Shown here piece by piece: positions 1 to 64,000 of a DNA stretch of 64,000 nt. Position 1 is the stretch's first letter; every line of letters starts with the position of its first letter. The DNA is taken from the NCBI GenBank assembly GCA_002633005.1, contig NMRA01000198.1, positions 656,115-720,114 on the forward strand. The letters are read 5' to 3'. Both the position numbers and the translations under genes were made by a program. The DNA comes from Phoronis australis (lineage: Eukaryota; Animalia; Phoronida). The notes below the pieces were generated by a model. It worked only from the letters and a program-made list of their open reading frames with translations, searched no databases and was not told the origin of the DNA.

Positions 1-240
1 TCCTCGCCAGTGGCTCGGAACCCAATCAGGCAAACAAAAATCGCCTCTAGAGTCAAACCCGTTTGAAAGGCAATGTCAGTCGTGGCCTTCTCATCAGCAA
101 CACATCTTTTAAATTTTCATAACGAACCTTTGAGCGCTATGGCAGATAGAGAAGTGGATGCCATCCGTATTAAAAACCTATTTGCTGAATTTCATGAAAA
201 TCAATCAAGGAACTCCGAAGATACAGAGACAAACGTTAAA
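1..240. repeat. Interspersed repeat family with internal subrepeats (related copies ~35050-35350, ~44230-44820, ~60180-60830)
   Basis: aatttcatg.aaatc...aaggaactccgaaga is shared with ~60690-60725; gtgcc.cctagtggc-type motifs link the other copies. Confidence 0.5.
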
Positions 241-329
241 AGCACACACATAAATATGTGGGCGTATAAAAATTGAATAGAACTTTAATATGACTTTGCT
301 GGAAATGCATACATGGCATAAATATGATA

Positions 330-660
330 AAACCACATTTGTCAATATTTCCAATATTTGTAGTAAGGTATAGTAAGCCTGGCAAGCTATTCCAGCCCAC
401 GACCATTCTAGGAAAGAATGTCTTTTGCCTGGAATGTGTCCTGTTTATTAGAATGTTACAATTGGATGAACTTCTGGTAGGGATGCCAGAGAGTGCAAAA
501 ACTGCAACAGGGACAATATCAGTGTTGATGATCACAGACTTTTTATCGTACTTTTAAAACATTTTGAGCCTACAGATTTTGCCTCTGTGGCTGAGGGTGG
601 GCCAGTTTAAGGTTTCTAACATTGACTCCACAGAGGATAGAGGTCCTCTTCCGGCTTCAA
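330..660 (-). mobile_element. Degenerate 3' end of a non-LTR retrotransposon (LINE) ORF2
   Basis: Minus strand reads SSVESMLETLNWPTLSHRGKICRLKMF and KTFFPRMVVGWNSLP, typical of CR1/L2/RTE-group C-termini; contains stops. Confidence 0.7.
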
Positions 661-950
661 CAGACGATCGAAATACCAATACTTATATGTTGGCGCATGT
701 TAATGATAAATTTGAACTGTGCATAACTGAAAATAACAAACAAAGTGCGGGTTAATGCCAGGACAAAAACAAGTTTTATTATTTACCAAGTAAGGTTGAT
801 GTTTGAGATATGACTCGTGAACATCTCGATTGTTTCTGACCATGTTGTGGGAATCTATTCCAAAGTACAATACTGGATGGGAAGAAAGAGTTTGAGTAGT
901 ATGCAGTGCGAATGTATGTTCTCTCAAAGGTCATTTAGAACGCACCTGTC

Positions 951-1468
951 TTGGCAATTACATTGCCCTGAATGCAGCTGGCATAGGAGCGATAGTAACT
1001 CTCCATAAAAAGTTTCTCATTTCAAAATACAGCAAATAAAATCCAATGAAACATGCGTATAGGCTCATGGAGTTATAATTAACACATACCATGACTCTGG
1101 ATACAATTTAGGCAGCATAACTTGAACATATCCATGAAAATGTGTGGCGGTTTGCTCGAGTTTCTCTTACCAGGTGTCACTTTGTTGAGGAAGTTATGTG
1201 AAATCATGCATACAGTTGACGAATAAAAAGTCCAAAGGACACAAATTTCACCTATCTTCCCATGCTATTTTGCAAGTGTCATGCACCAGCGTCGTGTGCT
1301 TCGCTCAGTCTATAGAAAGGACCACTGAAGAAATTATAAAGCGCTTTTTTTAAGTGATAGTTTAAAGTGTAGACTGTATTTTTGACAAGGTGAAAACTCT
1401 TAATCGGTGAGCAGATTTCGTGGGACGAAATTAGTACAGAAAGAGTTGGGAAGTGTTGTAGCCCATAA
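951..1468. mobile_element. Interspersed repeat, same family as 9984-11441
   Basis: Shared blocks ggcaattacat, ctcatttcaaaatacagcaaataaaatc and ccaaccgag.ggctac. Confidence 0.75.
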
Positions 1469-1643
1469 CCGACCAACCGAGAGGCTACTGCACTGTGACA
1501 CTGTTACTGTGTTGCACCTAGCACCTGTTCTGGCCTGGCTGCTCTGCGCTCTATTCTTTATATATTGTCAACATTGGTGGGATCCCAAGCAGAGGAAGAA
1601 TATTAAAGTTTGGGCAGGTACACCGACTTAACGCACAACTTAC

Positions 1644-1734
1644 AAGATCCGTGTAAAAAGATCAACGTTGCAGTGTGTTTCGGATTTGTTTGGGACATAA
1701 CAAGTGGTTGCGAACCTTCAGTAGAGGCCGCCAT
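1644..1734 (-). CDS. LYPLAL1: Lysophospholipase-like 1 / acyl-protein thioesterase-like, coding exon 1 (gene continues left of the window)
   Basis: ATG at 1734 gives MAASTEGSQPLVMSQTNPKHTATLIFLHGS, then a GTAAGT donor (phase 1). Resembles the recalled LYPLAL1 N-terminus (..HSASLIFLHGSG). No further exon found in the window. Confidence 0.8.
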
Positions 1735-4700
1735 ATTCCCACAATGCATTTGATTTCTTTGGATGCGCAAGTGCAGTAGTAGGAATATCCGGTTTAGTTT
1801 CAAGCGGACTCGAAAGGTAGGCCGGTTTGAATTTTGACAAGTTTTATGACTGTTTACTGATTTTACAGAAATTCAGTGCTGCATCACAATTTTCGAAATA
1901 GGTAATATAAAACTCTGAAATTATTTTAGGATGCTCAATGCGAAATTATTGCTCCGAATTTCATTCATTGGCAGACTCCTCTTTCGACTTGTTTTTCCGG
2001 ATGTGCTGGTAGTTGACAGGTTGTCAAGTGATCAGTTATCATTTCCTTGATAACACGACACGGCTAACACTAAATCTCTTGATGCATGAACATCATGTTT
2101 TCAAAACAGTTCTAGTAGAAACATGATGAGCAAGAATTTTTTGAAAAATCAATCAGCCATCTAAGTTAATTACAATTTTACCTGGCCTGTGATTTAATGA
2201 GCCAGTAACTATTAACTTAGTTATGGCATAAGTTATGCCATGGAAGTTGGCAATCATTCTCAATTGTCAATTATTATTTTCGCGGGTGTACAAAACATTC
2301 ATAAGCTTTTGCCGACTGTCCTCCCTTAGGAAGTGTACAAAAATGTTGAATTGTTATAGGTTTGTATTCGTTTGTATTTATGTTTGAAAACTTGTACAAG
2401 TTATATGCTTAATTTGATCAAATGTAAATTATGTTAGTGACAATGTTAGTCTTTACATTGGTTGCGTGTGAATGTGGGACGTGAACTTGAAATTGCAATG
2501 TAATACCAATGATTTTCAGTTAAAGCACGTTTTCACGACATCTAGCGTGTAAATTAAGAATATGGTTGCCAAGCTGAATGCCCCACACATAACATGAACA
2601 AATTTCTCGTAGTACGGTAGTGCAAAGAACTGACATTTTGATATTAGTTGAGACCATGCTAGGCTTATAAAATGACTCTCTGTGAAGGATCAACTTGTGG
2701 TGCCCGATCTCAAGCAACTACAAATTGTCAGTTCTTTCACATCTTGGACATGTTAAGTTGTTACTTGTGATGGAAGATGGGTTTATTGCAACTTTAACCT
2801 CTAGCTGAAATCAGGCTCTCAACCAGAGCTGAAGGTCCACCAGAGGGCATTTCTCCACTTGGTGAAATGGATAGAAACCAAAATTCCTGTCCAGTGTGTT
2901 AGTACTAACCATATCAAATTACCTTGTCATGTTTAGAAAACCACAAACGATTTTATGTGTTATACTTTGCCTCTTTTTACCTTTCTCTAACAACAATGAA
3001 CGAAATTGCCTGCCATCTTTTACTCTTAGTTTTTAACCTTATGATGTCATTGACCCGAATGCCAGCCAATGAGCTCAGTAAATCCCAATGAAGTCCATAA
3101 GTTGTGACCGGTTGTTAAAATATGCAAATGGAGGAGTGACAAGCGAAACCTTAGAGTGAATAAATTCTGTTGAAGGGCTTGATTTCTGTGCAGTTATATT
3201 GCCTGCATTATTACTTGAGATAAATGTGTTCACGCGATCACAATTTTGGATGCGTACGGTGACATGTAATTCAAGTGATGATGTGTATGGCACTTGATTC
3301 TACATTTTCACTGTGTGCAGTCTTCCAACCCTGGTTACTGACTACTTCTTAAAAATCACACCATTGTTTTGTATCTTGAAAAGAGAAATTCCTAGTCTAA
3401 GAAGACAGCTTCCTGTTTACACTTGGAATTGTTGAAAATGGTTGCTACCAGTAACATGCTGGTAGGAGAGTTAACAAGAGAAACATTGTGTTTAATTGCT
3501 AATTTGAAATTTATTGGAGTATAAACATATGGGCATTGGCCTTAAGTATAACAAGTAAAAGATATAGTTAGCCTAATCATAAGATGTGCTACAAACTGGA
3601 CTGTAAATTGTTAGTTTTGAGAGCACATTGGACCAGAAGTGTTTGTGTACAATTCTTTAGTGGTTGCTTTTGTCATTCTCCCACATTGTTTGAATTTGGA
3701 TTCTCGTGAGAAGGTCTGATGTCTCTCTTGGAAAATTCTCTCACGTAGTTTTGCAAAAGTAACCCTTGCAGTGTTTATTATTTAATTCCATAACGTTATG
3801 TGAATTGAAAAGACAATTCCAGGTTTAAGTATACCATGTCCTGCTTAAACGTGAAATTTGGAAGAAAACAATTGCCAATGTGCTCACATACCAGTCTCAA
3901 CAACAGAAACCAGCTTTGAGGCTTCTGGAATTCTGGGTCATTCAGTTTGGTCTACCTGAGGACAAGAGGGTGCGATATTGTTGGACCCCGGCGCTAGTTT
4001 GATGAGTGATATCTTGGCATAACCCCCCCACCCCACNCCCCCTGCAATCCCCCCAAACACACAGATTTTTTACAAAAATGCATAGACCAAGGTTTTTACA
4101 TCTAAGTTTACAAAACAGCCTTCTGTAGTGAGCATTTTTACTAAAAAAACCCTGTAGACCAAGACTTTCCAATGCTATCAACCAAGTGTGAGCATAGCGA
4201 CATTGTATATACTTTTTATATACATTGTATATGTCTTTCTGCTTTGAAAAAATAGCCCCCACTGTGAGTCTTCATATGCTTCCTAGTAATCATTACAATG
4301 TGTGAGTCCAAACTTGAAAGGCTCCTATTGATAGTGGGCTTCCAAATGATGCATTGGGTGTCCTTGCCAGGGCCTCCATATTAGTGCTAGGGTGTCCATT
4401 TGGACGTCCAGGATGTGCGCTGCATAAAGGCCTGGCTATGATGCCCATCTGACCATTAACGTTTTTGCAAAATTGTTTTCATGTAACCATGACCAGGCAA
4501 CAGGAATTTATCTATATCTGTTCAGAATATTCCTCTCCTATATTATATGCTTTAAAAAGATCAAGCTGTAATGACTTCTTGTGGTTCAAGCAAATGGGCC
4601 ATAACTAAGTTGTGAACCTTAAAATGTAAAAGCCCACTACTGCATTAAACCTATTGATGAGAATTTTGTAGTTGAAAATCTGGAAAATTTGTTTTCTGTT

Positions 4701-5671
4701 GGGGATTTATTTTTTGCTTTTTTGAAGTGATGCTACCTGGACGTCGGGAATTTTCCCAATCTGCAATTATCTTCCAAAGTTCGAGATTGTGAAATGCCGT
4801 TATGACATTTGATATTATCAAACTGATATTTCACTGTGGATAGTAGTTTTACAGGAATTATGTTTTGAAATTTTCAGCTTTGCCAACCATACATTCATAT
4901 GGAGTACCTATGTAGGCATGTTATTACTATCGCGAGATACACACAGTCACACACTATTGAATGAGAAATTGCATTTCCTTATCAAGTGCATGTTTGTTAT
5001 GGAATTCCAAAACAAAGGCTTGTTTGATATGGAATTGAGGACATTTCATTGAAATCTGTCCCAAACAAATATATACACTGCTGAGACTGTACATTTTCTA
5101 GCTTAGACACAGCTAGAGGCTGTGAGTGTCTATGCTAACAAGTAAGACAATATTCCTTTTATACTAGCTAGTTCTATGCCCACCGTTTTCCTTGTGACAC
5201 TCTTAAATCATGACATCCAAATACTTAAAAATTTCACAAAGTGACACACACATTTTTTGCAAGCTGAGTCCTCTTTGAATACGAAACGAGAAAAATCCAG
5301 TTCTACTAAAAACATTAAACTGGTCATGTATTTGGAATTAGTAAAGTGACGTGAAGTAGAAATACAGGTTACATTTTAACCATAAATTGTTACTGCATTA
5401 CAGTAAAATTCATTTGTAAAATCGTGTGCGCAAAAAGTTGTTAACAAGCTCAGATGACACGTCATGCAGTCTGTGATCGTCATTGACTATTGATCAATTT
5501 CCAATGACAACGCAAAACATGCAGAGAAATCTGCATATACCCACTACTGTACAGAATCCTTGGTTGCATATAGGATAGTTATGTTTTCGCCTAAGTTCAA
5601 ATGTATTTGCATATCACAAATTGTGGTATGGTAACAAATGGGAACAAACACTGTACACATCGTACAACATA

Positions 5672-7486
5672 CCGTAAACGTTCGGGTTAACGCCCTGGGC
5701 GGTTAAATTGGCAAACCCAAAAAATCGGGGGTGGGCGGTTAACCAGACATGGGCGCTTAAACGCGAAACTTCAAAAAATCCAGGGTGGGCGGTTAACCGA
5801 ACATGGGCGCTTATTACGACAGGCAAGCGCCCTGGGCGGTTAATCTTACCTCGTGATCTAAGTACCCACACCACACACGTAGTCGTAGGCCTACTCGGAA
5901 TGCGTAGCACTTTTCAAAGAGCGTTATCGTCGCGTCGCCACATGACGGGAAAAATGTCATAACAGCGGATGATCCTAACAAAGGTTATCATGCCCTCAGA
6001 TTAGTTATTCACTATTAAATTTATAGAATTGCTGAGTAATAGCCCCGTGCCGTCCTCCGGTCTTGTTATTTAGCCCTGTAGTGTAGAGCGCAGACGACCA
6101 GTGACCACGCAGCCTCTACTTGGATTGCAACTATTTCATCTTGCTAAAGTGTGCGCGTGCAAGCTTCACGTGTTGCAGAGGTCACAGCAGACATCAGATT
6201 TATGGTTACAGTCTCGTACTAGCTGCCAAGTTCATAGTCAGAGAGCAGTTTTAAAATTGGTTGTAATAAAAGTTTGAAAACCTTGATTCAGATGTTTTTT
6301 GTGTTTGGGATGTTTATAGTCAACACTCCGTGACTCAATGACATTTTCAGCGTATGGTTCTGTGGCTTGCTGTTTTATCTCGACTGCCCGGCATTGCTCA
6401 CTTGCCGTTGCGCCAAACATGCTCGGCAAAGAAGTAGGCCCAAGACAAGAATCGGGGTTAAGCGGCCGTGTGCCACTCGTCAATCAAGAATAAAATTTCG
6501 AGCCACGGCATAAATATGTGATAAAACGCTACAAAACAGCGATGTTTCAATTCATAAACGATCACCTTACCAAACTTCGTGGTGGAAAAACATTTATTTT
6601 TCATGCAAGATGTCCAGATTATCCTATTTATATCACTTGCAATATCGCACTGCGGCACTGTTCGGTCCCGTTGTTAGCGCGCAATGTCTCAGTCGGCTGA
6701 CAATCGTGACTTGGAAATGCCGTCAAGTAATATAACGGCCTCTTTCAATATGCATCTCGTTTTTTATGGCCAAAGATAGCGGCGGGATTCAGCACGCGCG
6801 TAGGGCCTACGTGCGAGTCACCTGTCAATCACATGTTGGTGTCAAGGTAACATGCACTCCAAAGTGTGGGAACTTGCGCGCGTGCACCACTACAAAGTCA
6901 CACATCAAAAGAGAATAGCGACAGTCCTAAGTAACAGAAACGGGCGTGACTATATACTTTTAACCATTGTCTCATTTCTCTGGCCTGATTTTTTCGAATA
7001 TATGTTTTATCAAGTGCACTGCAGACGAAAACTCAGCGCGGCAGACAAAGTCGCTGAAAGCGGAGGTTTTGACGCCGGCGGCGTTCTTAAACTTTGCAAA
7101 CATGGGAAGAAAATAAAGTGACAAAAACGTTCAAGTATTATATTTTGAAGTGAGTCCATGACCCAAGACAATAACTCGTTACTTGTATAATTGCAATTCA
7201 CATTGCTAAACCACCGTCTCGGAGGCCCGGCGTTGTTGCGCTCATTGTGATCATCGATCTTTTTCTAAAAGTCGGGGAATCGCGCATTTCTTTAGCACTG
7301 GGCGCTAAATCTTCATTCTTTAAAAGTCGGGGATGGGCGCTTAACCGAGAGGTGGGCGCTTAACTGGAAATCTTCAAAAATCGCAGGGGGGAGCTTAACC
7401 GAGCAGTGGGCGGTTAAATCGAAAATCCACCTAAAGTAGGGGGTGGGCGGTTAACTGAGCATGGGCGTTAACCCAAACGTTTACGG
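5672..7486. mobile_element. Non-autonomous Tc1/mariner (pogo/Tc2-like) DNA transposon
   Basis: TIRs ccgtaaacgtt(c/t)gggttaacgccc, TA target duplications at 5670-71 and 7487-88, many subterminal gggcggttaa repeats; no intact transposase seen. Confidence 0.85.
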
Positions 7487-8714
7487 TATATTTACATTAT
7501 GGACTTGTGTGGCTTGATAAATGATCTTGAGTTTTTATAATGGCATGAATTGTATACTCTAATACAGCCTTATTTCTCTTATAATATATCTGTCTTTCAT
7601 ACCAAAGAAAAGTTAGATTTTATTTAATGTGAAACCTTGCCAGTGAATTGATTTCTAAATCATTCTTGATAAGATATTCAGTTTGGAAGTAAACTGATTT
7701 TAAAGTGTTAGTTTTATTACTTAAATCAAATATCTAGCTATTTTTCAATTATTTACCCATTGGCTAGGACTTGAGTGTCTTCCTCAGTTGTTGTCTGGAC
7801 ATAATTGTAAGTTTGTCTGTAATTCACTTGGGAGTTTGTGCAGCTTGTAGTTATTGATTTTAAATAGAGTCGCAGATGTTACTCAGTGTGTAGGGTGAAT
7901 TGATTTTGTGGCCTTGTTTTGGCACACTGGCCAACTCAGTGGTCTGAGTCAGTGCTGTAGTGGGGCCTGGGCGTAGGCGCATGTAGGCCAGCCAACCGCC
8001 TTTTGGCATTTGAATGTAGCGCCTAGGCACCGTAAGTTACGTTCAGTGCTCTAGGTGATACGGTGGGTTTTGGGCGCCTACTTACCTCTTATTTTTCCAC
8101 CACAGCACTGGTGTGAGTAATCTACAAGAAGATGATTGCTGGATGTATCTTGTTGGAAATTATCACACATTGGAATAATTAGCTTAAGGAGACACAATTG
8201 AATGAAAAATGCATTTTTGGGGTTACTGTTGGATGGGATAGACTTTTTGAAGTTATCAGCTTTGACTTGAGATAAAACAACAAAATTCTCCATTTTTGTT
8301 ATTTGATTGCAAATTGCAAGTTCTCGGCATTGTCTGCCAGTCATTCACTGAACTCAAGGCCAGTTACATATGCTTAACTCTGCCATCTACCATTAGGTGT
8401 CTAACTCCAAAGCATCGGACTGCCATGGTTTAAATTGCGAGTTTGATTTCGTGTTGGGATGTTCTTGCTTATAATGTTACTTAAATCACCAATTGCATCG
8501 TTGCTGATAGGGTGGCATTTCTATCACTAAATTAACATCTAGTTACTCTATCCCCTGTAAAAAATGGTTGATGTACTTTTGCAAATTATATAATATGTTA
8601 CATTCAAGCCAGGGCTTTAAGAATGTTTTTGGTTTTAAAGATGTTGTATGTAAACTATTTGGTTGAAATTTCCAGTTTCAATGGATGGTAGTTGACTGAC
8701 TGCCGATTGTAGGC

Positions 8715-8836
8715 ATGGCAAGTTCTAGTATGTCCACGGAATCCATTCCTGCATCTGCAACATCGGGAAATGAAAGTGAACAAGTGTCTGATGATGAGAC
8801 GGCTGGGTCTGAGGCCTCGGAGAATGTCGAACAAGA
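8715..8836 (+). CDS. TTLL5: TTLL5 first coding exon (acidic N-terminus)
   Basis: tgtag|gcATG; [10 protein letters not shown]...SENVEQ; GTAAGT donor; phase 2 matches the next exon. Confidence 0.75.
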
Positions 8837-11800
8837 GTAAGTTATGTTTTAAGACTCTGTCAAAGCAATAAAAGTTGACCGATCATGGAGTTTGAGATTT
8901 GCTGAAAAATGGCGTCCAATTCAGAATATTTTCTATCATCTGTTTAGGCACCATTGGTAATGATGTGGGCTTAGGTAATGGAATTAACAAGCTGAAGTTG
9001 CTTCTTAAAACATCATTTCTCAAACCTTTTGGTCTATTTACTCTAATCTCTAGCCTATTTTTTTGGCGCAATGTTTTGGTTGGTCTCAGTGGCTTAGTAG
9101 TGCAGAGTGCTGAATTGAAAACTAAAAGGTCCTACGTTCAAACCCCGTCCTGCACCAGGAAAAATACAATATAAGTGCATGAGGTTACCAGATATCCTGT
9201 GCTCATTCTTTTAAGAATGCTGTAACACCTGAAGATTGTTGGAGAAATTACTAATGTTTCCATGAAAATAGGATAGAGGTTGGTGTAAACAGACCTATAG
9301 ATTTGCTGATAAGATCAGATAACAACCTGTAATAACTAAAATGCAATAACCCAGTTGACACACCCAAATATACAAAAGAAGACTGGTTGTGAATAACTTG
9401 CCTTAGCTTTACCACCAGCCTATTCATGGCTCAGTGCACATACTCCTGAAAGCAGAGGTTCTGTGTTGCATTCATGATGTGAGAGGCCAGTACCAGGTTG
9501 CATGAAACAGCCTCAAATAGGGACTCAATAGCGGATTTGCAGTGCAGACGAACTACGCATTGCGCATGTGCGAGTTACTTCCTTCGCGAAGGCTCATGGG
9601 ATAGCTTGTGGTCAGGCATGTCTTGAGCAGGCTGGATAGTGTGTGCATTTGGATTGATTTGCAAACTAAAAACCATGTTTCATTTTTTTGCTTTATAATA
9701 CCAAGCAAGTCCTCTCTCTCGTTTGTAAACACAGCGTAGCTATGATCAGTGACCGAGTGACCGAGGGAACGACTGTCGTCATGTTCAGTATTGGGGCTAT
9801 CGGCGTTGATTTCGAAATCTCCTCCGGTTTCAGACAAGTTGAGAGTTCTTGGGTTGCTTAACTTTTGTAGCTTTCGCCGTGGATATGCTAGAGACGTTAA
9901 TTTTACGAGGAAACTCCGTCGGAATGTTGTTCTCATAAGTCTTTTTTCACCAGGAAAATGTTCGCTGCACACACGATGGCCCCTAGGCAATTACATCGCA
10001 CTGGATGCCGCAGGCATTCAGGGGCGATAGTACATCCTCACAAAAAGTTACTCATTTCAAAATACAGCAAATAAAATCAAATGAACCATACATATAGGAA
10101 CNNNNNNNNNNNNNNNNNNNNNNNNNNNNNNNNNNNNNNNNNNNNNNNNNNNNNNNNNNNNNNNNNNNNNNNNNNNNNNNNNNNNNNNNNTTTAAACAGT
10201 ACACACCATGGAATTTTGCACATTTTGAATTACCGGTGGCCACAGACTAAATGTATGACGTAAAATTTAGCTAAACCCATGTTTATTTTGTGTAATTAGC
10301 TCGAAATTTTGATTTTTCTTTCAATTTTGCCAATTTTCACATTTCCCGCCATGTGACGTCATGGGTTGAACACAAGAGATCAGTGACCAGCATTGAACAA
10401 TGGCGGAGAGCAGTGAATTTGAAAGCGACGACGATTATGAGCAAGAATTAAATAAATACTATGAAGAAACGTACGGGAATGGTGGCCAGGATGAGGAAAT
10501 GGGGTTGCACGAAAGCGAGAACAAGTTTGATGTCCTTCCGGCTGCGTACTTTTCTACTTTGAGCCTTACGAACTGGATCCTCCCGCGAGAGAAGCGGCCT
10601 CGGGCTCGGCGAGTCAACCCAGTCATCCAACAGACGATCCTGAATTAAGAGCCGATGTTTCTGAATGATAAATATTGTCCTTTATTGAACCAGGCCTTCA
10701 TCGTAACATCTCCTGTGACTGGAGTTGAAACACGAGTCCTCAAAGTGGGCAAAACACAGAGTGGCCCCGGACCGAATCGCTTGGTCCACGATGAGGTCCC
10801 ACACTCTCGTTAGGCGCACGAAGCGATGTCACTTCAGCGCAACTTTGGTGTCCTTCGGAACACCGAGATGTTCTCCGCCTGTCTGCTGTTGCTGCAGCCT
10901 CCGGCAACATATCTTTTGATCCCTCTACGAACCTTCTTTGCTTTCACTTCACTCTATACACTTTGTCTCTGATCCGAACAGTATGGCGAACGACTTGGGT
11001 TCAACCCATGACGTTGTACATAATTTTTTTTTTTTCAATTTTTGCGTGTTTCTTTATGAGCTGTGCACTAAAGGCACTGAAATCAAGTAAGATATAATAA
11101 TAAAATTTATTTTGAGGTACTAGAGTCATGTTGTGTACACTTTAACTGCAACCAAAAAAGTGGAGTTGTAATTCTTCGCCAAAGTCAACTTAATTCTCAC
11201 AACTAAGCTTCATCAAAGATATGTATAGAAGTAAAAAGGACCAATGATGAAAGTAAGCGTTTCTTAAATGGTAGTTTTAAGTGTAGATTGTATTTTTGAT
11301 GAGGTGAAAACTCGAAATCGGTAACCCAAATCCGGTCACGGCCCATTTAAAATACACTGAAGTAACGAAATCAATACAGAAAGCGAATGGAAGTATTGTA
11401 GCCCCTATAGGGCCAACCGAGGGGCTACGTGTTGCCTACTAGATGGCCCCGCGTTGGTTTGAATGCACTAAATTTCCCCTTTCTCCCAGCTCTCCTAATG
11501 TTGTTTATCCATTTTCACGAAGTTCTTGGTTTGCAGGGAACACATAAAAACTCTGATTTTTATCTCTCTTGTTGTTTTTGAAGCAGCCAGGAACACAACA
11601 AGTATATCCGCCGTAAGTTTTCTTCGCGCTCATACCGCGTATTATGCTTGTTACTATGGCCGCTTTCAGAATCCTGACCACAGCACCCACAATGCACCAT
11701 TTTAACCTAATTTCAATATGGCGTCGCTGCAAATCCGCTATTAACTTCCCTAAATCTTTGCATATTTGCGTCTTTGTTTACTGACATGTTTAGTATGATC

Positions 11801-14800
11801 TCCTCTTTGACTAAAGACATTTTCTAATAATATAACTAAAAAGTGAGCCCTGAATTCAATGAAAATATATAGGGACTTAGTCCTTAAGTTAGGTGTGTTG
11901 CATGAAAAGATCGTTATACATTTTCGATAATATTTAGAATTCAACGTCCAATTCACTGTTGATTTGTATCAGACCCAAAAATTGACGTAGTAATGAAACT
12001 AAAACACACAAGAAAGGACAATCAGTGTTTTCATAAGTCCACAAATACGCAGTAGATTTAGGGAACTTAGTTGAGTCCCTATTTGGGACTGTTTCATGCA
12101 ACCCGCCATAAGGCTCTAAAACCAAATTCTACACAAGGTGTACTTGACATGGAACATCTGACAGAGAACAGCTGACTGGGAAGAAGTATAAACATGTGTA
12201 TAAACATGATTGACAAGGAGCAAATTGACACCACAGCAACCATTTCTTTCAAAGGTTTGAGAGGTAGAGCAAGTTGCACTGATCAGTTGCTCTAGTGTCA
12301 ACTGTAGGTCTAAACACATACTGGGGCAAGGCAGATGTGATCATCACTCCGAACATACACAGACTATCTTTGTACAATTGACTTCCATGCTGATCCAGTG
12401 TACCATAATGTCAAGTAGAGCAACTTGTGCCATGGCAAGCGTGTCTCATTAATAAAAGGCGCAAGGTCCGTGTGCTACATGATGAATGCTTCAGACACCC
12501 TTCCACACAACTTGTGATTAGCCTTTTAAATGTAGAGATACTAATTAATTACTGGTGTTATGTATATGTTACAGTTCACAGTCTAGTCAGATTGTACTGT
12601 CTGGGGCAGGCAAGAAGTGCCCATTGCTCATCTTCAGAGCTGATGTCGTGTACAAAAGAGTGGCAGAGGTGAAGGCTATTGGAGGTATGGGTTGACTGCG
12701 GGGAAATACTTCCATTGAGGAGGTGTATGGGACTTGTTGCTCAGAGGGGATACTTTTTGCACAGTTAGTTTCTCTATGGAATGGGGTGTTTACCGACAAA
12801 TTATGTACAAATAGTGCCCCTTGCAAATTTTCGCTTTTTTCGAGTCCACTCTCTAAATTTATGGATATAATTCAAATTTTCCAGGTACACTCCTCTGTTG
12901 AAAATATTTAGTTGAGTACCCCTTTGTATTGACTGTTTGTTGTCTACCATAAAGGCTGGCTAAATGTAGAGTATCTAATGCTATTTCGTCATTTGTAGTG
13001 ATTTCAGGGGTCATTTTTACACAACAACCTGAAATAATTATCTTATGATTTAGATGTCTAACAGGGAAAATTAGTGTGACCCTGGCTTGATAATTAAGTT
13101 GGATCAGCTGGGATTTTTATTTTAGAGCTGTATTCATTTTCCGGACAAAAATGCTTTGCTTGCCTTAATTAAAATGAAGCTCCACAATGCTAGTGTGCGT
13201 GACCGATGACAGTATTGCCATTGAAAATTTTTGCCGTGTAATTTGATGTTCTGTCTATCTAATATGTAACTGTGGCACATTTTTGTTTCAGAAAAGTACC
13301 ACATGGCCTATAAACTAATCAAAACAGAGTGCAAGTTATTGCGAACTATCCTAAACGGTCATGGCTTTCATGAAGTAAGTTACTCCAAGGTTTATGATCT
13401 TGATTTTTAAACTTTTTTCCCATTTCGTAATGGATGTCTCTGTTTACCTAGTGGAAATATGTTTCATGACTGGAAGTATGATGTGACAATTTTGTTTCAT
13501 ACTTTGTTAAAGGTGCTGGTGGTAGTTAAAGCTTGAATTTCAGTGTAACTCATTAAAGACTTATAACTTATAGCCCGTACAATGCCTCTTTCAAAAGCCA
13601 TTGTTTTTGCTCATCTTTTGGAGTGGAACCCTTTGTTTTTGGTGTTTTAATATGGTTACACCATGTACCAAATGTCATTCATTGATGGCGTAAGAGGAAG
13701 GTGTACCACCGTTTGCTTGGTTTATTTGTGTTCGAGGTTTGCAGCTTGACCTAGTGCAGCAAAAGCACTCTTGATCCTAGATAAGCAATGATCATTTGGT
13801 TGTTATGATGTTGTTAATTTCCTGAGTAGGGTATAAAATTGTTGTTTGTCTCCCTTTGTATAGGCTCACCCCAACAGTAATGACTTCAACTTGATGTGGA
13901 CGGGGTCACACATCAAACCATACGTTCTGAGGGCATTGACCGAGTTCCAGAAGGTCAACCACTTCCCAAGGTCATATGAGATCACACGAAAAGACCGCCT
14001 CTATAAAAACATTCAACGAATGCAACAGACTAAGGTGTGTGCTGCTGCTCTCGTATTTAAATTGTAGGAAGGTTTTTAGTGAAAATGCTAACATACATGG
14101 CTCAATGTTGCAGGATATTGTGGTGATGTGTTCATGGCTCTCATTACCTGGTGGTTGTCCGGTAGTGCCTTCTATTCGACTTTGCTCCACACTGGAATTA
14201 AAGCGCTCTTTTTAAGCTTTTTCCACTTACGCATCTTGTTAAAACAAAAAAATGACACACCCATTGTATTTGCTCATACTAAAAATGACCAACTATAGAT
14301 CATTGCATTGTTAGCTTCTCAAGTTAAAAAAGCGGGAATGGGTCCATTTGATCAAAGGCTGTACACTCAGTGATAGCTAATATCATTATATTTTAAATTT
14401 AAATCGCGCACATATTTATGTCTCATGAAGTTGATCGTTGAATGTGAATACGGTCATTGGCTAATTTATGCCTTTTGGAATGTCTAGTTCTTTTGAACAG
14501 TACAAGATTATATTTTCAATGATTTGCCTATGGCTGTCATAGCTATGACATGATTTCTACCTTTGGTATATGGTGCCCCAAATATCCTGGCCTATTTGAA
14601 GGCTAATTATCAGTTTGGTGACGAGATGTTATGCAAACTTTCGCGTGTACATTTTTTCTAGATGGGGTTAGAGTGGTCAGATGGATGTTGATTGATGCTT
14701 CTTTCAATCTTAATTTCAGGGTATGAAGCACTTTGACTTCATCCCACAAAGTTTTATCACTCCAGCTGAGTTTCAGGATTTTTGCTGTAAGTATTGACTT

Positions 14801-17800
14801 GGCCATGTACTAAGAGTGTACTGTGTGGTGTGGTGTTTGGCCTACAAGGGATTTCTGAATCGGACTTTTTTCTGAGTAATTTGTGTTTTAGCTTCTACTA
14901 CTGTTAGCAACCAAGTGAGAACTGGTTTTGGAGTTATGGTGCGAGCTACTGTTTTCAATGTTTTTCTCTTAGAACTTTGTCTGCTTATGGTTGAACAGTT
15001 CTAAAATGCAATTCGCTCATTTTTTGTTCGAGTTACTCCGAGCTGGTCCAACTCATTACTTCAAGAGTGCATCAATTCTTTGTAGCGGAGTTCATGCGAA
15101 ACGGTGGAATGTGGATTGTAAAACCGTGCGCCATGGCTCGGGGGAAAGGCATATTCCTGATCAGTGATGTACATTTGATGTTACTGACTGCTTGCTTTAC
15201 AAACACATGTTGTGAACTGACAGACATTGTAATCATGTGTCGTCACTATCTGTTTATTTTCACGGCTGAATTTTTAGTGCTAAAGTTTCTATTCCTCCAA
15301 GGACTTTAGCCAGTTCCAGTCTTTGCAGTTCTAGCGTGTCAATACCACTTAAACAGTCCTTGATGTTGTACTGTTTGGTTGTAACTTACTTGATCCTGGA
15401 TGAGAAACACATCTATGTTGCGGGTGCGCAAGAAAAACTTTTATGCCGCAGATGCGCGAATCTTTTAGCAATCCCTAATATCGTTATATGATGAATTTAA
15501 CGTGACACACATGCCTGTCCCTGTTCAGACATGGTGTTTATGAAACTAACTGCTTGTTAGTATTTTGGTGTATGCTAGTGTAACCTTCTACTTCTGTTAG
15601 CGTTCCTGTTATTCCCAGTTACATGGGTAGAATATGTTTGAGAACTGAAAAATTGTGTCTGTGTCTGTACGCAGCAGAGCTCTTTGTTGAATGATTGTAG
15701 CATGACTGTATCGCAGCTGTACTCCTTGTGGAACTGAAGCTCAGTAGTGCTGAAAAGTGATGCATTTTACATAGATTTTAGTCTACTTAAGGGAATCTTT
15801 AACAGAAAAGATTGAGAAAATTATGAGGTTCTGTTTCGCTATGTAATTTATCAAGGTTTTTTAGGACCTTATTGACAAGTCTGTGCATGTGGTCAAATAT
15901 CTACAAAATTTTAACTTTAATACTAAAAGTATGTATTTTTTGAAAGCAGACATCCTGTACAATTTGATTTCTTTTTGCTAAATGTGCCGTTGATTTTGTC
16001 ACATTACTGTGTCTTTTATGAGTCCTATTACTGATAACATCTTATGCTAAACAGAAACGTTTGAAAAACATTTTCCAGCAGCATTTTGGATGACAGTGCA
16101 TAAAGCATAATGTCTGAAAGTTTCACATGAATCCAACCAGCCATTTCTGAGATGTAATGTTCCAAAAATGGCCTAATTTGTGAAATTTTCTAGCGTACTA
16201 TCTAATCTATGTGGAGGAAAGTTCGATTTCTTGGTTATCTAACAGCATCATCTTTGCAAAGCTTTTTTATAAAAAGCTTTTAAAAGAAGTGAGAGAGGCA
16301 CAAGAAAACAACACCTTTCCTTTTAAATTTTAGCAGAACTTTGAATATCTATCTAGTAATTACTCAGCTATTGGGGGACCACGATTTCTTACTTTCTGCA
16401 AAAAAATATCTGACGAAATTGAGCCCAGATCATTTACACTCGGTAAAATTATAAACTTGACTTTCCACTTTCTGCACTGAAGTAAATTGTAGGTCTGGCT
16501 CTGTAATACAGACAGAAATCCAGACTCAAGATGTCTCTTCGCTAAATCGCTCTACTTGGAATTAATGTTATTCTCAATTCTACTTTCCACATAATATTGC
16601 CAAAAAATTCAAGTGCGACATTGGATAAGGTTAACCCAGGCTCAAACTGGGGCTGAGTAGAGATTATGCCCGAGTTGGTGGTTGAATCTCTGGTCATGAG
16701 GTTTAGAAATTTGCGTCGTGCCTACAAGTTTTTATCCTGTACCTTTGTGGAGGGCTGGTTGTGATGGAGAGGTTGTGTAATGCTGTTCATGGTGTTATTG
16801 TTTTGTTGCATTTTGCGTTGCTAAGTTACATGTTATTCTTGTGTTGGTTGTAGCCGCTTTCCTTAAGGACAAAGGCCCGTGGATCGTGAAGCCTGTGGCT
16901 TCCTCTCGGGGAAGGGGCATATTTTTAGCTACGCATGTAAGTCTGCCTGCTGCTGTCAGTCAATAATGAAAAAGGCGGAGTTTCACTCCTTTGTTTGCCA
17001 ATCAACAAGAAGAAAAAATGATTTCCAATCTAGCACCAAGCCATCCAGAGTGTACACATGTCAAACTGTCCAGAGCATTTAATACAAAAGATTTCATATC
17101 AGTGCATGTCAGTAGCTGATATGGGAGTGAGTGATTCTCAAACCGAAAAAACTTGCGGTGGCAATTAACATGCATGGTTTGCATGCTTTGAATGGTGGCT
17201 TTTGTCTTCGTATATGTTTCATACGACGCGTGTTTTACCTTACAAGTTTTTTGTTTTATGGTTGGAACTAATAATCTTATAGTTAGGTTTCAATTATAAG
17301 GAATAACTAATATGCTTAAAATTGATAATTAACAATGGTTAATTGATTGAACAATATTGTGATCAGCTTGCTTGTATTTTCCATGATTTATTCCCTACTT
17401 TGTGTCGCACACCCTTCCAACTAATTGATCTTTTTCACTACAGCCCGATCAAGTGCCATTGGATGAAACCTTTATTGTGGCAAAGTACGTCAACAACCCA
17501 CTTACCATCGATGGTATGTAGTTGTCTTCTCTGTTAGCATCAGGCATTTGGTCATATTATGTAGTGCACGAAATTGTTGTCTAGCTAATGTGTTCAGTGA
17601 ATATTTAGAAAGTAAGGATGTTGAACGAAAATGATTCTGTCGGAAATTGTGAGTGCATATCGTTAATGAAAATCTTCAAAAGTTATTTTGTTAATTTGAC
17701 TGTACAAAAATTTGATGTAGGGCTCTGGAATCATTTTTACATTTTTCATTCCAAGGTGACGTGTATGCTGTACTGCAATAAAGTTATAAATGCATTTTCT

Positions 17801-20800
17801 GTGTTTTAGGTTTCAAGTTTGATCTACGCCTGTATGTAGCTGTGACTTCCTATGATCCACTGTGTATATACTTGTATGAGGAGGGTTTGACTAGGTATGC
17901 TAGTTTCTAGTGTCCAGTCTTTCATTTCACTTTTCTAGGTTAATTGAAACAAAAGCATGGAGATCTATTGTGCAAGTTTTTTGAAGTGTAAAAATGAATT
18001 AAAAATCATTCTGGCTTTCACGGAACTCTGTAACTATCTGTTGGCTGAGAACATAAGATTCTTCAGTGACTCGGGAGATAAATCAAGTGAAATCAATAAA
18101 CAGTCCTTGTTATTAGTTGTTTATGTAATGAAAAATACCGTTTTCTGAAAGCATTTTGGGCCAGAGAATTGTTAATCATTGGATGAATGAATTTTCTCTG
18201 GGTGCTGGCGTTCCATATTTCACGTAGAGTTAGTAACAGATATTGACTAAATCTTGTGAACACCTCAGATTTGCGACAGCGAAGTATGACCGAAACCCAC
18301 GACATATGAAGAACCAGTGCATGCATCTGACCAACTACAGCGTCAATAAACGCTCAGATAGTTTTGTGTCGTGAGCTGGCATTTTTGTTCGGAGTTCCTC
18401 ACATGTGCTATGTCATATTAGTTCTGTAAATATTCTAAACATTCATTGTCTGCACCAAATTCTTAATTGGGAAATGGATGTTTCTTAATATTACAATGAT
18501 TCAGTCTTGGTCACGTGTCATAAACTACTGAGCAGATGCAAATGTTTAGAGAACTAGTATTATTACATAGCGAGGTTAAATTAGAGATTTGAGTTTTATT
18601 TAATTCCTAACAGCTTTTTTCAGTTGTTGAAAAATAAAAAAAATTTTAAGCCCTTCCTTGAAATGGTTTTTGTTGTTTTTGATGTATTGGGCTACTCAGA
18701 TAGTTCCAGCGCTACTTTAGCTACAGAAAATGTGATTTAATCGCTGAAATGTAGGCTGGTCAAAAACTGTGCAACTAGTGTGAGAACGCAGAACAAAGAA
18801 CAAATTGTTTAAAGTAGTTGTCTTTAAATAGGATTGAACAGAACACTGTAAAAGGTTTTTGGTGGTGATGTAGACAGATATTTGCCAATGAGCCTAACTG
18901 ACCGTTTATCTGCCCAGTCATTGTTGTTCAAAATATATGATAGCAACTAATTTTTTTGTGTTAATATTCCTAGGCAGGCTTTAAAATCAGTGGTGAAAGT
19001 AGCGGAGGAATAATTTATCATTACCCTATCACCAAATGTCTTCCAATGAGGTCCTGTAAATTGCTACCTTGTTTCTTATGAGTGACTTGGACGTATGAAA
19101 GATGAAAATTCCGTAAGCTCGTTGGTTTTACGGCAATTTCCTTTTAGTCCTTGCTTGAAAGTTGTGTTGGTCATCTGAAAAAATACCGTGAACTTTTTAT
19201 TAGGAATTTCGCTTAGACTGAATGTGGTGGCTTTGTGATACTCCATTTCTGTACAGTAGGTAAAAAATATTAGGTTAGACAATCCCAGGTTTATAACAGT
19301 GTCTTCTATTTTGTCACCATGTCTCCTGTAGAAAGTTGGTAAACTACACTAACCTTCATGGAATGAATTTTTATAGCTAGTGCTGTTACGTTGTATTGAA
19401 ATAATGATTATTACCTTTCGGTGGCATAGTTTTTCTCGAGAGTCTAGCTTTCGAACTCATCCTCCCAGTGCCCTGACAAAGAGCCCAAAATGGGCTCAAA
19501 AACTAAGCGCTCGAGAAAAACTAGCCTGGAGAAAGGTTATAATTTCAATACACTAACCTTGTTTTGTTTTGTTCCATTGATTTCGTTTTCATAACTCAAC
19601 ATAATTAACCTTGTAGGTTTGCTACTCAGAAGTTTGAGAAGGGTAGTGCACGCAATATCAAGAACCACATGATGCATTTAACTAACTATAGTGTGAATAA
19701 GAAAAGTGCTGATTTTGTACAGTAAGTTCAAATACATGGAGACAAGTGTAATGAGCAGTATACTGCAGGTTCTGTTATTTTAGTCAAGAAATGGCCGTCG
19801 ATCAGTTTTCAGCAGGGATGTTGTTTCCTTATTTGAAGTTTCAGTAATTACAGAACTATCGCCTAATCTATTGATGTTGATCATTCATGAAATAGCACAA
19901 TTTTACATTTTACTTCTGTGTACTATATTAATTACTCTCATATCATTTTTAAATTAAAGAACTTGTTGATTCAACTTTTATCACTTGTTGCAATTTGAAG
20001 TTTGTAAAATACACTAAATTTTTTAAAATGACCATTCTTTGTCCAGGCATACCAGATGACCAAACTATGATTAAAATGTAACGGAATTGCAAAATTGGGC
20101 AATAGTCACATATGTGGTCCCCAGATTTATAGAACCAGTTTGATGTTCCTGATTCAGTTGAGAAAACTGGTTTTGAAGTGCAAACCCTGTTTCCCAAAAA
20201 TGTTTTGGTAACATTTCTGATGCTCTCAATTTTCAGAAATGATGACCCTAATGTAGAAGATTATGGCAATAAATGGTCTCTCGGTGCAATGTTACGATAC
20301 TTGAGGTCAGAAGGTCATGACACAACAGGTAACTAACGAAAACTTATTAACATTTCCACTTCATTTCCGTAATAATGTAATTATAGACAAATTCAATTTG
20401 ATAACTTAAGATATAGGTCTCCTGTTTTTATGGAAGTAAGCTGCATTTTTCTATTGATTTTGGTTATCAAGTTTTCTTTTGTATGGAAATAACATGATGT
20501 GGAAGTGTAATAGGATTTAGTGTTAAACATTCGATGAGTGTTGTGTAACTGTCTTATTTACTTTGAGACTCCAGTTGCAGTTCCCTGGAGCGGTCATCTT
20601 GTAGAGTAAGGTAGGGGGTGCAGTTAGGCTTCTCAATCCGAGGCGATATTTGTACCTGGCCGAAAAGGATAAATGTGACCCATGTTTTTACCAAGTGCTA
20701 AAATTGTACCCATTACTGAAAGAGGTCTTAAAACATGACCAATATTTACATCTCATCTGGAGAAAGCCACAAGATTATGTAATGCCTTTGTGGGAGCTGT

Positions 20801-23800
20801 CTGATTTCAGTTAAATGAAGGTTCTTAAGAATGTGGTGTAATGGCTTACTTATCATGTTTCAGCATTGATGATGAGGATTGAAGATGTCTTGACGAAGAC
20901 AATTATCTGCGCTGAGTTACCCATAGCAACAGCCTGTAAAATGTTCATGCCACACAAAGGAAACTGTTTTGGTAAGAAAACAGCACTATAAAAAGCCCAA
21001 GGCGACTCCATGATCAAAAGCGCCCCCTGTTGGTCTCCAGGTGATACAAGCGGATAGTTGTACTCTTGCAAGTCATGAAAGTCAAAGTATGATGTTTCTA
21101 CAAATCATGGTGTACTGAAGGTTTTTGATAACACCGAAGTTTCTTATTTGATGGCTTTCAAACGTCTTGCGTATTTTGTGTTGCGTGAGAGTCGGACTGA
21201 ACCTGCATCAGATGCAGTGCAAATAATTGTGTAGCTGACAGCCTTTATGGATGGATGAACTGTGATGCATGTAGCTTATGTTTAAATATGTGGTATTGAA
21301 TACTAAGTCATTCTTTTGGTATTAACATCTATGTGCCGTCTTGCAGAGGTGTACGGGTTTGACATACTGATAGACAGTAACATGCGGCCATGGATTTTGG
21401 AAGTGAATCTCTCTCCATCTTTGGCCTGGTAAGTTATGCTGCATTCCAATCAGAATCTCTAGACATATAGATTATTACAAGACGAACTTGTTGTTTCCAG
21501 TGAGATTGGAGAAATTATCACCTGGGGGTTGGTTGTCCGGAGGTTGATAAATTCTCCAAATCAAACAAGGGGTCTAGACACAAGAAATTATTGCCAAGGA
21601 TATATGGTAATGTGTCTACCTATCCCATATATTGAGCAACAGTCTATTAATCCCCAAAAAGTTAAATGAAAACATTCGAGTTTTGTGAACTTTACTATTA
21701 ATAAATTAAGTGCCCACATGCACAGTGTGGGGACGTGGTTCAAAAGTAGTGGTGGAATTTTTGAAGTTTTGGAAAAGTCCAGATAAAAATTTGTCGAGTT
21801 GAATCTCTCTGAATGTGGAGCGTTTTGAGTTTGACTGCTGCTGTAGTGATGAAGTATATTGATATCAAGATTTCCTTTTTGGGGATTGTGATTGAGTGAG
21901 ACCTTTCCATCTTATTTTGAAGAACATTTCAGATAGTTATTAATTCTAGCTTTGTAGTGTTTCTGAAGCAGAGTAATTATGTATGTGCAATAGGCTGTTT
22001 GAATTCTCTGATCAAGTTGTGTTACTGTTCATTTATAGCTCTAAACAGTAAATCAAAGTTGCTGTTAATGTTGCGGATAACGTTGTGGAAAATTATGCAT
22101 TGAAATGTTGCGACCCTGCTTTGGACCAGCGTGGCCAATTAAGTGTCTCACATTCATTTGTTTTCTTCTCTCCCATCGCGAGTCCTGACACTAGCAGCGC
22201 GGCATTGTACTACGAACATTCTAATCATATGAGGGACTCACCACCAACATTGTAGTAGTCAAAGTAGGACTGAATAAAGCATGAATCAAGATTGTGTGAT
22301 CATCACAGTATCAGTTACCTTGTCATTGTCGTTTTCCAGCGATGCCCCACTGGATCTGAAGATAAAGTCCCACATGCTGTCAGATTTGTTCTCTTTAACT
22401 GGTATGCTGTTACTTTCATTTAGTCTAAAATTAATTCATTTTCTAAGTGTGGAAACATTGCTTCCCTTACGTTGGTTGGTGTTTTCTGAAAAGAATGCAG
22501 TTCATGTCAGTGTGGCAAAGCAGTTTTTTTCTAGATCTTTCTTAGAAAAGTTACATCAGTTAGAAAACGTGTTATGATATGCGGTTTTTGAAAACGTTTC
22601 AGGTTTTCCTTGTCATGATCCAATGATGCGGCCCGCCAAAACCCCTAATAAAGTGCCTGACCCCAGGCTGACCTCGTCTAAACAGGTAAACGTTATGCGT
22701 GACCTACTTCGTGTTTTTGTGGAAAATCGCTGAAAAGTACTGGGATTGTGTTGTATTTCTAAAGTTATTGACTGTTTTCTTGAAGTACTGGGTTTTTGTG
22801 TTGTTATGTTATTAATGCTGATGGAATTATCCAACATTTCGTCCTTTCACTCATAATATTTTGACTTTGATCAGAAAGGGGTCTGATTTGTAAAGCTGCT
22901 TCGAATTTTTGCCGGTTGAACTTCTCTGGAATCTAGTAGGGTTTGCTTTGTGTCCCAACTTCAAAACTAGTCTTCTGCAATTTAGCTTGTACCCCGTTGG
23001 TCATACATAACTGTCTCATTTTCAGCGATCCTCATCTCTTGTTGTCTCACTCTTTCATTCTTTTCTGTGTTTTTGTATCATTTAGTCCAACCGTCAGCGT
23101 CCCTTCTCAGCGCCATCAAATTCTGGGGTTTGTACGCCATACAAGCACAGTGTCAGCAATTTAACAAATCACTACAATTTGTGAATTTACTGACTGACTG
23201 TATAGCAATGTTTCGGGGTCACATGACTGTACTTTCATAGATAAGTGTACAATATTTGTGTATTTATTCACAAATGTTATTGATTTCTTGTTTATTTAAA
23301 AAAAAACAACCATGCATGACTTGCGATCCGGCCCATATTTTACTTTAAACACTTTTTTCGGAAAACAATGATTATCCCTTTTGTTCAACGGCAAAGATTA
23401 ACTGTAGCATTTGTTGTTTTAGAGCATATTGTCATGTGACTTCCTCTTTGCTGCCCAGCAGTCTTCTGTATTCGGATATGCTTTTATTTCTTGGTCATCC
23501 ATTTTACATGCCGCACTGTATCACGCTAACCATGTAACCTTCCTTAGTCTGGTCTAATGTAGCATTTAGCGTAACCTGTGTTCGGATTGTGGTAAACCTT
23601 GCACATGTAAAAAAACTACAGCCACGAAATATCGGTGAATACAATATACATAACTGCAAAGTATTAGTTTGATGTGTTAATTGCCTTTAAATGGATTACG
23701 GTTGAATTATTCACTCCAATCAGTCATTGTATTCTGTTGAGTGAGAAGTGCATTTTGTAAATCACTTAATTTGTTATTCAAGTGACTAACTTCACAGACA

Positions 23801-26800
23801 AATTTGATGCACACCTTAACCCTCCATAAAATGTTTGGTGCACAAGAACTTATTACACGTACAATAATTTTTCACTATTGATGAGACTGTTGATGGGTCT
23901 CTGCCAAATGTAACCATGAATAATTGCAGACTCAAAATTTGCGTTCTCATGTGTTTCGAAATCCTGGAAATATTTCACGAAAAAGTGAAAGTGATTAATT
24001 ACGCTAACGGTTGTGTCCCTAATTACTCGTGCTGGCTGCTGGACTACCGGTATTTTTTTGTTGCTCCTATTGGCAGGCATTGATGAAAAAACAGATAGAG
24101 CAAAACTATATATGGGTCAACAGCAGTGGTTTTATGATAAGATCTGAATGTTAATTGAGTAAATAAGCTGTGGTAACTGGTGGAGAATAAAATTTCCCGG
24201 TATTAGTCCAGGCAAATTTGGTGGAATTCAGAGTACTGTATCAATTGTGTCCCAATGCAAAAATTCTTATTATTAAAATTTTAACGGTGAAAGTAACAAG
24301 ACTACCTCGTCCACTAAATTTCACATAGGAATGGAACATGCGTGACTTTCATGTAAAGTGTCGGGACCAGCAGTAAACGGAAATTAAGTGTTTACAAAAA
24401 CAATCACAACTTTGAAGTACATTTTATCTGTCCAAGCTTGGCAGCTGGGAATAAAAGTTGTTCTAGTTGTTCACGCGGTGGTTGGTATTGGGGAGAACTC
24501 AACAATTTTGTGTGCCTCAAGGAAAGCTTGTGTGCACTACAAGCATTGTGAATGATATGGCCCCGTTGTTGTAGAAATGCACACCAATTTGAAGGTTGTT
24601 CAACATGTAGTTATCCCTCATTTACCTGGTCCCTTTATCATTACTGAATTTAATTTAACTACTTCCTGTTTGCTACAATTGTTGTGAAATCAGTCTAACA
24701 CCTTGTTATTCTTCGTCAAAGCAGTGCTCTTGACATGTTTGCATATTTTCAATCGTTTATCCAGTTATAGTATAATGGTTCCTAGTCAACATTTCTTTTC
24801 CCCCTGACACACATTGCTTAGAATGATGTCTAAATCTCAGAATTGGTAATGAACTTTAGTAAAATTTAGCACATCTTCTGATCATTGCTTTTCATTGCCG
24901 TTGTTATCATCATTTTCAGCGCGCCTCTCGACCCTCGTCTGCCTCAGCACCCAAGAAGTTGGGTAAGATTGACGTGACGGGTCTATCTGGTGAAGAAGTA
25001 AGGATGATACGTCGTGTCAAGGAAGAGAACAGACGTCGGGGGGGCTTTGTGCGCATCTTTCCTACCAGGGATTCATGGGAGCTATATGGGTAAGATGGAT
25101 ATCAAGTTGCCCTGTGTTAGAATGCTCAGTCGGTCACGATTTTAAGCGGGCGTGTCACAATGTTAAATTCATAACTGATGCACTTTGAGATTTTAAAGTA
25201 TTATCATGCTCATCGGATCTTGAATCTTTACCAAAGTTATGCAACAAGGTGGCCATTTTGTTCTACTTTTTCACTAAGTATGTAGACCTGCAAGTGGTTT
25301 ATATTCATGGTGCTACATCGAACACAAAGACTGTTTCAATTTTGCTCTTCCTTTCAGCTCTTTCATGCAGTTCACCACCAACAATAACCTTCTCCTCCAC
25401 CAAAGGCTCTTTCCAGAGAAGTAAGTACAGCATTGTTTAGTTGTCCTTAATTAACACAGGGGTTGTGGTTCAGAAGCTGTTCTTTGTCAGTGTGTTTCAT
25501 TTGTTGTCTGTTGTTACGGTCTGTAAACATGAGTCACGTGAAATCCTAGATATATGTGTAACGGTTTTTTTGAATGAATGTTCAACATTGTTGTGTCAGT
25601 GAAATGTTCCAACTGTGTTCAGAGTTTCAAGCTGTATTTTTGACGACTTTTGGCTCAGAATGCAGAAGTTCTGATTGTCCTTTAATATTCTGTATGTTGT
25701 TGCTTCACCCGATTACAGGGTTTCTATATCCGTAGCTGGACTTATTCCCAGCCTACAGCTGTATCCTCCACCAATCATTAGTGCACATGCCTGCCTTCTA
25801 GGCACTGAAGTGACTATCTTATAAGAGATATTTGTCTTAACAATTAAGTTGCACACGTCTTCTTGTGTTTGAGTGTTCACTTAATGCCAGACATTTGTTG
25901 TAGCCACAGTGGGGACAAAACGGTGGTTGTCAACCCCAGACCCACCCCTAAGTGAGTCTAGATGTAGTGCCCTTAGCATGGACTTTGGGTTTGCATGCTG
26001 ATATACCCACTAACTGACTGTACACTTAAACAAGGTTGCATGGTAGCATTTAGCCAGCCAGCTAGCTGTATGAAGACTGTCGTCAAAATACAGCAAGGTA
26101 CCACTGTGTGTATTTCTTCCGTAGACCCCGAAATTGCACGCAGCCAGGGTAGTTCTGCTCGTCACCATGCCGTGAAACTTGTATCAAAATGTAAAGCTAA
26201 AGACCGGAGGGGGTGTATGCAAAATCTGGGAATCAACCGATACTCACCTTGCTCGTTACAGCCGTTTAAGTGAAAAACAATGCAATAAACGTCATTTTCT
26301 TGCGTAACTCTCCGCCTTTTCTAACAATGAAAAGTATGTCGTCGTTTTGAAAACAATACGCTCGTGTCACGCGCACGCGCCATTTCCTAAATTTTCGCGA
26401 CAACTTCGGAAAAGCAAAATTTGTTCTGAAATTCGGTTTTTCGGTATCGAAACTCTAAAAACTTGTAATGAAGTGAAACCAGTTCCAATAATTTGTTGTG
26501 ACATGTACGCAAGCTCGTGAAAGAACAGTAGTTGGTTGAAGAATCGGCGAAAAAAGAAACTGGCCAATAGGTGACACAATATTTCATGGCGCCGAAAGCC
26601 GTCGCTAAAGATCGCTCCACAACTTTAGCAGCAGAATAACGGTAGAACGCCATTTTTCCAACACTGTTAAATAATTTTTTTTACTCAAGGAAGACTGTAG
26701 TTTTTAACGACACTAATTTTGTGTTAGATTTTATCTTACCACTTTTTTACCCACATCGGTGCAAAGCTGTATATTTATATACAGCTTTGTACCAAGACTA

Positions 26801-29800
26801 GGTAGCATTAAGCATTTCCTTGTCTGTCTTGGAAATAGGACGTACCAACTAATGTCATTCAGAATGTGTAAATTGCTGAGATGGCATGTAACGACATGTT
26901 ATGTCCCAGTATTTCAAGGTAGCAACCATTTTATTCGAAGCGTGTTTACACCGACAAAAGAATATGGATTTGTTTGTCAGTGTAATTATTTCCTTGCTGA
27001 GCCTCATTAAACTAGCCATTCTATCCAATGTAACATGGGGTTGGTGATGGAAGTGTTTTGTGTGGTCCCATTTACATTTACTGTTGAAACCCTGCTACAA
27101 CTGGTTTTCTATACACACTAATTAACCTGTATGCTGATAATATGGACAGGGTCTCCACACTTTGCTGAGGATGTTTTCCTTTAAGTTCTGCTGGCTTCCT
27201 GCCTCCATCCTTCCCATAAGTTGAACTATTGCTTTAGCATGCCAAAGGTTTGCAAGCTGATGTCACTCTTTCTTTATCAAAGGCCCGGGATATTATCTTT
27301 TTATACAAATTCAAACTTAAAATTATTGTAAATTTTTTCTGTTCTTCTTTGGTAAGGGACTATTACTCTGTGCTTGCATATGTTATGGTTTACGTATACG
27401 ACTGTGTAATCCTATTTTACATTTGATGACCTCAGCATTGAAGTCATAAGTTCGAGGTTGAGCTCAGAATTTTTTACTCGAAATCTCTTGTATTTACTTT
27501 TGAGTTTGTAGCTCGAATTTAGGGGTCATCAAGTGCAAATTTGGAGTACACAGTGGTTACTGTAATTTGGAGTACACAGTGGTTACTGTAATTTGGAGTA
27601 CACAGTGGTTACTGTAATTTGGAGTACACAGTGGTTACTGTAATTTGGAGTACACAGTGGTTACTGTAATTTGGAGTACACAGTGGTTACTGTAATCTGT
27701 AATAGTTTTGTGTTGAAACGGAGCTGGAAATGACAAATATTTAATTTCAAGTTCAATTTCGAGTAGAAGATTAGATCCTGGGTGTAGATCTTTCCAGAAC
27801 AAAACTTTATTATTTCAGTCATTTGCAGGCTTAAAAGAGATACGAATTTAAGTTTTGGAAGGAATTCCTTACTGCTGCATTTCAATTTTGATTGAATAAT
27901 TAGCATGTGCCAGTGATATGTCTTTTGCAATTGATGAGAGTTTTTCATACTGTAATTCTGTTGTCCTCCCAACAATGTGAGTTTTTAAGGACTTAGTTGT
28001 TTTTACCCATTGTGTATTGACATTTGTTAGATCAATTAAGTATCGTTTATCGTGACTGTAGCAATTGTGGTAGATATATCAACTCACTCAGTATTCTGTA
28101 AACTACAAAACACTATGGTTCACCATTTCATAAGCCAGTCTATGAGTCACCTGTTGTGATGCTTCTGTGCCTCATCCATGAAAACATTTACAATGTTCGC
28201 TTGGCTCTTAGGTTAGGTTAGTTCACACTTCACTTATAACTCAGCCTATGAAGACTGTGTTCTCAGAGACAATGGTTTCAGAGTTGTCCTCTACTTCAGT
28301 AAGAGGTAACCAACGCGGCACATACAAAAAAGTTTTTTAAGAAAAGGCTTAATGCGTGTTTACATGATAACATGACTGTATGGTTGACTTACTAGCCAGC
28401 CATTTTTCCCTTATCTCTTGTCTATTGCTCACAACATTATAGGATTATTAGAGAGGGAAGTCAGCTAACCTTATAATTTTTGGTCAGTTTGGCATATTTT
28501 ACTAAATACTCCAAAGGGTATTTGGAACCTTTTCAGTGGTTTTCTATAAAATGAAATAAATAAAAGTATGCAGTTCTTCAAACCAGAAGAGGTGATGCTG
28601 ATCTATGTCTGACAATGTCCACCATCCTGGGTAAGTTCCGTACTCTCACTTTTCAGTTCCAATAACTCACTGAGAGGTTCGCAACTTTTCAGTCAAAGAC
28701 AAGTTACATATAATATTTACTTTGACTTGAGCTATGATGCCTGAAACAGGTATTGAGACTGATACAGTTGGTTAGTCAGACACAGACTGTTTGAATTATG
28801 CGACTTTAACACTGCATTGCACTGACGGTTTGGAGAATTGTTAATATGATGGTTTTTGTAAAAATCAACAAAAAAGATTTTGAAAAATATGCCAAATTGA
28901 CTAAAACATAGGTAGAATTTCCCCTTTAATCATGATCTTTGTTGGACCTGTGCTAGCACAATGAACTTCTAGTTCGTGGAGAAATTTGTTACAACTTCCT
29001 TTCAAAACTAATAAAAAAAATATTTGCAGGTGGTCTGTACCAGACGTGCGCAGGCCGCACATGTGGGCCCATTGCACTGATCCCCTGGAACTATTTTTGT
29101 GCTTTATTAATATATAGTTAAAACCGAGCTGAGGAGCTAGAAACCTGACTGAAGGGTCTAGCAGTGTGACCCAGTAGGACTCGAACCCACGACCTCCAGT
29201 AAAGTAGGCGGGCACCTATCACACTAGGCCACATTGCCTCCTCTCCTTTAAAAACTAGATCACTGCTCAGTGCACAAATAGTACCTTGATCCACCAGATG
29301 TAGGCTGTAGTCTTATGCATGCAAATGTCTATCAACGTAATATTTAAGTCAAGTTATTGAAGTGTTAGTTTCCCCGAAACAGATGTGGTCATTTTTCAGT
29401 ACATTCTCTAGTTCTGAAATCTCTACATTCCAGTAATTGTCAAATTAATATGAATTAACAAATTACCTCATCATTTGTTTAGTCTGTGGTTCATGTACAA
29501 GTGATATGATTCCAAACAAAGGTCATACCCTAGACTTATTCAACTCTTTATTTCAGATACCATTACAGCGGAAAAGTTCAAAGTAATTACACTAACGTCA
29601 ATGCCAAGATCAAGTGAGTGTTTAAGCGCACGTGACTTGTCAAGTGCAGTACACAGACTTTGACTGCGCAGTATTATACGGGTGGATTTAGGGGGTAGGG
29701 CGGCACACCGACTTGTCCACGACCCTCTGCTGTGGGCACGAGCAAAAAACATTCCCATTTTGGGACTGGCGCAAATGTTGCGCCTTCAGAAATTGTGGTC

Positions 29801-32800
29801 GAGCCGCACTCGTGACATCATGTATCAATTAGTGTTGTAAATCGGATTATGTGTTGTGGCACAACAATGACCTAGTGAATATGACCCATGTGTTGTTGTT
29901 TCAGGTCCTGGACCATTCACATCCACAGTGCCCCATACCCCACCTTGACATCGGGGGCTGGGCCAGAGGTAGGCTAGTTGTCTTATTGCACGTATTTGGG
30001 GTCTTGCTTTTTAGTTTGTGCATCATTGATGTATATCAGATGAAAAGAATGCTAAAGGTATTTCGAGACCATTTGCTGTTCCGTGTTTTATGTATTCTTA
30101 CTAGTTTAAGTCACATTTACTTAGTTTCAGGAAATATGTGAAGTGACAATCAATTTAAAATTCAATGAGTTACTCATGATTAGAATTTTTCTAATATGTC
30201 TTTTACATATTTTTAAGATGTTTTTAAATCTGCTGTAACCCTGCTTTCTGTTAAAAACTGATATAGGCCACCTACCACTGTAGTACAAAAGTGGCTTCAC
30301 CTTGCCCCTTACGTCTAATTTGTATATAGCCCTGAGTCCATGACCACTTTTGCAATGGTTGATAGTCTTAAATCATTATTTTTACAGGTGGCAGGTTTAA
30401 TGCAGATTTAACTATAATCTTTCCCCTCATTGAACACACTTCCACTTAGTTGTCATAGCCAGGATGCAAGCTGTTACAATGATGATGAAACATTCATGGG
30501 GCGACTAAAAAAGAATTTAAAATAGTAAAACTTATAGTAAAACTAAAACGACGAGCGTCGGTAGCACACCCTTGACAAAGAGCGCATCGCTCGAAACGTG
30601 GGGATATTTTAATATATTTTAGTACCGATGCTCGTCATTTTAGTTTTGCTAGTTTTACTATTCTATATTTTTGTTCATCGGTAACTGCACGGCATTCCAA
30701 CTTCTACTTGATAAAAAAGAATTCTTGAAATTTGAACTTAAAGTCTTTGGTTGATCTCATGATTTGTGAATTAAAGCGATGGTGTTAGTGTATGACTAAT
30801 GTTACTATTATCTTTGAACATTCAAACTTAGAAATTGTCAATTGTTTTTTTTCAGTTGGTTGTTGTAATTTCTTATAAGATAACTGTCAACATTCGTAAA
30901 TTTTCGTCTCATTTTTCTTTAATTAGCCTTTTAACTATCCTATTTCAATCCTCAATACCTGAAAAATCTCGCTTCATGCCTTGAAACTGTGCATGGTTGT
31001 TAACACTTATGTGACTGCCATTGTTTGTGAAAATTGTGTGTCTTTTTTACTTTGAACATGATTTTCCAAAAAATTGAACTTCAGGAAACTTACTATAGAC
31101 AAAGTGATAAACTATACTGTCCACACATAGGGAACTCTCTCACATTTTTTATTTACCCTCAAACTTCAGATATCAGCCATTTAATTTCCTTTTGAAAAAA
31201 ATACCCTGACTCTTCCTTTTGATGGCCAATGTCTCCATTATTCGAAGGAAAATAAAAGTTATGAGAAACTCCTTAGCTGTACCATATGGAATAAGTATGC
31301 AACGTTTCATGCAAATCAACCGTCACAATCAGGAGAAATCACTTTTCAAAACTGCTAAAATGTTGAAAATCAACATGCTCAAAACTGTCGTCATAGATTT
31401 GTTAGGAATTAAAATTTAGCATAAGTCTTTCTTAACAACTCACACATTTGGCACATCAATAATGCATTTAAAGAAACGTTATATATAGCTATGAAAACAG
31501 GTATATGATTTTTTACATAATGTTTCATATTGCATTTTTGAAGAAAAGTCTGTAAGTGGGGAAAGATAGCAAGTTTACCACATCAGTTCTGGTAACCAGC
31601 TTTTGTTGCCTTCTCTCAAACTTAAAAGCATTATCTCAGTTTGAAATGTTTACCTCCAAAGGTGCACCGCACATACTATTGCTTTAATAAAAAAACCCCA
31701 ACACTCGTTAAAGATGAATTAGTGTCCATAACGAACTGACTGTGTATGAGGGACATGTCATTACAGTTGGTACCCCACCAGGATGTTAAATGCAGAAAGG
31801 TAGTATTACCAAAGAGTTACTGGAATGTTGACCCGTTGCACATATCCCGCCCGCACTCACGCGTTTACCTTGGACAGATCCCCACTACCACTCACATGAT
31901 GTCTGAAAGTTATTTGATTTCAGTGTTACTGTGACATTGTGAAGTCACTTCTGATCGTAACTTAAAATTACACCCTCATATCTTCCTTCCATTGAGTGAC
32001 TACTGCTCTATGTTAGTTGCTGTGTCAGGCGGCCTGTTGCCCAATAAGAGACTTGGCCCCCATAGGATGAGCGTGCAGATGAGAAACTTCTACCATCGAT
32101 GTCAAGGTGGAAGTTGTACAAAAAATCTCGCTTTGCTCATTAGTGATGCGAAAAATGCCTTTGACGATGTGTAGAGAATAGTTGCAATACAGTTCATGAA
32201 TATGTTGTCTGCAGCTCATTGGCATTGTGGAGAACAAGAAGGAGCATCCCAGCAAGGAGATTATACGTCTGCTGTCTGCAGCTGTCACCTATATCACCAG
32301 GCGTTGTCTGTTTGACAAAGTAGTAATGAACTGCATTGTACGTCCTTCTTGACACAGCTTTTGTGCACTCCGGTACTTGTACTGATGTGCGCTGAGCCTG
32401 AATGTCTTGTTTCTGGGAAATTTGCTATTGGGCAGATGCCTGTCTTGACACAGATATCCATGTCTTTGATGTTTCTGTTTTTTTGTATGGATTTGTTGAC
32501 ATTTTGAAAATTTAAAAACTGCACGACGTCATGTGGGAGGTTTGCATGGATATCCAGGGGGGTTTGTCACATGATGCTTCCCATAATGCTTCTGGCAAGC
32601 GGATGGTACGTGCTCTGCATGGTTGGTGGTATTGGTGGCAGACATGCTCTAGATCTAGACTGTCACAGTTTTGTTGTATGTTATTCTAGCCAGCAGTAGT
32701 GCATGATCTCGGTGAAAAACTGCGCACACAGGCCATTATGGCTAAACAACAGCAGGTGATGGTGTTTTTAACCCAACCCAATATTTCTCTGTGTTTGTTG

Positions 32801-35800
32801 CTTGAAATTGGTGGTGTCTTGATAGTCGCCTGCCTTATTTTTCTTTTGTAGTTCGACTTCAATCTGTAGATTTACCATGATGCTCTGCTAAGAGAGCCTT
32901 TCTTTTAAACTGCAATACACGCAGTTGTACTCTCAGTATTTGATTTGAAAATTTATGTTCTAATACCTCCTCAAATTTAAAAGTGCTGAGCATATTTTTT
33001 AACTTGGTGCGCAGGCATGATATTGTTCATTTAAGAAACCTCATTGATGCTCTATTGAGTGCTGTATTGGTGGTTTAAAAATAGCCAAGTTCGAAGTCAG
33101 ATAAAATAAAAGTGAAATGCCGAAAATAACGACTATGAGTTCCAGTACAGCTTAAGTATACATAGAAAACAAGAAGATGGTGTTAATTTGCCTTACTCTA
33201 CAACCCAATTCTCTGGGGCATGTTACAAAATTAAATCAAATCATTATGTGTGAAACAGGATGTCCTAAGGTAATTGTCATATTACCAAAACAGCGCTCAA
33301 TATGACTAAATCAAGTACCAAACTTTAGTTAGTGTCTTCTGGGTAAAGAATGTTTTTCATGAAAAAACAGAGTGATTTTTAAGTCAAATGTTCATTATTT
33401 TCAAAAATTGGTTCTGCCCATTTTTGATTATCGACTAAGTGTTAGTAAGAATGTTCATGATAATGCGTCGCATTGTTCAGTATTAAATTTCATATTTGTG
33501 CGTTTTAACGGTTGAATTATTTGTAAAACGCTTTGAATGTCTTTATAACACATTCCAACTGCAGGTCTTTGTGACTTTCAACTTGATTTTGCCCTGTTTG
33601 GATCTCGATAGTTATGAAATCCCCACGTTCTTTGTCGTCTCGGACTGGCATGACTCACGTCCACTGCTTCTTGGAATTCCCTTTCTTACCTTTCCTAATT
33701 TGTGACTTGAAGCTGCATTTTGCACCGTTAAGCTGTCAACCGAAGGGATTTGGGGTTCAAAAAACATCAACAAACTCATCTGATCTTGAATTGTAGCCAA
33801 ATGAGATGGCAACTCAAATCACTGGCAATTCGTACATGTGCCATTTTTGAATCGCAATTTTAGGGTTGATCAACCCCAATAAAATGTGAAGCGTTTTCTC
33901 GAGTCTCTGATGGTTTTTGATGTTTTTGTTGGTAATGGAAATACAATCGTATCTCAGTAAGGTATATAATGAGACCGGTTTTATGAGAGTAAGAGGATTA
34001 ATTATTTTTTATGTAACCAGTGAAACGAAGCAAAATGCATCTTTAAGTATGCATTCAAATATAAGCAATACCTAATTGTTCTTCTTTGCAGGTATTGGCT
34101 TTGAGTCTACCTCCTAAGATGTATCTCACGGTGTTTTCAACTTTTATTTCTATCTGTTTTATTGAAATTTTTAGGAATTAAGTTTTTGTAAATATTGGCT
34201 TTAATTTTGCCCAGAACATTTCTTTTTTCCATTAAAAGATGTTTCGTATGATATGAGAATCAAATTTTGCTGGCAACCAGTTGGTACAACATGAAAGGAT
34301 TTGTACTTGTAATCTGTTGCAAGTAGTTATTTTATCAAAAATATCAGACTTTTGTTGTTTAAGATACACGTGATGTAACCTAGCAATAAGAATACATCTG
34401 GAATTGGTAAAAAGCGTTATCAACCCACTTTTTACCAATTGAAAAAAGCTGACAAAAATTCCGAATTATAAACAATTTCAAGTGAGCTGAATAAAAATTC
34501 AAAGCATAGTATCTCATTCCTTTTCAAGGAATTAACATTTTTTATAAACCAAATCTTTTTGGAATGAAATTAAGCTTGTTATCTTTAAAATCTGTGATTT
34601 AGTACCCATTTACTTTTGATGTATAAATGAATAGCCAAAACCATTATTTGTATTTTGCATTTCAGATGGAACAATACATGCGTAATGCATTCAGTCGTTC
34701 AGAGCAATATGAGCGCAAGCTGAGAATCCATGGTAGCACGAAACCACGCGCCCGCCACTCTAAGAATAAGCCAACGTCGAGTGGTCCTCAGCCAAAAGGT
34801 GGCACTAAGTTTGTTTTGTTAAGATATGTGACTTTGAAGGGTTATTGTCACTTATTGAGCAGATGAAGTCTTGCTAGAAAAATTGGTAATCTTGGAATAT
34901 GTACAAACAACGTTTTATGATTAGTGTTGCCATACGGATATATTAATTTTAAGTAGTGTTGCGTTGAACTTTTTATTTATGCTTAAAACTGGTGCATGTT
35001 GAAAGAAATTGCATTTTTATGCGCTCACATATATTTACATGGTCGCAATTTGTCATCAACTCTATCTGGGCGTCAGTCGTCTGCTGCTGTTTCTTCAAAA
35101 TCCCTTTGAGGATCTTCATGAAAATTGGCAGATGGAGCTGGGTACAGGCGACAACGATGACTTTCAGATGGATCTGACTACCTCTGTGCCCCCTAGTGGC
35201 ATTTTTAGCACTTTATGTTTGCCTCTGTATCTTCGGTGTTCCTGAATGGATTTTCATGAAATTTGAGAAATAGGCTGGGAAGAGGACACGTCTTTTTATT
35301 TTGAGATGGGTTTGACGTATTCTGTGTGCCATGTTGTGGCCATTTTTATAGTGCTAATAAACACATGCAAAAGCTGACGGCTTGAGGACGCATTTCAACC
35401 CTCTGCACTGTTTCTGTGTTGTTGGTGTTAGGACCCTGTAACATCAAGGTACCTCATTACGATTTTGAAAAGATGAGAAAAAGAGTAGGTGTTGTATATC
35501 TTGAGTGGAAACTTTGTGGTCAGGGCTGCATTTGAGGCAGGTTTTGTCCAAAGTTGCCCTGTACAGCCATTGTTCAGATCGTCTCGTGTAGATGCTAAAT
35601 AGACTGGGTAATTGTGGGAACAATTTTGCTGAAACGGGCCGCTTCCCGACTGTGTTATTTCTCCCTGAATCTGTACATGTTGGGATGATTATTCCCTGTT
35701 CTCTCACAAGTCATCTGTAATTTCAAAGTAACAATACACGTGTGCATCCTATTCAAAACGAGTCCTTTGAAATGGCTGTGTGTGAATTGTTCTTATAACT

Positions 35801-38800
35801 GGACCTTTATTCCTCAGCCACATTCCGTGGTTCGTTGGTGCAAGGTGTAACGTCACTACCAAGCAATCGACCAGCTGAGGAAGAGGAACACGATGTGAAA
35901 CCTCCACCGGCGCCACCTGCAAAACCTGTCAAATTGACGGCTAGTAAAGAAAATGATAAACAACTGCCGTCAGCGACGTCTGCTTCAACACCTGCTGCAG
36001 TGTCTGCCACTTCAACTGGCATCTCTGCTGCCGGCGTGGCCGGCGGAGAGAAACTTGTTGAGGTAGAGACGGATAAACCATCGATGGAGGCTAAGGTCCA
36101 AAAGAGGCCGCTGTCGCCCAAGATGGATGTTGTGGGATGTCTAAATAGAGGAGGCACTCTCAGGTGTGTGTGTGTGTGTGTGTATGGCGGAGTTTGGAGT
36201 CATGTCTCTGTGCATGTCACCTAATCTTATGGAATAGATCTAATTTAAGCTTATGAAATGTAAATTGGTTTAACTTAAAGAATGCATCAGTTATTCATGC
36301 AGACTACTTTTTATTGAAGTATGTGGTTGAGATACACTAGTTTTCTCCAAGTTTGTCAAATTAAACAACAATTTCCTCTAACTTTTTATTATCCAAACTA
36401 AAAATGAAATTTGCCATGGTCTGAATTTTAGTCACCCAAAATATATCTTGTGCTTTCCAGCTTTCTCAGAAGAGACTCAGCGCAGTATAGACATTCATTT
36501 CAAGTAATGGTCAACGGGCCCACATTATGAACATACTAGTATAATAAAAAGAGACTACAAGATAATCTAAACCCAAATCAATCAAATAGTTTGAAGTACT
36601 ATTGAAAAGTGTTATTAAAACATTTTACATTTCACAATGTTGTATTTCCATGGCATTTCTAAATCTTCTGTTCTTTTACCTTATAGCAAGATACAAGCGC
36701 GTACAGCCTTTGCCATGTACTTATCAAGAGTGCAGTCACGTCTGATGACAGAGACTAATACATCAGAGTTCAGTGATGTGGAAAGTGCCAATGAACAAAT
36801 GGTGAGTGAGTTACCTAAGCTAAATCTTAGCTCGGGACCAGTTTCGGTTAATTGTCAAATTTTCTCCTCATTGAAAACCAGCTGTAGTTCAACTGTAAGC
36901 TTAGTCCCTATGTTTTCCTTTGGTGTAATTGTTTTGTCGTATATGTTATTCAACCTTTTTACTGTTTGCTTTTTTGACGCAGAATGTTGCGCATTAAAAC
37001 TGTGTATAATTTTCCTAGGACTAAAAATCAATGCGTTAAAAGCAGTCGTTAAAAGTAGCGAAAAAACAAAGAGTTTGTTGGTGCTGAAACTGATCAATAA
37101 GTCACAGAAGGCCCAATGCCATCATATCAGGAGTTTATGCAAACAGGTGCCTGCAAATATAGATTGATGGGCCTGCTTTCAGAACCCCAATTAAAACTGT
37201 GTATGGTTAGTAGAGTTTCCCATGAACTGTGTTAGTGAGTGTCAAACAATGAAAAACGAGAAAAGTCTGATGTGCTGACTAGTTTACAAACAGACTGATG
37301 AAATATTAGTTAGATTCTAGTAAAAGAGGGTTTGTGGGAAGGAACTTCTTTATTCCACCACCCTCATTTTTGTTTTATTTCCTAACCCATTGCCCAAATT
37401 TTTTTTTAAATCAGTTTGGAGAGCAGACACCCATATTAATTTAAAATTATACTTGGTCACTTAAATGACTTGAGTTTGCGTATGTTTTGCTTGTCGTTCC
37501 AAACAAAATTTGAACTTTTAGATGCTGTCACTTGTGTTTCATATTATACGTAAGAATTATTCTCCTCTCCTTTACAGATTTTACTGGAACAGCCCTAAAT
37601 ACAATCATTAATTTTGGGTTACTTATAAATCTTGGAAAACCATGTGGTAAAAAGTGTAATCAACCACATTGTCCTGGCTAAATGAGAACAATTTTTGTGT
37701 AATTTATGACTTAAAGTTTCCTTAATGAGACGAATGAACTATTAGTAAGTACAAGAGTGCTGAATGCACACAGACCTCAAAATATTAGTTTCAAAAGTAA
37801 CGTCATGTGTCCCTGAGAAATGGAATTAATACCTTTACAGCATTGCGTTTTGAAATTGTTGTGTTGTTATTTACGTGTTATAGAAAAAGACACCAATGAA
37901 TGTATCAGAGGTACAGTAATTGATATCGTGCACGTTTTCATTAAACAAGAAGTTTGTTTTCACTGGACTTGGATGTCCTGAGTGCCAGCCTGCCTTTATT
38001 TAAAGTAGTTTTTGTTCTGGTTAATGTTTTGCACCCATTTCTCTTGTAGTTGAAAGTTAGGTAAATGATTTTTTGAAGTATTTTTCAATTCTTAGCCGAC
38101 TTACTTTGATTTTTTCAAGGATGTCTTGTTTTGTTTTTATTAAAAATGCTGTTAACTTGTAATGGATTATCAACTTTTGCTGATAATTATTGCTGTAGCG
38201 TGTGTAATATTGGTTATATTGAAGGCTACATCACAAGGTTAAAAATACTGTTTTTATAGTAGTTTTGAGGTAAAATAGAAGAATGAGTCAGTAATACTTA
38301 AGGCTACACCCTTGAGTTCCATTCTGACCACAATGTGACCACAATATGACCACGATATTACCACAATATGACCACGACCACGATATGACCACGATATGAC
38401 CATGGAAGTTAAAAACTTTTAAAACTTGCCTTATTTCGTGACGCGAGTTTTTGTGACGATCGCATGCCAAAATTTGCTAAAAATTAGAAACTCACCATTG
38501 TGTGAAACGGGATTTCCCAAGGTAATAATCACATTGCCTAAACTACACTCAATATAACTTTTACATTAAAAAAGAGGCATTGAATTTGATTGATGCTTAT
38601 CAAAAGGTTTCTTTACTTTTTCTATATGGTGTGAAAAAAATTAGTCTTGTCAACTTGCAGTAGTTTTGTTAACTGCTTCCAAATGAAATAGTCTTCATTT
38701 ATGCTTTTTCTTATGGAATGTTTACATCTGAAAGTGGTCAACATTTGGCTATGATTGCAGTTAAACTCTACTCACTCAAATGTGATCCTAAATTTGAGCT

Positions 38801-39357
38801 GATCAAGTTTCAGACCTTTTTGAAATTAGTTAGTATCCTTTATGGTGCAGAAACTAGCTTAGTGCCTCTTCAAAGTTTAGTTGATAATTAAGCAATGGTT
38901 TGCTTTGAACACAAAGTGTTGCCACAAACTCTGAATTTTGCCATCAACACTTGAGTGTTGCCTCAAACACTGGGTGTTGCTTTGAACACTGAGAGTTGCA
39001 CCAAACACTGAGTGTTGCTTCAAACACTGAGTGTTGCTTCAAACACCCAATGCTGCCTGGAACACTCAGGGCTGCTTTGAACACTGAGTGCTGCTTTGAA
39101 CACTCAGTGCTGCTTTGAACACTCAGTGCTGTCTTGAACTCTCAGTGCTGCTTTGAACACTCAGTGCTGCTTTGAACACAGTGCATTTTTATTAGATAAT
39201 AGATGAGTACTCGTAAACCAGTAACTCATGTCCGTTTGAAGTTTGGAGATTCTGAGTGCTGTGATGCAGTTATAGTTAGCACTTATTGCAACAATGTGAC
39301 CGTATTATAACTAATTTGGAGTGATAGCTATTGTAGTATGTGGTTGATTTTTTGTAA

Positions 39358-39397
<40 letters not shown>

Positions 39398-42300
39398 CCT
39401 CTGTTTGTCTTGTCATCATTCTCACCACTTGCCATTAGTTTAAGGACACTTCACATATCGTCGTCGACTGGTCATTGTCAATGCCTTGTTTGTGTACAGG
39501 CTCTATTTAACACATTCTATGACAACGATATTCTATGGTATTATTTCTCTGGCACTGAAGAATTTTGCAAACCATCCGATTTTTTTGGTTGTACTGGAGT
39601 GAAAAATCCTACTGCAAAAGACAAGATCACCTTGTCAGGTTGTATTTCGATTTTGGTTAGAATTTTACTTTCAACTGACAAATAATGTTGTGGTAGTCAA
39701 AAGTCTTGCAATAATAATCAGTGATACCAGTAGATATGATAATGATGATGAAATTGATTCCATTACATCAGGATCTGGTGCTGAGGTTCCTCAAGAGAGC
39801 TGCTACCAATCTACAACAATCTTTCAAGGTGGTTGTACCCAGCCGGAAACTACCATTGAATGATCGCCGGAGAATCCTGGCCAAACAGCTCGGCGACTTT
39901 GTGCACATTTACAGCAAGGTAAGTATAGCATAGTATAAGTGCAGCGTTGTATAAGACAGTGTACATTGGTATAAGTGTAGGATTGTATAAATGTTGCATT
40001 GTATGAGTGTAGCGTTATTTGAATGTAGCAATGTATGACAGTGGCATTGTATGAGTGGCATTGTACGAGTGTGGCCATTGTACGAGTGTGGCATTGTGGG
40101 AGTGTGGCATTGTGGGAGTGTGGCATTGTGGGAGTGTAGCATTGTGGGAGTGTGGCATTGTGGGAGTGTAACATGGTATGAGTGTGGTTTTGACCAACTG
40201 TTATTTTTGACTTTGTTCTTGTGAAAACTTTATGTTTATCACTCAACAATTTCTTATAATAAACGTTCAGATTATGCAATCTTGTGATTGGAATAGACAT
40301 GGTTTGACAAACATCATTGCTGGTAAATGGCATCAGAAGTAGACAGGATGTAACATTCGTTGTGGTTTGACTACAACAAAATCATGGAAAAATGTGGCTG
40401 CTAAGTGGTACTCATTTCTGTTTTCTATAGCTGTTTGTAAATTGACAGAATTTTGTAACAGTTTTCTTAAACGACATGTAATCCTTGCTTAACTTTTGCT
40501 GTTAAGTGAAAACAGTATTTGGTTCATTATTTATGTATTTGGGTCTATTAAGTCATTTTCGAACCAGGACAAAGTTGAAATGCGGCATTAACGCATTGGT
40601 TTTTAATGTTTGGGGTGTTTGACTTCAGAAAACTTAGCTTTTGAACATGAGACATGTGTGGTTAACATTACGTTTGTTTGACTGAGTAGTTAAAATCAGG
40701 GTATCTTTATCTTCAGGAGACCGAGCAGTTAAATATACGGAAGCAGATCGAGAAGAAACACATCCGAGGTCTGGATGAGGAGCCTACTTTGGACGAGAGG
40801 AGATTCTCTAAATTCATCACCATAGCAACGTAAGCAGAACTATCGCTTGTTTATCAACTGCGCTGTCCCTTTTTTAACTAAGCTTGGCTCCTGTCACCGT
40901 ATCTGTTTTAATAGCTCTTATTGGTCATAACATTATAATTTCAATAGATTTTTACAGACATAAGCTTCAGTTATAAGACCAAATCTCTTGGTTCGGTTGA
41001 ATTTGCGATGAAATTGTTAGATTCCATTCAGTACTGGCCATTCTAGATAGTGTTGTATTAGAGACATTCACAGTCTTAAGTGCTGTACACACACAGACTT
41101 ACCCTAGAACTCGTTACTCCTGAAACTGGTTGTGGCTGGGTTTGGGCTGTCTAGGCACTATTTAAACTAGTGTACTAATGACAACTTACTCCACCTTATC
41201 GAGGTAGGGTAACTTAGTCTTGCGCCATGTCTAATCACTGTGTGGCTGCAAACATGGGGCAAGACAAAACTAATTATCAGCTGCGCACTTGGACGTTACA
41301 TACATATGAATGTTTTTTTGCTCTGCATTTGTATCAGCTGTTCATTGGCATGTGCTAAGCGACAACTTCCAGCCTTGCTCTAGTGTGTGTGTGGACGCTC
41401 TGTTTAAAGTGGGAAAAGTTGCATAAGTTGTTCTAGGGAAACTCTGTGTGTGGATGGGACTACAAGAACAGACAGCCATCTGATGTACTTCCCTCAAATC
41501 AGCCAACAATTTTCTCACCATGAGAAGGCTATGCACAATTGACGTAACTTTCTCTAAAGTGTAATAACGAAAGTGGTGTGTAGTACTACATAAAAGCCAA
41601 GCAGTGCGATGATTGCCTATAACAGCCACCTTTGTGACTGAAGCACCTCATCTGTCATCTCATTCTGCCGCTCTTCTACCTCCTTGAAAATTCTCATATG
41701 AATACAGCATCAGTCAACTTAGAAGCTGGCATTCTTTTTTCCAGCGAGACGGAGCTGGAAGAGGTGTTGACTACATACACCAAGCTGAATCGATCTGCCA
41801 GTATATTCCTTGGCAGCAGTGCCAGGACAGTAGACGTGGCCACAGGAGCCCCCATCGTGCGTGCTCCCTCAGACACGAGCTTGAATCGGCCCAAGGAGGA
41901 AAAGGTCATCAAAATACCAACAAGGACGGAATATGAACAGACCAAAGGTAAATGCTCAAGTCATTCTGCATGCTGCTTTGATCCTTTACCAGCGTGATCA
42001 CGGTGTTCTTTTGGGACACCACTAATGCATACTGAAAGTTTTACAGAAAGTGAATTGGCCATTCTCAAAATTTATGTATGGTTGACAGTTGAATGCCAAA
42101 ATGAGGCTTGAGCAACATAATATAGAGCTGATTTGGCTTGCTCATTTGTTTGGAGATCGAGGAATTTTTTTATCCGTTCCTGTGTCTGGTCCTGAATAAG
42201 TTGCCAGATATAATTCACTTCCTATCGTTTTAGGTAGAAAAGAATACTAAAAGCAGAGCCATTGATGTTATTTTAACTTTTAATTATTTGGTACATGAAG

Positions 42301-45300
42301 TTCATTTGTGTTAGTGATTAGAATGTAGAGACTAATATTCACAAGTTATCTATAAAGAATGGCCAATTTTTTTAAGGTTTGCAAAAATTAAAAAGTTTGA
42401 AAACCCAGTGTCTTCCTTATCCTGAAGTGTTTGCATCAAGTGTGCGTTTAGTTGCTAGTTTGAAGTGAAAGTATTTGACATCAGTAAGCTTCTTGTTCAC
42501 TATCACCAGTGTGTTTGTTGACCCCACACCCTTTCTCCTGAACTTCAACCCTGTCCTTTGAACTTTGTTCTGTCCTTAAGTGTGTGTGTGTTTATCGTGC
42601 AGTGTTGTCTTTGCCATTTTTCTAGCTACCACTGAGGAAACCTGGGATGCAATTGGGCCCCGCAACACGGGAAACAATCCTGTGGCCCATGCAGGCTCCT
42701 CTCCATCGCTGCATCAGACAGCGAGTGTATACAGTCAGAGAATGGCGGGCTCCACACGCCAGAGACCAGCGTCAGCTGGTATGCATTCTCGTTCAGGTGA
42801 AAGCTTAGCTTGTAGCACAGATGGGAAGGCNTGAAGCACCTCATCTGTCATCTCATTCTGCCGCTCTTCTCCCTTCTTGAAAATTCTCATATGAACACAG
42901 CATCAGTCAACTTAGAAGCTGGCATTCTTTTTTCCAGCGAGACGGAGCTGGAAGAGGTGTTGACTACATACACCAAGCTGAATCGATCTGCCAGTATATT
43001 CCTCGGCAGCAGTGCCAGGACAGTAGATGTGGCCACAGGAGCCCCCATTGTGCGTGCTCCCTCAGACACGAGCTTGAATCGGCCCAAGGAGGAAAAGGTC
43101 ATCAAAATACCCACAAGGACAGAATATGAACAGACCAAAGGTAAATGCTCAAGTCATTCTGCATGCTGCTTTGATCCTTTACCAGCGTGATCACGGTGTT
43201 CTTTTGGGCCACTGCTAATGCATACTGAAAGTTTTACAGAAAGTGAATTGGCCATTCTCAAAATATATGTATGGTTGACAGTTGAATGCCAAAATGAGGC
43301 TTGAGCAACATAATATAGAGCTGATTTGGCTTGCTCATTTGTTTGGAGATCGAGGAATTTTTTGATCCGTTCCTGTGTCTCGTCATGAATAAGTTGCCAG
43401 ATATAATTCACTTCCTATCGTTTTAGGTAGAAAAGAATACTAAAAGCAGAGCCATTGATGTTATTTTAAATTTTAATTATTTGGTACATGAAGTTCATTT
43501 GTGTTAGTGATTAGAATGTAGAAACTAATATTCACAAGTTATCTATAAAGAATGGCCATTTTTTTTTAAGGTTTGCAAAAATTAAAAAGTTTGAAAACCC
43601 AGTGTCTTCCTTATCCTGAAGTGTTTGCATCAAGTGTGCATTTAGTTGCTAGTTTGAAGTGAAAGTATTTGACATCAGTAAGCTTCTTGTTCACTATCAC
43701 CAGTGTGTTTGTTGACCCCACACCCTTTCTCCTGAACTTCAACCCTGTCCTTTGAACTTTGTTCTGTCCTTAGGTGTGTGTGTGTTTATCGTGCAGTGTT
43801 GTCTTTGCCATTTTTCTAGCTACCACTGAGGAAACCTGGGATGCAATTGGGCCCCGCAACACGGGAAACAATCCTGTGGCCCATGCAGGCTCCTCTCCAT
43901 CGCTGCATCAGACAGCGAGTGTATACAGTCAGAGAATGGCGGGCTCCACACGCCAGAGACCAGCATCAGCTGGTATGCATTCTCGTTCAGGTGAAAGCTT
44001 GGCTTGTAGCACAGATGGGAAGGCACTACTTGGTGCCTTATTGCAAATTTTGTGGTAGAGTTCAATCTCAGACATTATTGCAGATTCCAGTAATAAGAAA
44101 TGGGCTTGATCTAGTCACATGATGGTGTTGTTTAAAACGAGGTTGATCGTCATTGTTAAATTTTTATTAAGTTTCCTTTTAGAGTGAATAAAAACCTTGT
44201 CATTTTATGTGCCCATGTATACCGTTCATCTGGGTGCATGCTGCTGTCATCTCTCGGTGTCTCACATCTGCTGCTGTATCTCCCAAACTTCTAATAGAAT
44301 CTTGACGAGATTTTAGTATTATTTTTTGCATTGGATGGGATTTCAAAAAATTTGGCTAATATGTTTCTATTGAAGAGATAATGGTGCCTTCTCATTTTCA
44401 GATGGAATTTGATGTGTGCTGTGGTGCCTTGTGGCCTCTTTTATTATTTTTGAGTCCATTTTCTGGTGTCTGACTCTATCTGCTTAAGTACTTGAAGGTT
44501 TATAATGAAAATAGGCAGATATGTCCTGTTAAGAAGACCACAGCTAAGGTTGATTTTTGGACGTGTTTGAGGACTGTGGTGCCTCCTAATGGCAATTTCA
44601 TTTTTTTACAGCCATGGAGTAACCCTTTCCACGAACTTTGTGAAAATTGGCAAGTGGTTTTCTGTGAAAGTGAGAATGGATGATCGGGACTTGTTTTTTA
44701 CATTTACCTCTGTAACTTGGGAATTCCATGAAATTTGTCAAATGGGTTTCTGTTAGGAAGTTGAACGAGTTCAATGTATTATGCGCCATCAAACAGCCAT
44801 TTTTATGAAACTAATAAACCTCCTGTAAGCCTACCATTTGCGGTGCAGTCTTTGGTGCATGATTTGTGTTTGTTGTATTTTCAGGTGATCTGTATATTAA
44901 GGACTTAAGCTTTGTCGTCAGTTGTACATAGGGTTTCTCTTTGGAAGGAACACAATCGAAATGGTTATTGTAGTAGAGATGTCATTTTAAAATTTCTTTG
45001 TTACATTCTTGAAAGTTGACATCAATTTTACAAGTGCAGTTGCTGAAAATTTCTACTGAAATAATGTTATACTCAACAGGTTCAGCAAGATCAACAACGT
45101 CAGGGCGCCCTCTATCTGCCCACTCCACGGCATCACGTCCGAACTCATCAACAATGTACAGGGAGAAACCCGATGGAAAATCTGATGTAGACGATGATGA
45201 GGATTTAAACAATGCTTTGCAGGTGTGTACTGTGGGCCAATGTGGATTATTGTGGAGAGGTGCCATTATTTTAGCGATCTAAAATTCCACTTTTCACCAT

Positions 45301-46619
45301 CAGTTGGTTTCGTTTACAATTTCATACATTACTAATCATTTCAATAATCTTCTAAGAACAATACAAATTTCAACAACATGCCAGTTTACAAGTTCAAATT
45401 TCAAAGCAACTGTCTCTGTAATTGAACTCAATATGTTTTGAGTGAAGGACAATGTGACTTGATTTGAAAAGTTGAGATCGTGAGTTTGTGGAATAAAATA
45501 ATCAAATTCTGCTCATTAATGTCTGCATTTCTTTTGCAGCGTATTGCTCTACGACAGAAGTCACGTACCTACTCTGCGACGTCCCGCTCAAGCATTCTTG
45601 TACAAGGTTACCCAACGACCACTGGTTCTACCAACGCTGTCCTCCGTGCTGCTCCACGCGTGGCTGCAGACTACGATGTTCGCCTCGCTGGTGGAGCACG
45701 GTCCGCCTCAAGCATGCAGCCCACGACTCGCTCACGAAACATGACAGACGGATGGGAAACAGCATCAAAACGCCGGTCGGTGTCATCTCGAGACTCCCGC
45801 CTTGCCGACGCTACTTTCAACGAATTTGTCGCCACCAACCAGCCGAGTCTTCAGAGTGATCTGGTGGCTGCCTACAATCAGGTGACTGGGGTGGTGCCAA
45901 TGAACGCAGCCACGTACGTGCCGTCTCGGGGCAGTACACAGTATCAGGTGATGCAGCGGGGACAGCTGGACAAACAGAGCCTTAGTGAGGAGAGCCGGCA
46001 CCAGATGGAGCTAAGTAAGGCCAAGCACCAAGCAATGATAGCCCAGGTGCACGCAGCCCAGAGGCAACCAGAAAAGCACCACCAGCAGTTTCAGCCCAAA
46101 CCCCCATCCACATCTGGAGGTGCCAAGAAACCTGTCAGCTCTCATAGACTGGCTAGGTGAGGTTTGATGATGGTTGTTTGAGAAGTGTGTGTCAATGATC
46201 TGAATAAATCATCCCTGTTGTTTGTACTGGTACTAACCATTCTTTACAAAATACAAATGTGGTAATTTTTTAAGCTTTTTAGTTTAACGCGATTTCAAGC
46301 TGAAAATTGTTTTTGAGTGTATCAGTCTGTCTTTTGATTGGAATTTAAACTTTCTGAAAATATTGGAAATTTTTCAAGTGGACAGTACGAATTTTTTGAG
46401 TGAATGTTAGAGATTTTGTACCAAATGGGTTGGCAATCTAGAAGTTCCTTGGTGCATCATCTGGAACATGCAGTGAAGTGTCCCCTTGTTTACAGTATGT
46501 GATGTTTAATGAACTTTATTTACAGGACCTCCTTGGTTGATGAAACTGCGTACAACTCGGGTTTCTATGGAACTTTGCAATACGACAGCTCCACTGGCCG
46601 CGCTAAACCCTCCATGTGA
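8715..46619 (+). CDS. TTLL5: Tubulin polyglutamylase TTLL5, whole multi-exon gene span (~30 coding exons, ~1278 aa)
   Basis: GT-AG exons in consistent phase translate to TTL motifs ([65 protein letters not shown]). They also give TTLL5-specific C-terminal blocks ([76 protein letters not shown]). Confidence 0.95.
9082..9300 (+). mobile_element. Degenerate tRNA-derived SINE
   Basis: A-box-like tggcttagtag and B-box-like gttcaaacccc; end boundary approximate. Confidence 0.4.
10102..10190. other. Assembly gap (N run)
   Basis: Ns in the sequence. Confidence 1.
10196..11141. mobile_element. Kolobok-like non-autonomous element
   Basis: TTAA flanks, imperfect TIR (a..gtacaca.catg), internal inverted acgtcatgggttgaac, acidic ORF 10400-10648 and a convergent degenerate minus-strand THAP (VAGGCSN..FPKD..CFAHF). 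The left end abuts the N gap. Confidence 0.7.
12575..12684 (+). CDS. TTLL5: TTLL5 exon
   Basis: [31 protein letters not shown]; phase 2 to 1; aligns to recalled IMWTGG..PVLVFHAD..RVIG. Confidence 0.85.
13292..13374 (+). CDS. TTLL5: TTLL5 exon
   Basis: [28 protein letters not shown]; cag / gtaagt. Confidence 0.92.
13864..14034 (+). CDS. TTLL5: TTLL5 exon
   Basis: [57 protein letters not shown]. Confidence 0.95.
14720..14786 (+). CDS. TTLL5: TTLL5 exon
   Basis: [22 protein letters not shown]; ends in phase 1 at GTAAGT. Confidence 0.93.
15086..15168 (+). CDS. TTLL5: TTLL5 alternative exon A (WIVKP loop, variant copy)
   Basis: 83 nt, phase 1 to 0, tttgtag / gtacat; [28 protein letters not shown]. 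Confidence 0.85.
16854..16936 (+). CDS. TTLL5: TTLL5 alternative exon B (WIVKP loop, canonical copy)
   Basis: 83 nt, phase 1 to 0, ttgtag / gtaagt; [28 protein letters not shown]. Confidence 0.93.
17444..17513 (+). CDS. TTLL5: TTLL5 exon
   Basis: [23 protein letters not shown]. Confidence 0.93.
17810..17894 (+). CDS. TTLL5: TTLL5 exon
   Basis: [28 protein letters not shown]; ends in phase 2. Confidence 0.95.
18269..18370 (+). CDS. TTLL5: TTLL5 alternative exon C (MHLTNYS exon)
   Basis: 102 nt, phase 2 to 2, ctcag / gtgagc; [35 protein letters not shown]. Confidence 0.9.
19357..19548. mobile_element. Penelope-like inverted-repeat remnant
   Basis: 12-bp direct flanks tacactaacctt, internal inverted arms, hammerhead-like ctgacaaa-gagccca/tgggctc-aaaa. 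Confidence 0.6.
19617..19721 (+). CDS. TTLL5: TTLL5 alternative exon D (MHLTNYS exon)
   Basis: 105 nt, phase 2 to 2, ttgtag / gtaagt; [36 protein letters not shown]. Confidence 0.9.
20237..20328 (+). CDS. TTLL5: TTLL5 exon
   Basis: [30 protein letters not shown]. Confidence 0.95.
20864..20971 (+). CDS. TTLL5: TTLL5 exon
   Basis: [36 protein letters not shown]. Confidence 0.95.
21347..21428 (+). CDS. TTLL5: TTLL5 exon (catalytic D and E-x-N motifs)
   Basis: [27 protein letters not shown]. Confidence 0.96.
22340..22401 (+). CDS. TTLL5: TTLL5 exon
   Basis: [20 protein letters not shown]. Confidence 0.94.
22603..22685 (+). CDS. TTLL5: TTLL5 exon
   Basis: [28 protein letters not shown]; phase 1 to 0. 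Confidence 0.88.
23086..23127 (+). CDS. TTLL5: TTLL5 small exon
   Basis: 42 nt, [14 protein letters not shown]; long polypyrimidine tract, weak gtttgt donor. Confidence 0.65.
24920..25089 (+). CDS. TTLL5: TTLL5 exon
   Basis: RASRPSSAS...[36 protein letters not shown]. Confidence 0.94.
25358..25420 (+). CDS. TTLL5: TTLL5 exon
   Basis: [20 protein letters not shown]; phase 2 to 2. Confidence 0.88.
25904..25951 (+). CDS. TTLL5: TTLL5 putative small exon
   Basis: 48 nt, phase 2 to 2, ttgtag / gtgagt; [15 protein letters not shown]; no homology support. Confidence 0.55.
   Translation, partial: PQWGQNGGCQPQTHP
26170..26800. mobile_element. Repeat ending ...gacta with a terminal palindrome; related copy starts at 57985
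   Basis: Reverse complement of 26745-26800 matches 57985-58045 (tagtcttggt.caaagctg...gatgtgggtaaaaa); left boundary uncertain. Confidence 0.55.
27401..27553. mobile_element. Small MITE with ~33-bp imperfect TIRs
   Basis: actgtgtaatcctattttacatttgatgacc vs ggtcatcaagtgcaaatttggagtacacagt. Confidence 0.6.
27541..27696. repeat. 26-bp minisatellite, 6 perfect copies
   Basis: ttggagtacacagtggttactgtaat x6. Confidence 0.95.
29125..29242 (-). mobile_element. tRNA-derived SINE
   Basis: Minus strand tggcctagtg (A box) ... ggttcgagtcc (B box), followed by a non-tRNA body. Confidence 0.65.
29905..29968 (+). CDS. TTLL5: TTLL5 putative exon
   Basis: 64 nt, tttcag / gtaggc; supplies the required phase 2 to 0 switch ([21 protein letters not shown]). 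Confidence 0.5.
30518..30711. mobile_element. Penelope-like inverted-repeat remnant with hammerhead-like core
   Basis: Flanking aaaaagaatt direct repeats, inverted arms, cttgacaaagagcgcatcgctcgaaacgt. Confidence 0.6.
32690..32755 (+). CDS. TTLL5: TTLL5 putative exon
   Basis: 66 nt, phase 0 to 0; [22 protein letters not shown]. Confidence 0.6.
34666..34798 (+). CDS. TTLL5: TTLL5 exon
   Basis: [23 protein letters not shown]...; contains the YERKL motif. Confidence 0.85.
35818..36163 (+). CDS. TTLL5: TTLL5 exon (low-complexity linker)
   Basis: Open frame ending [15 protein letters not shown]; phase 1 to 2; donor runs into a (GT)n tract. Confidence 0.85.
36687..36801 (+). CDS. TTLL5: TTLL5 exon
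   Basis: [20 protein letters not shown]...ANEQM; gtgagt donor. Confidence 0.92.
38325..38403. repeat. 11-bp tandem repeat
   Basis: (tgaccac[a/g]ata)n, imperfect. Confidence 0.85.
38900..39183. repeat. 19-bp minisatellite
   Basis: (ctgctttgaacactcagtg)n, more degenerate at the 5' end. Confidence 0.9.
39358..39396. repeat. (TGTC)n microsatellite
   Basis: Direct reading. Confidence 0.95.
39772..39918 (+). CDS. TTLL5: TTLL5 exon
   Basis: [49 protein letters not shown]. Confidence 0.94.
39995..40185. repeat. 16-bp minisatellite
   Basis: (gcattgtgggagtgtg)n; explains the repetitive ORFs at 39824-40333. Confidence 0.9.
40717..40829 (+). CDS. TTLL5: TTLL5 exon
   Basis: [37 protein letters not shown]. 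Confidence 0.9.
41745..41947 (+). CDS. TTLL5: TTLL5 exon (second copy at 42938-43140)
   Basis: [23 protein letters not shown]...; phase 2 to 1. Confidence 0.9.
42626..42778 (+). CDS. TTLL5: TTLL5 exon (second copy at 43820-43972)
   Basis: [13 protein letters not shown]...RQRPASA; phase 1 to 1. Confidence 0.85.
45080..45222 (+). CDS. TTLL5: TTLL5 exon
   Basis: [16 protein letters not shown]...[10 protein letters not shown]; phase 1 to 0. Confidence 0.85.
45540..46156 (+). CDS. TTLL5: TTLL5 penultimate exon (can also read through to TGA at 46158-46160)
   Basis: [13 protein letters not shown]... long open frame; ends AG|GTGAGG. Confidence 0.85.
46526..46619 (+). CDS. TTLL5: TTLL5 terminal coding exon
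   Basis: tttacag acceptor, phase 2; [30 protein letters not shown]. Confidence 0.7.
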
Positions 46620-47472
46620 TGGATGCAAGAAGTAGAGTCGGCGGTGATGATTTAAAAATGTTCCGTTTTTTCTTGTACAGAACAAGTAATTTTGGCGCAC
46701 AGCTCTCTGTTTTTGTTTCACAGAGAAAAAGTGAGTGCGGCAAAATTTGCATAAGTCAGATTCAACTGGATGGAAAGATTTTGTTGTAGTAAAGTGAAAT
46801 CCCACTTAATAGGTGAAGAGCGAGTGTGTGAACTGCAACAGCTGTACTGCACAACTTGGTCTGAGTTGAGCCAAAGTATGATTTGTGCGGGTTTGACTTC
46901 TGCCAGTGTTACTGCAATTTGTGTCATCTTTCACTAGACTGGAGGTAATTGTTGCCTTAAATATCTTATTTCTATTTTTTGAAGTCTTTAGGTATCAATT
47001 CGGCTTGATTAAATGCCCAAGTACTCATAGACTACTAACAGTGAAAGTTGGAACTGAGAGCCAAATCAAAACGGGCCTTGGCATATCGATATCGGCTGCT
47101 TCGGCAAAATGGTGACTCGATTACAATTTGATTTATCGTGGCACCTTTAGTACAGTAGTAGTTACTTTCAGCGGTATTTCAGAGTTTCGCGTTTAAAGGC
47201 TACAGGCCAGGGGCATAGCTGTTATTATTCCTGGTGTTCAATCAAACATATTCAATACCCTGAGCTAATTTTTGTCGAACTCTTAACCCTGATGCCAATT
47301 TAAGACCATGTGCTTAATTGAGCCAAGGCAATGATTAACAATTACCTATCTCTGTTGCATGACGCATGTCCTGTACAAACTATGTTAATAAGGAGCGCAT
47401 TTCTGTTGTGGATTTGTGCAAAATGAATTTCCAGTCTTTGGTGAAAACTTACTGTGAGAACTCTTTCCTCTA

Positions 47473-47525
47473 CTTCACATTGCTTACCTTTCACATTGCT
47501 TACCTTTCACATTGCTTACCTTACA
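47473..47525. repeat. 17-bp tandem repeat x3 in the presumed 3' UTR
   Basis: (ttcacattgcttacctt). Confidence 0.8.
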
Positions 47526-50500
47526 TTCCAAGTAAAGTGACTTGTTATTTCCATTAATTTTTTTACACTCTCGTTGCTTTCCCACTAATGGTTCAGTCGG
47601 TGGGAAAGCATAAATCCATCGCAGCTCCTCTCAAAATAGGTGGATTAAACTACAGAATTGCGAAACTCCTCCGTCATAGGAAAATTAAATCCACTTCGGG
47701 AGGCTTAACTGATGCCTGGACTTGCAACACACCGATTCAATCAATAGTGCAAATCAACTTTGCCATCTGGTGTCAAATATTGAGAACTAGGAGTTAGTAG
47801 GAAAAGTGTTGTGATGGAGTTTTTGAAAGACTTTGCCGAATGAAAAAGTGACTTTTGTGACAAGTAATTCACTTGGACAGTTCAGCACAAGGAAAGTAAA
47901 CTGTGTTTCAATTGAGGTAAAGGTCTTTGGTACAGGCTGTGAAAGTAGACTCTGATTGTAAAAATGTTATGTAATGTGACCAGTAAATGGTATTAATCTC
48001 CATGCAAATGGCTTACTGATTTGCCTGTAATAGTATAGACACGTCCTGTGACTTGGTAAAAAGCGCAATTTTCTGTGCTTTTTATGGCATTTTCCTCATA
48101 ATTGGAAAATATTCCATCGTTGGTTAAAAAGTTGTTGAAAAACTACCAGTTACTTGGAAAGATTTGTGGAATACAATTGGCATATCAATTCTTGTGAGTA
48201 CTAGTACATATTGATGTATAAAAGGTGCTGCTACATTACAATAATACTTATAGGTTCACTCCACCAGTGAGCATAATGCAACCGAACCTTTCATATGTTA
48301 CCGTTTGTGACATATTAAACACTTATTTTGTTTTGGTTTTTATCCTAAAAATCAGTTATTTATTCATGTTATCTTCAAAGTGAGATGTACCTCTGTTTCT
48401 GCATTTTGCATGTTATTAACTTGTAAATAGGTAAGTTTTATGTTATTGTCTTTATGTTATTTTAATATTTTAATTTCCAATATGTACATAAACACTTACC
48501 TTCTGTGAAGGTATGATGATTATTTTGAATTTTGAAATTAAACATTCTCTTGGAATATCAGTTCTACATTCAACATTACTAACATGAAAATTTCCAGTTT
48601 GGGTCAGTGAAAATTAATTATTTTGCTCAAATGGACAATATTTTCCAACGTAATTACGACCAACTGAACAACAAATGATCATTCACCATGATGTTATTAT
48701 GCACTCTGGGTCACTTGAAAACATTGCCCCCATGGATTTTATGAATTTCCTATTATATTTTTAGACTCTTATGGTTCAAAAGCAGACGTCCAATATTTGA
48801 GAATTATACCAAAAATGACCATGTCCCAATCACCAGAATAAAAATCTATTTTGGCTTTTAGTTGGATTTCCTTGTTCCAAATTTTAGAAACTGCCGAAAC
48901 TGGAGAATTTTTGCTGTATTATCGTTGGTCTTTGATGAGCATGTTATTTTGCTGTTATTTAGGCAATTAAATACATTTGTAAAAATTTTATGCAAAACAC
49001 AAAACAGTTGTCCGGTATTAGGCAGTAAGTTGTATGGTCAAAAGACTACTGAAACCGTAGCCACACACCATATTTGTAGTGTTGGCCCTCAGTTTACTAA
49101 GCAAAGAGCGACTTTTGGAATGATTGAACAATAAAACTCGCGTAAGTCGTATCCAAACAGACCAATGTATTTTGTTTGAGTAAGATGACATCCAACTTAT
49201 GAAGCCCTTATACAAGAACTGTGTGTAGAACATTGGTGCAGATGACAAATCCACCACTTCAGTAAAAAAACAAAGTTTATTAACTGTTTTAAAACGGGCC
49301 TCTTCTTATTCCTTACTCAGATTAGAAATGATACCTGAGACCTGACAGGTAGTTGCTGCTTCACATCAGTTCCACGTTGTTGCTGGTCGTGGCGGCTTAC
49401 TTTCACTGGTCATGGGGTGAATCCTGAGAAGATTATTGTCACTAGTTTCAGTCCATGACAACAGGACTAAAACAACGGGATGATGACGTTGGTTTGGAGT
49501 AGGAAACGTGCTTATCGTGATTCACAGCAGCTCAGTGCGAGTTTTGTTGCAATTCCTGGTGAAATGATACCATTTGAACAGAGCATTCAAAACTTAATAT
49601 TTGTAACGTGTAAATATGAATACATAGTTTTTTCATCACGTGTGTTTTATCATACAGTTACAGTGGTATGGTTGCTGTGGGTCCATATAATAATTTATGA
49701 TAGAATGAAATATCTCTCAAAGGGACAATTAAGTAGTATTCGAAGACCAAAGTAATTTTCCAGATATAAGCGGGAGTGCATGCGGATTCGGTAGAAACTT
49801 TACCGCCGAGCCAGTCTCACCCGTTATAATAGTGAGAACTATTAAAGCGTATTTAGGGGGCAAAGACTCCAGCTGTGATTTCGGCGAATGTCTTCTAGAC
49901 GATTTATGATAAAACCAGAAAAATAACTGCAGTTTCGCGTAATCTCGCGGAGTCTTGCTCCTTTAGCAAGGTCCTGGCGAGGTAATAGTGTTACCCAACT
50001 CTACTCCGGCTGCTTTTTGGTCTTATAAAAAGCTAACGATTAAAACAATTTTGCGAGGACACATAAAGCAAACAACTCCTTATATAACATTACAAGAGCA
50101 CAAACTTAAAAATTAGCGCGTAAGTAAACAAAGACTTATTGATCCATCGCTTCGGTTTATTCACTATAAACCATTCTGTTCTTAAACAACATTTTCCTCA
50201 TTCGTATCGATGTCCCGGTCCTGTATTCGGGGTCTTGGAAGGTACAGATATACTATTTTCCTAACGTTTTTCAATTATCCGCTAGGTAACTGACCAAGAT
50301 CAAATATGACGGAGAAGCTGGCCCACTATAAATAAAATAGTACAAAAATTATCGTGACCTAATCGAATGAACGATGATGACAAATTACAGACATTCATTA
50401 CGATTGCATGCAGCGTAAATGAGCCACCTCATCCTGTGGGTTGATAACAGGTTTGTAAAGAAAGTGACATTAACTTAACGCCGTTGTGCGTTTGTTGTAA

Positions 50501-52499
50501 AGGAGTGAACAGGCTAAGCCGGGCTGTCCCCTGGTGTATACTTTGAGCGTCGCCTTATGTAAAATTACCTCAATACTTGTCTGGGTGGCAGAAAAGGATT
50601 ACGAACTAATTTTTGATTCGTAATATTGAAGAGCGTGTTTCACCTGGATGTCACATTTGTAGCGACGGTGTGCGTTAACAAATTTAACTGACAGCGGAAC
50701 ATCTCTAAATGTGCTCAACTATTTAAAAGTACCCAGAGAATCGTGTGCTAGTGTGGGTATTCACCGGCTCACGCACTTCAGATAAATTGTTCAGGTAAAT
50801 TATTCACCCGACATATTGCAGTATCCAGCTGTCTCTGGGGGACGTTAATTTCCCGTAGTTTGCACGGACGTACAAGATTTATAAACGTCGATAACGTAGA
50901 ACTTGCCATCATTGAAGTATCGGACAAATTAGGGAGGTGTTGGGCGTGAACGCTAAGGTAAGCTGCGGGTACGTTTTCGTTCAACGGTGGTTACCAAACA
51001 GCAATTCATTTGTGATGAGACCGCTACTTGCGTGTTCACCGTTGATATACGCAGAAAAGTAATGTAGCTTGTTCAATGTAGAATTAAAAAAATATCCCTT
51101 TGACCCGTAAAGTGCAATAGCACTATGTTTGTGTCAATCTCACTATGTGGCGTTTCATTTTATTTGTACACTGAGTTAGCCGTGCCATAATTGTGTATAT
51201 AGATGTTACGAGTATGCACTCACCTAATGTTTTTAAGTGCTTGAGAATATCGATCGCGCAATTACTGCGACTGACTTAACGCCGAAGGCGCACAGATGGA
51301 CATCTGTTTCTATGTCATGATCGTTGGGTTAGAATTAAGGCATGCTCAATAATCTAAGCCACCGAAACGAAAGCAATGATAATGTTTGCATCAGCACAAT
51401 GAACTGTTTGTGTAGATTTAGCATATGCATTCACTGTGAACGAATTCGTACCATTCCTTTATCCGCGGATCTTCGCGTTTACATGTTAATTCCAGTAAAC
51501 AAATACAGCGTGATTGTCAGCGGAAGGGTTGCATTCAGTTTTCTAATTTGCAACGCTCTTAGGTCCATATCATTTACACGGAACAGTGACGCCCAAAATG
51601 TTGTGTTAATCAGCACCTCGGTGGAAATGTCGGCTGGCTGTAGGCCCCCATCAATGGCGCAGCCTTGATCGAGGTACGTTTTCGCATCAGTATTTTTAAA
51701 AAAACGTTATCAAAATAGCCACCATTGCTCGAAAGCAAATGGTTGCCATCATCTTTCTTGATAACATTTGTTGAACAACAACATTTGTGTCCATTTGAAT
51801 ATGATACAAATTGGTGCCTCGATAAAACCAAACGCCGTCTAAGCATAAGTCAGACAAAAATCGCCACGTAGTTCTTTCAGTTATCAATAACCTGGAAATT
51901 AAGATTCACCTCACGAGATCTTTCCAGTTTATTCTGTGGAATCGAGCAATCCGACAAAATTATATTTTAAACTGGCTTTGTTGAAGTCCTGTTCTTGATC
52001 ATATTCGTCAAGCTATTTTATTCATATAATGCGATTTATAATTAGTTTGCTATTATCGGCAAAATGCGCAATTCTAGGTTCTCTCCCACTTCGATCCAAA
52101 CCCATGCACAACGGATTCACAGTTGTCGAAGAAGCGCACCGACGGACAAGTTACTAAGTGTAAAAGAACTTTTAAATAAAAACTCAAAAACAAAAACACT
52201 TCAGGACCATTATGTGGATTGACAATGCTACCCTGAAGCACAATATAATGTTGCGAGACGAGCAAACTGTGAACTACCTCAATGTATGACTAGAACACTA
52301 GACGGCTCAGACTTAGAACATATTGTCACGTGTATCATACGTTCACGGATGAGAGAGCACAGATCGATGCGGCTACCGATATGACCGACAACAAAAGTAA
52401 ACTGAAAATGATTGCATTTTTTTATTGGACTTTCAGGGTGAACTCTCCGAACAAACAAAACGTATCTGAACAGGGTTACAACCGAGACGAAACACACAG

Positions 52500-53453
52500 A
52501 TGGGGTACGGCATAAACCGTTTCGTCGGTCACGTGGATGCCAATCTCATTTGCGGTATCTGCAGCGCTGTTCTCGAAGAACCTGTGCTAACATCATGCGG
52601 CCATACGTTTTGTCTGCTTTGTCTGGAGACGTGGCTTGGTCGCCCGGGAACTAACACATGTCCCGAATGCAGAACAAGGTGTATGCCCAATGAGGCTAGA
52701 CCGATACTCTCCCTTCGTAATCTTATTTCTGGAATGCGAATTCAGTGTGACTACGAGAGCCGAGGATGTCAAGCGGCAGTAAAACTGGACACGTTGCAAA
52801 AACATCTCGATGGATGCGATTTCTTCCCCGTTGAATGCGCTGGTTGCGCACACGTGGTCAATCGATGCGAACTTGCCGACCACCAGATCCAATGTGTCGC
52901 CATTGCCGCCGTGGTTTCCGAGACGGAGACAACTAGTCGCTTTGATAACAACGAAGTGGGGGTTCTGTCCGGTCGCGTGACTTCGCTAGAACTACAACTC
53001 AGGAGAGTGAAGAAAGATCTTGACCTAGCTGAATTCAGGAACAAAAAATTGGAGAGAGAATTGAAAAAGACCAGAGATGACTTAGAAGAAAAAAGAGCTA
53101 TGCTTATAGAACACCAATTCGTGGACTTTGACCCTCATTACGAGTACGGATACGCACCCCGTACTATAAGCAAATTAGCTTGTCTTATATCCAGGTTTTT
53201 AGGTACTAAACCTGAATACGTGGACCGAAATCGGGTGTTCAATTCTATCAAGCGTTGCTATGACAACTACAGTCGATGCCCGGATTATCACAAGGATGTT
53301 CAAATGCTGATGGCGGTAGCGGCTGCGAGCGCGTGGTTCACTGAGAATCAGAAAGTGGATTTCACAGGATGGCTGCACTCCTTGGTTAGATACAGCAAGT
53401 ATACAATGCATGCTTCCTACACGACTGCTGAATCCACTCCCGGTGTGAATTGA
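52500..53453 (+). CDS. Single-exon RING (C3HC4) + TRAF/SINA-type zinc finger + coiled-coil E3 ubiquitin ligase with NRDP1/RNF151/PDZRN-like N-terminus
   Basis: 317-aa ORF; MGYGINRFVG..LICGICSAVLEEPV..CGHTFC..C..CPEC; C..GC..HL..C zinc finger; heptad-rich middle region. Confidence 0.92.
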   Translation: MGYGINRFVGHVDANLICGICSAVLEEPVLTSCGHTFCLLCLETWLGRPGTNTCPECRTRCMPNEARPILSLRNLISGMRIQCDYESRGCQAAVKLDTLQKHLDGCDFFPVECAGCAHVVNRCELADHQIQCVAIAAVVSETETTSRFDNNEVGVLSGRVTSLELQLRRVKKDLDLAEFRNKKLERELKKTRDDLEEKRAMLIEHQFVDFDPHYEYGYAPRTISKLACLISRFLGTKPEYVDRNRVFNSIKRCYDNYSRCPDYHKDVQMLMAVAAASAWFTENQKVDFTGWLHSLVRYSKYTMHASYTTAESTPGVN

Positions 53454-54384
53454 AGAGACACTGTGCTTGGCATTTGCAATATGCCAAAACAACAATTGAT
53501 GTTTCTTTATATTACAGACTGGCCCATAGAGGATAAAAAAGAAAAACAAATCTTGAGTAGCCTGAAACCTGGTAAAACAAAGTCATGTATTTCTATTCGA
53601 GTATGGGAGTATATTCGTATGCAAGGACATGGCGTCATATTGGGGGTTGTTTGCCTTCTAATACAAAATTCACACCAGGTAACGTAGTAAGTTCGCGCCG
53701 TGAAGCATCTCAATAGCCTATGTGTGGCTGGAGCTTTCAAACTGGTTGCATTTGGCGGCAAAACTCAAAGATTTTTCTTATCTTCAGTTACAGCAAGGGT
53801 TACAGTCCACTGTGATACCTTTTGTACTTCTACGCAAAGAAAAACATACTTTGGGAATCCTGGCGTAAAAAAGGTGCCATTAGATCCCAGTAAAACCATA
53901 CAGTGGTACAAACATCTTAGGATATTCTTGTGAACTTTTTGGGACAACCTATTTTCTATTGTTACGGTAAGTCATATACTTTGCTTGAAAAAGACTAAAC
54001 AGGTGGCGTGCCTCACAAGAAATCCGACCATTTGCGATGCAAGAGACAGCAAGGTACACCTTTTACAGTTGATATGATGTGTCCGTAAGACAAACCCCAT
54101 TACACAGAAAATGAACATCTAGGCAAACCTAGCTTCGTAAATGACTCGTTATTATATTTTTTTCTATGAAATGTTTAGGAATTCATTTTGTCCAAGTGTT
54201 TTAATAACGCTGAGCAAAACAACAACAGCTCTGGACAATTTGTCGACTATGTTTCTGGACTATGTTTATCACATTTCTACGCAGAATAAAAAATAAAAAG
54301 TAACATATACTTTTTAAAATTTTGTCTAGAACATGACAGATTGAACATAAGAAACCTGTTCCAAAGGTACAGTACATTAGGGAG

Positions 54385-54930
54385 AGATCAAGCTTGAGTC
54401 TAAAGTGCCGTTTACACTTACAAAGTTGACACGGATCAGCTGACACGGAACAAGTTGTTCCAATGTGTAAACGGACTGACACGGCGCAAATTGACACCGC
54501 TGTGGCAAATTTTGCCACCCGTTTGTGAGGTAGAGTAATTTGCGCCCGAACATTCTTGCGCTGTGTCAATTATAAGTCTAAACGCGAAACTGAAGTAAGG
54601 CGGTAAGGATCATCTCTACTGCGCTTTTGCAATGACCTACGTACGGGTTCTTTGTCTCTGTAACTGTCGTTTGTAAACCTGCGCATGTGCGATCCAGTCT
54701 CACCAGCCTTTAATTTCCGTCTTGCCACGGTTAGTGAGTTGTGTGTGTAAACGGCCGCTTGACACGGGTCAATTTGCTCCGTGTCAGTTGCGCCGGGCCA
54801 AAAGTTGATGTCTAAACAGGACTTAATACTGGAAGAAAAACTTACTAAAAATTAGCGACGTTGCGTCCGCATCTCACGGACTTCAGCTTGGCTTTTGACG
54901 TTATTCCAGTATTAGACTCAAACTTGATCT
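54385..54930. mobile_element. Small MITE whose left TIR is split by the 54404-54823 insertion
   Basis: TIR agatcaag.ttgagtctaatactgga. Confidence 0.7.
54404..54823. mobile_element. PIF/Harbinger-like MITE
   Basis: TAA duplication (54401-03, 54824-26); ends agtgccgtttacac / gtctaaacaggact; internal tgacacgg repeats. Confidence 0.75.
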
Positions 54931-54975
54931 ATTTTCGCAACTGGATGTCTCAAAATTTTCATGCTTTTCTACATT

Positions 54976-55673
54976 AGGGAGGTTTCGCAAAGCGACGTGA
55001 ACGTGAATTATCACGCATTTGTATTACTACGTCATACAAGCCATTGTTGACTGACGTAATGCCGATAATGTTTGAGTATTTTACGCGAATAGAGGGAGAT
55101 TAGCGTCGCTTTAAACACGAAACCTGTGGCCCCTTTTTAATTCTTATTCAGTAAGATATAGAAAAGATTGTTAATTTCATAGGGCTCTCAATCTTTCTTC
55201 TTTGCTTCAGTATAAAATGATCATGCTTCTTTTGTCTAAATATGTTCTTAAAGTTTAGTTGCAGGTAAACACTTTTTACAAAATCCTTATTCTGCCAGGG
55301 TTTACTGGATATCATCGCATTAGAATGGATTTTTAATAGACAATGATTTTGTCTTGTTAAATTTTACCAGCTTAATTAACATGCATCTATTTATTTTAAA
55401 CTCCGAATAAATTTCGCATTCTAAGAGTTGACCGTTTTTTCGCAGGAGTTCGCAGAAACGATTTCTTTCACATGCAACTTATACTTCTATCTAGCGGATA
55501 TATACTGCGATAATTGGACACTCTGAGCTCAGTTACTTAGTTCACATTTACTTTCGCGTTCGTGTAAAAAATTACCTGTTGCGAAACCTATTTTTGTTAC
55601 TGTAACGTGAACCGGCACGTGCAATTACGTATGCGTCATAATTCACGTTCACGTCGCTTTGCGAAACCTCTCT
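54976..55673. mobile_element. MITE with ~35-bp TIRs
   Basis: ag(g/a)gaggtttcgcaaagcgacgtgaacgtgaatta at both ends, inverted. Confidence 0.85.
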
Positions 55674-55827
55674 ACTGGCTAAATCAAAGCCGGTGACTAC
55701 GTTTAAATTACTGTCCTTAGCTCCGCCAATGCTTAACTGCAACAGAAGGGTTCCTGATCCGAAGCCGCGTTGGGGCTGAAAATCAGTCTTTTCGCTGATA
55801 TGTCTTGGACTATGCACTTAGCATATT

Positions 55828-56046
55828 GACGAATAGCTACGACTTGAGCTGTCGCCTGCTTCAAGTGAACGGTAGCTGAGCTTACCATATTGCCGGGAGG
55901 GCCAGTGCAGACGAATAGCTACGACTTGAGCTGTCGCCTGCTTCAAGTGAACGATAGCTGAGCTTACCCTATTGCCGGGAGGGCCAGTGCAGACGAATAG
56001 CTATGACTTGAGCTGTCGCCTGCTTCGAGTGAACGATAGCTGAGCT
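55828..56046. repeat. 82-bp tandem repeat, ~2.7 copies
   Basis: Units start at 55828, 55910 and 55992. Confidence 0.92.
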
Positions 56047-56852
56047 GACAGTTCTTGCCAAGGCGAAAACAATTGAATGAACCCATGGATAGTTCATTTC
56101 TCGTATTTCCACAACTTGTTGGAGCTGTCAGCTCCTCTATAGTTCACATGCAGTTCAGCACTTGTCCCACAAAACGGACAAAACATGAATCAATGAATCA
56201 TTAAGTCAGAGACGTCATGTACAGAGTTGTTTACGTCAAAGCCACTGTTTTCTGTCCTTTTGTTTGTTTGTAGCAACGAGCAACTCCAGTAACTCTTGTA
56301 AATTTACTGCCTGCTTTGTTGGATGTTTTGAAAAATATGCTTTTCTTTTTCATGAATTCGTTAATTATTATTTCATCCCATAAACAAATATCGCGTTCTT
56401 CTTGAACGGTGAAGTGAGCAGTAGGCTAGATTCAAAATGCGTACCAAAGCATGTCGGGATTCCATCAAATAAGCAATGGAAACTGAACGCGATTCGTCCG
56501 TGTGCTCGAAATCATGATTTGATGATTCCCACTCTCCATCATAGACATTTGAATTAGGCCACTTACCGTTATGGAATTGGTCTCAAATTGTTCCTTAGTT
56601 AAATTGGTTGATAATTTCAGGGCTTTGAAAGACGGAAAAAGATAGTTCGTTGTTAGTAAGGCTGTGCAATTTGGCTCGTCACCGAGGCGTACCACTTTAT
56701 GCGCCGAGAATGGTCTGGACTAATAACGAACAGCCAGTCACTTCTCACCTCAGTATAGAACAAGTTGAGACCAATTTTACAGCCTCAGTAGTGTGTATCA
56801 AAAGTTCGCTTCTTGGATGAAACCATTTAGATTTACGGTCTGGGCGCTATAA

Positions 56853-57540
56853 GGTTATCTCAAACCTTATTCACAAAAATGGCCATTTTTACAATATTTC
56901 ACCTGTGTATAGTAAAATACCTAATCTTTATTCTCGGGGAACTTCAAATACAAAATATAAACTGCGTAGCGAGAAAAAAGATTTAACAGAACCACCTTGG
57001 AACCGCACAACCGCGTGGATATTTGTTTACTACTTATCCGAGGTCGAAGGCTAAAGGGCTTTCAATCAAATCGAATCTCCCGCCCGGGTACAGAACAGCT
57101 TCGCACACCTCAGTCCTTTCATTCACAAAATCGCCATAACATTTAGTTAACGAGGTGTACTTATGGTAGAATGATGCCGGGGAAAACAAAGACAAAAATT
57201 AATGTACTTTTGATCCTAAGGGAGTTGTGCGTCTACTTGAAACCAAAGGCTGGCCCATTGCCATGAACTCTGGGTCTATGAGCACTCCAACTGTGTTTGG
57301 GCTAGTGAGATCCCAGTGTGCTTTGGTGACGAAATTTTAGGAAGTAGGTTAGGCACTTTTGCGTGGAATATAGGTTAACAAAATGAAAAGTTAAAAGATT
57401 TTTTTGAAATCGTAAATTAAAAATCTTATGTTAAATTTTCATATTCCGTAATCTTTTTTCGTTCAGAAAATATGTACTTTTACTAGTTGACAAAGATTAG
57501 TTCTTTTGATAGAGGGGACTGAATAAGGTTGGAGATAACC
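56853..57540. mobile_element. TTAA-type MITE
   Basis: 21-bp TIR ggttatctc(a/c)aaccttattca; ATAA and TTAA flanks. Confidence 0.75.
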
Positions 57541-57544
57541 TTAA

Positions 57545-59216
57545 AGACAGCGTCCATCGGCTAAAACACCTTTTTGACACCAGAAATGCATGTATTGTTC
57601 ATAAAAAATATTGTTTTTGCTTCTTACATACCACGGAAAGTAATTAACTGCGACGCAAATTACACCGCTCATAATTCGTAGCCCCTTCGAGCGCCCCAGA
57701 AAAAAAATCTCAACCAATCAGCGTAAAGTGGTTCATATGACATCATCGTGGCCACGAATTTACTGGGGAGCCACACTGCGTAACAGCTGAGTGCCATTTC
57801 TTGGACGTTCTGCACTTGTCGATCTCTGGGCTAAAATGCCTCTTTGCGTGGTGTGCGGGTGTAGCAATGTCAGCGGCAATGGGATACATTTGCACAACTT
57901 CCCCACCGATCACGTCGTGTGCCGTGCGTGAATTAGATCCGTATCCACGACAAGGCCTGGCGACAAACTTTCCCGATCTGATTTAGTCTTGGTGCAAAGC
58001 TGCATACAAAATCTACAGCTTCGTGTCGATGTGGGTAAAAAGGACTAAATAAAATCTGACGCAGAAATAGTGTCATTAAAAGCTGCACCGCTCTTTGAGT
58101 AAACCAAATTATTTACCGGTGTTGGAAGAATTATCGTTCTAAACCTACCGCTCATCTACTGCTAAAATTGAAGTGCGCTCTTGGGAGTCGGCGTTTGACG
58201 ATTACGTCTCCTGACCCGAACAGTTTCTTTTCCCCCCAGTTTATTCTTCTATCAACTGTTCTTTGCTGCCACCATAGACTTTACTAATATCTATGCTGCC
58301 ACGAGGTTGCGTACTGTCACAACGAATTGTCGGAACACACACAATGTTGTGTTGCTATTAAATTTTCAATTTTTTTAGGCTGACCGAGTCAAAATGGCGA
58401 CGATTAGGCTACGGGTTGCAGCATTTCAAGGCGACTTATTTTGAAAATTGAGTTTCTAATGTAAAAGTTTTCAATGAATTTGATTATAATTGCGTTGTAC
58501 GAAAAGATCAAGCTGATATGTGTTGTAACGTTTCCAACTATTTTGCACCAAATTAAACGGCCTATTGTCGCCTATACCAATACGGGGACACACACTCGAC
58601 AGCCGCCCTTTAGGCCTATTGGAATCGCGCAGCGTTCACACCTTCGGCTTCAAAAAGACATGGATGCAAAGTTCCTAACATTAAAGTTTTTGTATCAAGC
58701 AAATTACTCTTTATAATAAACATTGTGAAATTGCTGATAACAATTCAGACGAAGCGTTTTGTTTTTCCGGCTGTCCCGACGGCCCCAGTCACACTCCCGG
58801 GGATTCCCATACGGGCCCGTATGAGAATATGTGCTAAATAATTGAATAAAAAATTCTAAAGGTAATGATTTTGATCAATTTTAATATTAACTGACATGAA
58901 ATGAAAAATTAATGTGTTTCTTTGATTTTCCACGTATTTTGCATTAAATGAAATGGCCAGTCATCGCTTATTCCAATACTGTGGACACACGGTGAAAGCC
59001 AAGATCGTGGTAACGATGATGTCACAGACTTCGATTGGCGCGAGCGCCGTCTCAAGTTTTTTTTGGCGCTAAATGGGGTTCGTGATGGGGCAACTGTATT
59101 GTCGAAGGCCTACTTCATTAACGACTGGGGTATGCTGTGACACATGATTTTGATGTTTTTCATCAATAAATGTGTTTTAGATGTAAAAATAGTCATTTTG
59201 GCACCATACTTGGCCT
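57545..59216 (+). mobile_element. Kolobok-like element with a THAP pseudogene, interrupted by a ~57985-58410 insertion
   Basis: TTAA flanks; internal inverted tgacatcatcgt..ccacga; MPLCVVCGCSNVSGNGIHLHNFP from 57836, with CS.HF-like and VPTL-like remnants after 58410. Confidence 0.7.
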
Positions 59217-62200
59217 TTAAAAATTAATCCTTTCCGTTACCGGAATTAAAGTTGGCGTTTACAAAATGTACAACTCCCGTTGTTTTCACCAAGAACTGTA
59301 ATCATTCACTGGCATTGGAAGGAAATCACAAAGTGAATTTTTAATTTTGAAATGCATGTCCATGACGACACCAGCACTGAGCACGTCATACGTGGGAGGG
59401 CGTGGCCAATAACAGAGACATCCAGTGGAAATTCGTGACGTCAACTCAGTGAACACAAACGGGAATTTTCAAAGAGGATTACCGGTGTGTGGGGTACCGG
59501 TACTACAAGACAAATAGTCACAGGTCTACAAAGAACCCCGAAATGGGTAAACCCGTTCTGCGATCAGTCTATCTCTGTTATTTTTTGTGCACTTGGATCT
59601 ATGGATACGTTTCCCTCCCCAAATCCATTATCATGTAGACAGCTACATCTTCGAAAACCGGTCGGCTTATCTCGAACACCGATAATGGAAACAAATTCAG
59701 TATCGGATTTTGAAACTGGAATTTAACATCAACGGGAATGCAATTTTCTGTTCTTGATTTGCATGTTGGACATTCAAATAAAGAGCAGTATCGCGACCCA
59801 TGAATGACAATACGAATGCATACAAGGATAAAACTTAACGTATTGATAACATTACACGTAATACTGAATCTGACTTTAGATTTAACACTCATTGCGCAAG
59901 TTTGTTTACTTGTGGTGATCCAGGACTGGCAAAGACGTTTCGCGATTCGGTAATAATTTATCTCTCATTAATAATACACATTACGGAATCAATCAATTGT
60001 TACACCCGGTTTCTGCTCACGAAATCACAACATTCAGTGATCGAGTGGTTCATGAAACTTTTATATTACACCTGCTGTTCATTTCCACACGCCGCCGCCC
60101 AGATCTGCGCGAGCTGGTTACTCAACGCACACAGCTTCCTCAACACTGCAGTACAGTGTCGACTCTACTCTAAATAAACAAAAAAATCGGAGGATGCACT
60201 GGTGAGCAACGTCAGTCCAATCCGGCATAAGACACAGTACACGGGTTCTGTTGTCTGACTGTTTACCAAATATCATGAACACCCATCAAGGAACTTGGTA
60301 GATATCAAGGCACTACTGAAGTACTAAAAACCAGCAGTCAGATTTATCCAAAAATCCATGTCAGTTGTACTCTCAATAGAAACACGTACCGAATTTCATG
60401 AAGAACCGTCAAACAATTTATATCGGAGCCATGACAGGCAAAAAAATAAATTTGCCAAAAGAGAGCGCCACTGTATTCGAACCTGCTCAAAACTCGCCGG
60501 TCAGCCGTGCACTTCCCAGAATGAACAGATCATACTAATTTTCATGACTATCCTTATAGTGATTTGGTCGATTGTGAGGCAGATGTCAACAACCAAACAG
60601 AAAAAATAGCAACTAGGTGGCTCGGAATACGTTGAATGCATTCAAAAACAAGAAGTCGGTGTCATTTCTACATGTGTAGCCTATTAGCCAAATTTCATGT
60701 AAATCCGTGAAGGAACTCCGAAGACACCGACAGATGAAAATGTAAAAAAGCCACTAGGAGGCACAGCGGCAGTTGGATCCGTCAGAATGTCGTCGCCATC
60801 GCTTGTCAATTTCATACAAATACACTTGCCAATTTTAATAAAGTTCCTGCAAGGGGTTCAGACAAAAAAAAACTGCCACCAAGAGGCACTACAGTACTTG
60901 GAGTTGTCCGAAAATCATCGTCAGCGTCAGTCGTCCTCTTTTCAAAGGGAACACACTTGTAATGACTTCAAGAAGTCTGTACCATTCGACAACAATCAAT
61001 TTTTGTTTTTTTTTCGGCCTCAAAATGATATGGTCCCGTTTAAGACAAAAATTGATCTTACAATCCCTGTTCACAATTGCCGAAGAAAGCCGGTTTTAGC
61101 CAAGCAAGTAATTATGAGTGCTTCATTGTCTAGAAACAATTCACAGAAATTATTTCAGAAAATAGCAGTTATGTGCACATTCTCAGACTCTGCACTTTTA
61201 ATCAGAAATAATGGTGTGGAGGGAGATACTAAATTTCTGGCTTAACTCCTAGGTCATTTTCCATAAAACAGACCCACAGTCTTGTTCAGTTGTCGGAAAA
61301 GGGTAATTACTGTTTTTCGGTGCATTATTTTTTATCACTCTAGTGGTAGATTCCGTTCGTAAACATTCCAGAAGAGAAGCATATCCTTCTTGTTCCCTCT
61401 AGACTAAAAGGCAAACCATCGACACAATATTTCACCCAAGCCTTTCTAAACCAAGATAGTAGGTATTTTCCATCCCTAAACAAATTGTTCAGGACAAAAA
61501 GTAAATCACAGTGTTAAAGAGACATCTGTTTTGGCAGCCAGTGTTAGCCAACCCTTCTAAAATTGGACCACATATGATTTCTCAATTTCCTGTTTAGTAG
61601 AAAACAATTGCTAACAGGGGAAATATTTCAAGAACTTTTTAGAGTTAACATGTTTCGTTCGCAATGTTCACATTTCGCTTAGCAGAAGGAAGTGAAAATG
61701 CACCTTGAATTTCAAGCACCAAAGTCTGAAACAGCGCGCTACAACACACAAAAGATGGCGCTAACATTAAGGACCATGCAAATTTTAGAAATTTCACAAT
61801 CTATTTATTTATGCCTATTAAACGCCGGTGGTAGAGGCTTCTTGCCCACAAACGTTCACGAATTTTCTTCTCGCGAACACCAACAGCATTTGTGCACTGA
61901 AACGCGACGAACGAATACCCTTTGGTTGCGCACCTTGACATTTTTTGCAAAGAAAGAGACAATATCAATGAGAACGGCTGGTGGTGACTGAGTCACCATG
62001 CAAGCTGGTAGTAATCTACATTGACCTGACGCAAATTCCAGTCGTTCTCTCCATATGTTTATGAACAACGTAACTGCTCCTGTGAGTCCAACTGCACGTG
62101 GCCTTCAACTGAGGATTAGTCAAGACACCAAAACGAGTTGATAACTTGGCCCCGATGGTGAGAAAGTTCGCACCAGATGAACTTCACTTTAAGCTCAGTA

Positions 62201-63250
62201 CACGAATTCAACCCAAGTTGATCTGTTCTGCTTGATGACGTCAACTCCGCGCGCGGAAAAACATCCCATCCTTTCCAACTTGAGAGCAGGTTGGAAACAC
62301 AACCAGTTAATCACACGGAGTACACTAAACAGCAGACTTGGCATCCCCATCGAATACTTGTGACTTGTGTCTCAAATAAGCCCACTTCTCCCGTCAAAAA
62401 ACAACCTTTGATTTAGCCCAACTTAGTGTTATAAAATCGATAAAACCAGTCTCGTGTCCCTTGAATAGATTAGAAAAAATTCTAGACTCGGGGAAGAACC
62501 GGCAGGTCGTCATCGCTTCAGACCACGCGGTTTAGTTTCAATCGTCAAGACAGCCAAAGCCCGGGCGTTTATTCGGAAAGGGGGGGCGTGTAAACGGAAA
62601 GTCATAGCCTCGACTGATATGAAAATATCAGCGATTTTGAGCATAAAACGTGTTTTTATTTTTTATTTTAAGTTAATAAATACACAGTTCGCCAACACTT
62701 TGTTCGTTTTTATAAATGATAAATGCTCCAAAAAACTGACTTTGTGGCGAAAAGTTGACGCTAAGTGGCCTTTTAAGAGGACATTTTTCCAATAAACGCC
62801 CCACTATTTGGACACTTGACATCGGGTGGGCTTATCTACGGAAAATCCCGGTAAGGCTTCGCAGACTGGAGTATAACACAGACTTTATACGTCGGACATT
62901 TCGTTGGAGTAGGCTTTTGAACGTACGGTAGATATTAATAAAGTAATAAACTCTCTTACTCTCCAGTTTCTATGGAAACGCCTGTCCAACGGAAGAGATT
63001 GATCATTTTTGTGGCACCAGTTGTTTTCTGAAGCGCTGGGTCAAGAACTATCTTCTGGTGTCCGCCAATAGTTGCACCATGAGGGGTGAACCAAATCGAA
63101 ACTAAATCACTGTTTCGTATCTGACTGGTACGCCGTAGGCCTTTTATTTGAGATCCAAACTCTCACAACATCAAATATTTCGATTGCGAGAGAACTTAAA
63201 ACATTCGTCAGCGAAGAACCGGGGTCCTTTTTCCAGTGGCGGGTTCAGAA

Positions 63251-63980
63251 GTGTAACTGACCGGTTAGAGAAGGACTTCGATCCAAGGTCAAGATCGTAC
63301 GTGGGTAAACCAGAACGAAGACCAGCTTCCCGTTCAGTAGCCCTAGGACCTCGCTAAAAAGCAAGACTTCGCGAGATTACGTGATAAGTTGCCGTGTATT
63401 TTAAATGAGAACACGTGACTTTGACTAGGTTTTAGCTAGGTCCTAGCGTAGGTCCTAGCGACTACTGAACGCACGCCAGGACGAATCGGAAACCACTTGA
63501 CTGTTGACGTGATCAGGTAAGTGAGAGTATGGTACCGTATCACAGGAAACTCTCGTTTTATAATACTTAAACGCTGACCGATCACGTGCTGTTATTTGCG
63601 ATACGAACCGGTTTATACTTGTTTTTCGTTCGTGTATTTAAAGGGTTGCGTTTTGTCTATTGCAGTGCATCAAACCTACTAACGCCGTAGGTGTAACTGA
63701 CCGGTTAGAGAAGGACTTCGATCCAAGGTCAAGATCGTACGTGGGTACACCAGAACGAAGACCAGGACGAATCCGAAACCACTTGACTGCTGACGTGATC
63801 AGGTAGGTGAGAGTATGGTACCGTATCACAGGAAACTCTTATTTTAGTTACACTTAAACGCTGACCGATCACGTGCTGTTATTTGCGATACGAACCGGTT
63901 TAGACTTGTTTTTCGTTCCTTACGTAGAGGGTTGCGTTTTGTCTATTGCAGTGCATCAAACCATCTAACACCGTAGGTTA
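63251..63980. repeat. ~286-bp tandem repeat (at least 2 copies, probably continuing past the window end)
   Basis: Units begin at 63251 and 63691; the first carries a 151-bp MITE plus its 3-bp TSD. Confidence 0.88.
63326..63476. mobile_element. Harbinger-like MITE
   Basis: TIR cgttcagtag.c.ctaggacct, CAG duplication; the empty site is visible in the second repeat unit. Confidence 0.8.
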
Positions 63981-64000
63981 AGGCCAAGGTCGTACGTGGG

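Follow-up and report, generated by a model that had tools for sequence, protein, structure and literature searches.

The window analysed here, a 64,000-nucleotide stretch of the Phoronis australis genome, carries on its forward strand a gene identified as TTLL5, since its top matches are named TTLL5 proteins and its homology to them stays collinear into the C-terminal region, in agreement with an earlier sequence-only reading of this DNA. Homology to TTLL5 orthologues runs along the whole gene, with exon P1 being 91% identical to the TTLL5 of Lingula and Lineus, and in a 20-row tree built by a quick method the gene groups with non-molluscan spiralians, though not with strong support. TTLL5 is a tubulin glutamylase with the Pfam TTL domain (PF03133) and belongs to the initiase class (TTLL2/4/5/12); both the catalytic residues and the initiase arginine are kept here. 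The features of the locus are:

12573..46616, + strand: TTLL5 coding-exon span, from tblastn with orthologues
~8715-8837, + strand: putative first coding exon of TTLL5, placed by eye
14720..14786, + strand: constitutive exon K1, 67 nt, phase-1 end; joint 14034>14720 with 4 reads, K1>A with 9
15086..15168, + strand: alternative exon A, 83 nt; apparently derived β5-β6 ATP/acceptor loop; major form in RNA
16854..16936, + strand: alternative exon B, 83 nt; loop of the ancestral TTLL5 type, judged by sequence
17444..17513, + strand: constitutive exon K2; K2>K3 with 4+2+1 reads
17810..17894, + strand: constitutive exon K3, containing the R219 equivalent
18269..18370, + strand: alternative exon C, 102 nt; encodes the HLTNYS loop segment at the length usual for TTLL5
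19617..19721, + strand: alternative exon D, 105 nt; encodes the HLTNYS loop segment with one additional residue
20237..20328, + strand: constitutive exon K4; C>K4 with 9 reads, K4>next exon with 17

Each of K1, A, B, K2, K3, C, D and K4 is preceded by AG and followed by GT, and all eight exon coordinates and ends given by the sequence-only reading were confirmed. Within each pair the phases are the same and all four alternative exons have open frames. A and B are identical at 44/83 nucleotides and 14/27 amino acids (pS 0.88, pN 0.35), and C and D at 64/105 nucleotides and 20/33 amino acids (pS 0.78, pN 0.28); in these uncorrected Nei-Gojobori values pS is at or above saturation, with pN well below pS in both pairs. 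The similarity of the paired exons exceeds that in 200/200 shuffles (p=0.005, the floor of the test), whereas shuffling found no similarity between the flanking introns in four comparisons (p 0.12-0.72). Of five tests of constitutive exons against introns, one gave p=0.035 (K2 with the intron separating A from B), which is not significant when 11 tests are considered, and a candidate remnant of K1 upstream of A was rejected (p=0.74). All four alternative exons match PF03133, A/B at profile positions ~63-87 and C/D at 143-171, with A scoring 22.8 bits versus 20.1 bits for B; exon-level HMMs recover exactly two copies of each cassette and no third. A structure search with exon A returned weak TTL and TTLL3 matches only (E 0.4-0.5), and a word-based protein search with it, a weak search, gave no candidate, although plain HMMER did find TTLL; alignment A2, used as a search profile, misplaces 10 residues belonging to C and 5 belonging to A. 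The pairs show the marks of tandem duplication: in each, two homologous exons lie next to each other, share their phases and keep the boundaries of an ancestral single exon, as exemplified by locus L077, where a single 83-nt loop exon has the phases of A/B. A haplotype or assembly artefact was rejected, as the divergence is too great and RNA joints bridge the pairs. The shared phases, open frames, conserved motifs, synonymous divergence and unrelated flanking introns described by the earlier reading all hold, and its proposal of old duplications under constraint is supported by the excess of pS over pN and by a copy, B, that has no foreign residue.

The RNA data represent 18-19% of the reads from three libraries of one study, in four runs (X1-X4, with X3 and X4 near-uninformative), and splice joints were counted if they had at least 3 reads per run. 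These data reveal that A, C and D are used, A being the major form: K1 is joined to A (7+2 = 9 reads) and A to K2 with B skipped (4+3 = 7), while K3 is joined to C (1+5 = 6) or, with C skipped, to D (5+2 = 7), and C to K4 with D skipped (4+5 = 9), each cassette joint found thus resting on 6-9 reads. At this threshold the four runs contain no A>B, C>D, K1>B, B>K2 or D>K4 joint. Depth over the B bin is 0.83 in X1, where ~200 read bases possibly represent unspliced RNA, and 0 in X2 and X3; X2, despite its zero depth over B, contains joints for C as well as for D. The validation rule for mutually exclusive exons in a human catalogue (PMC5740500) asks for two bridging reads and no joining read. C/D has both bridging joints (K3>D, 7; C>K4, 9) and no C>D joining read at the 3-read threshold; of the three parts A/B has two, the bridge from A to K2 (7 reads) and the lack of an A>B joint at that threshold, with no K1>B at 3 or more reads. 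The either-or splicing proposed by the sequence-only reading is seen in RNA for the A, C and D joints and their skipping, with no joint for B; two of its four isoforms, A-C and A-D, are supported, the B isoforms having no joint and zero depth in X2. A is found with either C or D, and the choices at the two pairs thus look uncoupled. All three RNA variants falling in A, C and D (3/3) are synonymous, and a candidate difference in C:D use between samples (5:1 vs 2:5) was rejected (Fisher p=0.10).

Mapping on TTLL6 indicates that both cassettes encode active-site loops, as had been claimed. Among 484 proteins, 447 of 450 loop matches read [VI]ASSRGRG, the other three belonging to one multi-domain wasp protein, and the loop of A is absent from all 450. 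B has 0/27 residues unseen among the 447 orthologous loops (84 unique segments), being identical to them at up to 25/27 positions. In contrast, 9/27 residues of A are unseen in TTLL5 orthologues, four of these nine lying in the ATP/acceptor loop. Judged from these comparisons, B is the ancestral TTLL5 exon and A a putatively derived one. Relative to B, A shows V>C, S>M, S>A and R>K within TTLL6 positions 176-182, leaving K174, P175, the arginine at 180, G181 and G183 unchanged; it thereby alters 3/10 columns that are invariant in the 84 unique segments, which span corals to vertebrates, in addition to the V/I>C change. Each of the nine foreign residues of A (9/9) is found at the corresponding column among 50 other TTLL loops, against 3.5 expected, the 50 loops not having been picked for likeness to A and the naive background ignoring conservative changes such as R>K and S>A. 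By hand mapping, equivalents of TTLL6 K174, R241, T263, N264, Y265 and S266 are present in every splice form, and the R241-equivalent codon, whose first two bases lie in K3, is completed by C or D to encode arginine either way. According to the TTLL6 study (10.1101/2020.06.07.139295), Q180 is the initiase/elongase determinant, with H362 a second one, C179 is not critical, and adding R182I and S367H did not improve initiation. Both A and B have arginine, the initiase-class criterion, at the Q180 position, while that of H362 lies outside both cassettes. Exon A shares Ala-Arg at 179-180 with the engineered TTLL6 C179A/Q180R/H362I initiase (PDB 6vzq series); B (Ser-Arg), however, is also of the initiase type, such that A/B is not the elongase-to-initiase switch engineered there.

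C and D differ around the 261-265 lid loop, and, over the columns compared, each contributes just one residue that is new or rare relative to 94 orthologous segments. The spacing of C is common to 444/445 proteins, and the length of D is found in one of the 445 (bryozoan P0230) and at loci L006, L067 and L077. The additional residue of D was rejected as proof of a duplication before the bryozoan split, as this length is also seen in protist loci and in L006, a locus that matches coral proteins best.

Together these observations lead us to favor, at a probability of about 0.55, a reading in which both pairs are spliced in an either-or fashion and all products are still expected to be glutamylases of the branch-initiating kind, likely differing in kinetics or acceptor-peptide preference. 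A would remodel the loop closing over the ATP phosphates and the acceptor glutamate, and the splice forms would likely tune targets or speed with the type of reaction predicted to be unchanged. B might be used in tissues or stages outside the sample, since its perfect TTLL5 loop has been kept while synonymous sites relative to A are saturated. Real mutually exclusive exons could also yield biochemically equivalent isoforms, each copy being kept for some cell type through neutral subfunctionalisation. This is a possibility we consider unlikely but serious: the catalytic residues and the initiase arginine are kept in all forms, the differing positions include C179 and R182, both non-critical in the TTLL6 study, and C and D add just one new or rare residue each; however, the invariance in TTLL5 of the columns altered by A suggests that the loop matters. 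An initiation/elongation switch, the strongest form of the earlier claim of altered chain preference, is hardly credible. A does sit on the loop with the determinant described for TTLL6, and its remaining residues are similar to those of Q-type loops, but with arginine at the Q180 position in both A and B, and H362 outside the cassettes, no such switch is predicted.

If A had replaced B, leaving it as an intact but unspliced relic, the missing B joints and the zero depth in X2 and X3 would be explained; yet B retains an open frame, a consensus donor (score 7.8) and no foreign residue despite saturated synonymous sites, and ~200 read bases, maybe from unspliced RNA, cover it in X1, making such turnover improbable. 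It is more doubtful still that D inclusion is unproductive, with the following intron kept or slowly removed and the stop making D a regulatory off-switch. Consistent with that idea, no D>K4 joint reaches 3 reads in a run, and in X1 four reads from two start places cross the D donor into the intron, meeting an in-frame stop at once, with four more (two starts) in the intron just before K4. Against it, D has a strong donor (6.7), pN below pS relative to C and a synonymous RNA variant, and with 5 joints expected the probability of seeing fewer than three is 0.12. Unspliced reads are also seen in other introns of the gene. Equally doubtful is the capture or gene conversion of exon A from a Q-type (elongase-signature) TTLL paralogue, with the initiase arginine gained later. 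A search of 1.84 billion representatives yielded 13 matches, seven of them TTLL proteins, and five Q-type loops, which from their motifs we take to be TTLL1/TTLL9-like, agree with A at 16/27 positions, compared with 10-12/27 for B, and share 4-5 of the nine foreign residues of A. However, these matches were chosen for likeness to A with a query that included 3 residues encoded by intron, the TTLL protein matching best is TTLL5-like (17/27), and A keeps the TTLL5 residues V173, A177 and R180 as well as exactly the length and phases of B, which agree with those of the one exon present at other spiralian loci.

Tandem-duplicated mutually exclusive exons are an already known mechanism; examples named in the human catalogue include PKM, CACNA1C, SLC25A3 and Dscam (PMC5740500). 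As in the cases described there, the present exons are adjacent and homologous, similar in length and phase, code for one and the same structural element and show bridging without joining reads, with one pair backed by a frameshift. The present case differs in that two separate pairs sit within the same catalytic domain of an enzyme writing the tubulin code; "TTLL" did not turn up in the main text of that catalogue or in 10 text supplements, of which long files may be truncated, and we found no literature report of mutually exclusive exons in a TTLL enzyme. The TTLL5 orthologues among the 484 proteins differ from this gene in having no alternative exons at this place, and isoforms from 30 clusters and the intron-bearing loci examined include no second copy of either cassette. 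Thus, conservation in other species, proposed earlier as a check, was not borne out in any species examined, and both pairs look lineage-restricted.

Going further, we tentatively suggest that one gene could write two tubulin-code marks, with regulated splicing swapping the phosphate/acceptor loop, elsewhere invariant in TTLL5, for a natural hybrid loop, the initiase arginine in a Q-type-TTLL-like frame, and independently the lid segment. If so, the isoforms would glutamylate different tails or sites (α- versus β-tubulin, or non-tubulin) in different cell types, and splicing, besides gene duplication, would diversify tubulin-code writers. The cassette set, found in one non-model invertebrate only, would be a natural experiment on what determines TTLL tail and site preference beyond the initiation/elongation residue, as evolution has exchanged individual active-site exons while the rest of the enzyme stayed the same, offering a direct test bed for both segments.

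The two pairs differ in how exclusivity could be enforced. The joins AC, AD, BC and BD are all open, but including both or neither of A and B shifts the frame and gives a premature stop, and nonsense-mediated decay therefore likely backs A/B exclusivity; with both or neither of C and D the frame stays open, and their exclusivity cannot lean on such decay. Steric hindrance, which requires less than ~50 nt from upstream donor to downstream branch point, is unlikely given introns of 1685 nt (A-B) and 1246 nt (C-D) between the copies. No docking/selector pairing stood out among the 25 longest of 225 inverted repeats in this single genome. In terms of the known causes, C/D shows no evident steric, frameshift or docking-site basis, and its exclusivity likely reflects weak acceptors competing under trans-acting control. 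Scores of the four alternative acceptors lie between -5.9 and 0.2, below the 3.6-11.4 (leave-one-out) of constitutive ones, on a small matrix of 8 constitutive acceptors of this gene, 7/15 exons having been left out for off-by-one coordinates.

Searches with seven TTLL5 orthologues (tblastn) place a TTLL5 gene on the plus strand of the window, with coding exons from about 12.6 to 46.6 kb. Its exon at 13864-14034 (57 residues) shows 91% identity with TTLL5 of Lingula and Lineus, and its best 120 matches are TTLL5 wherever the family is named. A quick tree of 20 rows positions the gene among non-molluscan spiralians, its sister group lacking strong support. The core comprises four constitutive exons (K1-K4) and two duplicated pairs of alternative exons, in the order and at the exact coordinates proposed by the sequence-only reading, with AG/GT ends throughout:

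14720-14786, plus strand, constitutive exon K1
15086-15168, plus strand, alternative exon A
16854-16936, plus strand, alternative exon B
17444-17513, plus strand, constitutive exon K2
17810-17894, plus strand, constitutive exon K3
18269-18370, plus strand, alternative exon C
19617-19721, plus strand, alternative exon D
20237-20328, plus strand, constitutive exon K4

All four combinations of one exon from each pair maintain an open frame. Joining A and B together, or omitting both, yields a premature stop; the frame is kept when C and D are joined or both omitted. The copies share 44/83 nucleotides and 14/27 residues (A/B) or 64/105 and 20/33 (C/D). As that reading had also held, synonymous sites are heavily diverged, indeed saturated (pS 0.88, pN 0.35 for A/B; pS 0.78, pN 0.28 for C/D), and the flanking introns resemble each other no more than shuffled sequences do. 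Exon-level HMMs detected two copies each of the A/B and C/D types and no third.

Three raw-read RNA runs (X1-X3, three samples of one study; 18-19% of each run read) and one contig set, all under the same species label, were mapped to 13800-21000. A joint was listed when it had at least three reads from at least two starts in at least one run.

Reads across splice joints of the TTLL5 core
K1>A: 7 in X1, 2 in X2
A>K2: 4 in X1, 3 in X2
K2>K3: 4 in X1, 2 in X2, 1 in X3
K3>C: 1 in X1, 5 in X2
K3>D: 5 in X1, 2 in X2
C>K4: 4 in X1, 5 in X2

All reads over the listed K1-K4 joints run in a single direction. The joints K1>B, B>K2, D>K4, A>B, C>D and both skips had fewer than three reads from two starts in each run. 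Transcripts that include A therefore bypass B, and inclusion of C or of D bypasses the other member of that pair; the expected use of A, C and D was thus borne out, and that of the B joints and D>K4 was not. Under a published validation rule for mutually exclusive exons (PMC5740500), the C/D pair is validated and the A/B pair agrees with two of three parts. A predominates in the sampled RNA. Given that B has zero depth in X2, where C and D joints both occur, we infer that A-C and A-D forms are both present and that strict coupling of the two choices is unlikely. Four X1 reads from two starts continue past the D donor into the intron, which counts against a clean either-or picture. RNA variants are synonymous in three of three cases in A, C and D, and in three of the four listed in constitutive exons (the other being V>I). 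The joint after K4 (20328>20864) has 15 reads in X2 versus 2 in X1, with 2-5 at upstream X2 joints, an excess that could reflect 3' bias or an internal start. Short pieces of a dispersed, transcribed repeat family at ~16090-16170 and 20130-20195 draw many partly matching outside reads.

Decay of out-of-frame products probably reinforces the exclusivity of A and B. For C and D, no cause is evident from intron length or docking pairs: the C-D intron is long, and no docking pair for C/D stood out among inverted repeats. However, the acceptors of all four alternative exons fall below those of the gene's constitutive exons in strength. The duplicated exon feature is real and largely supported by RNA. 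The splicing mechanism is known; in the literature searched, with limited coverage of subscription journals, we found no TTLL gene described as having its catalytic exons duplicated, and no paper on exon duplication in TTLL5. Differential TTLL5 splicing is reported in cichlid brain, in passages that do not give the event type.

The major active-site loop is itself unusual. The motif [VI]ASSRGRG occurs in 447 of 450 loop matches (484 stored proteins), the other three coming from one wasp protein. Against 84 unique orthologous segments B has no foreign residue and up to 25/27 identities; against the same segments A has nine, with 11-16/27 identical and three of ten invariant columns altered. Yet each of the nine can be found at the matching position among 50 other TTLL loops taken from metagenome loci, where a naive model predicts 3.5 such cases, and A matches the Pfam TTL model no less well than B does. 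A therefore looks remodelled, not decayed. Searching 1.84 billion representatives by HMMER, with A extended by three intron-encoded residues as the query, gave 13 matches, seven of them TTLL proteins and the rest unrelated or repeat proteins. Capture of A from a paralogue might be read from five loops with Gln at the TTLL6 Q180 position, which presumably resemble TTLL1/TTLL9 and are nearer to A (16/27) than to B (10-12/27). However, resemblance to A was the basis on which these were selected, and A equals B in exact length and phases; hence we favour a tandem duplication, after which A drifted toward residues that other family members use.

C and D are roughly equidistant from orthologues (17-23/33 identical). 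D exceeds C by one residue; the longer form recurs in one of 445 proteins (bryozoan P0230) and in metagenome loci L067 and L077 (best match P0230) and L006 (best matches coral proteins). In L077 (7634-7821) and L067 (58-243), K3 is joined to a segment of D's length in a single exon, uninterrupted by an intron and lacking a C copy. The C/D duplication may be old, one copy having later been lost in bryozoans.

No alternative exon was found at either site among 30 protein clusters, each represented by at most 15 members; each motif occurs in 217/247 proteins, with at most a few substitutions within clusters. A separate pattern search likewise gave only minor within-cluster differences among the groups it matched. 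Among 15 of 79 metagenome loci examined exon by exon, five with introns on both sides have no second loop exon, and eight that cover K3-K4 and contain one or more introns have no second C/D-type copy. The pairs thus appear lineage-restricted, provisionally so because annotations can miss such exons and the comparison includes no close relative's genome. Babylonia and Nucella each have two TTLL5 clusters differing in core sequence (P0188/P0224; P0193/P0226), suggesting whole-gene duplication in these snails. In a wasp protein model (P0166), a single chain carries three TTLL loop motifs, which could reflect the fusion of adjacent genes or a genuine multi-domain TTLL.

Residues were mapped by hand onto a mouse TTLL6 alignment, with roles taken from 10.1101/2020.06.07.139295. 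A/B encode the beta5-beta6 loop (TTLL6 175-183), which in TTLL6 binds ATP phosphates and the acceptor glutamate; C/D finish the R241 codon and supply the 261-265 loop along with T263, N264, Y265 and S266. The mapped catalytic residues of both cassettes are kept in all splice forms. The same paper classes TTLL5 as an initiase and distinguishes elongases from initiases by Q180 and H362, C179 not being critical; passages of PMC10335831 and PMC12366701 concur. Since position 180 is Arg in either loop, and H362 falls in neither cassette, no reaction-type switch is predicted, and the suggested change in chain preference finds no support. A cassette swap could alter loop closure and acceptor-peptide contact, and hence kinetics or site preference.

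Elsewhere in the window, 41640-42831 and 42833-44025 form a near-identical ~1.2-kb tandem copy with two TTLL5 exons (1169/1193 identical, a single N between). The probable cause is side-by-side assembly of two haplotypes; a very recent duplication is a lesser possibility. Inspection by eye suggests an inverted-repeat element upstream of TTLL5, with arms at 5664-5850 and 7330-7487, and a transposon-like insert at 10300-11020 in the gene's first intron. A neighbouring gene unrelated to the TTLL5 finding (~52500-53453, plus strand) has an open frame of >300 residues. Its N-terminal part is a RING finger (Pfam zf-C3HC4), after which regions rich in cysteine and histidine and others resembling coiled coils were recognised, again by eye.

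Follow-up and report, generated by a model that had tools for sequence, protein, structure and literature searches.

The + strand of the 64,000-nt Phoronis australis window, by which we mean the whole stretch of DNA that was analysed and on which all positions are given, carries one TTLL5 gene. In a similarity search with the exon that neighbours the first duplicated pair described below, the named top matches were TTLL5 proteins, with up to 93% identity. The Pfam TTL domain scored on all five exon peptides of the gene that were submitted (5/5), and Atlas assigned the gene to the TTL family. Between about 12.6 and 46.6 kb, successive exons of the window could be aligned with the TTLL5 protein of Owenia. 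In a quick tree of 28 rows, the window gene falls within a lophotrochozoan group of 18 rows (SH-aLRT 100), its nearest rows being Lingula, at 78% across 458 columns, and Owenia; the tree places it no more finely than this. The C-terminal domain of the TTLL5 structure 9phh matches residues 671-840 of the Owenia protein, and Owenia residues 685-838 match window exons located between 36685 and 43022. Membership of TTLL5 is thus indicated both by the TTL domain together with orthology and by the C-terminal domain. The gene is orthologous to animal TTLL5 (nearest Lingula XP_013422025.1 and Owenia CAH1792718.1), shares with the known TTLL5 proteins their TTL and C-terminal domains, and matches their canonical sequence in exons B and C. 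It differs from them by two duplicated exon pairs in the catalytic domain, named A/B and C/D, which are flanked by shared exons (Table 1).

Table 1. Positions in the window of the duplicated TTLL5 exons, of the shared exons around them and of a candidate splicing element. X1 and X2 are RNA runs.
Feature	Position	Strand	Support
Shared exon before A/B, 3' end in phase 1	14720..14786	+	joint 14786->15086: 7 reads in X1, 2 in X2
Exon A (83 nt): diverged copy of the exon for the beta5-beta6 ATP loop, weak donor GAT/GTACAT	15086..15168	+	16 junction reads in X1 + X2
Exon B (83 nt): copy with the canonical TTLL5 sequence, consensus donor CAT/GTAAGT	16854..16936	+	at most 25/27 residues identical to orthologues
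Three TGCATG, 167-249 nt past the B donor, inferred to be a candidate Rbfox enhancer for B	17103..17185	+	
Shared exon downstream of A/B, matches the span where two Owenia isoforms differ	17444..17513	+	joint 15168->17444: 4 reads in X1, 3 in X2
Shared exon upstream of C/D	17810..17894	+	reads and homology
Exon C (102 nt, the canonical length): HLTNY loop, TTLL6 261-265	18269..18370	+	entry 1 read (X1), 5 (X2); exit 4, 5
Exon D (105 nt): second copy of C, one codon longer	19617..19721	+	entry 5 reads (X1), 2 (X2); exit joint unlisted
Shared exon downstream of C/D	20237..20328	+	reads and homology

Exons A and B are tandem duplicates: they are adjacent homologues, identical in length and in phase, and have canonical AG..GT flanks (A tttgtag/gtacat, B gttgtag/gtaagt). 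Their boundaries, their length of 83 nt and their passage from phase 1 to 0, all proposed in the initial annotation, were confirmed on the sequence. A gap-free alignment of the two exons gives 44 identical nucleotides out of 83 and 14 identical residues out of 27. On the Pfam TTL model, A scores 22.8 bits and B 20.1 bits, for a cut-off of 20.1. Placed between the shared exons 14720-14786 and 17444-17513, either A or B alone maintains an open frame. When both are included the first stop is met at 16887, and when neither is included it is met at 17464, so that the frame is indeed shifted in both cases, as had been claimed. The further proposal that nonsense-mediated decay (NMD) can enforce exclusivity fits this frame logic through the computed stops, the NMD step itself being a prediction. 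The contrast drawn between a weak donor GTACAT in A and a consensus donor GTAAGT in B also held: among the 12 donors examined, that of A is the only one with neither a G at -1 nor a G at +5. B likewise proved to be the canonical TTLL5 exon that the initial annotation had recognized.

The divergence of the two exons carries the mark of selection. A and B are identical at 16, 18 and 9 of the 27 first, second and third codon positions, and different codons are used for 9 of the 14 identical residues. We mutated B randomly to the nucleotide distance of A, with uniform substitutions and no indels. A fraction of only 3e-5 of the 200,000 runs kept both an open frame and at least 14 identities, and the 11-residue core was kept in none of the 200,000. 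Exon A is thus a coding exon under purifying selection. We infer that the A/B duplication is old, the third codon positions being near saturation, and that it is narrow in range.

To document the use of these exons, four RNA runs carrying the same species label, with tissues unrecorded, were aligned to positions 13200-21100, drawing on about 18-19% of the raw data of each run. Useful depth was reached only in X1 and X2, which come from one study, and X3 barely covers the gene. A joint was listed when supported by 3 reads from 2 starts. In X1 and X2, reads join A to both of the flanking shared exons, entry and exit together amounting to 16 reads. Exon A is therefore found in transcripts, a condition that the initial annotation had set for its proposal. 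A read variant within A, at 15138, is synonymous. In these four low-depth runs, none of the joints entering or leaving B, linking A to B or skipping the pair reached the threshold of at least 3 reads. The two bins that include B have no coverage in X2; in X1 they receive about 230 aligned bases at most, enough to accommodate a few B or intronic reads. A is the prevalent form in the sampled X1 and X2 RNA, despite its weak donor. This goes against the earlier suggestion that A is the regulated minor form, with the reservation that it is at low depth that A junctions alone reach the listing threshold in X1 and X2. Of the junction counts that had been called for, those of A were obtained in X1 and X2, by run rather than by tissue, and no B joint was listed. 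Because its sequence is conserved, B is probably included in tissues or stages that are sparsely sampled here, possibly via the TGCATG cluster located behind it. The interval 16093-16234, in the A-B intron, and the interval 20131-20192, in the intron after D, hold a short dispersed repeat, to which many reads originating in other parts of the transcriptome align partially.

Rbfox sites located downstream of an exon promote its inclusion in muscle and neurons. The cluster behind B was noticed post hoc, and at least three TGCATG are found in 0.7% of the 250-nt windows of the gene. A second cluster of three TGCATG lies at 32543-32700, in the central part of the gene, which shows little similarity and where there may be another regulated exon. 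Two other means of exclusion were considered and set aside. Steric exclusion is unlikely, given an A-B intron of 1685 nt, a C-D intron of 1246 nt and an AG-free zone of 26 nt for B. Exclusion by RNA structure is unsupported: the inverted repeats are short and imperfect, and the hairpin over the A donor has a z-score of -1.0. A 54-nt inverted repeat, 74% complementary and with a 29-nt loop, was observed at 19407-19543; about 75 nt separate its end from the start of exon D.

When aligned with solved structures, the loop encoded by A and B corresponds to TTLL6 K174-P-D-S-G-C179-Q180-G-R182-G183, so that the pair does hold the residue equivalent to Q180, as the initial annotation had stated. According to a preprint on TTLL6 (10.1101/2020.06.07.139295), ATP is cradled by two loops, K174-G183 and H261-Y265, and Q180 and H362 decide between initiation and elongation. 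In the same text C179 is 'not critical', and R182I/S367H were added without better initiation. Q180 is also presented as the primary determinant in PMC12366701. Both A and B have Arg at the Q180 position, and the residue equivalent to H362 is Leu, encoded by an exon common to all forms. The Phoronis protein thus shows what is expected of an initiase, namely Arg at 180 with either exon and a hydrophobic residue rather than His at 362, and the A form lacks the Gln180 expected of an elongase. With Arg180 in both copies and Leu at 362 in a shared exon, a switch of the A form to elongation would not be predicted. This agrees with the earlier remark that both copies keep Arg and that a full switch is not to be expected. 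It goes against the headline of the initial annotation, in which A and B swap initiation and elongation specificity, as does the Ala179-Arg180 of A, which is the same as in the engineered TTLL6 initiase KPDSGARGRG (PDB 6vzq). This C179A/Q180R/H362I enzyme has in common with the A form the Ala-Arg of positions 179-180 and the hydrophobic nature of residue 362; it is, however, a laboratory mutant of an elongase, whereas in Phoronis the variation arises naturally, through splicing. Two of the four loop changes of A fall at 179 and 182, which according to the TTLL6 mutants do not decide between initiation and elongation. The nucleotide-binding residues of the loop that are named in the preprint (K174, position 180 and G181) are all kept in A. 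TTLL7 has Met at the 180 position.

We then compared exon A with the TTLL5 loops of other animals. The loop KP[VI]ASSRGRG, present in exon B and absent from exon A, is found in 386 of 392 TTLL5 records (322 in the Val form, 64 as KPIASSRGRG), a redundant set made of the best 120 of 1846 and the best 120 of 2001 matches with their cluster members. The remaining 6 records are without the loop. None of the 392, which include the annotated isoform sets of 17 clusters, has an A-type loop, and in this respect the Phoronis gene stands apart from animal TTLL5. Distinct orthologue segments, 72 in number, were drawn from 255 of 273 proteins, after removal of 3 non-TTLL5 sequences and of 15 without the anchor. 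They contain 11 invariant columns, all of which are kept by B and 8 of which are kept by A. Residues never found in these segments amount to 9 of 27 in A and to 1 of 27 in B, and the net charge of the segment drops from +4 to +2 in A. With 3 of the 11 invariant columns changed and 9 novel residues out of 27, a functional difference between A and B is plausible.

The residues of A point in part towards other members of the family. By BLOSUM62, the highest score of A is 86 among 78 animal TTLL5 segments and 99 among unnamed Gln-type loops, which we take to be TTLL1/TTLL9-like; the single best segment, at 104, is unnamed and Arg-type. Gln occupies the key position in 20 of the 26 loop-bearing matches to A in a HMMER scan, a resemblance which is inflated since the Gln-type matches were selected as top scorers out of 1.8 billion proteins and which the intron-derived flank of the query favours. 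Cys at 176 and Lys at 182, both found in A, occur in other natural TTLLs. The TTLL1-type context that the initial annotation had read in A is therefore borne out to the extent that A is closer to unnamed Gln-type TTLL loops than to animal TTLL5. No A-type exon of another species was found in protein searches. An orthologue of A was found neither in a protein-frame search, which gave two weak non-orthologous matches among three candidates and weighs little, nor in a metagenome scan, whose 14 loci are all distant intron-less TTLL loops of the type KPVG[KR]SRGKG. The HMMER scan did not retrieve one either, its 29 matches consisting of 3 unrelated repeat proteins and 26 TTLLs, none of the latter above 40 bits; for 8 of these matches, a look-up returned no family name. 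Among the sequences collected, P0286 and P0287 are fragments of a TTLL5-type exon in which the residue equivalent to Q180 is Gln (KP[VI]ASSQGKG), and a natural Arg-to-Gln change may have taken place in some TTLL5 lineages.

The second duplicated pair, C/D, was not part of the initial annotation. C and D both encode FAT...HLTNYSVNK, which corresponds to the TTLL6 loop 261-265. After the extra codon of D, they share 16 of 24 residues, 9 of these 16 with different codons. In X1 and X2, reads join C to both of its flanks and D at its 5' side only; at the low depth of these two runs, neither an exit joint of D nor a C-D joint was listed. Four X1 reads run past the D donor, where the frame stops at once, and D may not give a full-length protein. 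Since the lengths of C and D are both divisible by three, exclusivity cannot be imposed on this pair by NMD. Watersipora (P0229) is alone among the 255 records that contain this segment in having the length of D, with 24 identities out of 34, which may reflect shared ancestry of D or convergence. In Owenia, the two TTLL5 isoforms CAH1792718.1 and CAH1792719.1 have equal lengths and show 12 differences, all within residues 207-226. These residues match window positions 17444-17513, that is, the exon located between the pairs A/B and C/D. This suggests a separate, independent mutually exclusive exon duplication in Owenia TTLL5. As in Phoronis, one catalytic-domain exon's worth of sequence varies between the isoforms; unlike in the Phoronis pairs, the variable exon is the one that follows A/B, and it is known from proteins alone.

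The reading that we favour, with a probability of roughly 0.6 (0.62), is that A and B are tandem duplicates, likely mutually exclusive, that both are predicted to give initiases, and that these likely differ in rate or substrate preference. According to this model, A is spliced between the shared flanking exons, as seen in the reads, and A and B would be used one at a time, transcripts with double inclusion or double skipping being presumably removed by NMD. The two exons would thereby provide the ATP and acceptor loop in two variants, both predicted to initiate chains. C/D would do likewise for the other ATP loop, which could bring the number of catalytic cores to up to four. A more far-reaching version, which we hold to be doubtful, is that splicing rebuilds both ATP lids of TTLL5 and that the prevalent A form is a natural hybrid, an elongase-like loop with the Arg of an initiase. 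Under tissue control, this form would yield glutamate products different from those of the B form, in chain length, in alpha/beta choice or in non-tubulin targets. If that were true, the variant exon of Owenia would make the TTLL5 catalytic domain a recurrent target of exon duplication.

A simpler alternative would be that the two loops are functionally equivalent, or that A is the weaker one, with substrate and product unchanged and the pair kept because expression is divided between the copies or because it serves to adjust activity. The conservation of K174, position 180 and G181, the presence of Cys176 and Lys182 in natural TTLLs and the failure of protein searches to find A in other species are all compatible with such equivalence. 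We nevertheless consider it unlikely in view of the changes at three otherwise invariant columns and in net charge, and of the retention of both copies while third positions came near to saturation. That no B junction was listed in the four runs, with little or no depth over its bins in X1 and X2, could also mean that A replaced B in Phoronis and that B is rarely used or is a recently silenced relic. But useful depth comes from two runs of one study, and B retains every invariant column, its close identity to orthologues, a consensus donor and the TGCATG cluster, so that this reading appears improbable. The notion that exon A makes TTLL5 a chain elongase draws on the higher scores of A against Gln-type loops than against animal TTLL5, on the prevalence of Gln among its matches, and on the Met of TTLL7, from which the Arg/Gln rule is seen to be incomplete. 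It is very improbable: A has Arg, in the Ala-Arg context of the engineered initiase, the second determinant is a Leu encoded in a shared exon, and the matches in question are inflated in the way described above, the best-scoring segment being itself Arg-type. The residue context that A has in common with Gln-type loops might finally be explained by its having been copied from another TTLL paralogue instead of duplicated from B. We give this hardly any credit, since A has the exact length, phases and position of B and matches it without gaps, and the Gln-type fragments continue past both boundaries of A. Sharing of length, phase and position favours a duplication, followed by drift toward residues used by other TTLLs.

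Substitutions derived from tandem exon duplication are described for KHK, PKM, ACOX1 and CAMK2D in PMC8373072 and PMC9741552, where co-inclusion of duplicated exons is barred by frameshift and NMD. PMC9741552 reports that human duplicated exons keep 80.6% of ligand-binding residues while their neighbours vary, and that human duplicated regions tend to avoid ligand sites. TTLL was not found in the accessible parts of these two articles or in the one supplement searched. Phoronis TTLL5 resembles substitutions of the KHK/PKM type in having homologous adjacent exons in which ligand residues are kept and neighbours changed. It departs from them in that both of its pairs sit on ATP loops, whereas exons of that type tend to avoid ligand residues. 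In the open-access literature, judged by titles and the starts of abstracts, we found no report of duplicated or mutually exclusive exons in TTLL5 or other TTLLs. The specificity of TTLLs is usually assigned as one enzyme per gene. Splice-swapped ATP loops would provide natural pairs of enzymes that are otherwise identical. A/B pairs could be used to probe the residues around Arg/Gln180; the TTLL6 mutagenesis covered 179, 180, 182, 362 and 367. Automatic annotation based on homology would choose exon B, and the sampled RNA uses exon A.

Several features were observed in the remainder of the window. A 1.19-kb tandem duplication with 98% identity occupies 41639-44024. Each of its units holds the same TTLL5 exon, with 1 nt of difference in 87, which is explained either by an exon duplicated very recently or by a haplotype that the assembly left uncollapsed. 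Self-comparison of the window revealed short tandem repeat arrays at 27538-27696, 38897-39179 and 55828-56046. An open frame of 327 codons is located downstream of TTLL5, at 52470-53453.
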